A stretch of 64,000 nt of DNA from Macrostomum hystrix (taxonomy: Eukaryota; Animalia; Platyhelminthes): the NCBI GenBank assembly GCA_950097015.1, contig CATNEN010000038.1, positions 23,250,001-23,314,000 of the forward strand, in the 5' to 3' direction. Positions 1 through 64,000 of this stretch are shown here, one piece after another. The translations under genes were made by a program, and so were the position numbers. The notes beneath the pieces are model-generated. The model ran no database searches. It was not told the DNA's origin and saw only the letters and a program-made list of their open reading frames with translations. Numbering within the stretch: the stretch's first letter is position 1; every line of letters begins with the position of its first letter.

Positions 1-1246
1 GTGTTGTTACCTGTTCAGTGTGTTGTTTTCTGTTCAGTGTGTAGCTATCTGTTCAGTGTGTAGCTATCTGTTCAGTGTGTAGCTATCTGTTCAGTGTGTA
101 GCTATCTGTTCAGTGTGTAGCTATCTGTTCAGTGTGTAGTTATCTGTTCAGTGTGTTGTTATCTGTTCAGTGTGTAGTTATCTGTTCAGTGTGTTGTTAT
201 CTGTTCAGTGTGTAGCTATCTGTTCAGTGTGTAGCTATCTGTTCAGTGTGTAGTTATCTGTTCAGTGTGTAGTTATCTGTTCAGTGTGTAGTTATCTGTT
301 CAGTGTGTTGTTATCTGTTCAGTGTGTCGTTATCTGTTCAGTCTGTAGTTATCTGTTCAGTGTGTAGTTATCTGTTCAGTGTGTAGTTATCTGTTCAGTG
401 TGTTGTTATCTGTTCAGTGTGTAGCTATCTGTTCAGTGTGTCGTTATCTGTTCAGTCTGTAGTTATCTGTTCAGTGTGTAGTTATCTGTTCAGTGTGTAG
501 TTATCTGTTCAGTGTGTAGTTATCTGTTCAGTGTGTAGCTATCTGTTCAGTGTGTAGTTATCTGTTCAGTGTGTAGTTATCTGTTCAGTGTGTAGTTATC
601 TGTTCAGTGTGTTGTTACCTGTTCAGTGTGTTGTTTTCTGTTCAGTGTGTAGCTATCTGTTCAGTGTGTAGCTATCTGTTCAGTGTGTAGCTATCTGTTC
701 AGTGTGTAGCTATCTGTTCAGTGTGTAGCTATCTGTTCAGTGTGTAGCTATCTGTTCAGTGTGTAGTTATCTGTTCAGTGTGTAGCTATCTGTTCAGTGT
801 GTAGCTATCTGTTCAGTGTGTAGCTATCTGTTCAGTGTGTAGCTATCTGTTCAGTGTGTAGCTATCTGTTCAGTGTGTAGCTATCTGTTCAGTGTGTAGC
901 TATCTGTTCAGTGTGTAGCTATCTGTACAGTGTGTAGTTATCTGTTCAGTGTGTAGCTATCTGTTCAGTGTGTTGTTATCTGTTCAGTGTGTAGTTATCT
1001 GTTCAGTCTGTAGTTATCTGTTCAGTGTGTAGTTATCTGTTCAGTGTGTAGTTATCTGTTCAGTGTGTTGTTATCTGTTCAGTGTGTAGCTATCTGTTCA
1101 GTGTGTCGTTATCTGTTCAGTCTGTAGTTATCTGTTCAGTGTGTAGTTATCTGTTCAGTGTGTAGCTATCTGTTCAGTGTGTTGTTATCTGTTCAGTGTG
1201 TAGCTATCTGTTCAGTGTGTAGCTATCTGTTCAGTGTGTAGTTATC
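1..1246. repeat. 19-bp minisatellite (GTGTAGYTATCTGTTCAGT)n, intronic, runs off the window start
   Basis: Directly visible tandem unit with minor variants (gtagct/gtagtt/gttgtt/gtcgtt), about 65 copies. Confidence 0.97.
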
Positions 1247-1359
1247 TCATTTTATAATCAATATTCACCCACAAACCCTTCATGATTGACTAGAAAATTA
1301 GCTTTTGTCGATGTAAACTTAATATAAATTATTTAAGTACTTTTCAAACTTTCTTTCAG

Positions 1360-1458
1360 ATGATCAGCAAAAATGATTCTAAAAAGGATACTGATCCGGA
1401 TGAAGAGCAGGGAAGTTTGGCTTCATACTCCGAGGTTGAGTATCCCACAGTGTGTGTT

Positions 1459-1524
<66 letters not shown>

Positions 1525-1638
1525 CAGGCTTGCAGTGCAGCAAGCTACACACTCAATGCTGGACAACTAACTTATCACCATCTCACAACGCCTATTTGGT
1601 CTGAGTATTCTGACGACATTAAGGGCAATCCTAATTAT

Positions 1639-1670
<32 letters not shown>

Positions 1671-1803
1671 GCTGCAGCAGCAGCAGCAGGGGTCACAATT
1701 TCAAATCTTTGCCGGAGGTGCAACAGCTCAGCCGATGTCTTATCAAACAGACAGCCGCGATGAGGTTGGCAAAGTGACCACAAAGCGTCAAAGGTTGAAT
1801 TGA
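1360..1803 (+). CDS. Probable terminal coding exon of an upstream gene; low-complexity polyQ/polyH protein tail, possibly a nuclear regulator
   Basis: Polypyrimidine+CAG acceptor (ctttctttcag) ends at 1359, immediately before the ORF. Pure (CAG)21 at 1459-1521, a second H/Q tract, and basic KRQRL at the C-terminus. Followed by an AT-rich 3'UTR-like region with AATAAA near 2487. Identity unknown. Confidence 0.6.
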
Positions 1804-2619
1804 TTTGCCTAATCCTTTCTGAGAAATCAGTCTGAAAAAGAATATATTTTTAGTAACTAAAGCGGGGAATCCGTCTAACACTTTTTGTGATCACGTGACA
1901 GACGCCAGCCAATAATATTTCGAAGGTTGCTACAGAACTTTGACTAGTTTTCAAACGTTTTGTATTTTTAATTAAAGTTGTCCTTGAGATTATCGCGAAC
2001 AAATTGCTACTTTTGGGGGATTAAAAGTCCTAGAAAGTTTCTAATCTACTACAAACAATTGTGTAAATTTATATTGTACACGCATACAATTGCACTCCTA
2101 TATATATTTTTACAAATATCGTTTTTTGTCGAAATAATTAATTACCGCGCTTTTAAATTGATGCTCTTATCGATTAAACGATTTTAAAAGCAATGCGACA
2201 GTCGAAAAAATAGCTTATTAATCTCTTCATTCAAGAATATTGAAATATAATCAATTTTGATCTAATCAAGCCTAGTTTCCTCTAATATTAGCGCTATAAA
2301 AGTGCATGTATAATCGATGACCTCAACAGTTATGTACTAAGTGACAAAAGGCTTTCATTAAAATACAGTTTTATCGCTCTTTCTATGAGCCAACCCCAAA
2401 TTAGCTGCAAATACTTCGTCAATTATGAACTTTTGTTTAAAAAACTGCTTTTACGAATTGAAAATCTGTTTTTTGTATCAGTTGTAAATAAAAACTTTTA
2501 AAGCGATTATTCCAGGAAATATTTTTATCCAGTTTAACAAAAATGTTTTGGATTGTAACTGCACGTTAATCACGCATTTATTTTTTCCTAAGGATCTTTT
2601 TGTAATTTTTATGGTAATC

Positions 2620-2793
2620 ATTTAAATAATAATAATAATAATATTACTATTATTATTACTATTATTATTATAATTATAATAATTCCCAACTATAATAAGT
2701 CTGGAATTTCCGATATAATAATTAGAATATAATATAATAATATAATAATTATAATTATTATATTAATAATATTAATAATAATAATAATAATAA
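2620..2793. repeat. AT-rich (AAT/ATT)n microsatellite-like tract
   Basis: Visible aataat/attatt runs. Confidence 0.8.
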
Positions 2794-2891
2794 GTCCACT
2801 TAATTCCCTAAAGCTTTAGTTCACCCTGCTGTACAATGGGTTGCTGCTGTGGTAAAAATTATGTTTGTTTGTCGCTGTCTCTTTGGGGACT

Positions 2892-3132
2892 CTTGAGGGC
2901 CAACCTCCAAGGCACAGCGAGAGTGTATACTGCCTGACGATGAGACAGTCAGGGCAGATCGATACACCCGTTTGCTTGCGTACGGCATCTGTGTGTGTGT
3001 GTGGGCTCACGAACCAGCGAAATTGGCAGAATTGCATCCTCGCTGCCTGCGGGTTTAGTGTCGCTAAAATGGTGTGCCATTTCCTGCAGCCCTCCTGCAA
3101 TTAGTTTAACTATTATTATTATTATTATTATT
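2892..3132 (+). mobile_element. SINE family A, 5'-truncated copy
   Basis: Matches the body and 3' part of the copy at 6052-6393 (gagggccaacctccaaggc...ctgcctgacgatgaga...gccctcctgcaatta); (ATT)n tail. Confidence 0.85.
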
Positions 3133-3558
3133 GTCACTGACTGTACTAATGGCTTAACTGTGCTGAAAGAATTTACCTTTTCATATGTTGATTCCGACTA
3201 ATTATTTATCGTAAACATTTTTTTTGCTGAAAAACCAACTTAAGTACTTGCTCTTCTGAGCGCTCAGCAATGCAAAAAAGCACACACCTTATCACTAAGC
3301 AACTGATTTCACTCACTGACAATCCTAGCTGATTAAACTGCTATGCAAGTACACAGCTACCTGGAGAGACTTCGAAGACCCTATAGACAGCATGCACTAT
3401 TTTGAGACAAAAACCTTTGAACTTATGGTTCCATTTTTTTAGTTTAAAATGCTGAATAAAAAGCGGTCTACCAAACTAACTCTCAAAGCCGTTCTTCGTC
3501 AGCATCGTTGAGATATTCTGCGATTTTCGTCAGCAGACTCTGATGACAAGGACAACTA

Positions 3559-4157
3559 TCTATCTATTTCTCTATCTATTTGCAGGGGGGCCCGGGGCAC
3601 TTGTCGCACAAGCGACGGAGCGGCACGCCCCCAGACCGGCGAACTAGGCGCTTTTGCGCCCATCGCGCCGCCTCCCCTGAGCAGGCACCACACGCAGCAG
3701 CACAGACCAGCCGGGGAGGGCAGGAGGCACCTAGAATAGGCAGCAGTGTCCCCCACCCCAGCCCCACACGCACATAGCAGACCAAGCCGGGCCGGAAGGC
3801 TGATAAGAAATCAGTCCTCAGGGGGGGCCGGGTGATGAGTGTACACTTATCCAATCGCGCTGACGGAAGTCCAGAAAGCGCGCGGCGGTGAACACCCGCC
3901 CTCCAGCCACCCCCGCAAGGTCTCACGCCCCAGCGCCAACGCACACAACTCACACAACGCAGAACAGGCACACAGAAGGTAGGAGCGAAGCTATTATTTC
4001 AAGCTTTGATTGCACGAAATATGGTGCACCTCCGCCGGTCGCTACTGTCCGAACCCCCCAACAAGTCCCGAAATTAATCGTGACTTGAAGGGAGAATCGA
4101 ACTAGCGTCCTTTGGAGTGCGAGGCAGCGACGTTAGCCGCTGACCCACTCGCCCCCT
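3559..4157 (-). mobile_element. Long (~600 bp) GC-rich tRNA-headed SINE (family C) with 15-bp target-site duplication
   Basis: The minus strand starts ggggcgagtgggtcagcggctaacg...agttcgattctc (A/B-box-like) and ends gcccccctgcaa + (GATA)n tail. Identical TGACAAGGACAACTA at 3544-3558 and 4158-4172. Confidence 0.85.
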
Positions 4158-4533
4158 TGACAAGGACAACTAACATTGCTCTGAATAAACCTCTATGAGT
4201 AATTTATATTGGTTCAGTAACAAAAGTTAACAATTAAATCAATGAAATATAATCAGCAAAATTTGTGGGACAGCCAGTCAGCTTGGACTGGAATAATTGC
4301 GTTCTGAGTCTGTCGCTCGCTTCGTGCAAAAGCCCACAGGCTGAGAAATGAAGCAGCAAATTTGCCTACTAGAGTAGAAGCTATTGAGTGCGCTCAGATA
4401 ATAATACCGATAAGGCAAGAAGAGGCATTGAAAAGCTGGCTTCGCAAATCAGTTTGTGGTTTTGCTGTGTGAGTATTCTTTGCTCGCAAGAGAGAGGCAT
4501 AACAACAGAACGATTTGAGTCGATTTAGCAAGT

Positions 4534-7500
4534 ATGCAGCACCTCGTGCGAGTCAGCAACCAACTGGCAAATCGTCAGTCCCTGACGCTGTCCTCTTCAA
4601 TCGTTCGGACATTGTCAGCCGGGGCAGCCGCACCGCAGGTGCCACAACCGGTGCGCAATCCTGAAGTGAAATTCAACAAGCTCTTCATCAACAACGAATG
4701 GGTTGACGCAGTATCAGGTAAGACCTTTGCGACAGTCAATCCCAGCACTGGCCAGGTGATCACGGAGGTGGCAGAAGGTGACAAGGCTGATGTTGATCGA
4801 GCTGTCAAGGCTGCTGGTGATGCGTTTCGCCTTGGCTCCGATTGGCGCCGAATGGACGCTTCGCAGCGGGGCGTCCTTCTCAACCGACTGGCTGACCTGA
4901 TGGAGCGCGACAAAGTCTACCTGGCTGTGAGTTGGCTCAGTTCAGTGGTGGCTGCAGCAATTTGAAATAGGAAAGTCCCAAATGTTTAACAAAACAAACC
5001 TATGGCTATAATATGTCATTAGCACTCGCATTGATAAGCTTTTTCAGCATCTCTCCCGTGTCTCATCTCTACCGTGTCTCATCTCTACCGTTTCTCATCT
5101 CTCCCGTGTCTCATCTCTCCCATGTCTCATCTCTCCCGTGTCTCATCTCTCCTGTGTCTCATCTCTCCCGTGTCTCATCTCTACCGTGTCTCATCTCTCC
5201 CATGTCTCATCTCTCCCGTGTCTCATCTCTCCCGTGTCTCATCTCTCCCGTGTCTCATCTCTCCCGTGTCTCATCTCTCCCGTGTCTCATCTCTCCCCGT
5301 GTCTCATCTCTACCGTTTCTCATCTCTCCCGTGTCTCATCTCTCCCGTGTCTCATCTCTCATCTTTCTCATCTCTCCGTGTCTCATCTCTCCCGTGTCTC
5401 ATCTCTCCCGTGTCTCATCTCTCCCGTGTCTCATCTCTCCCGTGTCTCATCTCTCCCGTGTCTCATCTCTCCCGTGTCTCATCTCTCCCGTGTCTCATCT
5501 CTCATCTTTCTCATCTCTCCCATGTCTCATCTCTCCCATGTCTCATCTCTCCCCTGTCTCATCTCTCCCCTGTCTCATCTCTCCCGTGTCTCAAAGCCCC
5601 TGTGTCTCATCTCTCCCGTGTCTCAACGCCCCTGTGTCTCATCTCTCCCGTGTCTCAACGCCCCTGTGTCTCATCTCTCCCGTGTCTCATCTCTCCCGTG
5701 TCTCATCTCTCCCGTGTCTCATCTCTCCCGTGTCTCAACGCCCCTGTGTCTCATCTCTCTAGTATCTAATCTCTCCCCTATTTAATCTCTCCAGTGTCAA
5801 CATTACTTACAAACGTAGTTAGTATTTAGCAAAATTTGCTCGATCCCTGAAGGTAGTGAATTAATTGAGGCAGACTCTAGATAAGCAGTGCGATAGCTAC
5901 CTAGATAGCTACCTGATAGTTGATTAATTCATAAAAAAGCAAGTGCTCTTTTACGAAAATAATGGTCCAACACAACACCCCTTGATCTGCCATTGACTCT
6001 GTACAAACAATAAACTTTTTGTAAATTACTATTAGCTACTAACATTATATGTGGGGGGGTCGGTGGCAGAGCGGTTATCGCGTTTGCCTCTCGCACCAAG
6101 GTCCCTATGTTCGATTCCACGGCGAGGCCACATTTATTTGGGCGCAGTCGCGGAGAGAAGGCCGCCCTTGAGGGCCAACCTCCAAGGCGCAGTGAAATGT
6201 ACACTGCCTGACGATGAGAAAGTCAGGGCAGATGTACACACCTGTGTGAGCGTATGCCTGCGTACAGTATCTGTGTGCGTGTCTGCTCAGGAGTCAGCGA
6301 AATGGGCAGAATTGCCTCCTCGCTGGCTGCGGGTCTAGTGTCACTAAATGATGTGCCATTGCCTGCTGCCCTCCTGCAATTATTATTATTATTAAAATTA
6401 TATCTTCCTTGAATTGTGTACTCATTTAAAAAAAATTCAGTCACTCGAGTCCCTGGACAATGGCAAGCCGTACACTAACTCCTTCCTTGGCGACGTTGAA
6501 ATGAGCATCAAGTGCTACCGGTGAGTAGCACCTATGTGGATTGGTAAATTAATTATAGAAATCGCTTGGCTGGAAATTGCACCTCGCCCGGATTTCGGGG
6601 GGGGGCACCACCTTAAATTTGAAGGGGTGCGCCACCTTAAATTTGAAGGGGTGCGCCACCTTAAATTTGAAGGGGTGCGCCACCTTAAATTTGAAGGGGT
6701 GCGCCACCTTAAATTTGAAGGGTTGCGCAAACTTAAATTTGGGGGAAAGGCAACATTTTTTAGGCCGTTCTGCGCCACATTGGATTCGGCGGCTGCACTA
6801 CCTTCTATTTTAAGGGGCAGGCTCAGCCCCTTGCCCCTCACCCATCTGGCTACGCCCTTGGTCCCAGTTCCTTCTTCCTTCATGCATCTAGTTTTTTTCG
6901 AATAATTTGCTGTCTTCATTGTCGTTATTAGCATACTAAATTCTCCAAAAAACCGCTCAGATACTACGCCGGTTGGGCCAACAAAAACCATGGCAAGACC
7001 ATTCCAATCGATGGCGACGTTTTCTGCTTCACCCGGCACGAACCAGTGGGCGTCTGCGGTCAAATCATTCCGTGGAATTTCCCATTGCTGATGCAGGCCT
7101 GGAAGCTCGGCCCCGCACTCAGCATGGGCAACACGGTGGTGATGAAGACTGCGGAGCAGACCCCGCTAACAGCCAACTACGTGGCGCAACTGATTAAGGA
7201 GGCCGGATTTCCGGCGGGAGTTGTGAACGTTATTTCCGGGTTCGGACCAACCGCTGGCGCCGCTCTAGCCAAGCACAATGATGTGGACAAGGTCAGAATC
7301 TACTGTACACGTAAGACATTAACAGTAGAAAGACCAAAGGGGGGAAATAGCGTGTTCATTCTAATGTTGAAGATTAATGTTGAAGAAGCTCAATTATGAC
7401 CAGCGCTTGCAAGCCTCAGTGGGACAACGGTCTAAGAGCATCCACGACCCCGTTAGTTTTACCCACAAGACATTTTAACCCAGCGGTTAGCGCACTGGAC

Positions 7501-9599
7501 CCCAATCTGAGAGGTCTGGTGTTCGAATCTCGAACCTGTTTATTGCCATGCGATTGGGACAACCTGGATCAGCTGGTTAAGGAGTGAATTCTGGATATTG
7601 AAATTAAGAAGATCAAAGTAGAGCCGTATCCTACACAGTTGCTCCGGATGTACAGCCATTGGTGCAGCCGTAGATATTCCGCGGCCAATCCAGTGTACAG
7701 CTGTTCAGGCCCAGCTGATGCTAATACTCATTTTACAGCTGGGAAAACTTCTCGCTAGGAAAGCTAACCACAGAGCTACCGAGCTCCCTCCTACACGTCT
7801 GACATTCAAACACGGTGAAAACATTGAGTTTCTGCACCCCTTCATGGCCTCCGACCTTCAGATCGCATTCACTGGCAGCACGGAGGTCGGCCGTCTGATT
7901 CCCCAGTACGCCGGCCAGAGCAATCTGAAGCGCGTCACCCTGGAACTCGGCGGCAAGAGTCCAAACGTGATCTTCGCCGACGCCGATCTAGAATACGCCG
8001 TTGAGAAGGCTCATTTTGCTCTGTTCTTCAACCAGGGCCAATGCTGCTGCGCCGGCACGCGAACCTTTGTCGAAGAGTCAGTCTACGACCGTTTCGTTGA
8101 GATGAGCGTTGAACGCGCCAAGAAGCGCACAGTCGGCGACCCGTTCGATCTAAACACTGAGCAGGGACCCCAGATCGACAGTGAGCAGATGAGCAAGATC
8201 CTGGAGCTCATTAAAAGCGGCAAGAGTCAGGGCGCCAAGCTGCTGACTGGCGGCAGCCGGCACGGTGACGCGGGCTTTTTCGTGCAGCCAACTGTGTTCG
8301 CGGATGTTACGGTGAGTCCGTTGCTGGAACTAAGCTATCTGATTTCCTGATTTCACATTTTCAGCAAAGAGTAAACTGAAGGGATTCCAGTGAGTGCGTC
8401 CATTCTTTCGTGACGACAGATTCTCGAGACTCAAGTAACACAAAACCCAGTGTTGGGTCAGATGTAAAGTCTTTCGCATAGCCGTAATTGTTACTCGCGA
8501 GCAACCTTTGCAAAGACGTTGAGTCACTCACTGTTTCATAGATTCGGAGCTGCCAAAACCGTGCAAATCTCAAATACCCACTTCCCTTCTCTTATTAAAG
8601 CAACGGGAAATTTATATACTAAGTACGAGCGTATGTAGGAACTTTTTAGGAACACTGAGGGCAGACGACATTGTACATCTAGTATTACCAGGCTGTGTTA
8701 AACTCTCATTGTGCCTTGGGGATTGGCCCTTAGATGCGTAAGTTGCTTGACAAGCGAACAAGCCTTCTCTCCGCGGCTGCGAGAATGAATGTGACTCCGC
8801 CGCGGATTCGAGCTTAGGGACCTCTTGCTCAAGCTTAGGGAGCGCGCTAATCGATCGTGTTTAATGCAGTTCATGCTCATTTTATTTTCTCATAGATCGA
8901 AAAATATGCACTCATTTTTTATTGCAGAAACGCTGCGGGCAATGGCACATCATTTGTTGACAATAGACCCGCAGCCAGCGAGGAGGCAATTCGGCCCATT
9001 TCGCTGACTCCTGAGCACATGGATTCCGTACACAGGCACTCGCTCACACAAGTGTGGACATCTGCCCTGACTTTCTCTCATTGTCAGGCAGTGTACACTT
9101 CACTTTGTGTTGGAGGTTGTGTTGGGGGCTGGGCGTAAATTGCACGACAATCCCCCAAATGAATGTGGCTTAGCCACGAAATCGAGCACAGAGACCTTTG
9201 TGCGAGAGGCAAACGCGTTAATCGATCGCATTTAATACCCTATCAGCGCTTTATTTTTTCATACAGGACGATATGCGCATCGCTCAAGAGGAGATCTTCG
9301 GCCCGGTGATGCAGATCCTGAAGTTCAGGTCCACCGAGGAACTGCTTCAGCGTGCCAACAAGACAATCTACGGCCTGGCTGCCGGTGTGTTTACCCGCGA
9401 CCTGGACAAGGCCATGCACGTCATGCAGGGCCTCCGAGCTGGCACTGTGTGGATCAATGAGTACGACCACTTCGACGCCGCGGCGCCGTTCGGTGGCTAC
9501 AAAATGTCCGGCAGCGGCCGGGAGCTGGGCGAGTACGGCTTGCAGGCCTACACAGAGGTGAAGACCGTCACAATGAAGGTGCCGCAGAAGAATAGCTAG
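4534..9599 (+). CDS. ALDH2: Mitochondrial-type aldehyde dehydrogenase (ALDH1/2 family), 5 exons, about 528 aa
   Basis: Exons 4534-4926, 6441-6520, 6961-7291, 7862-8311, 9267-9599, all GT..AG and phase-consistent (1587 nt). Motifs: [23 protein letters not shown] (catalytic Glu), [10 protein letters not shown] (catalytic Cys), [15 protein letters not shown]. The Arg/Ser/Leu-rich N-terminus lacks acidic residues and resembles a mitochondrial presequence. Confidence 0.95.
5048..5760. repeat. 16-bp minisatellite (TCTCATCTCTCCCGTG)n in ALDH intron 1
   Basis: Visible tandem unit; source of the spurious ORFs at 5013-5785. Confidence 0.96.
6052..6393 (+). mobile_element. SINE family A, near full-length, in ALDH intron 1
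   Basis: tRNA-like head (TGGCAGAGCGG A box, GTTCGATTCC B box), body shared with other copies in the window, (ATT)n tail. Confidence 0.88.
6607..6745. repeat. 24-bp tandem repeat (CCACCTTAAATTTGAAGGGGTGCG) x~5.5 in ALDH intron 2
   Basis: Directly visible. Confidence 0.92.
8921..9223 (-). mobile_element. SINE family A, diverged antisense copy in ALDH intron 4
   Basis: Reverse complement of the family A body (cccgcagccagcgaggaggcaatt, gctgactcctgagca, tctgccctgac...gtcaggcagtgtacac) and head (gtgcgagaggcaaacgcg). Confidence 0.85.
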
Positions 9600-9971
9600 A
9601 GGAATGCCCTAGTAGGCAGGTCACTGAATTTTATTATTCTCATGAATTCCCCGAGGTCACTAGTAGTGCCTTTTGATTTCATGATGAGAAACTTTTTTGT
9701 GTTGATCGTTCTGGTATGTGTAATAATAGACTGACTCCTTCAATATTAAACGATTCAATTAAAAACAAGCTACAGAATTGTAGTGTAGCAATATCTATAT
9801 CTAATCTATTTTTGTCTTATCACAAAAAGTATAAAATATGTGATTTCTCTTAAAAATATTCATGGATAGTGCTTTATTGTTTTCAATAAAAATGTATTAA
9901 TCCATTGTGTAGATTTGATAAGCAATGTTGAAAGAACATCTTGACAACAGTATTGTGCAGTTAGTTATCAT

Positions 9972-10811
9972 TTAAATCATAGATTCAAAGGTCATGTCAA
10001 GTATGCAAGTGTAAGTAGATGTACCAGCTAAGGTATGACTTTGAGTTGGCTTCGAGTCTTCAGCTGGAAGCTGAGGCTCCGGAATCAAGTCCACAGACAC
10101 AGCGGACTCCGGTGACACTGCGGAATCTGATACAGACACCGAGCTTTCGTCAGCTACAGCAGCGATCGACTGCCGTTGCGTCCGCGGCCGCGGCACCGGC
10201 TGCTGTCGCTTCCTAACAGGCTCTTGTGTCGTTTCTGTCTTCTGTACAAACGACTGATACCTTAGCATTGGGGGAGACGACTGATGCTCTTCCTGCGGCT
10301 TTTGAATCTGTTGCAGTCTCCTCTCATAGAGATCGGACAGCTGTTCCGCCTCGCTGAGTCGCAGGGAGAGCTCTTTCTGATCGCGCAGAGATTCGCGCAA
10401 GCGAGTGCGCGTTTGCGTCAACTCGCGCTGATGCTCGACGAGATCTTGAAGCAATGCTTCGGCGTAAGACTCGGACTCCTTGCGTTTAGTCCTCAGTTCG
10501 GCGATGTGCTCAACTGCCTGCCTAGTGGCCTCCTTAGCCTCCTCTTTCTCTCGCCGAGCTCTGTCAAGCTGCTGCTGAATATAGGCCAGTTCGTCGCTCT
10601 CTGTACAGTCCGTGGCTGCGAAGTAGACTTTGGAAAGGTCGGTAGCCAGATTTCTCATTGGGGCACGGCATTGGGCGCACGTGGACTGCTGCTCCAGCCA
10701 GGGCAGCACGCAGTCCTGATGGAACACGTGACCGCAGCTCAAGGCCACACACTCTTTGGTCGCGCCGGATTCGTCTAATCGGCACCAACAGATCGGACAG
10801 ATTAGCGGCAT
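9972..10811 (-). CDS. RING-H2 + coiled-coil protein (TRAIP/NOPO-like E3 ligase architecture), intronless, 279 aa
   Basis: CPIC-x-CGHVFHQDC-x-W-x-CAQCR (C3H2C3) at the N-terminus, followed by an E/R/Q/L-rich coiled coil and a disordered tail. Convergent with ALDH. Confidence 0.82.
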   Translation of the reverse strand: MPLICPICWCRLDESGATKECVALSCGHVFHQDCVLPWLEQQSTCAQCRAPMRNLATDLSKVYFAATDCTESDELAYIQQQLDRARREKEEAKEATRQAVEHIAELRTKRKESESYAEALLQDLVEHQRELTQTRTRLRESLRDQKELSLRLSEAEQLSDLYERRLQQIQKPQEEHQSSPPMLRYQSFVQKTETTQEPVRKRQQPVPRPRTQRQSIAAVADESSVSVSDSAVSPESAVSVDLIPEPQLPAEDSKPTQSHTLAGTSTYTCILDMTFESMI

Positions 10812-11830
10812 TGAGTCCTTGCTCAGCTGCCTTGTAAAAGCTGCAAACTTAAACTAGCTGAACTTAGGTTTTAGCAGTATTACTCAATCTTGGCTTGAGT
10901 ATTTACGCTCAAAGCAGTTTTAATTGTGTAAATTTGCTAAATTTCATTGGCTCATGTGATTATTCCTTTAGTTTATGCTGGTTGTGTATTTTTTCTCGAC
11001 TGAAACGTACATTACTCTCTTAAGGTATACAAAAGTAAGGAAAGAATGATGGCATAATTGTTATAAGTCTGTACAATGCAAGGGTGTCATGGGTCATTGT
11101 CGCGACCAAGCAAGAGAAGCAGCTACCTGTGTAGCAAAATGAGCCCAGCTTCTTTAGTTTAGATGAAAGATATTACCAGCATTACGGATCCTAGAAATAA
11201 AAAGCGAGAGATAAAAACTTCACAATGTTTGCTCTTATAACCTTGAGGCTAATAGTAAACTCAAAGCAAGATCGCTTGAGTCATATATTTTGAGTCTCCG
11301 TATCCTGGATTGTGAGACGCTCACACAATTCCATCTTGTCCAACCACCGTTTTAGCTATCATTCTAGCTACCATTCTAGCTACCGTTCTGCTTACAGTCT
11401 TCAAATCTGTTCTTATATGAAGCGTCTAGAAATACAAAATCAAAAGCACAGCTAAGTTAACAAGCGCTAATTGCTCCTTTCAAAGCTCACCTTAATTGTC
11501 AATAAAGGACAATCATGCTTCCCCTCTGATATATCATGCTATCCCTCGACAAAGCTTGCTACACTTTAGATATCTGAATCCTATTAGTAAACCCCTTAAA
11601 TGTTTGATTCCCTTCGATAATTTATACTACACCATTCATAATTCATACTTTCCACTCGTTAATTACAGCTTCCTCCTCGATAAATCATACGACCCTCTCA
11701 ATAATTCGTGCTATCCCCTCGATAGTTCATGCAACCCCCTCAATAACTCATGTTTCCATCTCGATAATTCATGCTACCCCCCTGTATAATCCATACATTT
11801 CTACCTCTTCGAAGAGGTTCTAGCCTAGTG

Positions 11831-12141
11831 AGAGGTTGTAGCCTAGTGGTTAGAGCGTCGGACTCACGACTTGAAGGTCGGGGGTTCGATTCCCGACTCC
11901 ACTGGAACAATTTATGTCCTTTAGCAAGACACTTAACTCTGCATTGCTTCAGTTCACCCAGCTGTTAAATGGGTACCAGAGTTAGCTGGGATAATTGAAG
12001 GTGGGTGTGGCGTCCCCCAGTCCATGGACTGAACAGCCGTACGCAGCCTTCAGATGCGCCGCGCAATAGCTGCGGCTGTGCTGTCGGCTGCACATCTGAC
12101 CCAATTGGGACAGGTGTAGTCAATTATTTAATTATTATTAT
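11831..12141 (+). mobile_element. tRNA-derived CORE-like SINE (family B)
   Basis: A box TAGCCTAGTGG and B box GGTTCGATTCC, then tgtcctttagcaagacacttaactct...cagttcacccagctgttaaatggg resembling the CORE domain; ATT tail. Near-identical copies at 30690-31010 (-) and 51817-52131 (+). Confidence 0.9.
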
Positions 12142-12343
12142 TTCTCCCGTTAGTTCATGCTGCCCGGTAGATAATCATGCTTCCCATCGATAATTTAGGC
12201 TATTCCGTCGATAATTCATACTAAAAAATACGAGAATAGTTAAACTATAGAGAATATTAAATATTAAAAAATACGTAACAATACGCTCGTACGTGTGAAT
12301 GTGTGAATGTGTAATGTGGAATGTATAAGTTGATTAAAACTGA

Positions 12344-13045
12344 CAGGACTCCCAGTGCGCAGCCACAGGCCCAACGCAGCTTCGCTTCGTGGCCCAGCTC
12401 AATGTGAACGGCTGCGCGTTGTTCGTGCACGACACGGGAGCGAGCGACGGTCCGCACTTTGCCGTCGAGCCGGTCATGTGCGTGACGAAGAGGCTTGAAG
12501 CTGATTAAATCACTCTCCGGGCCACTGGCGTGAGATAAGTTCCCAGTAATAAGCTCGCGCAGCTAGGAATATAATAGAGTTCGATTTGAGCTGAAATTGG
12601 AGCTCGCGTCATTTTCCGCAGATCAGAAATTCAATCAGATCCATCGCGTTCTACCGCCCGATGCTGCAGAACCAGAACTTTGATCTCGAAGTGGTGAGAA
12701 AGAATTACTACCTCCCGGCATGTCAGGAGATAGTACTCATCCGCTCGATCAACCTCGCGAACTTTAAGAACGCACAGCTAAGATACACAAAGGTACAGAG
12801 TAAATCGAAAACGACAATATCGCTGCACACACAGAAGACCTAACTAGAAGATAAAAAGCAAAGGATGAAAAGGTGATGGCTTCACAGTACTAGATTTACG
12901 CATGGCTTACAGGCTGTTAGCTAATATAAGTAGAAAACTTGAGCAAAACTACAAATTTGTATTAATGTCAAATCGACACAGCACAGACGAAAATGTCACT
13001 AATAAGCAGACAGATGCCACACAGCTGGTTGGAAACCTGCACCGA
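12344..13045 (+). pseudogene. Internally deleted DNA-level duplicate of the secreted FReD-protein locus at 40170-43690
   Basis: Colinear blocks matching about 40170-40362, 40641-40749 (intron 1 retained), 40815-40930 and 43482-43689. Confidence 0.88.
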
Positions 13046-13583
13046 AATGAGAAAACGATTTCCATTTTGTCTCGCTGAGAATGAATAGACACATAAAGCC
13101 GTGTCACTCTACTCATCAATGAATGAGTAAGTCCTGTGAGTAATGCTTGTGAGACTCACTTGAAACAATGTAATATTTTCATCGATGAATCATATTCGAT
13201 TCCACTTCATTTCGAATTCAACTTCATTTTCAGTAAACCTTTGTTCGAACAAAGTAGTCACCTGATTGAGTTTAGTAGCCTGCAATATTGAATTTATATT
13301 CGTCGCTATATTCTTGAGTTTTTTCTATTTTTTTTCTTTTACGTCAGCGTCTTAATGAAATTTCGAGAATCATCTTTCGGTAGTTAAACTCACCACTAAG
13401 AAGATATGACGATATGATATTTTAATAAATAATTCGTTTATAGTACAAAGTTCTGTTCACCTGTTATCATTGAAATAGTAAAAACTAGCATTAAAAAAAT
13501 AATTTCATTATTCTTATATTGAAAGCTAATAAGAAGGCCAGAAATTATTTCTTATAATATACTTCTTTTGGAAATCCTCTTTG

Positions 13584-16115
13584 ATAATTCATGCTTCCCC
13601 TATATGATTCATGCTTTTGACTCGATAGTTCATGCTTCACCCTCGATAACTCATGCTCTCCTCTCGATAATTCATGCTTCACCCTCGATAATTCATGCTT
13701 CCCGTCGATAATTCATGCTTCACCCTCGATAATTCATGCTTCCCGTCGATAATTCATGCTTCACCCTCGATAATTCATGCTTCACCCTCGATAATTCATG
13801 CTTCCCGTCGATAATTCATGCTTCCCGTCGATAATTCTTGCTTCACCCTCGATAATTCATGCTTCACCCTCGATAATTCATGCTTCACCCTCGATAATTC
13901 ATGCTTCACCCTCGATAATTCATGCTTCACCCTCGATAATTCATGCTTCCCGTCGATAATACATGCTTCACCCTCGATAATTCATGCTTCACCCTCGATA
14001 ATTCATGCTTCCCGTCGATAATTCATGCTTCACCCTCGATAATTCATGCTTCACCCTCGATAATTCATGCTTCCCGTCGATAATTCATGCTTCACCCTCG
14101 ATAATTCATGCTTCCCGTCGACAATTCATGCTTCCCGTCGATAATTCATGCTTCCCGTCGATAATTCATGCTTCAACCTCGATAATTCATGCTTCCCGTC
14201 GATAATTCATGCTTCCCGTCGATAATTCATGCTTCCCGTCGATAATTCATGCTTCCCGTCGATAATTCATGCTTCACCCTCGATAATTCATGCTTCCCGT
14301 CGATAATACATGCTTCCCGTCGATAATACATGCTTCACCCTCGATAATTCATGCTTCCCGTCGATAATTCATGCTTCCCGTCGACAATTCATGCTTCCCG
14401 TCGACAATTCATGCTTCCCGTCGACAATTCATGCTTCCCGTCGATAATTCATGCTTCCCGTCGATAATACATGCTTCCCGTCGATAATTCATGCTTCCCG
14501 TGGATAATTCACGCTTCCCGTGGATAATTCACGATTCCCTCGATAATTCATGCTTCACCCTCGATAATTCATGCTTCACCCTCGATAATTCATGCTTCAC
14601 CCTCGATAATTCACGCTTCACCCTCGATAATTCACGCTTCCCGTGGATAATTCACACTTCCCATCGATAATTCACGCTTCCCGTGGATAATTCACGCTTC
14701 CCGTGGATAATTCACGCTTCCCGTGGATAATTCACAATTCCCATCGATAATTCACGCTTCCCGTGGATAATTCACGCTTCCCGTGGAAAATTCACGATTC
14801 CCTCGATAATTCATGCTTCACCCTCGATAATTCATGCTTCACCCTCGATAATACATGCTTCACCATCGATAATTCACGCTTCACCCTCGATAATTCACGC
14901 TTCCCGTGGATAATTCACGCTTCCCATGGATAATTCACGCTTCCCGTGGATAATTCACGCTTCCCGTGGATAATTCACGCTTCCCGTGGATAATTCACAA
15001 TTCCCATCGATAATTCACGCTTCCCGTGGATAATTCACGATTCCCTCGATAATTCATGCTTCACCCTCGATAATTCATGCTTCACCCTCGATAATTCATG
15101 CTTCACCCTCGATAATTCATGCTTCACCCTCGATAATTCACGCTTCCCGTGGATAATTCACAATTCCCATCGATAATTCACGCTTCCCGTGGATAATTCA
15201 CAATTCCCATCGATAATTCACGCTTCCCGTGGATAATTCACAATTCCCATCGATAATTCATGCTTCACCCTCGATAATACATGCTTCACCATCGATAATT
15301 CACGCTTCACCCTCGATAATTCACGCTTCCCGTGGATAATTCACGCTTCCCGTGGATAATTCACGCTTCCCGTGGATAATTCACGCTTCCCGTGGATAAT
15401 TCACGCTTCCCGTGGATAATTCACGCTTCCCGTGGATAATTCACGCTTCCCGTGGATAATTCACGCTTCCCGTGGATAATTCACGCTTCCCGTGGATAAT
15501 TCACGCTTCCCGTGGATAATTCACGCTTCCTATCGAAAATTATGTTTCCCGTGGATAATTCATGCTTCCCATCGATAATTCACGCTTCCCATCGAAAATT
15601 ATGTTTTCCGTGGATAATTCATGCTTCCCGTGGATAATTCACGCTTCCCGTGGATAATTCATGCTTCCCGTGGATAATTCACGCTTCCCGTGGATAATTC
15701 ACGCTTCCCATCGAAAATTATGTTTTCCGTGGATAATTCATGGTTCCCGTGGATAATTCACGCTTCCCGTGGATAATTCACGCTTCCCGTGGATAATTCA
15801 CGCTTCCCGTGGATAATTCATGCTTCCCGTGGATAATTCACGCTTCCCGTGGATAATTCATGCTTCCCGTGGATAATTCACGCTTCCCGTGGATAATTCA
15901 CGCTTCCCGTGGATAATTCATGCTTCCCATCGAAAATTATGTTTCCCGTGGATAATTCATGTTTAACCCTCGATAATTCATGCTTCTCATCTCAAGAATA
16001 CATGCAACACATTTGATGATTTGTACTACAAATCGATAAATGATTTTCCCACTCAATAATTCATACTTCCCCTCGATGAATTATACTTTTCACTTGATAA
16101 TTCATGCTTCCCCTT
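13584..16115. repeat. 20/21-bp minisatellite (GATAATTCAYGCTTC[A]CC[C/G]T[C/G])n
   Basis: Visible array, homogeneous at 13650-15960, with degenerate edges and degenerate relatives at 11500-11800, 12150-12220, 29150-29500 and 32175-32500. Confidence 0.96.
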
Positions 16116-16560
16116 AAATAAATGCTTCTGTCCTCTTGCTATACCCCGAAAAAATTGCTATAACCAACAGTAATATGTTCTCCCTTTGAAGATCGCTTTA
16201 AGATATTATCTAGATATCTAATGCTTTCACCCCGAATTTTATGCCATGTACTTGACATTTCATGCATGCCATCTATTTGATATCTGGCGCAATATTGTTT
16301 ACTTTGATGTTTTGCTTCGAAATATTAAGCTTTACAAATATACTCGTAGAAAATGTCGTAATGCTAGCTAATGCAAATGGTAATGCTAGCTGCCCTGCTC
16401 AAAAAACGTTAAATTTTTTATATAATAACGTTATCAACCTTGATTTAAAAAACGCTTTTAGCTATGCTCAATATACTTATTCTAGCTAATTTCTGTTCTG
16501 AGTCTGATAATGCTTGCAGCAATGCTCGAAAAAAAATTATTTAGTTTGGAATGTTAAAAA

Positions 16561-19500
16561 AATGCCTGCAACTAGGTATGCCCGAACAGTCTTCATTTAG
16601 TTTTGAATCCAATCGAATAATGCTTGCAACTAGGTATGCCCGAACAGTCTTCATTTAGTTTTGAATCCAATCGAATAATGCTTGCAACTAGGTATGCCCG
16701 AACAGTCTTCATTTAGTTTTGAATCCAATCGAATAATGCCTGCAACTAGGTATGCCCGAACAGTCTTCATTTAGTTTTGAATCCAATCGAATAATGCTTG
16801 CAACTAGGTATGCCCGAACAGTCTTCATTTAGTTTTGAATCCAATCGAATAATGCCTGCAACTAGGTATGCCCGAACAGTCTTCATTTAGTTTTGAATCC
16901 AATCGAATAATGCTTGCAACTAGGTATGCCCGAACAGTCTTCATTTAGTTTTGAATCCAATCGAATAATGCTTGCAACTAGGTATGCCCGAACAGTCTTC
17001 ATTTAGTTTTGAATCCAATCGAATAATGCCTGCAACTAGGTATGCCCGAACAGTCTTCATTTAGTTTTGAATCCAATCGAATAATGCCTGCAACTAGGTA
17101 TGCCCGAACAGTCTTCATTTAGTTTTGAATCCAATCGAATAATGCTTGCAACTAGGTATGCCCGAACAGTCTTCATTTAGTTTTGAATCCAATCGAATAA
17201 TGCTTGCAACTAGGTATGCCCGAACAGTCTTCATTTAGTTTTGAATCCAATCGAATAATGCTTGCAACTAGGTATGCCCGAACAGTCTTCATTTAGTTTT
17301 GAATCCAATCGAATAATGCTTGCAACTAGGTATGCCCGAACAGTCTTCATTTAGTTTTGAATCCAATCGAATAATGCCTGCAACTAGGTATGCCCGAACA
17401 GTCTTCATTTAGTTTTGAATCCAATCGAATAATGCCTGCAACTAGGTATGCCCGAACAGTCTTCATTTAGTTTTGAATCCAATCGAATAATGCTTGCAAC
17501 TAGGTATGCCCGAACAGTCTTCATTTAGTTTTGAATCCAATCGAATAATGCCTGCAACTAGGTATGCCCGAACAGTCTTCATTTAGTTTTGAATCCAATC
17601 GAATAATGCCTGCAACTAGGTATGCCCGAACAGTCTTCATTTAGTTTTGAATCCAATCGAATAATGCTTGCAACTAGGTATGCCCGAACAGTCTTCATTT
17701 AGTTTTGAATCCAATCGAATAATGCCTGCAACTAGGTATGCCCGAACAGTCTTCATTTAGTTTTGAATCCAATCGAATAATGCCTGCAACTAGGTATGCC
17801 CGAACAGTCTTCATTTAGTTTTGAATCCAATCGAATAATGCTTGCAACTAGGTATGCCCGAACAGTCTTCATTTAGTTTTGAATCCAATCGAATAATGCC
17901 TGCAACTAGGTATGCCCGAACAGTCTTCATTTAGTTTTGAATCCAATCGAATAATGCTTGCAACTAGGTATGCCCGAACAGTCTTCATTTAGTTTTGAAT
18001 CCAATCGAATAATGCTTGCAACTAGGTATGCCCGAACAGTCTTCATTTTGTTTTGAATCCAATCGAATAATGCTTGCAACTAGGTATGCCCGAACAGTCT
18101 TCATTTAGTTTTGAATCCAATCGAATAATGCCTGCAACTAGGTATGCCCGAACAGTCTTCATTTAGTTTTGAATCCAATCGAATAATGCCTGCAACTAGG
18201 TATGCCCGAACAGTCTTCATTTAGTTTTGAATCCAATCGAATAATGCTTGCAACTAGGTATGCCCGAACAGTCTTCATTTAGTTTTGAATCCAATCGAAT
18301 AATGCTTGCAACTAGGTATGCCCGAACAGTCTTCATTTAGTTTTGAATCCAATCGAATAATGCCTGCAACTAGGTATGCCCGAACAGTCTTCATTTAGTT
18401 TTGAATCCAATCGAATAATGCCTGCAACTAGGTATGCCCGAACAGTCTTCATTTAGTTTTGAATCCAATCGAATAATGCTTGCAACTAGGTATGCCCGAA
18501 CAGTCTTCATTTAGTTTTGAATCCAATCGAATAATGCTTGCAACTAGGTATGCCCGAACAGTCTTCATTTAGTTTTGAATCCAATCGAATAATGCTTGCA
18601 ACTAGGTATGCCCGAACAGTCTTCATTTAGTTTTGAATCCAATCGAATAATGCTTGCAACTAGGTATGCCCGAACAGTCTTCATTTAGTTTTGAATCCAA
18701 TCGAATAATGCTTGCAACTAGGTATGCCCGAACAGTCTTCATTTAGTTTTGAATCCAATCGAATAATGCCTGCAACTAGGTATGCCCGAACAGTCTTCAT
18801 TTAGTTTTGAATCCAATCGAATAATGCCTGCAACTAGGTATGCCCGAACAGTCTTCATTTAGTTTTGAATCCAATCGAATAATGCTTGCAACTAGGTATG
18901 CCCGAACAGTCTTCATTTAGTTTTGAATCCAATCGAATAATGCTTGCAACTAGGTATGCCCGAACAGTCTTCATTTAGTTTTGAATCCAATCGAATAATG
19001 CTTGCAACTAGGTATGCCCGAACAGTCTTCATTTAGTTTTGAATCCAATCGAATAATGCTTGCAACTAGGTATGCCCGAACAGTCTTCATTTAGTTTTGA
19101 ATCCAATCGAATAATGCCTGCAACTAGGTATGCCCGAACAGTCTTCATTTAGTTTTGAATCCAATCGAATAATGCCTGCAACTAGGTATGCCCGAACAGT
19201 CTTCATTTAGTTTTGAATCCAATCGAATAATGCTTGCAACTAGGTATGCCCGAACAGTCTTCATTTAGTTTTGAATCCAATCGAATAATGCCTGCAACTA
19301 GGTATGCCCGAACAGTCTTCATTTAGTTTTGAATCCAATCGAATAATGCTTGCAACTAGGTATGCCCGAACAGTCTTCATTTAGTTTTGAATCCAATCGA
19401 ATAATGCTTGCAACTAGGTATGCCCGAACAGTCTTCATTTAGTTTTGAATCCAATCGAATAATGCTTGCAACTAGGTATGCCCGAACAGTCTTCATTTAG

Positions 19501-22500
19501 TTTTGAATCCAATCGAATAATGCCTGCAACTAGGTATGCCCGAACAGTCTTCATTTAGTTTTGAATCCAATCGAATAATGCCTGCAACTAGGTATGCCCG
19601 AACAGTCTTCATTTAGTTTTGAATCCAATCGAATAATGCTTGCAACTAGGTATGCCCGAACAGTCTTCATTTAGTTTTGAATCCAATCGAATAATGCCTG
19701 CAACTAGGTATGCCCGAACAGTCTTCATTTAGTTTTGAATCCAATCGAATAATGCCTGCAACTAGGTATGCCCGAACAGTCTTCATTTAGTTTTGAATCC
19801 AATCGAATAATGCCTGCAACTAGGTATGCCCGAACAGTCTTCATTTAGTTTTGAATCCAATCGAATAATGCTTGCAACTAGGTATGCCCGAACAGTCTTC
19901 ATTTAGTTTTGAATCCAATCGAATAATGCTTGCAACTAGGTATGCCCGAACAGTCTTCATTTAGTTTTGAATCCAATCGAATAATGCTTGCAACTAGGTA
20001 TGCCCGAACAGTCTTCATTTAGTTTTGAATCCAATCGAATAATGCCTGCAACTAGGTATGCCCGAACAGTCTTCATTTAGTTTTGAATCCAATCGAATAA
20101 ATCCTGCAACTAGGTATGCCCGAACAGTCTTCATTTAGTTTTGAATCCAATCGAATAATGCTTGCAACTAGGTATGCCCGAACAGTCTTCATTTAGTTTT
20201 GAATCCAATCGAATAATGCCTGCAACTAGGTATGCCCGAACAGTCTTCATTTAGTTTTGAATCCAATCGAATAATGCTTGCAACTAGGTATGCCCGAACA
20301 GTCTTCATTTAGTTTTGAATCCAATCGAATAATGCTTGCAACTAGGTATGCCCGAACAGTCTTCATTTAGTTTTGAATCCAATCGAATAATGCTTGCAAC
20401 TAGGTATGCCCGAACAGTCTTCATTTAGTTTTGAATCCAATCGAATAATGCCTGCAACTAGGTATGCCCGAACAGTCTTCATTTAGTTTTGAATCCAATC
20501 GAATAATGCTTGCAACTAGGTATGCCCGAACAGTCTTCATTTAGTTTTGAATCCAATCGAATAATGCTTGCAACTAGGTATGCCCGAACAGTCTTCATTT
20601 AGTTTTGAATCCAATCGAATAATGCTTGCAACTAGGTATGCCCGAACAGTCTTCATTTAGTTTTGAATCCAATCGAATAATGCTTGCAACTAGGTATGCC
20701 CGAACAGTCTTCATTTAGTTTTGAATCCAATCGAATAATGCCTGCAACTAGGTATGCCCGAACAGTCTTCATTTAGTTTTGAATCCAATCGAATAATGCC
20801 TGCAACTAGGTATGCCCGAACAGTCTTCATTTCGTTTTGAATCCAATCGAATAATGCTTGCAACTAGGTATGCCCGAACAGTCTTCATTTAGTTTTGAAT
20901 CCAATCGAATAATGCTTGCAACTAGGTATGCCCGAACAGTCTTCATTTAGTTTTGAATCCAATCGAATAATGCTTGCAACTAGGTATGCCCGAACAGTCT
21001 TCATTTAGTTTTGCATCCAATCGAATAATGCCTGCAACTAGGTATGCCCGAACAGTCTTCATTTAGTTTTGAATCCAATCGAATAATGCTTGCAACTAGG
21101 TTTGCTCGAACAGTCTTCATTTAGTTTTGAATCCAATCGAATAATGCTTGCAACTAGGTATGCCCGAACAGTCTTCATTTAGTTTTGAATCCAATCGAAT
21201 AATGCTTGCAACTAGGTATGCCCGAACAGTCTTCATTTAGTTTTGAATCCAATCGAATAATGCCTGCAACTAGGTATGCCCGAACAGTCTTCATTTAGTT
21301 TTGAATCCAATCGAATAATGCTTGCAACTAGGTATGCCCGAACAGTCTTCATTTAGTTTTGAATCCAATCGAATAATGCCTGCAACTAGGTATGCCCGAA
21401 CAGTCTTCATTTAGTTTTGAATCCAATCGAATAATGCCTGCAACTAGGTATGCCCGAACAGTCTTCATTTAGTTTTGAATCCAATCGAATAATGCTTGCA
21501 ACTAGGTATGCCCGAACAGTCTTCATTTAGTTTTGAATCCAATCGAATAATGCCTGCAACTAGGTATGCCCGAACAGTCTTCATTTAGTTTTGAATCCAA
21601 TCGAATAATGCTTGCAACTAGGTATGCCCGAACAGTCTTCATTTAGTTTTGAATCCAATCGAATAATGCTTGCAACTAGGTATGCCCGAACAGTCTTCAT
21701 TTAGTTTTGAATCCAATCGAATAATGCTTGCAACTAGGTATGCCCGAACAGTCTTCATTTAGTTTTGAATCCAATCGAATAATGCTTGCAACTAGGTATG
21801 CCCGAACAGTCTTCATTTAGTTTTGAATCCAATCGAATAATGCCTGCAACTAGGTATGCCCGAACAGTCTTCATTTAGTTTTGAATCCAATCGAATAATG
21901 CCTGCAACTAGGTATGCCCGAACAGTCTTCATTTAGTTTTGAATCCAATCGAATAATGCTTGCAACTAGGTATGCCCGAACAGTCTTCATTTAGTTTTGA
22001 ATCCAATCGAATAATGCCTGCAACTAGGTATGCCCGAACAGTCTTCATTTAGTTTTGAATCCAATCGAATAATGCCTGCAACTAGGTATGCCCGAACAGT
22101 CTTCATTTAGTTTTGAATCCAATCGAATAATGCTTGCAACTAGGTATGCCCGAACAGTCTTCATTTAGTTTTGAATCCAATCGAATAATGCTTGCAACTA
22201 GGTATGCCCGAACAGTCTTCATTTAGTTTTGAATCCAATCGAATAATGCTTGCAACTAGGTATGCCCGAACAGTCTTCATTTAGTTTTGAATCCAATCGA
22301 ATAATGCTTGCAACTAGGTATGCCCGAACAGTCTTCATTTAGTTTTGAATCCAATCGAATAATGCTTGCAACTAGGTATGCCCGAACAGTCTTCATTTAG
22401 TTTTGAATCCAATCGAATAATGCCTGCAACTAGGTATGCCCGAACAGTCTTCATTTAGTTTTGAATCCAATCGAATAATGCCTGCAACTAGGTATGCCCG

Positions 22501-25500
22501 AACAGTCTTCATTTAGTTTTGAATCCAATCGAATAATGCTTGCAACTAGGTATGCCCGAACAGTCTTCATTTAGTTTTGAATCCAATCGAATAATGCCTG
22601 CAACTAGGTATGCCCGAACAGTCTTCATTTAGTTTTGAATCCAATCGAATAATGCCTGCAACTAGGTATGCCCGAACAGTCTTCATTTAGTTTTGCATCC
22701 AATCGAATAATGCCTGCAACTAGGTATGCCCGAACAGTCTTCATTTAGTTTTGAATCCAATCGAATAATGCTTGCAACTAGGTATGCCCGAACAGTCTTC
22801 ATTTAGTTTTGAATCCAATCGAATAATCCTTGCAACTAGGTATGCCCGAACAGTCTTCATTTAGTTTTGAATCCAATCGAATAATGCTTGCAACTAGGTA
22901 TGCCCGAACAGTCTTCATTTAGTTTTGAATCCAATCGAATAATGCCTGCAACTAGGTATGCCCGAACAGTCTTCATTTAGTTTTGAATCCAATCGAATAA
23001 ATCCTGCAACTAGGTATGCCCGAACAGTCTTCATTTAGTTTTGAATCCAATCGAATAATGCTTGCAACTAGGTATGCCCGAACAGTCTTCATTTAGTTTT
23101 GAATCCAATCGAATAATGCCTGCAACTAGGTATGCCCGAACAGTCTTCATTTAGTTTTGAATCCAATCGAATAATGCTTGCAACTAGGTATGCCCGAACA
23201 GTCTTCATTTAGTTTTGAATCCAATCGAATAATGCTTGCAACTAGGTATGCCCGAACAGTCTTCATTTAGTTTTGAATCCAATCGAATAATGCTTGCAAC
23301 TAGGTATGCCCGAACAGTCTTCATTTAGTTTTGAATCCAATCGAATAATGCCTGCAACTAGGTATGCCCGAACAGTCTTCATTTAGTTTTGAATCCAATC
23401 GAATAATGCTTGCAACTAGGTATGCCCGAACAGTCTTCATTTAGTTTTGAATCCAATCGAATAATGCTTGCAACTAGGTATGCCCGAACAGTCTTCATTT
23501 AGTTTTGAATCCAATCGAATAATGCTTGCAACTAGGTATGCCCGAACAGTCTTCATTTAGTTTTGAATCCAATCGAATAATGCTTGCAACTAGGTATGCC
23601 CGAACAGTCTTCATTTAGTTTTGAATCCAATCGAATAATGCCTGCAACTAGGTATGCCCGAACAGTCTTCATTTAGTTTTGAATCCAATCGAATAATGCC
23701 TGCAACTAGGTATGCCCGAACAGTCTTCATTTAGTTTTGAATCCAATCGAATAATGCTTGCAACTAGGTATGCCCGAACAGTCTTCATTTAGTTTTGAAT
23801 CCAATCGAATAATGCTTGCAACTAGGTATGCCCGAACAGTCTTCATTTAGTTTTGAATCCAATCGAATAATGCTTGCAACTAGGTATGCCCGAACAGTCT
23901 TCATTTAGTTTTGCATCCAATCGAATAATGCCTGCAACTAGGTATGCCCGAACAGTCTTCATTTAGTTTTGAATCCAATCGAATAATGCTTGCAACTAGG
24001 TATGCCCGAACAGTCTTCATTTAGTTTTGAATCCAATCGAATAATGCTTGCAACTAGGTATGCCCGAACAGTCTTCATTTAGTTTTGAATCCAATCGAAT
24101 AATGCTTGCAACTAGGTATGCCCGAACAGTCTTCATTTAGTTTTGAATCCAATCGAATAATGCCTGCAACTAGGTATGCCCGAACAGTCTTCATTTAGTT
24201 TTGAATCCAATCGAATAATGCTTGCAACTAGGTATGCCCGAACAGTCTTCATTTAGTTTTGAATCCAATCGAATAATGCCTGCAACTAGGTATGCCCGAA
24301 CAGTCTTCATTTAGTTTTGAATCCAATCGAATAATGCCTGCAACTAGGTATGCCCGAACAGTCTTCATTTAGTTTTGAATCCAATCGAATAATGCTTGCA
24401 ACTAGGTATGCCCGAACAGTCTTCATTTAGTTTTGAATCCAATCGAATAATGCCTGCAACTAGGTATGCCCGAACAGTCTTCATTTAGTTTTGAATCCAA
24501 TCGAATAATGCTTGCAACTAGGTATGCCCGAACAGTCTTCATTTAGTTTTGAATCCAATCGAATAATGCCTGCAACTAGGTATGCCCGAACAGTCTTCAT
24601 TTAGTTTTGAATCCAATCGAATAATGCTTGCAACTAGGTATGCCCGAACAGTCTTCATTTAGTTTTGAATCCAATCGAATAATGCTTGCAACTAGGTATG
24701 CCCGAACAGTCTTCATTTTGTTTTGAATCCAATCGAATAATGCTTGCAACTAGGTATGCCCGAACAGTCTTCATTTAGTTTTGAATCCAATCGAATAATG
24801 CTTGCAACTAGGTATGCCCGAACAGTCTTCATTTAGTTTTGAATCCAATCGAATAATGCCTGCAACTAGGTATGCCCGAACAGTCTTCATTTAGTTTTGA
24901 ATCCAATCGAATAATGCCTGCAACTAGGTATGCCCGAACAGTCTTCATTTAGTTTTGAATCCAATCGAATAATGCTTGCAACTAGGTATGCCCGAACAGT
25001 CTTCATTTAGTTTTGAATCCAATCGAATAATGCCTGCAACTAGGTATGCCCGAACAGTCTTCATTTAGTTTTGAATCCAATCGAATAATGCCTGCAACTA
25101 GGTATGCCCGAACAGTCTTCATTTAGTTTTGAATCCAATCGAATAATGCCTGCAACTAGGTATGCCCGAACAGTCTTCATTTAGTTTTGAATCCAATCGA
25201 ATAATGCTTGCAACTAGGTATGCCCGAACAGTCTTCATTTAGTTTTGAATCCAATCGAATAATGCTTGCAACTAGGAATGCCCGAACAGTCTTCATTTAG
25301 TTTTGAATCCAATCGAATAATGCTTGCAACTAGGTATGCCCGAACAGTCTTCATTTAGTTTTGAATCCAATCGAATAATGCCTGCAACTAGGTATGCCCG
25401 AACAGTCTTCATTTAGTTTTGAATCCAATCGAATAAATCCTGCAACTAGGTATGCCCGAACAGTCTTCATTTAGTTTTGAATCCAATCGAATAATGCTTG

Positions 25501-28500
25501 CAACTAGGTATGCCCGAACAGTCTTCATTTAGTTTTGAATCCAATCGAATAATGCCTGCAACTAGGTATGCCCGAACAGTCTTCATTTAGTTTTGAATCC
25601 AATCGAATAATGCTTGCAACTAGGTATGCCCGAACAGTCTTCATTTAGTTTTGAATCCAATCGAATAATGCTTGCAACTAGGTATGCCCGAACAGTCTTC
25701 ATTTAGTTTTGAATCCAATCGAATAATGCTTGCAACTAGGTATGCCCGAACAGTCTTCATTTAGTTTTGAATCCAATCGAATAATGCTTGCAACTAGGTA
25801 TGCCCGAACAGTCTTCATTTAGTTTTGAATCCAATCGAATAATGCTTGCAACTAGGTATGCCCGAACAGTCTTCATTTAGTTTTGAATCCAATCGAATAA
25901 TGCCTGCAACTAGGTATGCCCGAACAGTCTTCATTTAGTTTTGAATCCAATCGAATAATGCCTGCAACTAGGTATGCCCGAACAGTCTTCATTTAGTTTT
26001 GAATCCAATCGAATAATGCTTGCAACTAGGTATGCCCGAACAGTCTTCATTTAGTTTTGAATCCAATCGAATAATGCTTGCAACTAGGTATGCCCGAACA
26101 GTCTTCATTTAGTTTTGAATCCAATCGAATAATGCTTGCAACTAGGTATGCCCGAACAGTCTTCATTTAGTTTTGCATCCAATCGAATAATGCCTGCAAC
26201 TAGGTATGCCCGAACAGTCTTCATTTAGTTTTGAATCCAATCGAATAATGCTTGCAACTAGGTATGCCCGAACAGTCTTCATTTAGTTTTGAATCCAATC
26301 GAATAATGCTTGCAACTAGGTATGCCCGAACAGTCTTCATTTAGTTTTGAATCCAATCGAATAATGCTTGCAACTAGGTATGCCCGAACAGTCTTCATTT
26401 AGTTTTGAATCCAATCGAATAATGCCTGCAACTAGGTATGCCCGAACAGTCTTCATTTAGTTTTGAATCCAATCGAATAATGCTTGCAACTAGGTATGCC
26501 CGAACAGTCTTCATTTAGTTTTGAATCCAATCGAATAATGCCTGCAACTAGGTATGCCCGAACAGTCTTCATTTAGTTTTGAATCCAATCGAATAATGCT
26601 TGCAACTAGGTATGCCCGAACAGTCTTCATTTAGTTTTGAATCCAATCGAATAATGCCTGCAACTAGGTATGCCCGAACAGTCTTCATTTAGTTTTGAAT
26701 CCAATCGAATAATGCCTGCAACTAGGTATGCCCGAACAGTCTTCATTTAGTTTTGAATCCAATCGAATAATGCCTGCAACTAGGTATGCCCGAACAGTCT
26801 TCATTTAGTTTTGAATCCAATCGAATAATGCTTGCAACTAGGTATGCCCGAACAGTCTTCATTTAGTTTTGAATCCAATCGAATAATGCTTGCAACTAGG
26901 TATGCCCGAACAGTCTTCATTTAGTTTTGAATCCAATCGAATAATGCTTGCAACTAGGTATGCCCGAACAGTCTTCATTTAGTTTTGAATCCAATCGAAT
27001 AATGCCTGCAACTAGGTATGCCCGAACAGTCTTCATTTAGTTTTGAATCCAATCGAATAAATCCTGCAACTAGGTATGCCCGAACAGTCTTCATTTAGTT
27101 TTGAATCCAATCGAATAATGCTTGCAACTAGGTATGCCCGAACAGTCTTCATTTAGTTTTGAATCCAATCGAATAATGCCTGCAACTAGGTATGCCCGAA
27201 CAGTCTTCATTTAGTTTTGAATCCAATCGAATAATGCTTGCAACTAGGTATGCCCGAACAGTCTTCATTTAGTTTTGAATCCAATCGAATAATGCTTGCA
27301 ACTAGGTATGCCCGAACAGTCTTCATTTAGTTTTGAATCCAATCGAATAATGCTTGCAACTAGGTATGCCCGAACAGTCTTCATTTAGTTTTGAATCCAA
27401 TCGAATAATGCTTGCAACTAGGTATGCCCGAACAGTCTTCATTTAGTTTTGAATCCAATCGAATAATGCTTGCAACTAGGTATGCCCGAACAGTCTTCAT
27501 TTAGTTTTGAATCCAATCGAATAATGCCTGCAACTAGGTATGCCCGAACAGTCTTCATTTAGTTTTGAATCCAATCGAATAATGCCTGCAACTAGGTATG
27601 CCCGAACAGTCTTCATTTAGTTTTGAATCCAATCGAATAATGCTTGCAACTAGGTATGCCCGAACAGTCTTCATTTAGTTTTGAATCCAATCGAATAATG
27701 CCTGCAACTAGGTATGCCCGAACAGTCTTCATTTAGTTTTGAATCCAATCGAATAATGCTTGCAACTAGGTATGCCCGAACAGTCTTCATTTAGTTTTGA
27801 ATCCAATCGAATAATGCCTGCAACTAGGTATGCCCGAACAGTCTTCATTTAGTTTTGAATCCAATCGAATAATGCCTGCAACTAGGTATGCCCGAACAGT
27901 CTTCATTTAGTTTTGAATCCAATCGAATAATGCCTGCAACTAGGTATGCCCGAACAGTCTTCATTTAGTTTTGAATCCAATCGAATAATGCTTGCAACTA
28001 GGTATGCCCGAACAGTCTTCATTTAGTTTTGAATCCAATCGAATAATGCTTGCAACTAGGTATGCCCGAACAGTCTTCATTTAGTTTTGAATCCAATCGA
28101 ATAATGCTTGCAACTAGGTATGCCCGAACAGTCTTCATTTAGTTTTGAATCCAATCGAATAATGCCTGCAACTAGGTATGCCCGAACAGTCTTCATTTAG
28201 TTTTGAATCCAATCGAATAATGCTTGCAACTAGGTATGCCCGAACAGTCTTCATTTAGTTTTGAATCCAATCGAATAATGCCTGCAACTAGGTATGCCCG
28301 AACAGTCTTCATTTAGTTTTGAATCCAATCGAATAATGCCTGCAACTAGGTATGCCCGAACAGTCTTCATTTAGTTTTGAATCCAATCGAATAATGCCTG
28401 CAACTAGGTATGCCCGAACAGTCTTCATTTAGTTTTGAATCCAATCGAATAATGCTTGCAACTAGGTATGCCCGAACAGTCTTCATTTAGTTTTGAATCC

Positions 28501-28692
28501 AATCGAATAATGCTTGCAACTAGGTATGCCCGAACAGTCTTCATTTAGTTTTGAATCCAATCGAATAATGCTTGCAACTAGGTATGCCCGAACAGTCTTC
28601 ATTTAGTTTTGAATCCAATCGAATAATGCCTGCAACTAGGTATGCCCGAACAGTCTTCATTTAGTTTTGAATCCAATCGAATAATGCTTGCA
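16561..28692. repeat. 58-bp satellite array, about 209 copies
   Basis: Unit TGCAACTAGGTATGCCCGAACAGTCTTCATTTAGTTTTGAATCCAATCGAATAATGC[C/T]. Period checked (16741 to 16799; 17031-16741 = 5x58). No spacers. Confidence 0.99.
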
Positions 28693-29499
28693 AGAATGCT
28701 TAAAAAACGTTTACATTTAAAACGAACAACGGTAGTAGCTTTAATCAAAGTATTTCATTTTATTTCTGAATCTAATAACGCTTGCAGCTATATGCTCGAA
28801 AATTCGTTTCACTTGCTGCTGCACTCAAAAAAGTTATAAATTTTCTCAGAGAGTAATAAAGAGATTAATAAAGCTAACAAATATTTGCTTCGAAATTATA
28901 GCTTATTAAAAGCGCTTACTATTAACAGTTGATTGTAGCCAAAAGCCTAAAAAAGAATAAAATAAAAAACTGTTACTTACGGCACATTACAGAAAGCGGC
29001 ACAATGATCGAAGTCGAGACAAGGTTTGACAATATATAGGCTGCAATTTCCAGGGCTAAAGAGGATGAGGAGAGGTCTCGCTAACATTGAGAAATATAAA
29101 AGCCCAATCTGTGTTTTTTGTTTTTCTTAAGTTTTTTGAGCACGAAAATTAAAAATAATGCTACCTTTCGATAATTCATGCTATCCCTGGATCACTCATT
29201 ATTCCCGCTCGATAATTTATGCTACTTCTTCGATAAAACATGCTATGCCTCGCTAAATCATTTTACCCCCTGAGTAAAAAGCATGACTTAAAAAGCATGC
29301 TACCTATTTCCTAGGCGAAATCATACCAACCCTTCTGTAGTTCATGCTACCCCTTCGATAAATTATGATACCGCATTGATAAATCATGCTGCCCCGTCGA
29401 TAAATAATATTTCCCCATCGATCATTCATGCCTCCCTCACCGATAATCCATGCTTCCCCTCAATAAATTTTGCTCACCCTCGATAATTAGCACTACACC

Positions 29500-30370
29500 T
29501 TGATACGTCCTTCTACCCCATCGATAAGTCCTTCAACCCCATCGATAAGTCATTCTACCCCATCGATAAGTCCTTCAACCCCATCGATGAGTCCTTCAAC
29601 CCCATCGATAAGTCTTTCAACCCCATCGATGAGTCCTTCAACCCAATCGATAAGTCCTTCAACCCCATCGATGAGTCCTTCAACCCCATCGATGAGTCCT
29701 TCAACCCAATCGATGAGTCCTTCAACCCCATCGATGAGTCCTTCAACCCAATCGATGAGTCCTTCAACCCCATCGATGAGTCCTTCTACCCCATCGATGA
29801 GTCCTTCTACCCCATCGATGAGTCCTTCAACCCCATCGATGAGTCCTTCTACCCCATCGATGAGTCCTTCAACCCCATCGATGAGTCCTTCAACCCCATC
29901 GATGAGTCCTTCAACCCAATCGATGAGTCCTTCAACCCCATCGATGAGTCCTTCAACCCAATCGATGAGTCCTTCAACCCCATCGATGAGTCCTTCAACC
30001 CAATCGATGAGTCCTTCAACCCCATCGATGAGTCCTTCTACCCCATCGATAAGTCCCTCAACCCCATCGAAGTCCTTCTACCCCATCGATAAGTCCTTCA
30101 ACCCCATCGATAAGTCCTTCAACCCCATCGATGAGTCCTTCTACCCCATCGATAAGTCCTTCTACCCCATCGATAAGTCCTTCTACCCCATCGATAAGTC
30201 CTTCTACTCCATCGATAAGTCCTTCTACCCCATCGATGAGTCCTTCAACCCCATCCATAAGTCATTGTACCCCATTGATAAGTCCTTCAACCCCATCGAT
30301 GAATCCTTCAACCCCATCGATGAGTCCTTCAACCCCATCCATAAGTCATTGTTCCCCATTGATAAGTCTG
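29500..30370. repeat. 21-bp minisatellite (CCCCATCGATGAGTCCTTCAA)n
   Basis: Visible tandem unit; source of the spurious SPSTPSM ORF. Confidence 0.95.
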
Positions 30371-30442
30371 CTACTACGCCGATATTTCATGCTACCCCCA
30401 CAATACAACGCGGTATTTCTATAAGCCTTGCGAATGCCTTAG

Positions 30443-30562
30443 TATATCGAGGGGGTAAGCTTGATATATCGAGGGGGTAAGCTTGATATATCGAGGGGGT
30501 AAGCTTGATATATCGAGGGGGTAAGCTTGATATATCGAGGGGGTAATCTTGATTTATCGAGG
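30443..30562. repeat. 22-bp tandem repeat (TATATCGAGGGGGTAAGCTTGA) x~5
   Basis: Visible. The reverse complement resembles the 20/21-bp minisatellite unit. Confidence 0.9.
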
Positions 30563-30689
30563 AGTAGCATACATTATCGACGGGACGGTAATAAATTACG
30601 TTAAACAACTCTGCAACCCAACTCCGTGATCTCCAACATTGTCGTCCCTGATCCCAAATACTGTCGCCTCTAATCCTTGTTGTTTAATA

Positions 30690-31010
30690 TATAATTAATT
30701 AATTAATTAATAATTGATTACACCTGCCCCCAATTGGGTCAGATGTGCAGCCGACAGCACAGCCGCAGCTATAATGCGCGGCGCATCTGAAGGCTGCGTA
30801 CAGCTGTTCAGTCCACGGACTGGAGGGACGCCACACCCACCTTCAATTATCCCAGCTAACTCTGGTACCCATTTAACAGCTGGGTGAACTGAAGCAATGC
30901 AGAGTTAAGTGTCTTGCTAAAGGACATAAATTGTTCCAGTGGAGTCGGGAATCGAACCCCCGACCTTCAAGTCGTGAGTCCGACGCCCTAACCACTAGGC
31001 TACAACCTCT
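30690..31010 (-). mobile_element. tRNA-derived CORE-like SINE (family B)
   Basis: Reverse complement of 11831-12141. Confidence 0.9.
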
Positions 31011-31292
31011 GCTATATATATATATATATAGTTTTAAGTTTTAAAAAAATATTAGACTAGCACACTGTGCCCCCCTTGGGGGCCACTACTGTTCAGACAA
31101 AAAATATAGTGTAATGCATAAAGACAAAACCCGCTTGAAAGTTAACAAAAACGATCTTGAAAAAAATGAGCTCGCATACTTTCTGACACCAAGAAAGTGT
31201 CTACACCAAGAGCCCCATTGGGGCAGAATTACACAAGTAACTTACGTTTGATACAATTCAGCTTAATGCTACTATGGTACATGTGAATACTA

Positions 31293-31590
31293 TCCCCTCA
31301 GCAGCAGAGAACTAATGTCCCCTCAGCAGCAGAGAACTAATGTCCCTCAGCAGCAGAGAACTAATGTCCCCTCAGCAGCAGAGAACTAATGTCCCCTCAG
31401 CAGCAGAGAACTAATGTCCCCTCAGCAGCAGAGAACTAATTTCGCTTCAGCAGCAGAGAACTAATTTCGCTTCAGCAGCAGAGAACCAATTCCCCCAAGC
31501 AGCAGAGAACTAATGTCCCCTCAGCAGCAGAGGATTAATGTCCCCTCAGTAGCAAATAACCAATGTCCCCCAAGAAGCAGATAACTAATT
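31293..31590. repeat. ~25-bp tandem repeat (CCCCTCAGCAGCAGAGAACTAATGT)n
   Basis: Visible, about 12 copies, degenerating at the 3' end. Confidence 0.92.
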
Positions 31591-33399
31591 CTAAACACAT
31601 TTATAAACCTTTAAACACGTTAAAGACTTGTTGGACACATTTAGAAAATTGAGACAAGGTTTGAATGAATTTATGTTGTAGTAAGAAAGGAGTAGATGTC
31701 TCGCAAGAATTGAGTAATGTATATCGTTGAATTGAATTGAAGTCTGCTACATTTTACCTATTCAAATCAAACACACACGGGTGAGAAAAGCTGTGATGTA
31801 ATCCTGTAACCTATTTATAAATACGCACTGACTATCTTGCCAGTGTGAAAATCTTGCTTGCTTGCTTGTAATTTATTTCTCCCGAATGGCTCAACCGATT
31901 TTCACCATTTCTTCGCCAAAAGATGCCAAATATGGGGACAATTATACATGTATTTTTATTAAGCTTAAGTTCATTTCTAAGCGGATTAAATATTCGAAAA
32001 CCGGTTTTAGATAGATTTTTATTGCATTCAATCAGAGCCAGTTTTGTCAACATGCATACCACTGTCAATTTTAGTGATTGCATCGGGTCCAGTTTTGTTA
32101 AAAGTGAGCACACTGATAAGAATTTCACTGCGTCAAATGTGCATAGCTGTGTCAACCCCAAAAAGGACTAAACCTCGATAAATCATGCTACCCCCTCAAT
32201 ATTTCATGCTACCCCCTCGACAATTCATGCTTCCTCCTCGATAACTTAGGCAACCCTCCTTCTAATTGATGATAAACTTTTGATAATTCTTGTTTTCTTA
32301 ACGATAATTCATGCTTCCACCTTGATAGTTCATGCTTCCCCTTAAAAGCTCATGCTCCCCTCGATAAGTCATGATTTACCCTTAATAATTCATTCTTTTC
32401 CCTCGTCATTTCATGCTTCCCCACAACAATTCTTGCCTTCTCCGCAATAATTCATGCTACTCCTTCGATAAATCATGCTACCCTCCTTAATAAATCATTC
32501 TATCGTCTTAAAAAATTGTCTAAAAGCATTATGCTATTACCTGAAAATATCGATCATTCTTTCTCCTGGAAATCTCATGCAATCCTTTCAATAAATCAAG
32601 ATATTCCATAGATATCGAATGCTTTTCCACAAAAACTCCATGCAATTTACTTGATATATCATGCTGCTGTCCATTGATATCTAGCGCTGAATTCTTAAGT
32701 TATATGTTTGTTGTAGTGCTTCTTCTAATCTGCACTTTCCTAGTAATTCAAATACATACTGTAAGTGGTTGGCCTAAATTCCTTATATTTATTGCCTTTA
32801 GTCACTTAAAGTGACATATACATTATACCACACCCCTGCTCGGGTGGACTGATACAAACTACGAATAGTTTGGGTAGCGTGGCTCTTTGTCACGATATTT
32901 CTGGCCTTCTGCCAGTAGTATTCTAGATACTAAATCTAGTTAGTTCTGGTGATTCAGACAATACTCTCAGGTGATTCAGACAAGTTTTGTCAGGTAATTC
33001 AGGCTCTCTGGCCAGTCTGTACTCGGGCTTCCCCGGATCGGTTTTTAACGGCTTCCACTTACTTTAGAAATAAGTAAGGCATTTTGAATATGCTCACAAA
33101 GAGACTGAACTGTTTAAGCTCCAATTTAATGGCAGACCAAACGGTTAACTCCCTGTATGAAAACCCCTCAGTATACCAAAGTTCCTAATGAATATTCCCA
33201 GTGTATTTCAGTAAAGTAAAACAACGTTTATGTATAGATATTCGTAGCATATAAAAATATATAAAAGAATATTTCGCGCGCCAATTTAGTTTGGCCAATG
33301 AGGGCCCTTTACATGTTCGTATTCTAATTATTATGCTTTCAAAATACAGAAAAAACAATCATTTGCTTCCCTGCACGAAAAAACACTAAGTTTTTTAAG

Positions 33400-34880
33400 A
33401 GTAATGCTACTAGCTAGGATTAAAATATTATGTCCTAGCTTTGAATCTAATAACAGCAATGCTCGAAACAATTTTCTTTAGTTTTGAATATAAAAAAACG
33501 CTAACAGCTACGTATGCTCGAACACTCTTCATTAATTTTTGAATCGATAACGCTTGAAGAAATGCTCGAAAAAGTTAAAACAAAAAAGAATAACGCTTTT
33601 AGCTATGCTCAACATATTTTTTGTTGTGCGCTTGACATACGCTTGCAGCTGTGCTGGAAAAATGTTAGTTTGGAATAAAAACATTTTAACAGCAACGTAT
33701 GCTCAAACAGTCTTCATTTATTTTTAATCCTATTGAATATTTCTTGCAAGAATCCTGGAAAAAACGTTAGAATTTAAAATGAACTACGATAATAGCTTTG
33801 CTCAAAGTATTTTCCTTTATTTTTGAATCTACCTAAGGTAAAAACGCTGGCACAAATGCTCGAAAATTCTTTACTCAGTATTGTATCGAATAAAACTTGC
33901 TGCTGCACTCAAAAAATATATTTTCTTTTCTCAAGAAAAAAGAGCAATTAAGCAAAAAATATTTGCTTTGACAGTAGCTAATCAATAGCTTTTGCTATTA
34001 TCAGTTAGTTGTACCCAAAAACCTAAAAGAGAATAATAAAAATCTGATACGAACCGTACAACGTTTTTAACTGCTGATGATAGATAATATATCAACATAT
34101 CATGATATCTCATCTCTCATTTTATAAATCATAAAATATTTTCTTCTAGCTTTGAATCTAATAACGATTACCACAATGCTCGAAACACATTTCTTTAGTT
34201 TTGAAAATAAAAAACGCTAAAGCTATACGTATGCTCGATCAGTCTTCGTCGAATAATTTTTTTAATTACTACTATAAAATAAACTATTTTTTAATCTAAT
34301 AAGGCTTAAAGCATTACTAAAAAATAGAAAAAATAGAAATTAATTACACTCTTTTATCTGTGCTCAACTTTTTTTGTTGGAGTTTTGAATGTGATAACGC
34401 TTGCACAGCTATGCTCAAAAAATCTTTCCTTAGTTTTAGTATCGAATAAAACTTGCTGCTTCACTCGAAAAAACTTATATTCTTCTCTGAAAGCGAGTAC
34501 AGTGATAATAAAGCTAGGCCTAATAAATATCTGCCTTGACAGTATAGCTAACCAAAAGCGCTTAAACTATTTGTACTCGAACCAAAAAATGCCCAATAAA
34601 AATGCTGAAACAAACAGGAACTTATGTTTTTAACTGTTAATGTTAGAAGATTATAAGAAAATGAAGCAGTAACAAAACTTATGCTGAAATTCGACCTGCA
34701 TTCTACAAAAGCATAAAAGTATACTTTACTTCGGAGCTAGATGACAAGAAAGCGGCACAATGATCGAAGTCGAGACAAGGTTTGACAGTATTAAGGCTTC
34801 AGTTATATATATTCAGGCTTATGGACAGAAATGAGGAGGAGAGGTCGCGCTAGCATTGAGCATCATAAAAGCCCAATCCT
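33400..34880. repeat. Diverged paralog(s) of the AT-rich module that hosts the 58-bp satellite
   Basis: 33640-33830 matches the array flanks (16505-16600 and 28690-28775). 34747-34878 matches 28991-29110 (agaaagcggcacaatgatcgaagtcgagacaaggtttgaca...taaaagcccaatc). Confidence 0.8.
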
Positions 34881-35505
34881 TTGAAATCTGCTATGCACGT
34901 CTTCCTTATTCAAATCGAATCACTCAATCAACCAAGAGAATCGTTTATAAACTCACGTACGGGTCGAAAAGCAGTGACGCAATCCTATTCAATTGAGAGT
35001 ATCGGGCCCTGTTCTGTGCTATACCAATGCACGCGCGGGCGAGAAAAAGCACCGATGCAATCTAATAAAGCTGACAGTGTCCGGCCCTATTCTAATAGAC
35101 AGAATGATGAAATTTGATCAGTCTAATCCTTGAATGAATGAAACTTTTTAGTGAAAACAGGATAAAAATTGGTCAAATGGTTCAAACGGTAGAGCGCCAC
35201 AACAGTATATATTGTTGACATGTTAACAAACTTAAGACATTAAAAACAAACTTAACACTATATCAGTCAGATAATAAAGGGAGAGTCAGACAGTGAAAGA
35301 TGGAATGAATCGAAATAAATAATTCAGCGTCGAATTCCAGTGAAGCAATTCCAATTTAGTGGCATCATTAAAATTCTCAGCGAGCCATGATGGTTTGAAC
35401 TTTGAAAAAATGGGCGAAAAATCGAGTTTTTCGAACTTTTTAATAGGCGGGTAAAGCTTGCGGCTTTAACCGCTTTTAATGTTTGAGCAATCCGCCTCGC
35501 TACCT

Positions 35506-36980
35506 GTCCTGAGAATCGTGATCAAGTTGAGGAGCTTATCCTGGACGAGCTAAAGAATAGCAGATACATGCTAGTGAAAGATAAGCCGCACATCATCAGC
35601 CCCCTGGGAGCTGTGGCCAAGTCCTCTGGTGGCCTTCGGCTGATCCACGACGCCAGCCTGCCTCGGGGCCGAAGCATCAATGAGTATTTCAAGCAGGACA
35701 AAAAGCTTCGCTTTTCGACAGTCAGCGCGTTTACTAAGAAACTGAAGCTGGGTTGGTTTATGGCAAAAATCGATCTGGCCAAAGCCTACCGCTCCTGTCC
35801 TGTAAGCTCTACGGCCTACTCAATCACAGGACTCCGGTGGACCTTCAGCGGCGAGAGTAAGCCCAGGTACCTCGTCGACACGTGCCTCGGCTTCGGGTTT
35901 GCTGCTAGCGTCAACATATTCCACCGGCTGTCGGAAGCTGTCAAGCGCATGATGGTTCGGCGAGGTCACCTAGTTATCTGCAATTATCTCGATGACTTTG
36001 CCGTTGCCGCGAACACACGGGAAGCCTGCCAGGAAGCCTATAGCACACTCCTGAATCTGCTGCGCCGCCTGGGCTTTGCAATTAACTGGGAGAAGCTATC
36101 TCCACCCAGCAAGTCCATGGTCTTTCTCGGCATCCACATCGATACGGCTGCAGGCCGCCTGACTCTCCCGCAGGAGAAACTCGAATCTTTGCAGAGTTTG
36201 CTGGACGCCGCAGCTGCCAGCAAGCGACTCAGCAAAAAGCAACTGCAAAAGCTTTGCGGAAAAATCGGTTGGTTTTGCGAGGTCGCCCGCGCTGGTAGAT
36301 CGTTACTTCGGGGCCTCATCAACCTGACCAACAGCCTAGATTTGCCTCACCACAAGATGCGCATCGAAGGTCAACTTGGTGAGCAACTGCGTTTCTGGCG
36401 ATCAGCGACAAACTGGATGCATGGAATTGAATTGTGGCCGGCCTTCTCGAACCGGCTGGTGGTTGAAACAGACGCGTGTCTGGCAGGTGGTGCTGCGGTC
36501 ATTTCTGATGGAGCTAATACCGACTGGATTTACGTGAATTGGTTAGCTGACTTCAACAGTGCTTTGCACGGTCTGCACATCAACTACCTGGAGTGTGTGA
36601 TGCCTTTGATTTTTATTATCCTGTTCAAGGAGCGCCTAGCTAACTGCCACGTTGTCTTTTACACCGACAACTCATCCGTTGCCGGGATGCTGCGCAAGGG
36701 CTCTGCCAAGCCGCCGGTGGTTCAAGCGCTGATGCGCACGGCTGTTTTACTCGCGCTAAAGCACCGCATTCACTTCGAGGTGTTTCATGTCCCTGGCCGT
36801 TATCAAATTTTTAGTGACCCAGCTTCTCGTCTGAACCACAAGCATGGACTCATTAACTTTTTATTTCGCTACTATGGCACAATCTACATCGACCCTTCTG
36901 TTATCGCATCGCACGCCCTGTCTGCTGCTTCCTGTCAATCTCTCCTTTCACAGGTTCAGCGGCTGCAGCGGAGCCCCTAA
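35506..36980 (+). CDS. DIRS/Ngaro reverse transcriptase-RNase H, N-terminally truncated (ORF track start 35568)
   Basis: KIDLAKAY, LGFGFAAS, YLDD; RNase H VETDAC / INYLE / YTDN / SDPASR. The frame stays open and homologous to element #2 upstream of the Met (PENRDQVEELILDEL). Confidence 0.92.
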
Positions 36981-37996
36981 GGACGGAACGAGACCGGCTG
37001 CTCAACCAAGCTCTGGCACCGAATACGAGACGAGCACTACGGTCCCAGCTAGCCTGCTGGGAGCGCTTCTGCAGCGACATCAGCGTGCACCCTCTAGAGG
37101 CCGATGGACCGACGGTGTCACTCTACGTATCACACCTACACCTCAAGCACCTGACCTCATTCGCCAGCTTCCCCGCCTACCTGCACGCGGTGTCGTGGCT
37201 CTACAAGCTGGCTGGGAGGACCGACCCGACTGCCCACCCTCTAGTGCGCCTTGCCCTTCAAGGCGTCAAGCGGCAGCGCGGCGCCCATGCGAGACAAAAA
37301 GCCGGTCTGACCCCCGCCATGCTGCTGCAGCTCAGGTCACACATCGACACAACATCCTGCCGCGGCGCGGCCTTCTGGTGCTGTCTGCTGGTCGGCTTCT
37401 GGGGTCTGCTGCGTGCGGACAATCTGTGCCTCTCTTCTGAATCAGCCGCCCGGAGCCCGCAGTCTTCAGCCAGGGCGGTGCGGCTGAAAGACCTGCAGCT
37501 GTGCAACAGCGGCATCGAGCTGCGAATCCGTCACAGCAAGACCATCCAGTTCGCTCAGCGTGAGCACATGGTCTGGCTGCCACGATTGCCCACCGCGAAT
37601 GGGTCTCGTCATCCGCTCTGCCCGTTCAACGCGGTCCTCCTTCACCTCAAGCTCAATAATCTCGCGGAAAACGGACTCGACTCGATCCTGTTTGCCTTTC
37701 GATCGGGCCAACGACGGGTCCCGGTATGTCGATCGCAATTTACCAGACAACTGTTTAAAGCGGCGACAGCGGCTGGCCTCGACCCGACAACAATCTCCGG
37801 GCACTCATTGCGCAGAGGCGGAGCGACATTTTTCGCCAGCTCAGGAGCATCAGTGCAAGAAGTTATGGCTTTGGGAGACTGGCGCAGCGACTCCGTGTTC
37901 CGCTACATCAAACCGGGTGATGAGGGGCGCCGGCGTGCGGTAGACGCAGCATCTGCCCACATCATCAGCTGCCACCCATACCCTCACCGCTTTTAA
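36954..37996 (+). CDS. Tyrosine recombinase of Ngaro #1 (intact frame, -1 relative to RT, overlapping the RT end)
   Basis: ALAPNTRRA..W..FC N-terminal domain; catalytic R (LLRAD), K (HSKT), HSLRRGG, GDW, RY. The frame opens after TAA 36854-36856 and has no AUG until 37319. Start is given at the predicted splice acceptor. Confidence 0.9.
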
Positions 37997-39329
37997 CTTT
38001 TATTTTTTTTTTGGCCTTGGGCCTGCGTCGCCATGTTCGTACCGCCACTTTTCTCGCCTCCGCCTCTTTGATCTGGACATTAATAGGCGGGTAAAGCTTG
38101 CGGCTTTAACCGCTTTTAATGTTTGAGCAATCCGCCTCGCTACCTTCTCTTTACCAGTCACTCTGCTCACCTAGCTGTACATCCTAGTTTGCGCTACCTT
38201 GCGTGTTTTACGTACTGAGCGTGTGCACTATCACCACCACCCCTAATTCCCGGGGCACGTGCCTACCACGTAGTTTTATTTGACAACTCTCTCAGCGTGA
38301 GAGGGTGTCGCTGCTGCTCAATTGTCAAAATTTTTCTTTCTTCTTTTTGCTTTTACCTCCGGTCGTTTTATTTCTTCGTCCAAAAATACACTGCTTAATG
38401 CTTAATCGCTTTAGGGCCTGCGTCGCCATGTTCGTACCGCCACTTTTCTCGCCTCCGCCTCTTTGATCTGGACATTAATCCCTAACAGTGGAGCAATCTC
38501 TTAGCCAGAAGCACCATACTGATTCGGGAAAATTTCTGATAGAATGGCGCAAATTTGAAGAAAATTGGTCGAAAAGTTTTTTTGTAAAACCGATTACATA
38601 CAGACAGATATTTTAATTTTTAGTATATATAAGTATATAGATTGATGGCATAGTTTGAAGATTCTGAGCTCCTATGTTTAAAGGGTTCAGTGTATCCAAT
38701 GGAAGTACAGAATTGGAAAGAATTGACAACTTTGGTGTTGTACATGACGCGAATTGTCTAATTGAGAATCCTGACTTTATCCAATTAGGAAGCGGGGCAG
38801 GTTTTATTCCTGGATGAGGATGATGGCGGTGTTAATTAGGAAGGTTATAAAAACAAAAGAAGAGATTTAATTATACTGTTGCTAACGCAGAGTATAGAAA
38901 ATTGGATATATTTGTACCGTTGAGGTTAATGAGTGGATTTTGTAACACGTTAATTAATCGATCGACTACCAATTTCAGTTAAAGTCACACGGGAGGATCG
39001 AGTTAGAGGTTTATAGGCCTACGCAGGTGCTAATCACAGAGGAATGGAGGCAAAATTATTGAGTGTAGAGTTACGCATGGAAGTCATTGAGCCAAGGACA
39101 GCTTTGAAGGTGGAATATTTGAAAGCTATTGAAACAGATGCTGAGGCTGCATATGCTGCTTATATGTGTAGGGCAGAATGCAATGAGACAAGAACTAGCA
39201 TTCGTATTAAAGAGGGATCATGTAGTAACCCAAAATATGATATAACTACTATGAGAGATGCCAACATGAGATATTCACATGGAGCTGTTAGATCAATAAA
39301 CATCTGAGTCAAAAGTATCAGACTCAATA

Positions 39330-39816
39330 TCCCATGTTTGGTGCGGATGTGTCAGCTCGAGGGATTCTCACTGATAACAGGTCCACTGATTCGCCCTGTC
39401 GCTGCGCTTGCCGCCCACCTCCGCGAGAAACAATTTTTCGAGCCTCCTTAACCACGGCATCTCCGAGCACAGTTTCTCGGGCCACAGTCGGCGCAGAGGA
39501 GAAGCCAGCGCTGCTTTCCAGAGCGGCCTCTCCGTGGACGGCATCCACTGCGATCCACTGGTGACTGGCGGTCTGACTCTGTTCTGCGATATTTCTCCGG
39601 TGGCGCGACCTTTGCGCGTAGGCGCTCCGCTGCGCAGCGGGTCGCTTGCTGACGCAGCAATTCTGTGCCTTTTTGCCCTCTCTTCTTTCCCTTTCTCCCT
39701 ACATTTTTCGGAGTTGGGATCGCCTTCCTCTCCTCGCTGCTCGCGCTTTCGCTTTCTCTTTCACCTTCTATTCGCCTTTGCCTTTGCTTTGCTACTTTGT
39801 GGGGCTGTAGGTTAAT
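39330..39816 (+). pseudogene. Decayed 3' remnant of a third YR retrotransposon
   Basis: FSGHSRRRGEASAAF..G followed after a frameshift by GDWRSDSVLRYF; pyrimidine-rich B-like tail ending in TAAT (39813-39816). Confidence 0.78.
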
Positions 39817-40097
39817 GATTTTTTACTACATTCTGGCCTAGCCTGATAATATGCAATCACAAGGACTCAAAAAAGTACTTCAGCACTTAATGGATTGTTT
39901 GTCACGACTTCAGCAGAAACCGAACCGCCAAGTCCATGCGAAGGCATCACGTGCTCCAGCGATCACCCCATACTTAACAGAGAGTATTTAACACTCGTTC
40001 AGACACGGATATTGTCCTGACGGCCTCACACTCTGCACAAACTTCAAAGCAATAATTCTAAACAGAAAGCTTTCAAACTAAATCACTGTGCTATTCA

Positions 40098-42763
40098 ATG
40101 AAATCCTTCAGAGTGCAAGTTGTGGAAACTGCAGCGCTGGCTCTGCTGCTCTGCTCGCTGGCAGCTGGCCAGGTCTCCCAGTGCGCAGCCACAGGCTCAC
40201 CGCAGCTTCGCTTCGTGGCCCAGCTCAATGTGAACGGCTGCGCGCTGTTTGTGCACGATACGGGAGCGAGCGACGGTCCGCACTTTGCGATCGAGCCGGT
40301 CATGTGCGTGACGAAGAGGCCTGAAGTCTCTAGTTACGTCATTCTCCGGCCCACTGGCGAGAGTTACTATAAATCACTTCGTGTCCATGTGCTGCTGATG
40401 GATGATGGAATGCTCGCAGCAGCAAAACGCCAGCTGGAGCACCTGTCACCGAGGTCCGTGAGCTTCCTGAAGTTTCCAAGGATAAAGTATTCTGGAAGTT
40501 TAATGGAAGTAACCATGGAAACCAACGGCACAGTGGAAGCTTTATATGATGGCTTCAACGTCATGTCTGGTATTTGGGGTAACATCGTGCTTCGGAGTCG
40601 GAGTGCCGTCTACGATTTCTCAGAAATAGGCGCCATATTGTAAGTTGCCAGTAATAAGCTCACGCAGCTAGGAATATAATAGAGTTCGATTTGATTTGAA
40701 ATTGGAGCAGATCATTTTCCGCAGATCAGAAATTCAATCAGATCCATCGGTGTTGTTAAACGATCTGATGCTGACCGTACCTATTGGTAAGGATGCTGAA
40801 ACCTGCTATCAACGTAGCTACCGCCCGATGCTGCAGAACCAGACCTTTGATCCCGAAGTGGTGAGAAAGAATTACTACCTCCCGGCATGTCAGGAGATAG
40901 TATTCATCCGCTCAATCAACCTCGCGAACTGCACTGCTCGAGTGCACCAGAAGCGCTGTTTCTGGCAGCTCGAGGGCCACTTCCTCATCGAGCCTCTGCT
41001 GTGCCACAACATCAGCAGCTTGAGCAACGAGTCAGTCATGTATGACTACCTCCGTAGGATGTACTACCTCAAGCTGGATGTAGTGCTGCAAGATGAGGTC
41101 ACTCTAGAAGCTGTGAGGTCTCAGCTGGCTGATCTGTCTCCTCGCTCGGTCACCTTCATGAAACTGTGGAGTGCTCAGAGCATTGTGAGCTCTGAGCACA
41201 ATGTGAGCTCAATCGGTCCGCTGAGGGTGTCGGTAGACTGGAAGACTGCTCAGCTGCTGTTGTTCTGCAGATTCGAGGGACAATGCCATGAGCTGAGGTC
41301 AGTGAAAATAGGTACTCATAATTTGAAAGAACGCTTATAAAAAGTAATATTTCCCTTTTTCTATAAGGTCGGAAATAATTTTCGATCCAGTCAACTTGTT
41401 CCGCCATATTGGGTGGCACGTGACAGCGATAGCGAGTCAGCAGTGCCTTTTCAAGTCGGACGAGCCGCGGTTTCTGGAGCAGACTGGGATGAGACAAACT
41501 GGAACAGTTGGGTGCAAATGTGATGTCAACCGATGCTCAACTGCATTGCAGAAAAAAATTTGTCCCTCGTGGTTTCGCAGAGTGCAGCGGGGTGACCGGA
41601 ACTTTGTCAAGATCATGCAGTGGAGCATCACCGCGAGCGTCAGTTTCAACCGCACCCTTGCTGAGTATGAGGCGGGGTTCGGCGATGAGACAGACTTCTG
41701 GATCGGTGTGTGAATTCGTCCGCTTTTTATTTCCAAATTAAAGAGGAAATTTGTACTTTAAAGTGGAGCTGAGTTCAAAATTAGTCGCAGTGGTAAACTG
41801 AGGTGTTTAGAAGAGAAGAAGAGACAAGAGCATTGGGCTGTTTAATCTCTTGCAAGAACGGGTGGGAGAAGGGTTTTCTGTGGCGAATTGCTGACTGACG
41901 AAGGCAAACAAGCTAGAAGCAGCGCGAGGTTCGACCCCCGTTTTACTGTGTGACCAACCGAAAGCATTGATAGTTCAAAGGGCACCATCAGTCATAGATG
42001 AGGTCATCCTCCTCATTCGGTTTTTTCTTCAAACAGAGTGACTGACCATTGTGGCGAGAATAGCCCTGTCCATTATCTCTTTTTGACGTTGGGGGTGGCA
42101 ACTGGGTGATGAAGATTGGTGAATGCCTTTGGCTTCCTGGAGCACAGGTAACTCGAACATATCTGGAGTGCGCCCTTGTGGGTCCTCATATCTGGGTAGG
42201 TACATATTCAATGGTCTCTCCAGATGTAATGACTTTTGCGTTCTCAGGGGGTTGTACTAGAAAACAAGTTCCATCGAAAACAGTTTTGTTCCAGTTTGTA
42301 ATCTGAAAAACTCTGATTGTAGGAATTTCATCATGAGACAGCCGAATAGAATATCGACGTGAGAAATGCCCGTGTTACCTTAGTTTTCGTTATAGTATAT
42401 TATTTTATAGTCAGATTATTAACAATCAGATAAGTCCCGGTTTCCGCATGCAGTTTCACAGCAAAATCAATGAATCGATTGTCAGCTGAATTTGGCCATT
42501 CGCATCAACGCCTCCAACTTCTGTCCAATCCCGCAGGTTTCTCCGCCACCCACTCGCTGAGCGCAGACGGTGCCACACTCAGATTGGAGATGGAGCTGTT
42601 GAATGGGACTGAGCTGCATGCTGAGTATGCTGGATTCCGGGTGGGAAACGCCAGCACCAAATATAATAATACGTTCGGAGACAAGCTGACAGCTGACAAT
42701 CCATTGCCATTCCAAGTCTCTGTGCAGTCTCTCCAGTCAATGCGGGCTCTGCTAGAGGTGTGA
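40098..42763 (+). CDS. Predicted secreted protein (~559 aa): signal peptide, tandem uncharacterised repeats, truncated fibrinogen-related domain (FReD)
   Basis: Exons 40098-40639, 40725-41297, 41368-41705, 42537-42763 (GT..AG, phases 2,2,1; 1680 nt, open). Hydrophobic N-terminus ALALLLCSLAAG. FReD motifs FNRTLAEYEAGFGDETDFWIG|FSATHSL..LRLEMELLNG..AEYAGFRVGNASTKY. The 3' end of the gene model is uncertain. Confidence 0.72.
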
Positions 42764-43759
42764 TCAGCAGCAGCTGAGTAATCGGTCAAGGATGGCGTAA
42801 AATTTAACTTCTCCACTGCAGCCAGTGGCAACTTATTTTCCATTGTGCTGTGACAATATATTTCCTGCCTTATCTGAAACAATAACAGTCAGAATACACA
42901 GGAGGAAATCACTCTATTATCATCTTGCTGAATGCACAATGGAACTATTGGTTAATCAAAATATATATATTCATTAAATTCGGAGTAAATCTATTCAACT
43001 CTATACTCACGCTGCTCATTCATCCGTTTGTTTTAATAAGATCTAAGGCTTTCGAAGACAGGTCGAAACCGAAGTAGCGAAAAATGCATTGAAGTAGCCG
43101 ATTTGTTGTCAGAAAGCCAAATAAAATGAAAACCTGCCTTATTTGAGAGTCCTTCTTTAGCTGTGAGTAGGGAACTCTGCCCTTCTGAAATAAAAGCATG
43201 CTCAGGCCACCTCGAACCCATTAGTCTGAGCATTTAATTGCTAGTCCACCTTGACTGCTCATTAGTACTCGCTAATAATGTCTAGCTAAAAACCGACAAT
43301 GCGCGTGCATCCCTCTACTGTAGGCAGAAAGGAACTCATTCAAGCAAGTCTATCAGAAGGCCAATGCTGCCAATAAACTGATCCAGCTGCCAAAGCGCTG
43401 AGGAAAGCTGGTGATAAGCTACACTTATCCTACTACTCACCACAAACAGTAGTAGTATGATGCCAATGCACTTCTCAGGTCTTTAAGAACGCACAGCTAA
43501 TATAAAAAGCTAAGGCTGAAAATGGATAGCTACACAATATTAGATTTACACACGACTTACAGGTTGTTAGCTACTAATACAATTAGCAAAATTGAGCAAA
43601 ACTATTAATGTCAAATCGATAAAGCACAGGCTAAAATGTCACTAATCAGCAGACAGATGCCACACAGTTGATTGGAAAACTGCACTGACGAATTCAGACT
43701 TTCAGCCAACGGACTCGCATCTTAGATTAGGAAATATATAGGATAGATAGGACATTATT

Positions 43760-45440
43760 ATGGGAAACCGGAGGCAATTAACCAATTTTCCAAATCTAGT
43801 CTACAATAATACTACTGCCATCATGGACTATGTGAAAGCTAATCTACTAGCTAAATCACCTAGTGATAAAATGAGGCCAGAACCCAGTACCTCTAGAAGG
43901 TTCAAAACCAAAGTGGCCTCTATCACTAGCAACCATACCAACTTTCAACCGCTAAACAACCCAGACCCAAATCAAATAAAATCCGAGGAAACCAATACCG
44001 ATCTCAAAGAACCAATCCGAATAGCAGACGTCACCTGGGAACTAGCCCACTTTAGGTCGGGAGGTGCTCCGGGCCCAAACGGCATTCCCAATATTATACT
44101 CAAAAAAGGTCTCAGCCCCTCGTTGTGCTCACCAAAATCTTAGACAACTGTCTCAAAATAGGCTTCTTCCAAAAAACCTGGAAAAAATCCCACACCACGA
44201 TGCTCTATAAACCAGACAAACCCAGGAAAGACCCGCTTAGCTACAGACCCATCAGACTCACCTCCTGCATATAGGGAAAGTGTTTGAAAAAATACTGAAA
44301 AAGCGGTTGTACAAATTCTTAGAAGAAAATAACACACTTGGACATAAACAATGTGCCTACAGAGAAAAACACTGCTCGCATGACAATTTAGCCAGACTTG
44401 TCCATGACATCATGGTAGGTAAAACCAAAAACAGATCAGCTATCGGAGTTTTCTTTGTTGTGGAAGGAGCTTTTAATAAAATCTGGCATGACGCACTGCG
44501 CTATAGACTCCATAAAATCAAACTACCCACCAGACTAACCAGGAAACTATATGTCAGACCGTGAGATTGCCGTTAGAGTTAACGGTCAACTCAGTGACTA
44601 CTTCACGCCCGAGGCCGGTGTTCCCCAGGGTGGGCTACTCAGCCCAATCCTCTTCCTCATTGTGGTTGCCACAATGGCCAAACTCAAAGACATCAGAGTC
44701 AGAGCCAGTCAATTTGCTGACGACATGTCGATATGGTGCCAGTCCCTGAAAGCTAGCGTAGCTGGTAAACTCATTCAAGAGTTCATTGAAGAATACCAAA
44801 AATGGCTAAGCATATACAAGCAAGTCAATCGAAACAAGAGCAAAGCCATCGACTTCATCCACAAAACCAAAATCTTTGGATTTTGAAACAGCCTCCTCCC
44901 ATCACCTTCAACGGAACCATCATCAACTATCAACCCAACGTCAAAATCCTTGGAGTCACTCTTAATCCTCAACTCACACTCTCAGCTCACTGCTTCAACA
45001 CTATCAAAATCTGCGACGAAAGGGTTCTGCAACTACTCAGAGTTGTTCAACTCACCAAGGCCACCACTAGTTCACTCATCGCAATCTACAGAGCCTGCAT
45101 CGAAAGCATCATCACATATGCCTCACCTAATCTCACTCTACTTAGTAAATATCCATGGATTGCTGCAGGTCATACAAAATCGTGCTCTGTGTCACTGTCA
45201 TGATGCTCCTAAATACTGCAAAGCTGCCTTCCTACAAAAGCTTTTTAATGTCGAACCAATCAAAACCAGAATTGATAATCTAGCCAGTAGGTGGTACGTA
45301 CGGGCTAGTGCTAACAAAATACATGGACTAGACAGCGTCACTGATATCTCGATCACTAGCTAAAAACACTAAGATACCACTGTTCCAACAGCTCAAGAAA
45401 ATAAGCAGATAGGGAACCTACAAGCCCAGACGGTTTATTA
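43760..45440 (+). mobile_element. Decayed, 5'-truncated non-LTR retrotransposon (LINE; Jockey/I-like RT) with several frameshifts
   Basis: APGPNGIP, WKK...KP.K....SYRPI, VPQGGLLSPILF, QFADD, VKILGVTL spread across different frames. Confidence 0.9.
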
Positions 45441-45444
45441 TGCT

Positions 45445-45750
45445 GAGTGCGGCATGTGATATGGGATTGTGAGTGCGGCATGTGATATGGGATTGTGAGT
45501 GCGGCATGTGATATGGGATTGTGAGTGCAGCATGTGATATGGGATTGTGAGTGCGGCATGTGATATGGGATTGTGAGTGCAGCATGTGATATGGGATTGT
45601 GAGTGCAGCATGTGATATGGGATTGTGAGTGCAGCATGTGATATGGGATTGTGAGTGCGGCATGTGATATGGGATTGTGAGTGCAGCATGTGATATGGGA
45701 TTGTGAGTGCAGCATGTGATATGGGATTGTGAGTGCAGCATGTGATATGG
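45445..45750. repeat. 26-bp minisatellite (GAGTGCRGCATGTGATATGGGATTGT)n
   Basis: Visible, about 12 copies directly after the LINE 3' end. Confidence 0.95.
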
Positions 45751-45761
45751 TTAATTGAAAT

Positions 45762-46072
45762 TGAGACTTTATAATGGTTAATGAGTGGATGAGACTTTGA
45801 AATGGTTAATGATTGGATGAGACTTTGAAATGGCTAATGAGTGGATGAGACTTTGAAATGGTTAATGATTGGATGAGACTTTGAAATGGCTAATGAGTCG
45901 ATGAGACTTTGAAATGGCTAATGAGTGGATGAGACTTTGAAATGACTAATGAGTGGATGAGACTTTGAAACTGTTAATGAGTGGATGAGACTTTGAAATT
46001 GGTCATGAGGGGATGTGAATTTGAAGTGGTTAATGATTGGATGAGACTTTGAAGTGGTTAGTGAGTGGATTT
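45762..46072. repeat. 28-bp minisatellite (GAGACTTTGAAATGGTTAATGAGTGGAT)n
   Basis: Visible, about 11 copies. Confidence 0.93.
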
Positions 46073-46107
46073 TTGAATTTGTGATTTAAATTGAAACGAA
46101 ACATCGT

Positions 46108-46712
46108 TGTGGGAAGCAAACAGGTTAACCGCTCTGCCACCTACCCGTTGAAAGGGGAGCTTAAGGAAATCGCTGACCCAGTTTCAAAGAGACTTGTTAA
46201 TAATCAGACTCGGAATTTTGGGCCCGAAAGAAACAGTGAGAGCTGGGTGTTGTGGTTCACCTACATGTGCAGGTAGGCCTACAGCTAGGTTGGGTAAGCT
46301 GCGACTCCCCAGGTCCCCAGAGAAGCGCCGCTCTACCCGCGTCTGGAGGAATGACAGAGAGAAACAACAACAGACTCACAGTACCTCGGCTGATGCAACA
46401 GTTAGTAGCCGGTCGGTTTTATTTGCACTAAAATAGACAGTCTCGTAACAGGTGGGCAGACGAGGTTAGCAGGGTCTAATTTCCTGGGCACAACTAGCTA
46501 GGTTGGCACCACAGAACTCCGGGCTTTAGCGACAAAACAAACAGGGGGTGGGGTACGAGAGCGCACAAGGCGGGTGAGATGTACATTCAACAATTAGGGG
46601 TAGGCTGGGCGATCGATACATATGAACTGGGGTGGGGCACGCTAGCCGACTGGCGGGGCAGGGAATGAGAAAGAGATGAAAATGATAGGGCAGAGGTGAG
46701 GGCTGCGTCACA
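46108..46712 (-). mobile_element. Possible solo LTR
   Basis: 605-bp GC-elevated non-coding block with TGTG...CACA termini and a minus-strand AATAAA near 46420. No TSD found. Confidence 0.3.
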
Positions 46713-47468
46713 ACAAGAGTGTGCATGCCTGACGACTTGCTCATTGCAAAAGTGTGTGCTCTGGACTAAGCGTAGGCATAAAACGAAAGTGTTAGGCAGA
46801 ATGGTACGCAGAGTGGTAGCTAGAATGAAATCTTCATTCTATATCATATACCTCGTGGTATTCTAGCTACCATTTTAGCTACCATTCTACCTACCATTCT
46901 GCCTAACACTCCAGCTACCATTTGGCCGAAAATTCTAGCTGCCATTCTGCTGGTTTTTAACAACTTGACTCCGACGACGTCAGCATGACGATGTTGAAAT
47001 GACGTGACGTGACGAAAAAAAACTTTGCTTTAGTTGGCTTTTGTTTTTCTAGCTACCATCCCGTCGACAATGATGAAGAAACTGATGAATATTAATAGAG
47101 GAGTACAATTACAAGCTACAATAACATGCAACCATTTCACATCATACTTTCACCTATGCCTGAGTATACTATATTTTACATATTTCTAACAAATATAAAC
47201 TTCATTCTATGCAGATGTGCAACTACCTCGTACATTTATCATTAAGCAGAAAATAACTATATTTAGCATCCGAAATTTTCGACAATGTACATTCTTACTT
47301 CACGAAGAAAGGGTTCTACTGAGTGGCAGGCCAGTGTACAGTGGTGCGCACATTTAGTTGCCGTGTTCCATGGCCCCTGTACATTTCAGTTTAGCTGCTA
47401 GTTACAATTGCAAAGAATGTGAGAAGACCGTCCGACCCGAGTAAAGCTCGAGTTAGAAATCTCACAAA

Positions 47469-48911
47469 ATGTCTTCTGTGATCTGCGTGATCTGTCGTGA
47501 CAACGACAAAACTGAATGGTCGGCCCTCGCCTGTGGTCACGTGTTCCATCAGGACTGCCTTGCCACCTGGCTGACTCACGGAGTCAGATGTCCGCATTGC
47601 AACCGTCCAGGAAGCAGTGTCATCCGGATCTACTTTGCTACCGAGGACGACCGCGCTCAACATCAGCGACGACGACAGGATCTTGACCAAGCGACTGGTG
47701 GAGCTTCCACAGCGGCAGCTGAGGAAGAGATGCAACAGCTCCGACAGATGCTGTTCTTAGAGACACAGGACAATCAGGCGGGCTGGAAGCAGGCACAGGA
47801 GTTGGAAAAGCAGAACGATAAACTGCGCAACGATCTCAGCCTCGAGGCGCAACAGCGGGCCAAAGAGTTTGAGGAACTTCAGATATGCATGCTTAACCGG
47901 GAGGAGCAGATGGAGGAAGTGCTGCGCCTTGCAGCCATAGAGCAGAGGGAAAGTCAGGAGAGGCTATGTCAGATGCAGTTAACTAATCAGAGCCTGGAGG
48001 AGACCAAGACTCAATTGAATCGGCAGTTGAGATCTGCGGAACAGAACAATAGCAAACTCCGAATTCAGATTGAAGTTTTGCGGGCCAATGATAGTACCGT
48101 ATCAGGGAGACAGCAGGAACTTGAGAGGCAAGTGGCCCAACTCGAAGCCTCTGCTCAGAGCTACAAGCGACAGTTGGAGTCTGAGCAGCGAAGCCGGTAT
48201 TTGGATTCTGACAATGTGCTGGACTTAGTGACGGAGAACTCCAGATTGTCCAGCGAGTTAAGCCAGGTGCAGGTGGCCTACGCTGAGCTGCGCAGTGCAG
48301 CAAATAATGAGGTCAACAAGCAGAAAGAGATCGTTAACAAATCTCAGACTGAGCTCTGCGATCTGCGAGCAAAGTTTCGTACAGCAACGGAATGCTTCGT
48401 CAGGTGTGAGCGGGAGAAAAGCACTCTGTCTGAGCGATTGGAACAGAGAGACTTGCAGGTTAGGGAATTGGAGATGCAGCTCCGAAAGCAGCAAGGCATG
48501 GCAAAGAAGTCTGCACCAGTTTTCACTCATTCAAAAGATGAACTTTTGAAGACTACAAGACGACTTTCACTGGCCTGGCCTGCAGGAGAAACCGAGACTG
48601 ATTTGGACGTCAATATCTCGAATTTCCCAGTTTTTCAAATAAACGACACCGGAACTGCTCATCAGAGAAATCCTCAGTTGCTCAGAGCTGCTCATAGAAG
48701 TACACCGAATTTGTTCCAAGCTCAAACTGGCCGGAAATACGTAAGTAACCTCTATGACTCACCGCCGGTGACGCCGCCCGTTTTGCATCGCGCTGGCAGC
48801 ACCAAGACAGAGCTGGCGTTCTGTGCGGAAGGCGACATTGAGAACGCTACTCATCCGGCGACGAAGAAAAAAACCAAAGAAAAAGGCAAATCAAGGTGCA
48901 AACAAATGTGA
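47469..48911 (+). CDS. RING-H2 + long coiled-coil protein (TRAIP/NOPO-like architecture), intronless, 480 aa
   Basis: CVIC-x-CGHVFHQDC-x-W-x-CPHC, then about 270 aa of coiled coil and a basic C-terminus ending CKQM. Acceptor-like tttcag at about 47389 in the 5' region. Confidence 0.88.
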   Translation: MSSVICVICRDNDKTEWSALACGHVFHQDCLATWLTHGVRCPHCNRPGSSVIRIYFATEDDRAQHQRRRQDLDQATGGASTAAAEEEMQQLRQMLFLETQDNQAGWKQAQELEKQNDKLRNDLSLEAQQRAKEFEELQICMLNREEQMEEVLRLAAIEQRESQERLCQMQLTNQSLEETKTQLNRQLRSAEQNNSKLRIQIEVLRANDSTVSGRQQELERQVAQLEASAQSYKRQLESEQRSRYLDSDNVLDLVTENSRLSSELSQVQVAYAELRSAANNEVNKQKEIVNKSQTELCDLRAKFRTATECFVRCEREKSTLSERLEQRDLQVRELEMQLRKQQGMAKKSAPVFTHSKDELLKTTRRLSLAWPAGETETDLDVNISNFPVFQINDTGTAHQRNPQLLRAAHRSTPNLFQAQTGRKYVSNLYDSPPVTPPVLHRAGSTKTELAFCAEGDIENATHPATKKKTKEKGKSRCKQM

Positions 48912-49149
48912 CACAGAGCCACTAAACACTAGACACTAGATATTAACTTGCTAAATGTAGCTCGTACTTTTGAAGTGTATACATTTTCACTTTCGTTTTA
49001 TGCCTTAAATGTTTTTTATACTTTGTTAGGAAATTCTGCCCATTCTGCCCGAAAGGATAACAGCGTGTTTATGCGAGTTATAATCAAAAATAAGAAAAAT
49101 AAAACTCAAACTATAATCAAGCCTTCTAACTTTGGGCCTCAGGGCAGTG

Positions 49150-50110
49150 GCTTTTTATCTAGCTTTAAGTATGCTTTCTATGAAGTCCACAAAACTTTCT
49201 GTTAATTCTGTGCTTTCCTGTGTCATTAAATACACAATTTTGTCATCAGCTGTTAGGCTTTCGAAATTTTGAACATTGCCTGCCACTTTCTCTATGAATT
49301 TATTTCTAATTGGAACATAGACGGACCAATCGCATCTAAAGAGAATATGAGTTTCGTTCTCTACCTCGACTCTACATTTTGGATATGTTCTGTTTTCATA
49401 GGCGATTTTCTGTCTTTCAGTGCGCAATGTCTCACAGGCCAGTTTGTGGTTTCCTAGACGAAATCGGGACATTGTGCGCCTTTGTTCGGGGTTAGAGATT
49501 ATTTGTTAGGTACTTTTCTCTGGAGAAATCTTTCTTAAACGTATAATAGAAGTGGCTGAGCTTGGCTGATTTTCCCATCCTCTGAGTCCAGTGCCTTCGA
49601 AACTCTGACTCAAAGTTCTCCCTGTGCGTTTTGATGGACTTTGTTTTTCTAGTCTGTTGACAATTCCGCATTACTTCGCTATTCATTTTTCCCCAATGCC
49701 AACATCGCTGTATTCTGTATCTGCCACTAATTTCGCGATGATGGAGTCTGGTCGGCGCCGAACTGAGGACCAGTATTGAAGGCTTCTTTTTTGAATACTA
49801 TATAATAGTATTCAAAAAGTCTTCCTAATTCGGACCGAGCACCATTGCTGTCAGTGTTTGGACTAACTTGCAGAATCGACTTGCAGATTCTAAAATTAAT
49901 TCTCTCTATAAGGTTCCGATCCCAAGTACCCAGTTTCCAGGAGAAAAAAGCTCCCCAGGCCTCTGATGCATAGAGAACTATGCTTTCAATCATAGTTGTG
50001 CTAAACAGGATGAGCTGTTTGTGTTTTACTCTCTGAAATCCCGCCAACTTTCTCAGAAGCATTATTGGATATCCACTTTTTACCTAGTTCTACCTTAGCC
50101 TTTTTGTAAT
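49150..50110 (-). mobile_element. Decayed 3' fragment of a non-LTR retrotransposon (post-RT region and C-terminal zinc-knuckle-like motif)
   Basis: LF...IESIVLYASEAWG, ARSELGR, RFRLGNHKL.CE, C.VEVENETHILFRC..Y..IR in broken frames. Confidence 0.82.
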
Positions 50111-50229
50111 TCTGTCAGGTCTTCACCAAAAATGACAAAATCGTTTGTTTACTTCTTCATTCAATATGGAGGTATGGCTTTGAAATGAGCTTTTTAGAAT
50201 TGTGCTTAGCGGGTCGATCTATAACTTGG

Positions 50230-51290
50230 ATCAGGCATCGTTCGTGTACCCTGACCTCTACCCAACAATCCGTACTCTGGCAGTTTTCCATTCCTGCTGA
50301 CGAAGGCGGAAGCGGACCGGCTGAACGCTAAAGTCTGGCGACTAGTGAGTCCGTCAGAAAGGCAGTGCAATATTTCTAGTGGAACTTCGCTAGCCTACCG
50401 GCGTGCCAAACAAGTGCAATTTCTGCTTAAGTGCATATGTGCACCAAACTTTCCTTTCCATTTCATCTGTTAAAAAATATGTTGCTGCTTAGAAAGGAGC
50501 AGTCGGTTCTCAAACAGGTTCTTACCGATAACTTTACGCATGACATGGAGGAGAATGCCTACAGTGAGCAGCTGCAGAAAACGCACTGCGTTGAAAATCA
50601 TCCCCAAGTTGCGTTCGCGAAATCCTCTAACCAATGAGCCGGAACTCTTTAACTACTTGCGCGTGCTACAATCTGAAAAAGAACTCGGCCACAGTTAAGA
50701 AGGCCGGCTGCCAAATGTCGCTGCATCCATCGCCGTGGCAATATAGGGCCTGGCCTCACTGCCTGAAAGGATCGGAGATGTCAACCAACGCCATTGCAGG
50801 GATTCAACGCATAACCCTGCAGTTTCTGAAACTGTTAACATGGAACAGGACACAAATGAGTACTGCAGGACCAGAATACCACACTCATATTCACACTAAC
50901 AGTGCCAGCTACTCTTTTGTAAAATGGCCAAGCATTCGCAGTCCACAGATCACTGCTTTGCTAATTCATTCAAGGCTGATGAAACCAAGGTGCCAGGATT
51001 GGTGAGAATAGTAGAAATTGCTGGGCAGATCCTGGAGGGGATATTTCGCTCGTATGTGTCAGAATGTCTAATCAATGTGAGCATCTCTTCGGCTTCAGCA
51101 ATGTCTCCTCAGGTCATACCACGTCAGGTCATACTATTCGTAACATGGTCCTACACGTTCACGGACTTTCTGGCCGACACCGGCGGCCTGTACATTGGCT
51201 GCAGTGTGCCCACACTGTGCGAACTACTCGAGCTAATCTACATACTACCCGAGCACTCGCTCAATCGCAGATCTCAGCCGAGAATCTGAG
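50230..51290 (+). pseudogene. DEG/ENaC pseudogene, paralog of 59713-61443
   Basis: cctgacctcta-cccaacaatccgtactctggcag matches 59930-59970. LEGIFRSYVSE, DFLADTGGLYIGCSV and THC..NHP.V.F remnants, with frameshifts, stops and an internal deletion. Confidence 0.88.
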
Positions 51291-51816
51291 AATCTCAAGC
51301 GTGCAAGTACTAGAAGCAGTGACTATGACGATAAATACAGGATTAGACTCAGGTGAGACTAGCAACAATGCCTGAGCAGACCTAATGTAGAGCAAATACT
51401 CTCATATAGCGACTCTATACCGGCGTGTTGCAACATCGGAAAAATATCCAGCTATAACAATACTTGGCTTCATGTTCTCTTGCCTTCTGATTTAGAGCCC
51501 TTTAAGAGTTGTAGAAATACGGCTCGTATCGTTGAAATTTTTGTTCTGATTTACTATACTACAATGCGTTGTTTTGCCTCCAACAAATGTTTGTCATGAG
51601 AGAATTTTATAATTATGGCACTTCGTTACATTTTGAGTCATCTTTAAGTATTCGCCTTTTAGGGGGTGAGTGGCAGAGCTGCCTAACATGCGCGCCTTCA
51701 TTTCATTAGAATTTTTACGAGCAAATTTGATGCGATAAAATTTTTAGAACAAATATTCTGAAACTTGATAATTAACATATTTATTTCAGCAGTTTAACTA
51801 AAAGAGGTTACAGAAA

Positions 51817-52131
51817 AGAGGTTGTAGCCAAGTGGTTAGAGCGTCGGACTCACGACTTGAAGGTCGGGGGTTCGATTCCCGACTCCACTGGAACAATTTG
51901 TGTCCTTTAGCAAGACACTTAACTCTGAATTGCTTCAGTTCACCCAGCTGTTAAATGGGTACCAGCATTAGCTGGGATAATTGAGGGTGAGTGTGGCATC
52001 CCCCCAGTCCATGGACTGAACAGCCGTACGCAGCCTTCAGATGCGCCGCGCAATTGCTGCGGCTGTACTGTCGGCTGCACATCTGGCCCAATTGGGACAG
52101 GTGTGATCAATTATTATCAATTATTATTATT
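51817..52131 (+). mobile_element. tRNA-derived CORE-like SINE (family B)
   Basis: Near-identical to 11831-12141. Confidence 0.9.
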
Positions 52132-53193
52132 AACTAAGAGTCGTTACATTAAGATAATAAGTAACATTATCTATGAAGACCATTGCTGCCCTTCATAGAG
52201 AAATTCATAGAGAACTCTTTCCATGGCAATTGCTGCGATTTCTTCGGGTCTCTCAAACTAAAAAAATGCCCTCAGTTTGATCTCAATCAGCAACGACAGC
52301 CATTTTGCTAAACGCCATCGCTAAAGTAACAGTAGCAGCATCACCGTCCTTTTCACAATTTCCGGTTGATGAACCATCGATGCTATGGATCGCAGAGCGT
52401 CAACGAAGGCTGAGAGTTCAGGTCAATCGTTGTGCCATTCACGAGTTCAATCTCACGAGTTAAGACAGACGGGTACATTAGTCATTTTGAGACTGTTGGG
52501 ATTCCATGTTTAGACTTATTAGAAAATTGATATTACATTTTTTAGTTCACGACTCAAAATGCTACAGGACTGATGAGCCAGAAAAGGAAATAGAAGAACC
52601 GTGGAAGCTCCCATTGAAAGATAATTGATGCTTGGGAAACATTGCCCGAGTGTGTTTCACTTGTGCATCGGATTTGTTAATCGTTAAAGTCCGTTAAAGT
52701 CAGCAAACTTTTTGTTTAACCTTAACGGATCTCAGTTACTTTTTTATTTTCTTAATGGATACATGATTTTCCGTTACTTTTTGGACGACTTAACTTCAGT
52801 TAACTTCCGTTAATTATGAATTTTACACATAATTCGTGTCAATTTAAAAGACTTGAACTCAGCATTTTTTCGCATCAATTTCAGAGAATCGGTCTAGATC
52901 GAAGTTGGCCCAAATTGACCAAGTCACGTTGTTTCGCTGAGTTGGATAGTGTTAATGGTTATTATTGATTAATAGTTTGGCACAGTTTCAGTTTGGCTGT
53001 GGCTAGTATAGTGGTAGACTGATAGTGCGGTTGTGACTAGTGCCTGCACTGTCTGGTAGTGTGGTGTGGTTTAGTAGTTTCCGGCGCTTTTGCCCAATTA
53101 GCTTTTAGCTTTCTTCTACCTATCTTAGCCTTTCTTGCTTAGGGCTTTTCATAATTTGTTCCATATGCCTATGTCTATGTCTTGCCTTCTTTA

Positions 53194-53583
53194 TGTATAG
53201 AATAATACCCCCTGATTTCGTTTATTTGGCCTAGGAAAGGCTGAGGACGCGTTTCTTGGCCGAGGCGAAGCCGAGGCCCAGAAGCGCAGTCCGAAGCCGT
53301 TCCTAGGCCATAGACAACGATTTCAGGGGGGTATTATAGTATTTAATCCTAAAGCTTGGCCCGGCTCACGAGATTGCAAACCTAAAACTGTTTACAGCAA
53401 CTGTGACCATAGACTATATGTTTAATCTGCCTAGGCCATTAAATGACTGGCTTAGGCCAGTTAAATAATAAATACGCAGAATTAATAGCCAATAGGCCGG
53501 GCCAAGCTGGGGATTAAATGAGATTTAGAAACATTCTCTAAATGAAACAAAGAAACGAAATCAGGGGGGTATTATTCTATACA
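53194..53583. mobile_element. Non-autonomous inverted-repeat element (MITE-like) with nested palindromes
   Basis: ~30-bp TIRs TGTATAGAATAATACCCCCTGATTTCGTTT at 53194-53223 and 53553-53583. Internal palindrome tggcctaggaa...ccgaggcgaagccgagg...ttcctaggcca. Confidence 0.8.
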
Positions 53584-53956
53584 AATAGGGCCAATTTTAT
53601 GATTTTTTAAAATTCTTTATGTCCTTTCATTTCTTATGGTTAGTTTCTTAGGGATTTGGACTTTTAGGGTTGATTATATAACATCTTTGACTTGACTTTT
53701 AATTCACAGGGTTGCAAAATTTGCCATAGCAGCTCTATTAAAAGTAAAATTGCTTTGGTTTGCATGGGTGCTTGCGCCTGTGCAAACCGGCTTTAGTGAT
53801 CAGCCCGCCCCCTTGCTGTCTCTGTGCATCTGTGTGGGGTGGGGCCGTCCCCCACCCCCGCCGCCTGCTAGCCTTTTTAGGTGAGCCTCTCACCACGTTT
53901 TCGGATTCAATTTGCGCGCAGCTCTCCGCTTGAGTTTTGATTTTTTTTGCACAATC

Positions 53957-55057
53957 ATGCCAAACTCTAACGAGCCACTTGCATCCGAAGCGCCTAGCAC
54001 TGTAAGGGCGCTACGTCAGAAGCTTCAGAGCCTAGGGCTTTCAACACAAGGCAAAAAATGTGAACTTTTACTGCGGCTGAGGGCGCACCTCGAGGGTATC
54101 GCCTCCGACTTTGAGAATGCGGACGACGAGGACGAGGAGCAAGATGAAGCTGCCGCAGTGACGACGCGTATGAGAAAAGACGGCGCAATGGTGGAGAGGC
54201 AACTGCCTTCTATCGCGAACGAGTCGGTACAACATGGTCAAGAGTCTGACGCGGCTGGCGGCCTGGACGACGAGCTGGTGGAGGCTGAGAAGCAGCTCCG
54301 ACTGCTAAAGCTACGCAAGGAGGCCGCTCTGCTTCAGGCAGAAGTCAGCCAACTTCAGCGAAGGCCTGCGACGTCAAAGAATCCCGGTGAGTTGCTCATT
54401 AACCTGTGGTCTGACGATGAAGATGCTGCCCAGCAAGAGCCCAGTCGGTTTGTAGGCAAGGTGTACCGAATCCCTGAGTTTATTAACAAGCGGAAGCAGC
54501 AGGAAGCAGGAGTTACTCAGTCCATTGACAAATCCGGAAGAGTCACCTTCAGAGTGAGGGAAGCTGTTGTTGACTCGCTGACGTTTGGAGACTGGATCTC
54601 GGCGAATGCTCGAATCATGCTGAAGCTGCTGGATGATGGCAGGTTGGTGAAGAGCGGGCTGGGCGGCCAGCCTGATGTGTCAGAGTTGCGAGACTACCTG
54701 CGCTACACTGCGCGCATTGGCGAGCTATTTGACCTCGGGTTCGACAAGGCTCGAGTTATGAGGTTTGATGACGAGTGCAGACTGAGTGAAGATGGCGAGA
54801 CGTCATGGGAGTTGCGTGGATCCGACCTTGGTCGAGTTGCCACCTACCTGATGACCCCACAGAGTGCACCGACTGCCAGAGTTGACCGGGTGCCAAAACA
54901 AAGCCTGCAGCCACCCTGCTTTGATTTCAATAAGGAAACTGGATGTTCAAGGCGGAACTGCCGTTTCGCTCATCGGTGCCGGCGTTGTGGACTTGGCCAC
55001 TCAGCGGCGATGGCGCACAGGGATGACGGTGCTGAGGTGAGCAGGCCTCTGCACTGA
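53957..55057 (+). CDS. Gag-like ORF1 (366 aa): N-terminal SAP motif, acidic linker, coiled coil, C-terminal Cys/His zinc finger
   Basis: First AUG at 53957. TVRALRQKLQSLGLSTQGKKCELLLRL fits the SAP consensus; CFDFNKETGCSRRNCRFAHRCRRCGLGH. Confidence 0.88.
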   Translation: MPNSNEPLASEAPSTVRALRQKLQSLGLSTQGKKCELLLRLRAHLEGIASDFENADDEDEEQDEAAAVTTRMRKDGAMVERQLPSIANESVQHGQESDAAGGLDDELVEAEKQLRLLKLRKEAALLQAEVSQLQRRPATSKNPGELLINLWSDDEDAAQQEPSRFVGKVYRIPEFINKRKQQEAGVTQSIDKSGRVTFRVREAVVDSLTFGDWISANARIMLKLLDDGRLVKSGLGGQPDVSELRDYLRYTARIGELFDLGFDKARVMRFDDECRLSEDGETSWELRGSDLGRVATYLMTPQSAPTARVDRVPKQSLQPPCFDFNKETGCSRRNCRFAHRCRRCGLGHSAAMAHRDDGAEVSRPLH

Positions 55058-56761
55058 CTGCGCGTCGATCCGGTTTTAACTTCCTCTGTTTTATCAACTG
55101 ACCTGAAGCTGGAGGCATGGACGGAAGAGTTGGAGTCGATCGATCTGCCGCTGGACAGAAAGCAATTTATCCTGAATGGTGTGTCGGAAGGATTTCGGAT
55201 TACGAATGTGCAGCGAGACAACCTGAAGTCTGTCGAGGTCAGCAACTATGAATCTGTGAATGTTTACGCTGAAGCTGTTCAAACGCAAATTCTGAGGGAA
55301 ATTCGCCTTGACCGCTACCGTCGGTGCTCGGATGGGTGGCGGCCTCGGATTGTGAGTGCGCTGGGAGCCTTGCCGAAGGATGACGGCCGGGTACGTCTAA
55401 TTCACGATTGCAGTCGGCCGGACAATCTGTCGGTGAACGCGCACTGGGAGAGCAATGAGAAGTTGCGGTTTTCAAGCGCTGAAAACTTCGCAAGTAAGTT
55501 AACGAGAGGCTGCTATATGACTAAAGTTGACCTGAGTGAAGCATACCGCGCATGTGGAGTGCACCCAGAAGACTTCGTCAACACCGGTCTCAAGTTCAAG
55601 TTTCCTGGCTGCGCCACTCCCACCTACATGTTCGATACACGCCTGCCGTTCGGGGCGGCAGCCTCGGTCACGTGCTTTCAGCGCCTGAGCAATGCGATTC
55701 ATCTGATGATGGTGCGCAGAGGCTTCATCAACACCGAGTCTTACCTGGACGACTTTGCCTACTGCGGGACGCAGGAGAACTGCCAGCGCTTCTACGTCGA
55801 TCTGATTTACTTGCTGACTCGGCTGGGATTCACCGTCAACCCGGCCAAGTGTCAGCCGCCGGCGCAGCGGATGTCATTCCTTGGAATTGAGTTCGACACT
55901 GTGGAAGGAATCAAGAAGCTGCCGGATGAGAAGGCGAGGAAGTTGATCAACCTGGTTGGTGCCGAGTTAGCCAAGGTGAGGATTAGTCAGCGGGCCCTCC
56001 AACAGGTCATTGGCAAGTTGGGGTGGGCAGCGCAGGTCATCAGTTGCGGAAGGACCTTCTTGCGTGAGCTGATTGAGCGGTGCAACACCTTACGGCGTGG
56101 ACAGCGAACGCTGGTCGACTCCGGGTTACGCAGTCAGCTGAACTGGTGGAAGGTGGCGTTGCAGGCGTGCCGATGGGTGCAGCTGTGGCCGAGCTACAAT
56201 CGAGTTGTGGCGATGGAATCCGATGCGTGCGGCAGAGGTGGTGCGGCGTTGCTGCGTGACCAGGATGGTCTGTTTGACTGGTGCTACCTGGACTGGGAGA
56301 AGGATGCAGGATCAGCCTTCGCGAACCTGCCGATCAACTACAAGGAAGCGTTGGTCCCTCTGCTGGCAGTGATGAGGTGGAGGGATGTGCTCAAAGGTTG
56401 CAAGGTGAGCATCTACTGCGACAACCAGACGGCCTGTCACATCATCAACAAAGGCGTTTCAAAGTGTCCTGCGTTGCAGCGGCTGCTGCAGACGGTGGCC
56501 CTGATGTGTTTGCGCTTTGGAATGAGCATTCGCGCGTTTCATGTGCCTGGTGATTTTCAAATTTTTGCGGACGCTGCCTCGCGGTTGCATGAGCGAGGCC
56601 AGCTTTTAAACTTTTTACTCCGCTTGTATGGTTTTATATGCCCAAGCATTCTACAATCACTGTATCAGCATGCTTTTGGCTTGGCGACCGCCTCCTTTCT
56701 TCATTTTCAGGCCGCCCAGCTGCGTCAGACTCTCTTAGCAGCAGCGCCACATCGCTGCTGA
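55058..56761 (+). CDS. RT-RNase H of Ngaro #2, in frame with gag behind a single UGA
   Basis: KVDLSEAY, LPFGAAAS, YLDD; RNase H MESDACG / INYKEA / YCDN / ADAASR. The frame is open from 55058. Confidence 0.93.
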   Translation: MRVDPVLTSSVLSTDLKLEAWTEELESIDLPLDRKQFILNGVSEGFRITNVQRDNLKSVEVSNYESVNVYAEAVQTQILREIRLDRYRRCSDGWRPRIVSALGALPKDDGRVRLIHDCSRPDNLSVNAHWESNEKLRFSSAENFASKLTRGCYMTKVDLSEAYRACGVHPEDFVNTGLKFKFPGCATPTYMFDTRLPFGAAASVTCFQRLSNAIHLMMVRRGFINTESYLDDFAYCGTQENCQRFYVDLIYLLTRLGFTVNPAKCQPPAQRMSFLGIEFDTVEGIKKLPDEKARKLINLVGAELAKVRISQRALQQVIGKLGWAAQVISCGRTFLRELIERCNTLRRGQRTLVDSGLRSQLNWWKVALQACRWVQLWPSYNRVVAMESDACGRGGAALLRDQDGLFDWCYLDWEKDAGSAFANLPINYKEALVPLLAVMRWRDVLKGCKVSIYCDNQTACHIINKGVSKCPALQRLLQTVALMCLRFGMSIRAFHVPGDFQIFADAASRLHERGQLLNFLLRLYGFICPSILQSLYQHAFGLATASFLHFQAAQLRQTLLAAAPHRC

Positions 56762-57695
56762 GCGCTGCGTACGCACCGAGGTCGGCGCAGGCAGTCAACA
56801 GACACGTCCGTGAGTGGCGGGAGTTCTGCCGCCATACCGGCTGCGATCCAGTGTCCGGCAACGTCACGAGCCTGTTGAACTATTTGGCCAGTCTGATCGG
56901 CACACGGCTACATGCCTACAGCAGCATCTCGGCAGTCTACAGCTCTCTGTCGCTCTGGTTCCGAATTAACTCGTCGCCGGACCTAACTAAGCACGCTTCC
57001 GCGGTTCTTCTCCTTCGCGGCGCTAAACGAGTCCTCGGACTGCGCGTGAACCGAAAGCGGCCTGTGTCGCCTACAATGCTGACGGAGATGCGACGACTAG
57101 TTGACGAGACCGACAGGCTGCAGCTGGCCTGCTGGGCTGTGACCATCTGCTGCTGGTGGGGAATGCTGCGAAAGTCCAGCTTTCTGCCACGAACTGGCAA
57201 GGGCCCGGCCCTTTCCCGGCGCGCCGACCTGCTTCAGCATCCGAAGGGTCTGGTGTTGCGCTGCGAGTTCGGCAAGACCATCCAGTTCAAGGAGCGCAGC
57301 CACCTGGTACTGCTGCCGAGATTGGCGCGGCAGCGTGCGCTGTGCCCGGTTGCGCAGTCGAGCGACACATCCGCGCCAACGAATTGAAGTCAGCAGAGTC
57401 ACCACTCTGGTCCTACGCCGACGGAAGTGGCGGCTTGCGCCTGCTGACTGGGAGGCACCTGGACTGCTTCCTCCGTGACAAGTTTGCCGCAGTCGGCGTT
57501 CGACCAGAATCTTACTCCGCGCACAGCCTGCGACGAGGAGGAGCTACCGGGGCGTCTGTGCTGGGCCTCCCAGTGGCTGATATCATGCGCATTGGTGACT
57601 GGAGAAGTGAAGCTGTGCAGCGTTATCTCCCCCGGTTTCACCAGACAGCGGAGGCTGCTGTGACTTTTGCCCGCGGTGTCTCTGCTTTGTTTTAG
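56711..57695 (+). CDS. Tyrosine recombinase of Ngaro #2 with an apparent 1-nt deletion at about 57353
   Basis: AYAPRS..V...W..FC, MLRKS, FGKT and LCPV in one frame; AVERH, HSLRRGGA, GDWRS and QRY in the next. Aligns with the YR of element #1. Confidence 0.88.
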
Positions 57696-58859
57696 CTCCC
57701 AGCCTTCTGCTTTTGTTCGCTTGCTCGCTTTGGGGTTTGGAGGTCGCTTTTTCGCTGTGCGCCTCCCGCGCGTTGCTCGCCTTGCTCGCCAATTGTCCCG
57801 TTGTGTCTCTTTGTGTCTGGCTGGTCACTAATGCTTTGGTTTGCATGGGTGCTTGCGCCTGTGCAAACCGGCTTTAGTGATCAGCCCGCCCCCTTGCTGT
57901 CTCTGTGCATCTGTGTGGGGTGGGGCCGTCCCCCACCCCCGCCGCCTGCTAGCCTTTTTAGGTGAGCCTCTCACCACGTTTTCGGATTCAATTTGCGCGC
58001 AGCTCTCCGCTTGAGTTTTTTTTTAATTCAATTTCTGCTTTTAACTCGAATACAAATATTACCTTTTTCAATTCTTTGTAACCCGTTAAAAAAATACAAA
58101 GCTTGGAGGTCGCTTTTTCGCTGTGCGCCTCCCGCGCGTTGCTCGCCTTGCTCGCCAATTGTCCCGTTGTGTCTCTTTGTGTCTGGCTGGTCACTAATTT
58201 ATTTTTTAACGCTTTTAAATTAACGGTTTTTAATTTACGCTGGAACCTTAGCTTTTTCTGAAATTATCGGCCTTTGTCGTTAAAACGATAACTTTCTTTT
58301 AAATGTAACTTCAACGGATCGATGTTTAATCCGATAAAAATAAAGTTAACGATGCCCAACACTGGATTTGCTGGATTAGCAGAAACTGCTTCGTGTAGTT
58401 TTGGAATGGGCCATGCCACAAATGTCACATGCCACCGTAACACTGCTACAGATATAGAGGAGATGCCGATTGCGGGCGGACTACGCAAGTTGCATCGTTA
58501 CTGAATGAAATGCGACATCATCAGTCGAGCCACCTGCTATCCGCTTACTGATATTTCCCAGTGGGTTATTACTGAAAAACTAAATGCCAGCCGCTATGCA
58601 AAAAAAAATTTAGCACCGAAAAGTGGATTTACAATATCATTTCCCCCAGTCCCCAATAAAATAGCTCGAGGGTCTCTAGCGCGATTTCCACCGGGTGGGA
58701 GCTACATGCACTCGCATTATCTGTCGTATATAATGTGAGAGGATTTCAGTTGATCAAAGCATCGATTTCCCAGAGAATTTCATCGGATAATACTTTGACT
58801 TTGCTTTGATTACGCACAATTATTCGCATGTAAGTAATATTTCAGCATCTCTGACTGGT

Positions 58860-58995
58860 ATTGTACAATAATAGTCGCATGGAGCATTGGGCACTGCCGC
58901 ATCATTTGAGAACACTCGACCTTGCTAAGAGCAAGGAGGCAATTCCGCCCGTTCCGCTGAACCTGAGAACACAAAGGCACACGGATAGGCATAGG
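58860..58995 (-). mobile_element. Old SINE family A 3' fragment
   Basis: gcaaggaggcaattccgcccgttccgctgaacctgagaacac is a diverged reverse complement of the family A 3' body. Confidence 0.6.
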
Positions 58996-59056
58996 CCATA
59001 ATTCTTACGGTGCCTCGTTGGCGAAAGTAGCACAAGACGCCAAAGCCTTCTCTTCA

Positions 59057-59400
59057 GGGGGTCAGTGGCAGAGCGGCCTCTCGCACCAAGGTCCGTGGGC
59101 TCGATTCCGCGGCGAGGCCACATTCATTTAGGGCGCAGACGCGGAGAGAAGGCTTGGGGGGCTTGGGGGCTTGTCGTGCAATTTACGCCCTTTAGGGTCA
59201 ACCTCCAAGGCACAGTGAAGTGTACACTGCCTGATGATGAGAAAATCAGGGCTGATGTGCACACCTGTGTGAGCGTGTGCCTGTGTACAGTATCTGTGCG
59301 TGTGGTGCTCAGGAGTCAGCGAAATGGGCAGACTTCTACTGTCACAAAATTTTTTGTGTAATTGCCCGCAAAACACCTGCAATTATTATTATATTATTAT
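59057..59400 (+). mobile_element. SINE family A copy
   Basis: Head and body match 6052-6393 with small indels; ATT tail. Confidence 0.85.
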
Positions 59401-59712
59401 AAGCCGTCTCTACATGACAGCGTCCCAAAAGAATGCACTGACTATTGTGCGAAAGTCGAATGCGTCACTTATCATTCATACATCGCCACATATCATGTGG
59501 GACATATGGGAAGGTTTGATAGGTTGAGAGATGGACACATCATTTGATTTCCCGAAATTTCTATTGGAAAACGATCAAGAATAACATATTGAAAATCTGG
59601 CCTGGTTTGTTTTAGAACATTGCGAAGTTTTAGTACATTGCGAACACAACATAGACACGCAAGCCTCATAAAAGTTTCCTTGTACGTAATCTTGGAATTT
59701 CAGAATCTACGA

Positions 59713-61443
59713 ATGCCATCGACAATTAACGAGGCCATCGCCTCAAGCACGGCTCACGGCATCAGCAGGGCAGCGGCCACCGAGGCCAAACCGCTCAGAG
59801 TGATGTGGATTCTGCTCTTCGCCACCTTCCTCGCTCTGTTTCTCAAGAGCGGTATCAGACTGGTGCAAAAGCTGCGCGAGAACAAACTCGCAAAATTCTA
59901 CTTTTTGGATGAGGCACCGTTTGTCTTACCTGATCTGTACTTCTGTCCCAACAATCCGTATTCAGGTAGCTATCCGTTTATGCTGAACAAAGAGGACGCT
60001 GATTTGATTAATTCTAAAGTTTCTAGTCTGGTGGAGCGGATGGAAGAAGTTCTTGGAAAACCTCCCGGCACATCTGAAGCAGTGGCCCGTTTAGTCGCTG
60101 TGCAGCTGGGCCTTCCGTTTCATCTTCTACAGAAACACCTGGTGCTGAGAAGCGAACAGTCGGTATTAAAAGCAGAACTAACACGTCGTTGGCACTCGGC
60201 AAAAAGTGAACCAAATGATGTTTTCTTCAGTACGTTTTACACACCGGAAAATGTGTTGTGCTTCAAGGCGGTGCTCGATGAATATAGGAAGGAAATAATG
60301 CTGAATCAAGACAGAATATTAGAGGTGTGGCTTTCTACTGATCCTTATTTTGCCGACTTCAACTTTACTGGACATCGGATTCAAGATATTGGAAATGTTT
60401 CCTTTCTGAGCTGGCACCCCACAAATATTATAGATTATCTGAAGGTTTCAGGCTACACAATGCTAATTGTACCTCCTGGAGCCTACCCCGCAGTGCCATT
60501 CGAGACTAATTTTCTCCTAGCCCCCGGCAATGCATACTTGGTGCAGCTGACGATGGAGGAGCAAATCTGCAGCCAAGAGCTGCACATGACCCACTGTTTG
60601 AATAATCATCCGGAAGTGAACTTCTCAAGTCCTCTGACTGGCGAGCATGAAATATTTAATTACAGCTACGCAGCTTGCTATTATCTAGAAAATCACGCCA
60701 TCTATGCTAAAGAAGCCGGCTGTCGGCCGCCCTGGTCCCCAACGCCAGCTGATTATGCGCGTTTGCCCCGTTGCCTGAACTTTTCTGAGATGAACAGCTC
60801 TGGAATACAGCCAGCTCTAAAACTGCTGGAAAATAACAAAGACATTGAAGACATCACCCTCAACCTTTGCAGGAATAAAAGGCCATGCTCTTACCCCATT
60901 TACAACGCTCGCTATTCGTTTGGTAAATGGCCCAGCATTGGTAGTTCTACAGATTTCTACTTTGCCAACGCTTCGGTTATGGATTCAGCTGCTACACCGG
61001 CTCTGGCTAAATTGGTGACGATTGCGCAACAAATACAAGGCACAAGTCACTCGGCACACCTTGAAGGCCTGTTTCGTTCCTATGTGTCTGAGGCTTTGAT
61101 CCGTGTAAGAATTTCAACTGCGTCTTCACTGTCGCCCCAAGTCATGCTCGCCTATTCTTATTCGCTGAATGACTTTCTCGCTGACACAGGAGGTCTGTTG
61201 GGCCTGTACATCGGCTGCAGTGTGCTGACGCTGTTCGAGTTTCTCGAACTAATCTATCTTGTCGTTGAGAATTCCGTCAGGAAGCGAAGGTCTGCAGGGA
61301 CTGATCAATCGGCCTCTGTTGAAGCACCGGTGGTGCCTGCAGTTCCAGGTCATGATTTGGTCGCGAATGAACTTCAGGAAGGTCAGAACGAAGCCACTTC
61401 GAAGTACAGAGGAGTCGATGCAATGGAATCTGTGGAGGCTTGA
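59713..61443 (+). CDS. DEG/ENaC (amiloride-sensitive sodium channel superfamily) subunit, intronless, 576 aa
   Basis: STAHG (HG motif), TM1 VMWILLFATFLALFL, LPDLYFCPNNPY, Cys-rich ectodomain, TM2 signature FLADTGGLLGLYIGCSVLTLFEFLE. Acceptor-like tttcag ends at 59703, 10 nt before the AUG. Confidence 0.92.
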   Translation: MPSTINEAIASSTAHGISRAAATEAKPLRVMWILLFATFLALFLKSGIRLVQKLRENKLAKFYFLDEAPFVLPDLYFCPNNPYSGSYPFMLNKEDADLINSKVSSLVERMEEVLGKPPGTSEAVARLVAVQLGLPFHLLQKHLVLRSEQSVLKAELTRRWHSAKSEPNDVFFSTFYTPENVLCFKAVLDEYRKEIMLNQDRILEVWLSTDPYFADFNFTGHRIQDIGNVSFLSWHPTNIIDYLKVSGYTMLIVPPGAYPAVPFETNFLLAPGNAYLVQLTMEEQICSQELHMTHCLNNHPEVNFSSPLTGEHEIFNYSYAACYYLENHAIYAKEAGCRPPWSPTPADYARLPRCLNFSEMNSSGIQPALKLLENNKDIEDITLNLCRNKRPCSYPIYNARYSFGKWPSIGSSTDFYFANASVMDSAATPALAKLVTIAQQIQGTSHSAHLEGLFRSYVSEALIRVRISTASSLSPQVMLAYSYSLNDFLADTGGLLGLYIGCSVLTLFEFLELIYLVVENSVRKRRSAGTDQSASVEAPVVPAVPGHDLVANELQEGQNEATSKYRGVDAMESVEA

Positions 61444-63629
61444 TTCGTTTAATTTAAAACAGGAAGCTTTTTCTAAGTTTCTGAAGATTAACTCAGTAGA
61501 AGAAGCGAAATGTACATTAGAACTTGAGCAGAATAAGCATGTATTATGCTCCCTAAAGGTCTATTCAGACTCAATTAAACAAGCGACAGTTTTGCACTGT
61601 GGTTGCCGAAACATTAATCTTACAGTAAAATCATTAAATACAAACTAGTTGTGGTATAACAAATTGCTCGTCTGGCTCGAAAATGTTTAACTATTTTTTT
61701 CCTAAAAATAATTACTTGCAAAGTTGAGTTCGTGCATTAATTTTTGCAATTATTGTCTACAGTCCAATGCATGCAGACAGATTTTTTATTTCGAAAGCTG
61801 TTTAAACTTTGCTTGAACAAATTATCTCGCTACTCTCTCGAACTTTGAGCAAGGGTGTTTATGGCGCATCAAACATCGGAAATTTTGTTCTGTTTAGTTT
61901 GTTTAAAATATAACAGCTAGATGTGGTTCTAAGCTCAGCAGATTTGCATAGACAGCATTTGCCCGTCGGCATTTTTCTCTGTGATGTGAAGCCTTGAAAG
62001 AATTAAAAATGATTACAAAAAATACTATTTTTTCCAAGCTTTGAAAAAGTTTCTGTAATAAATTGCTCTAGTTTAGCTCTTTCAAACTAAAAACAAGGAT
62101 TTGCATCACTCCTAAATATAGATTTCACTTAACCCATTTGGTGCTGTTCCTTGATTGTGTACACTGTTATACGGCTGCATCAACTGCCGCAGCCAAATTA
62201 ATTTACCACTGATGGAGCCCGCGTGGATTATGTGCAGGCCCTCCGCTGCGACGCTGTTCCACCGGATGCTGTTAGATGCGACACGAGCAGAATTAGAACG
62301 GATTCCATGGTCCGATCACGGCAGTGAGGCGCAACTCCTGCCGTTCTGTCGCATTAACCATCAGGGAAATGAACAACTTGCTAGTTGCTCTTTTCGTAAA
62401 CTTTCGCCGGGCTTTCGACTCGGTTCTCCAAGCCTAACTCACATGTCACAGCAGCTGATTATACCGCCTGCATGATGGCGTCGTGTTGAGGACACCATCG
62501 CTTAGGAGTAATTCCGACGGCCTGCCACGCTGGCGCCTTTTCTATTCGTGATTTTCATGAAACGAGATGGGTGCTCCGGACCGGGCCGCCATCCGCGTGG
62601 ACTACGATTTCTGCTGTCAAGAGCCTGTGCAACGACACCTTGAGAATTGAAGAGGCTCTGCGCTTTCGTCTATGCAGACGACATTGCACTGCTGTCTTCT
62701 ACGGTCGAACTCGAAGTTCGTTTACTTCTCGGCGGACTCGTGCTGCATGGGCGTAATTAAGCCTGGTACCTTTTGTTCAGTGCGGACGATGCTCTTCCAA
62801 ACGGTCGTTAAAAACGTCGTCATGAATGAACTGATATGTCATTTACATCTGTAGAAAAATATAAATATATATTTACATCATTTCGCATTGGTAAAGTTAG
62901 TCATGGTGATCGGCAGGTGCACAAAGAAACCGTCTGACCTCCTAGTTTATGTCTTGTACATGCATCTTTAGGCAACTACAGGAATGTTTATGTAATTAAG
63001 AACGGTTTAGATTGAAATTTTTAAGGTATAAAATATCCTGCGTGGTTATAAAATAATCTTGAGCTTGAGTGATAATTGCATATTTCAAATAGACAAGCCA
63101 CGTTTTTTGTTACCTATAGCTACGATTTACATAGCGACTACATTTCTACGTAAAACCAAAACTTTAAATCAAAATTTATTGGAATAGTACTAATAATAAA
63201 TTTAAATTACTCCCGTGATAGCTAAAAACAAAAAAGAAGAGGCTAAGCAATTTATTATCAACATTAAATACAGCTTTTTGTTGTACTTTTAAAGCAGTGT
63301 GTGCGTCGATATAACTCGCGAAAAAATCACAATTTCGGAGAACGTTAAACACGTGAGCGTGCGTTATGTATATTGTTTACGTTTTGTCTAACATTTTCGT
63401 GACTTTACTAAGGCAGTGTTACTGCTTTTAACTTAAAAGGGGTAGAAGATAGTACACATTTACTATCACTGGTTTGAAAGTTCTCACTCTTCCTGAAATT
63501 CCAGATTTATAATTTCAATTTTATCTACATCTATTTTACTACTAATACTAATACTAATAGTTAGGCAAGGTTGTATCTAACAACAGCTAGGCCCTATCAT
63601 CAATCAATCGAATCAACCTATCATTTAAT

Positions 63630-63698
63630 ATGGAAAATACTTGTGCGTCTTGTGGCAAAGCAGTTTACACAATGGAACTATTAAAGTGTATTGATCAG
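63630..63698 (+). CDS. LASP1: First coding exon of a LASP-type LIM-domain protein (continues beyond the window)
   Basis: MENTCASCGKAVYTMELLKCIDQ followed by donor GTAAGA; resembles the LASP1 N-terminus [23 protein letters not shown]. Too short for the ORF track. Confidence 0.75.
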
Positions 63699-64000
63699 GT
63701 AAGAAATAAAAAAATTGAGTTGTTTATTTTTGTAAGACCTACTAAATAGGCACCTAGGCTACGAACTTTTTATTTAGAAGAAAGTATTCTATAGTTTAAC
63801 AATTTCCTATTCAGCCTAAACTGTAAGTAGCCTTGCATATAATATAATATAAGGTACATTATATTTTTTAGTAGGCCTATATAACTTGTAGAATAGTGAA
63901 ATAAGTTAATATGAATTTTGTTTTTGTACTGTGTCTGTAAGTGTAGTGTTGTCTGTGGCTAAAGCTAGCTAGTGTAAGTTATTTTAACTAAGCATTGCCT

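Follow-up and report, generated by a model that had tools for sequence, protein, structure and literature searches.

In avian leukosis and Rous sarcoma viruses, the env mRNA is spliced from a donor only a few (six) codons into gag, and env begins at the gag AUG. Spliced subgenomic RNAs are also made by Drosophila copia (gag RNA), by plant Ty1/Copia elements and by foamy viruses (pol mRNA), where they yield Gag alone or Pol alone. The Ngaro group of the DIRS order, which consists of tyrosine-recombinase retrotransposons, was reportedly described by Goodwin and Poulter in 2004. The open reading frames (ORFs) of such elements have been called only overlapping or frameshifted (PMC3783388, PMC9210276), and in the DIRS/Ngaro literature examined, which includes these two papers, we found neither a proposal for how the tyrosine recombinase (YR) is translated nor a spliced Gag-YR message.

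Two elements, hereafter element 1 and element 2, lie in the window analyzed here, a 64,000-nt stretch of the Macrostomum hystrix genome (all features are on the forward strand and numbered from its first letter). Both are Ngaro-type tyrosine-recombinase retrotransposons. The likeness to the Ngaro group lies in a gag-like ORF, an RT/RNase H frame, a YR ORF overlapping RT in another frame, the lack of a methyltransferase and split direct repeats. The RT and RNase H are of the DIRS type (Pfam RVT_1, E = 5e-11 in element 2 and 2e-14 in element 1, with a weak RT_RNaseH match), and the RT tail stops ~35 residues past the NFL.R.YG motif. No Pfam match to a methyltransferase domain was found downstream of RNase H in the RT frame. 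A tyrosine recombinase is present instead of a DDE integrase (Phage_integrase, E = 1e-7, element 1), with an HSLRRGGAT motif that is invariant across two YR alignments. YR homologues number in the thousands. The repeats of both elements follow the order A1...B1 A2 B2 and are not inverted repeats with an internal complementary region. What differs from the described group is that a conserved splice acceptor, paired with a donor of matching phase, is proposed here as the way in which YR is translated, and that the Gag of the families studied here contains a SAP domain.

Element 2 is the more complete of the two. Its A1 terminal repeat (53751-53943) is the same as A2, the two forming a 193-nt direct repeat (D7) with 99% identity. 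The gag ORF (53957-55057, 366 codons and TGA) encodes a SAP domain (aa 15-46, 53999-54094; Pfam E = 1.5e-7), an acidic linker, a predicted long helix (aa 102-135, 54260-54361), the gag core and a CCCH-like zinc knuckle, and the protein shows 37% identity with a SAP-domain protein of Macrostomum lignano over the gag part of the latter. The RT/RNase H frame (55058-56761) continues in the same frame as gag, separated from it by a single TGA (55055-55057). Beyond it, the predicted second exon (56711-57695) consists of a linker of ~20 codons followed by the recombinase, which carries the HSLRRGGAT motif and shares 45% identity with the YR portion of that M. lignano protein. A frameshift in YR had been suspected from the letters of the window, and the frame is indeed interrupted near 57350, one base shorter there than in sister copies and other strains. 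The remaining repeats are B1 (57737-57832), A2 (57832-58024) and B2 (58103-58198), corresponding to direct repeats D7 and D8.

In element 1, gag is absent: the A1 repeat (35440-35505) is joined directly to a 5'-truncated RT/RNase H frame (the two spanning 35440-36980, with an ATG-initiated ORF at 35568-36980) that is missing about the first 95 codons of the element 2 RT frame. The YR exon (36954-37996) is intact, and its frame opens after a TAA at 36854-36856 with the first ATG only at 37319, as the sequence-only reading had pointed out. Repeats B1 (38019-38084), A2 (38080-38145) and B2 (38414-38479) follow, as direct repeats D9 and D10. Because there is no gag in element 1, the acceptor could be compared between the two elements and the donor could not.

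Both elements carry a strong predicted acceptor. In element 2, the predicted 3' splice site (56688-56710) consists of a pyrimidine tract and CAG within the last conserved codons of the RT tail (..SFLHFQ); it reads cctcctttcttcattttcag/gc, with the AG at 56709-56710 and the exon starting at 56711. Element 1 has its site at the homologous RT-tail position (36933-36953, ..ctctcctttcacag/gt, also written caatctctcctttcacag/gt), with the AG at 36952-36953 and the exon starting at 36954. In both, two nucleotides precede the first full YR codon, placing the sites in phase 1. Both acceptors and their phase had been proposed in the sequence-only reading, and each proves to be the top-ranked AG of its element: the site at 56710 is first of 267 AGs, with a PWM score of 10.3 vs 4.5 for the runner-up, and the site at 36953 is first of 142. 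The element 2 acceptor motif is clearly beyond chance.

The same arrangement recurs throughout the genome. Relatives L010 and L026 keep the acceptor at 56710, as do all other families. At least seven divergent Ngaro families, whose YR is 33-41% identical to that of element 1, possess a pyrimidine tract with CAG followed by G or A in phase 1 for YR (nine distinct junction sequences when subfamilies are included). The tract is placed exactly where conservation of the RT frame stops, with the YR core motif 20-22 codons later, and the acceptor ranks first in 5 of the 7 other family representatives. Further families of the genome are represented, for example, at C11:629721, C15:2041153 and C3:1402573. 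Among metagenomic relatives, grouped into 47 lineages at <60% amino-acid identity, the best-scoring AG ahead of the YR core outranks every other AG of the contig in 21, compared with 1-3 in shifted control windows. Twenty-seven lineages have an acceptor score of at least 5, and 26 of these are in phase 1. Meanwhile, the frame relation of RT to YR varies (-1 in 11 lineages, +1 in 5 and 0 in 4), and the pyrimidine tract comes 30-109 nt after the RT stop in 8 of 18. Thus, neither RT coding nor -1 frameshifting explains the acceptor. In 30 of the 47 lineages, the open YR frame contains no ATG upstream of the YR match.

A candidate partner for this acceptor is found in the gag ORF of element 2. The predicted 5' splice site CCG/GTGAGT (54384-54392, PWM score 6.3; the slash marks the exon end) is in phase 1 within the codon for Gly-144. 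The exon ends at 54386, eight residues past the predicted long helix, which agrees with the earlier placement of a phase-1 donor directly after the coiled coil. This site ranks third of the 219 GT sites of element 2, five of which score at least 5.6, and no other strong donor in phase 1 precedes the gag stop, the remaining strong ones there being in phase 0. The second donor, GAG/GTGAGC at 55036/55037, is in phase 0, as had been read from the letters. Taken alone, the element 2 donor is within chance expectation. It is retained in sister copies L001, L002, L003, L006 and L008, and L004 has T at position -1.

Element 2 thus has consensus 5' and 3' sites with phases that give an open fused frame. 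Exon 1 would contribute Gag residues 1-143 and the first base of codon 144 (53957-54386), and the predicted intron (54387-56710) would take with it the core, zinc knuckle and stop codon of gag together with the whole of RT/RNase H. Its length of 2324 nt, the same as in the original proposal, leaves a remainder of 2 on division by 3, so the YR frame is restored. The fused product comprises 143 codons, a split codon and 327 codons in intact sister copies, for a total of 471 amino acids, matching the ~471 estimated earlier on the assumption of a repaired YR frame.

The sequence-only reading had suggested looking for both sites in related families. Conservation holds for the acceptor, with the families and 26 of 27 metagenomic lineages described above, and in fewer cases for the phase-1 donor. 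Within the genome, the donor could be read in two families, that of element 2 and that of L011. The gag of L011 is 29% identical and encodes a SAP domain in exon 1, and its donor, GTG/GTAAGT, is in phase 1 at Gly-124, within ~5 codons of the aligned position. Thirteen independent metagenomic elements contain nine phase-1 donor candidates in seven loci vs three in phase 0 and none in phase 2; in 6 of the 13, no donor scoring at least 4 was found.

A genomic copy that resembles the predicted product lends further support. In a sister family, a 450-codon open frame (C1:3359349-3360662) contains SAP (C1:3359349-3359450) and YR (C1:3359724-3360662) in the same frame, and no gag core or RT matches were found at this locus. 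In a full-length sibling on C39, SAP and YR are 2779 nt apart and in different frames; therefore, ~2404 nt are missing in the C1 copy, which is intron-less at the level of its architecture. The open frame on C1 may also be a frame-preserving internal deletion. No intron-less copy of the element 2 family was found in the genome, where no copy breaks at the donor or acceptor, and none was present among 80 metagenome loci.

Public gene models, all of them computational predictions whether from RefSeq or UniProt, also show the predicted architecture. RefSeq models in limpet, amphioxus and acorn worm join a Gag N terminus to YR. In the limpet Patella vulgata, XP_050388701.2 aligns to a Ngaro gag N terminus over residues 2-55 (E = 5e-8) and, from residue 128, to the YR exon starting at the third residue of that exon (E = 1e-76); models of a similar kind occur in Branchiostoma and Glandiceps. 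The public models of interest also include XP_019639177.1, XP_077986280.1 and XP_078682739.1. The closest public protein, the M. lignano model A0A1I8G0Z6, joins gag and ~100 RT residues to YR, so other donors are used in that model. It enters YR at the homologous G/R.PA position as read from its sequence, and the YR alignment starts ~15 residues later. A public protein search with the Gag N terminus gave no matches, the proteins of the Macrostomum hystrix genome being seemingly absent from the collection, and a word-index search with YR returned only ORF-style calls of 189-396 aa.

In contigs of four public runs, both splice sites are crossed unspliced, and the junction 54386^56711 was not seen in these contigs, which drop rare forms and come from runs whose kind is not on record. 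One run, X16, looks like RNA; if it is RNA, the unspliced form would dominate. RNA-Seq and Iso-Seq data have been published for Macrostomum hystrix (PMC10468722). In-frame excision of 55037-55108, a small intron with which the gag UGA would be lost, was also considered and rejected: its AG scores <1.8 and is not among the six best acceptors of the element, and no such joint occurs in the contigs.

The conservation of the acceptor, the recurring donors, the C1 copy and the public models all point to a SAP-coiled coil-YR fusion made by splicing, as the sequence-only reading proposed. We consider it probable that the recombinase of the element 2 family is translated from a spliced message in which the gag start and the SAP/long-helix module are joined to YR. 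Full-length RNA would serve as genome and Gag message, with Gag-RT/RNase H probably made by passage of the single in-frame UGA. A fraction of this RNA would be spliced from the phase-1 donor after the SAP/long-helix module to the phase-1 acceptor where the RT tail ends, presumably at precisely 54386 and 56711, thereby taking out the gag core and all of RT/RNase H. The resulting message of ~2 kb would begin at the gag AUG and encode SAP, helix, linker and recombinase, so that a YR ORF lacking a conserved start codon could be translated. In the product, SAP may act as a DNA tether and the coiled coil as an oligomerization handle.

The proposed splice resembles that of retroviral env, in that the acceptor lies inside the 3' end of pol, the donor inside gag, the downstream protein starts at the gag AUG and the unspliced RNA remains genome and gag-pol message. 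It differs in that ~143 Gag codons with folded modules (SAP and the long helix) would be donated, not six, and in that the product is an integration enzyme, not an envelope protein. Unlike the retroviral case, we know of no export element for the Ngaro-type element described here. As in LTR retrotransposons and foamy viruses, splicing would set the ratio of proteins from one transcript, but here it is predicted to create a chimera of the Gag N terminus and the recombinase in a YR element.

We lean slightly toward a broader view, in which the spliced Gag-N/YR fusion is the ancestral, clade-wide Ngaro route for expressing a YR that lacks a start codon, from flatworms and molluscs to amphioxus, hemichordates and others. 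On this view, the phase-1 intron would have persisted over hundreds of millions of years, and the enzyme that carries out integration would make working use of a head taken from Gag that binds DNA and oligomerizes. If the conserved splice is real, it would answer how the overlapping, often ATG-less YR ORFs of tyrosine-recombinase retrotransposons are translated, and would imply a Gag to recombinase ratio set by splicing and a chimeric enzyme that has a DNA-binding SAP domain as its head and a helical handle. The GagN-YR models labelled "uncharacterized" in animal genomes would also be accounted for, as would the intron-less copies that are non-autonomous, and the annotation of Ngaro-type elements would improve.

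An alternative that we regard as unlikely, though the least so of those considered, is that a genuine acceptor receives a different 5' exon, supplied either by another donor in the element or by trans-splicing of a flatworm spliced leader. The M. lignano model reaches the homologous acceptor from other donors, and element 2 has the four further GT sites scoring at least 5.6, but the remaining strong donors upstream of the gag stop are in phase 0, and SAP is in frame with YR in the intron-less C1 copy. As for the leader, the 3' end of the spliced leader of M. lignano, together with its donor, occurs in the genome in 19 exact copies (leader from PMC8629364). The terminal AUG of the leader, however, would be in phase 0 at 56711, which is the RT frame and not that of YR, and would open only the 17-codon RT tail; the leader AUG was accordingly rejected as the YR initiator. 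The published 35-nt sequence (PMC8629364), whose last 16 nt are confirmed in the genome, contains no AUG in the YR phase, and phyla that lack such a leader show the phase-1 constraint as well.

The possibility that YR is translated alone from unspliced RNA, from AUG 56638 or a non-AUG codon by internal entry or reinitiation, appears improbable. AUG 56638 is 24 codons upstream of the acceptor and in the YR frame of element 2, but it is GTG or absent in L009, L010 and L026 and is absent from element 1 and the other families, so initiation there was rejected. Two long ORFs and ~2.7 kb separate the site from the 5' end, and the 30 metagenomic lineages without an upstream ATG in the YR frame also argue against an independent start.

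Fusion of RT to YR through a -1 ribosomal frameshift in their overlap seems very improbable. As in programmed -1 frameshifting, YR is the -1 frame of RT in those families of the genome with a readable junction, and the element 2 RT frame contains U_UUA_AAC at ~56603-56609, just past the opening of the YR frame. Unlike such systems, neither the heptamer nor the frame relation is conserved across the clade, and stops intervene. The heptamer is missing in L010 and L026, which are 77-78% identical, and in element 1, where a TAA occupies the YR frame; UUUAAAC is limited to the element 2 subfamily, and no slippery site is common to families in the shared overlap. The varying metagenomic frame relation and the RT stops ahead of the acceptor likewise oppose frameshifting, and UUUAAAC, which cannot be general, was rejected. 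Initiation at AUG 56638 and a -1 shift had been named at the outset as the routes that would speak against the fusion; both AUG and heptamer are absent from 77-85% identical relatives.

Least credible is the absence of any function, with the pyrimidine tract and CAG a side effect of hydrophobic residues conserved in the RT tail (..[FL]x[FLS]Q) and GTGAGT a chance occurrence: the tract does encode conserved RT-frame residues in this genome at a fixed 25-26 residues from the YG motif, and about one GTRAGT per element is expected by chance (an estimate), but the phase-1 tract persists in non-coding spacer downstream of the RT stop in the same 8 of 18 lineages, its residues vary among F, L, S and H while pyrimidine content is kept, the signal is absent from control windows, and an intron-less SAP and YR copy exists on C1.

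Two loci with RT and YR in one open frame were set aside as copy-specific. The 916-codon RT-YR frame of L038 arises from a frame shift bypassing the conserved tail of RT, and L039 has RT and YR in the same frame through a shift of its own; the shifts in these two copies skip or follow the conserved tail. Within the window itself, three introns of the host ALDH gene begin with GTGAGT (4927, 6521 and 8312), bearing out the earlier remark that they share the donor hexamer of element 2, and the ALDH intron donor at 6519-6527 is the identical 9-mer CCG/GTGAGT.

Element 2 is a complete Ngaro-type retrotransposon (53751-58198) with A1, gag, RT/RNase H, YR, B1, A2 and B2 in that order. The A1 repeat (53751-53943) is followed by gag (53957-55057), whose product carries a DNA-binding SAP domain at residues 15-46, and by reverse transcriptase (RT)/RNase H (55058-56761) in the gag frame. 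The tyrosine recombinase (YR) occupies the -1 frame and ends at 57695, with the B1, A2 and B2 repeats 3' of it. The YR frame is broken near 57350 in the window copy, which is one base shorter there than sister copies and the copies of other strains. Several copies with 99-100% identity to element 2 are found in the genome, along with many further Ngaro families. Element 1 (35440-38479) is a second, divergent Ngaro from which gag has been lost; its A1 abuts RT-coding sequence (35440-35568), approximately the first 95 codons of the element 2 RT frame being absent. It is a gag-less derivative, and a 99% identical sibling on another contig, C11, retains the upstream gag.

A spliced message joining the Gag N-terminal module (GagN) to YR, with exon end 54386 as the candidate donor, offers the best explanation and is reasonably likely. 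Re-reading of the sequence, its frames and the site scores bore out every coordinate, phase and length in the sequence-only reading that proposed it.

Splice sites were scored by a simple position-weight matrix. The AG at 56710 scores 10.3, with the runner-up among the 267 AG sites of element 2 at 4.5, and the AG at 36953 ranks first of 142 in element 1; the acceptor exceeds chance. At least seven divergent Ngaro families of the genome were compared (nine distinct junction sequences with subfamilies counted), with 33-41% identity between their YRs and the element 1 YR. In these families the RT-frame tail is kept at a constant distance from the NFL.R.YG motif and terminates in pyrimidine-rich codons and CAG, then G or A. 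RT-frame conservation ceases at this CAG, and the YR core motif begins 20-22 codons downstream in the other frame.

Metagenomes supplied 80 related loci, grouped into 47 lineages at <60% YR identity. In 21 of the 47 lineages, no AG on the entire contig outscores the best 3' splice-site-like AG of the 170 nt that precede the YR core, compared with 1-3 for shifted control windows. Acceptors scoring at least 5 occur in 27 lineages, 26 of which have exactly two bases ahead of the first YR codon (phase 1), whereas phases are approximately even in the control windows. The YR frame is related to that of RT by -1 in 11 lineages, +1 in five and 0 in four, and the RT stop lies 30-109 nt 5' of the pyrimidine tract in 8/18, so that the tract is located there in a non-coding spacer. 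The frame relations, the phase and the spacer together argue that the acceptor signal is not a by-product of RT coding; the frame relations and the spacer also indicate that an RT frameshift cannot be the general route. The open YR frame has no ATG upstream of the YR match in 30/47 lineages. These comparisons mark the acceptor as a deeply conserved signal.

The donor CCG/GTGAGT (54386/7), which ranks third of 219 GT sites with five sites scoring at least 5.6, is unremarkable when considered alone. It is the only strong phase-1 donor 5' of the gag stop, is identical to the 9-mer of a host intron donor, and sits 8 residues past a confidently predicted long helix. The sole other family of the genome with gag read, represented by locus L011 (gag 29% identical), has GTG/GTAAGT splitting Gly-124 in phase 1, at most ~5 codons from the aligned element 2 position, and its 123-codon exon 1 bears the SAP domain. 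Thirteen independent metagenomic elements had a good acceptor and sufficient upstream sequence, and a donor was counted if it scored at least 4 and closed an open frame that began with ATG and ran for 60 codons or more. Phase 1 accounts for nine candidates (seven loci) and phase 0 for three, with none in phase 2. The phase-1 donors lie at codons 95-325 after the ATG, and all seven loci have one at codons 95-169. We estimate the binomial probability of this phase bias at ~0.004, for candidates that are not fully independent. In related families the phase-1 acceptor is conserved; phase-1 donors recur in L011 and seven of the 13 metagenomic elements, and the other six have no donor scoring at least 4.

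On contig C1, a Pfam match to SAP (C1:3359349-3359450) and a match from the YR search (C1:3359724-3360662) share one reading frame within a 450-codon open frame, and a search for gag core and RT matches near C1:3359349-3360662 found none. In a near-identical full-length sibling (C39:9544532-9548249), SAP (9544532), RT (9545905-9547281) and YR (9547311) lie in differing frames. Computed from domain-match coordinates, ~2404 nt present in the sibling are absent from the C1 copy (remainder 1 on division by 3), and arithmetic on these coordinates places the start of the absent stretch near gag codon 124. Such a loss is the outcome expected from reverse transcription of a spliced message. As judged from domain matches, the C1 copy appears to be an intron-less counterpart of the C39 sibling.

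Among 1.84 billion proteins, a profile search found YR homologues bearing 130-190 additional N-terminal residues. These include computational models from Patella vulgata (XP_050388701.2, 452 aa), Glandiceps (XP_077986280.1, 502 aa) and several loci of Branchiostoma (among them XP_019639177.1, 482 aa, and XP_078682739.1, 503 aa). Residues 2-55 of the Patella model align with a Ngaro gag N terminus. Its alignment to the YR exon of L118, an individual Ngaro locus, begins at model residue 128 and at the third residue of that exon, with no RT between the two parts.

The acceptor could possibly be joined to a different cis donor. The closest relative of element 2 is a computational model from Macrostomum lignano (A0A1I8G0Z6, "SAP domain-containing protein"); read by eye, its entry into YR falls at the homologous G/R.PA position, and it uses other donors. 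The sequence-only reading had also named a YR start at AUG 56638 and a -1 frameshift from RT; both were rejected, as the AUG and the UUUAAAC heptamer of element 2 are missing in 77-78% identical relatives, the heptamer also in element 1. Spliced-leader trans-splicing as the AUG source was dismissed because the terminal AUG of the leader, joined at 56711, would land in RT phase and open only 17 codons.

For the spliced GagN-YR message itself, contigs of four sequencing runs, with RNA on record as the run type for none, were compared with 53400-58400. The donor is crossed unspliced by X1 record 4 and X16 record 10 (53938-57766) and the acceptor by X1 record 7, and the proposed joint 54386^56711 is absent among these contigs, which lose rare forms and so neither prove nor refute a minor spliced species. 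The contig total of X16 (~50 Mb) and its uncovered unique 3' flank suggest that this run was made from RNA, in which case unspliced transcripts would predominate in it. The YR-retrotransposon literature, searched in full text with two primary reviews outside its scope, gives ORFs only as overlapping or frameshifted and leaves splicing for YR expression unmentioned.

A single TGA (55055-55057) divides gag from RT/RNase H in element 2 (PLH-stop-LRVDPVL), making stop-codon readthrough a candidate Gag-Pol route. The gene model of the M. lignano relative omits the equivalent stretch. One copy of another Ngaro family (C7:8654557-8657355) has gag and RT as a single 1256-codon open frame, and its sisters have separate gag (398-415 codons) and RT (818-866 codons). 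About 0.9 kb 3' of element 1, an open frame at 39408-39815 (+) carries SGHSRRRGEASAAF, a degenerate form of the YR C-terminal motif, and is probably what remains of a third YR element.

The genome contains 19 exact copies of the Macrostomum spliced-leader 3' end (sequence from PMC8629364) together with its donor. This TTGCATG/GTAAG junction repeats every ~11.6 kb on contigs C15, C17 and C42 (for example, C17:2760-2780), a spacing suggestive of SL RNA genes embedded in a long, tandemly repeated unit.

Elsewhere in the window, a ~300-nt interspersed repeat has copies 77-82% identical at 6040-6345, 59057-59335, 8958-9227 (-) and 2892-3065; two lie within ALDH introns, and ARAGORN called no tRNA in the copies. 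Minisatellite arrays occupy 5200-5790 (unit ~17 nt by eye, inside an ALDH intron), 30007-30584, 31263-31610 and 45366-46126 (units of 21/22, 25 and 26/28 nt, respectively). Directly downstream of element 2, an uninterrupted 607-codon ORF (59620-61443, +) looks by eye like a degenerin/ENaC-type channel.
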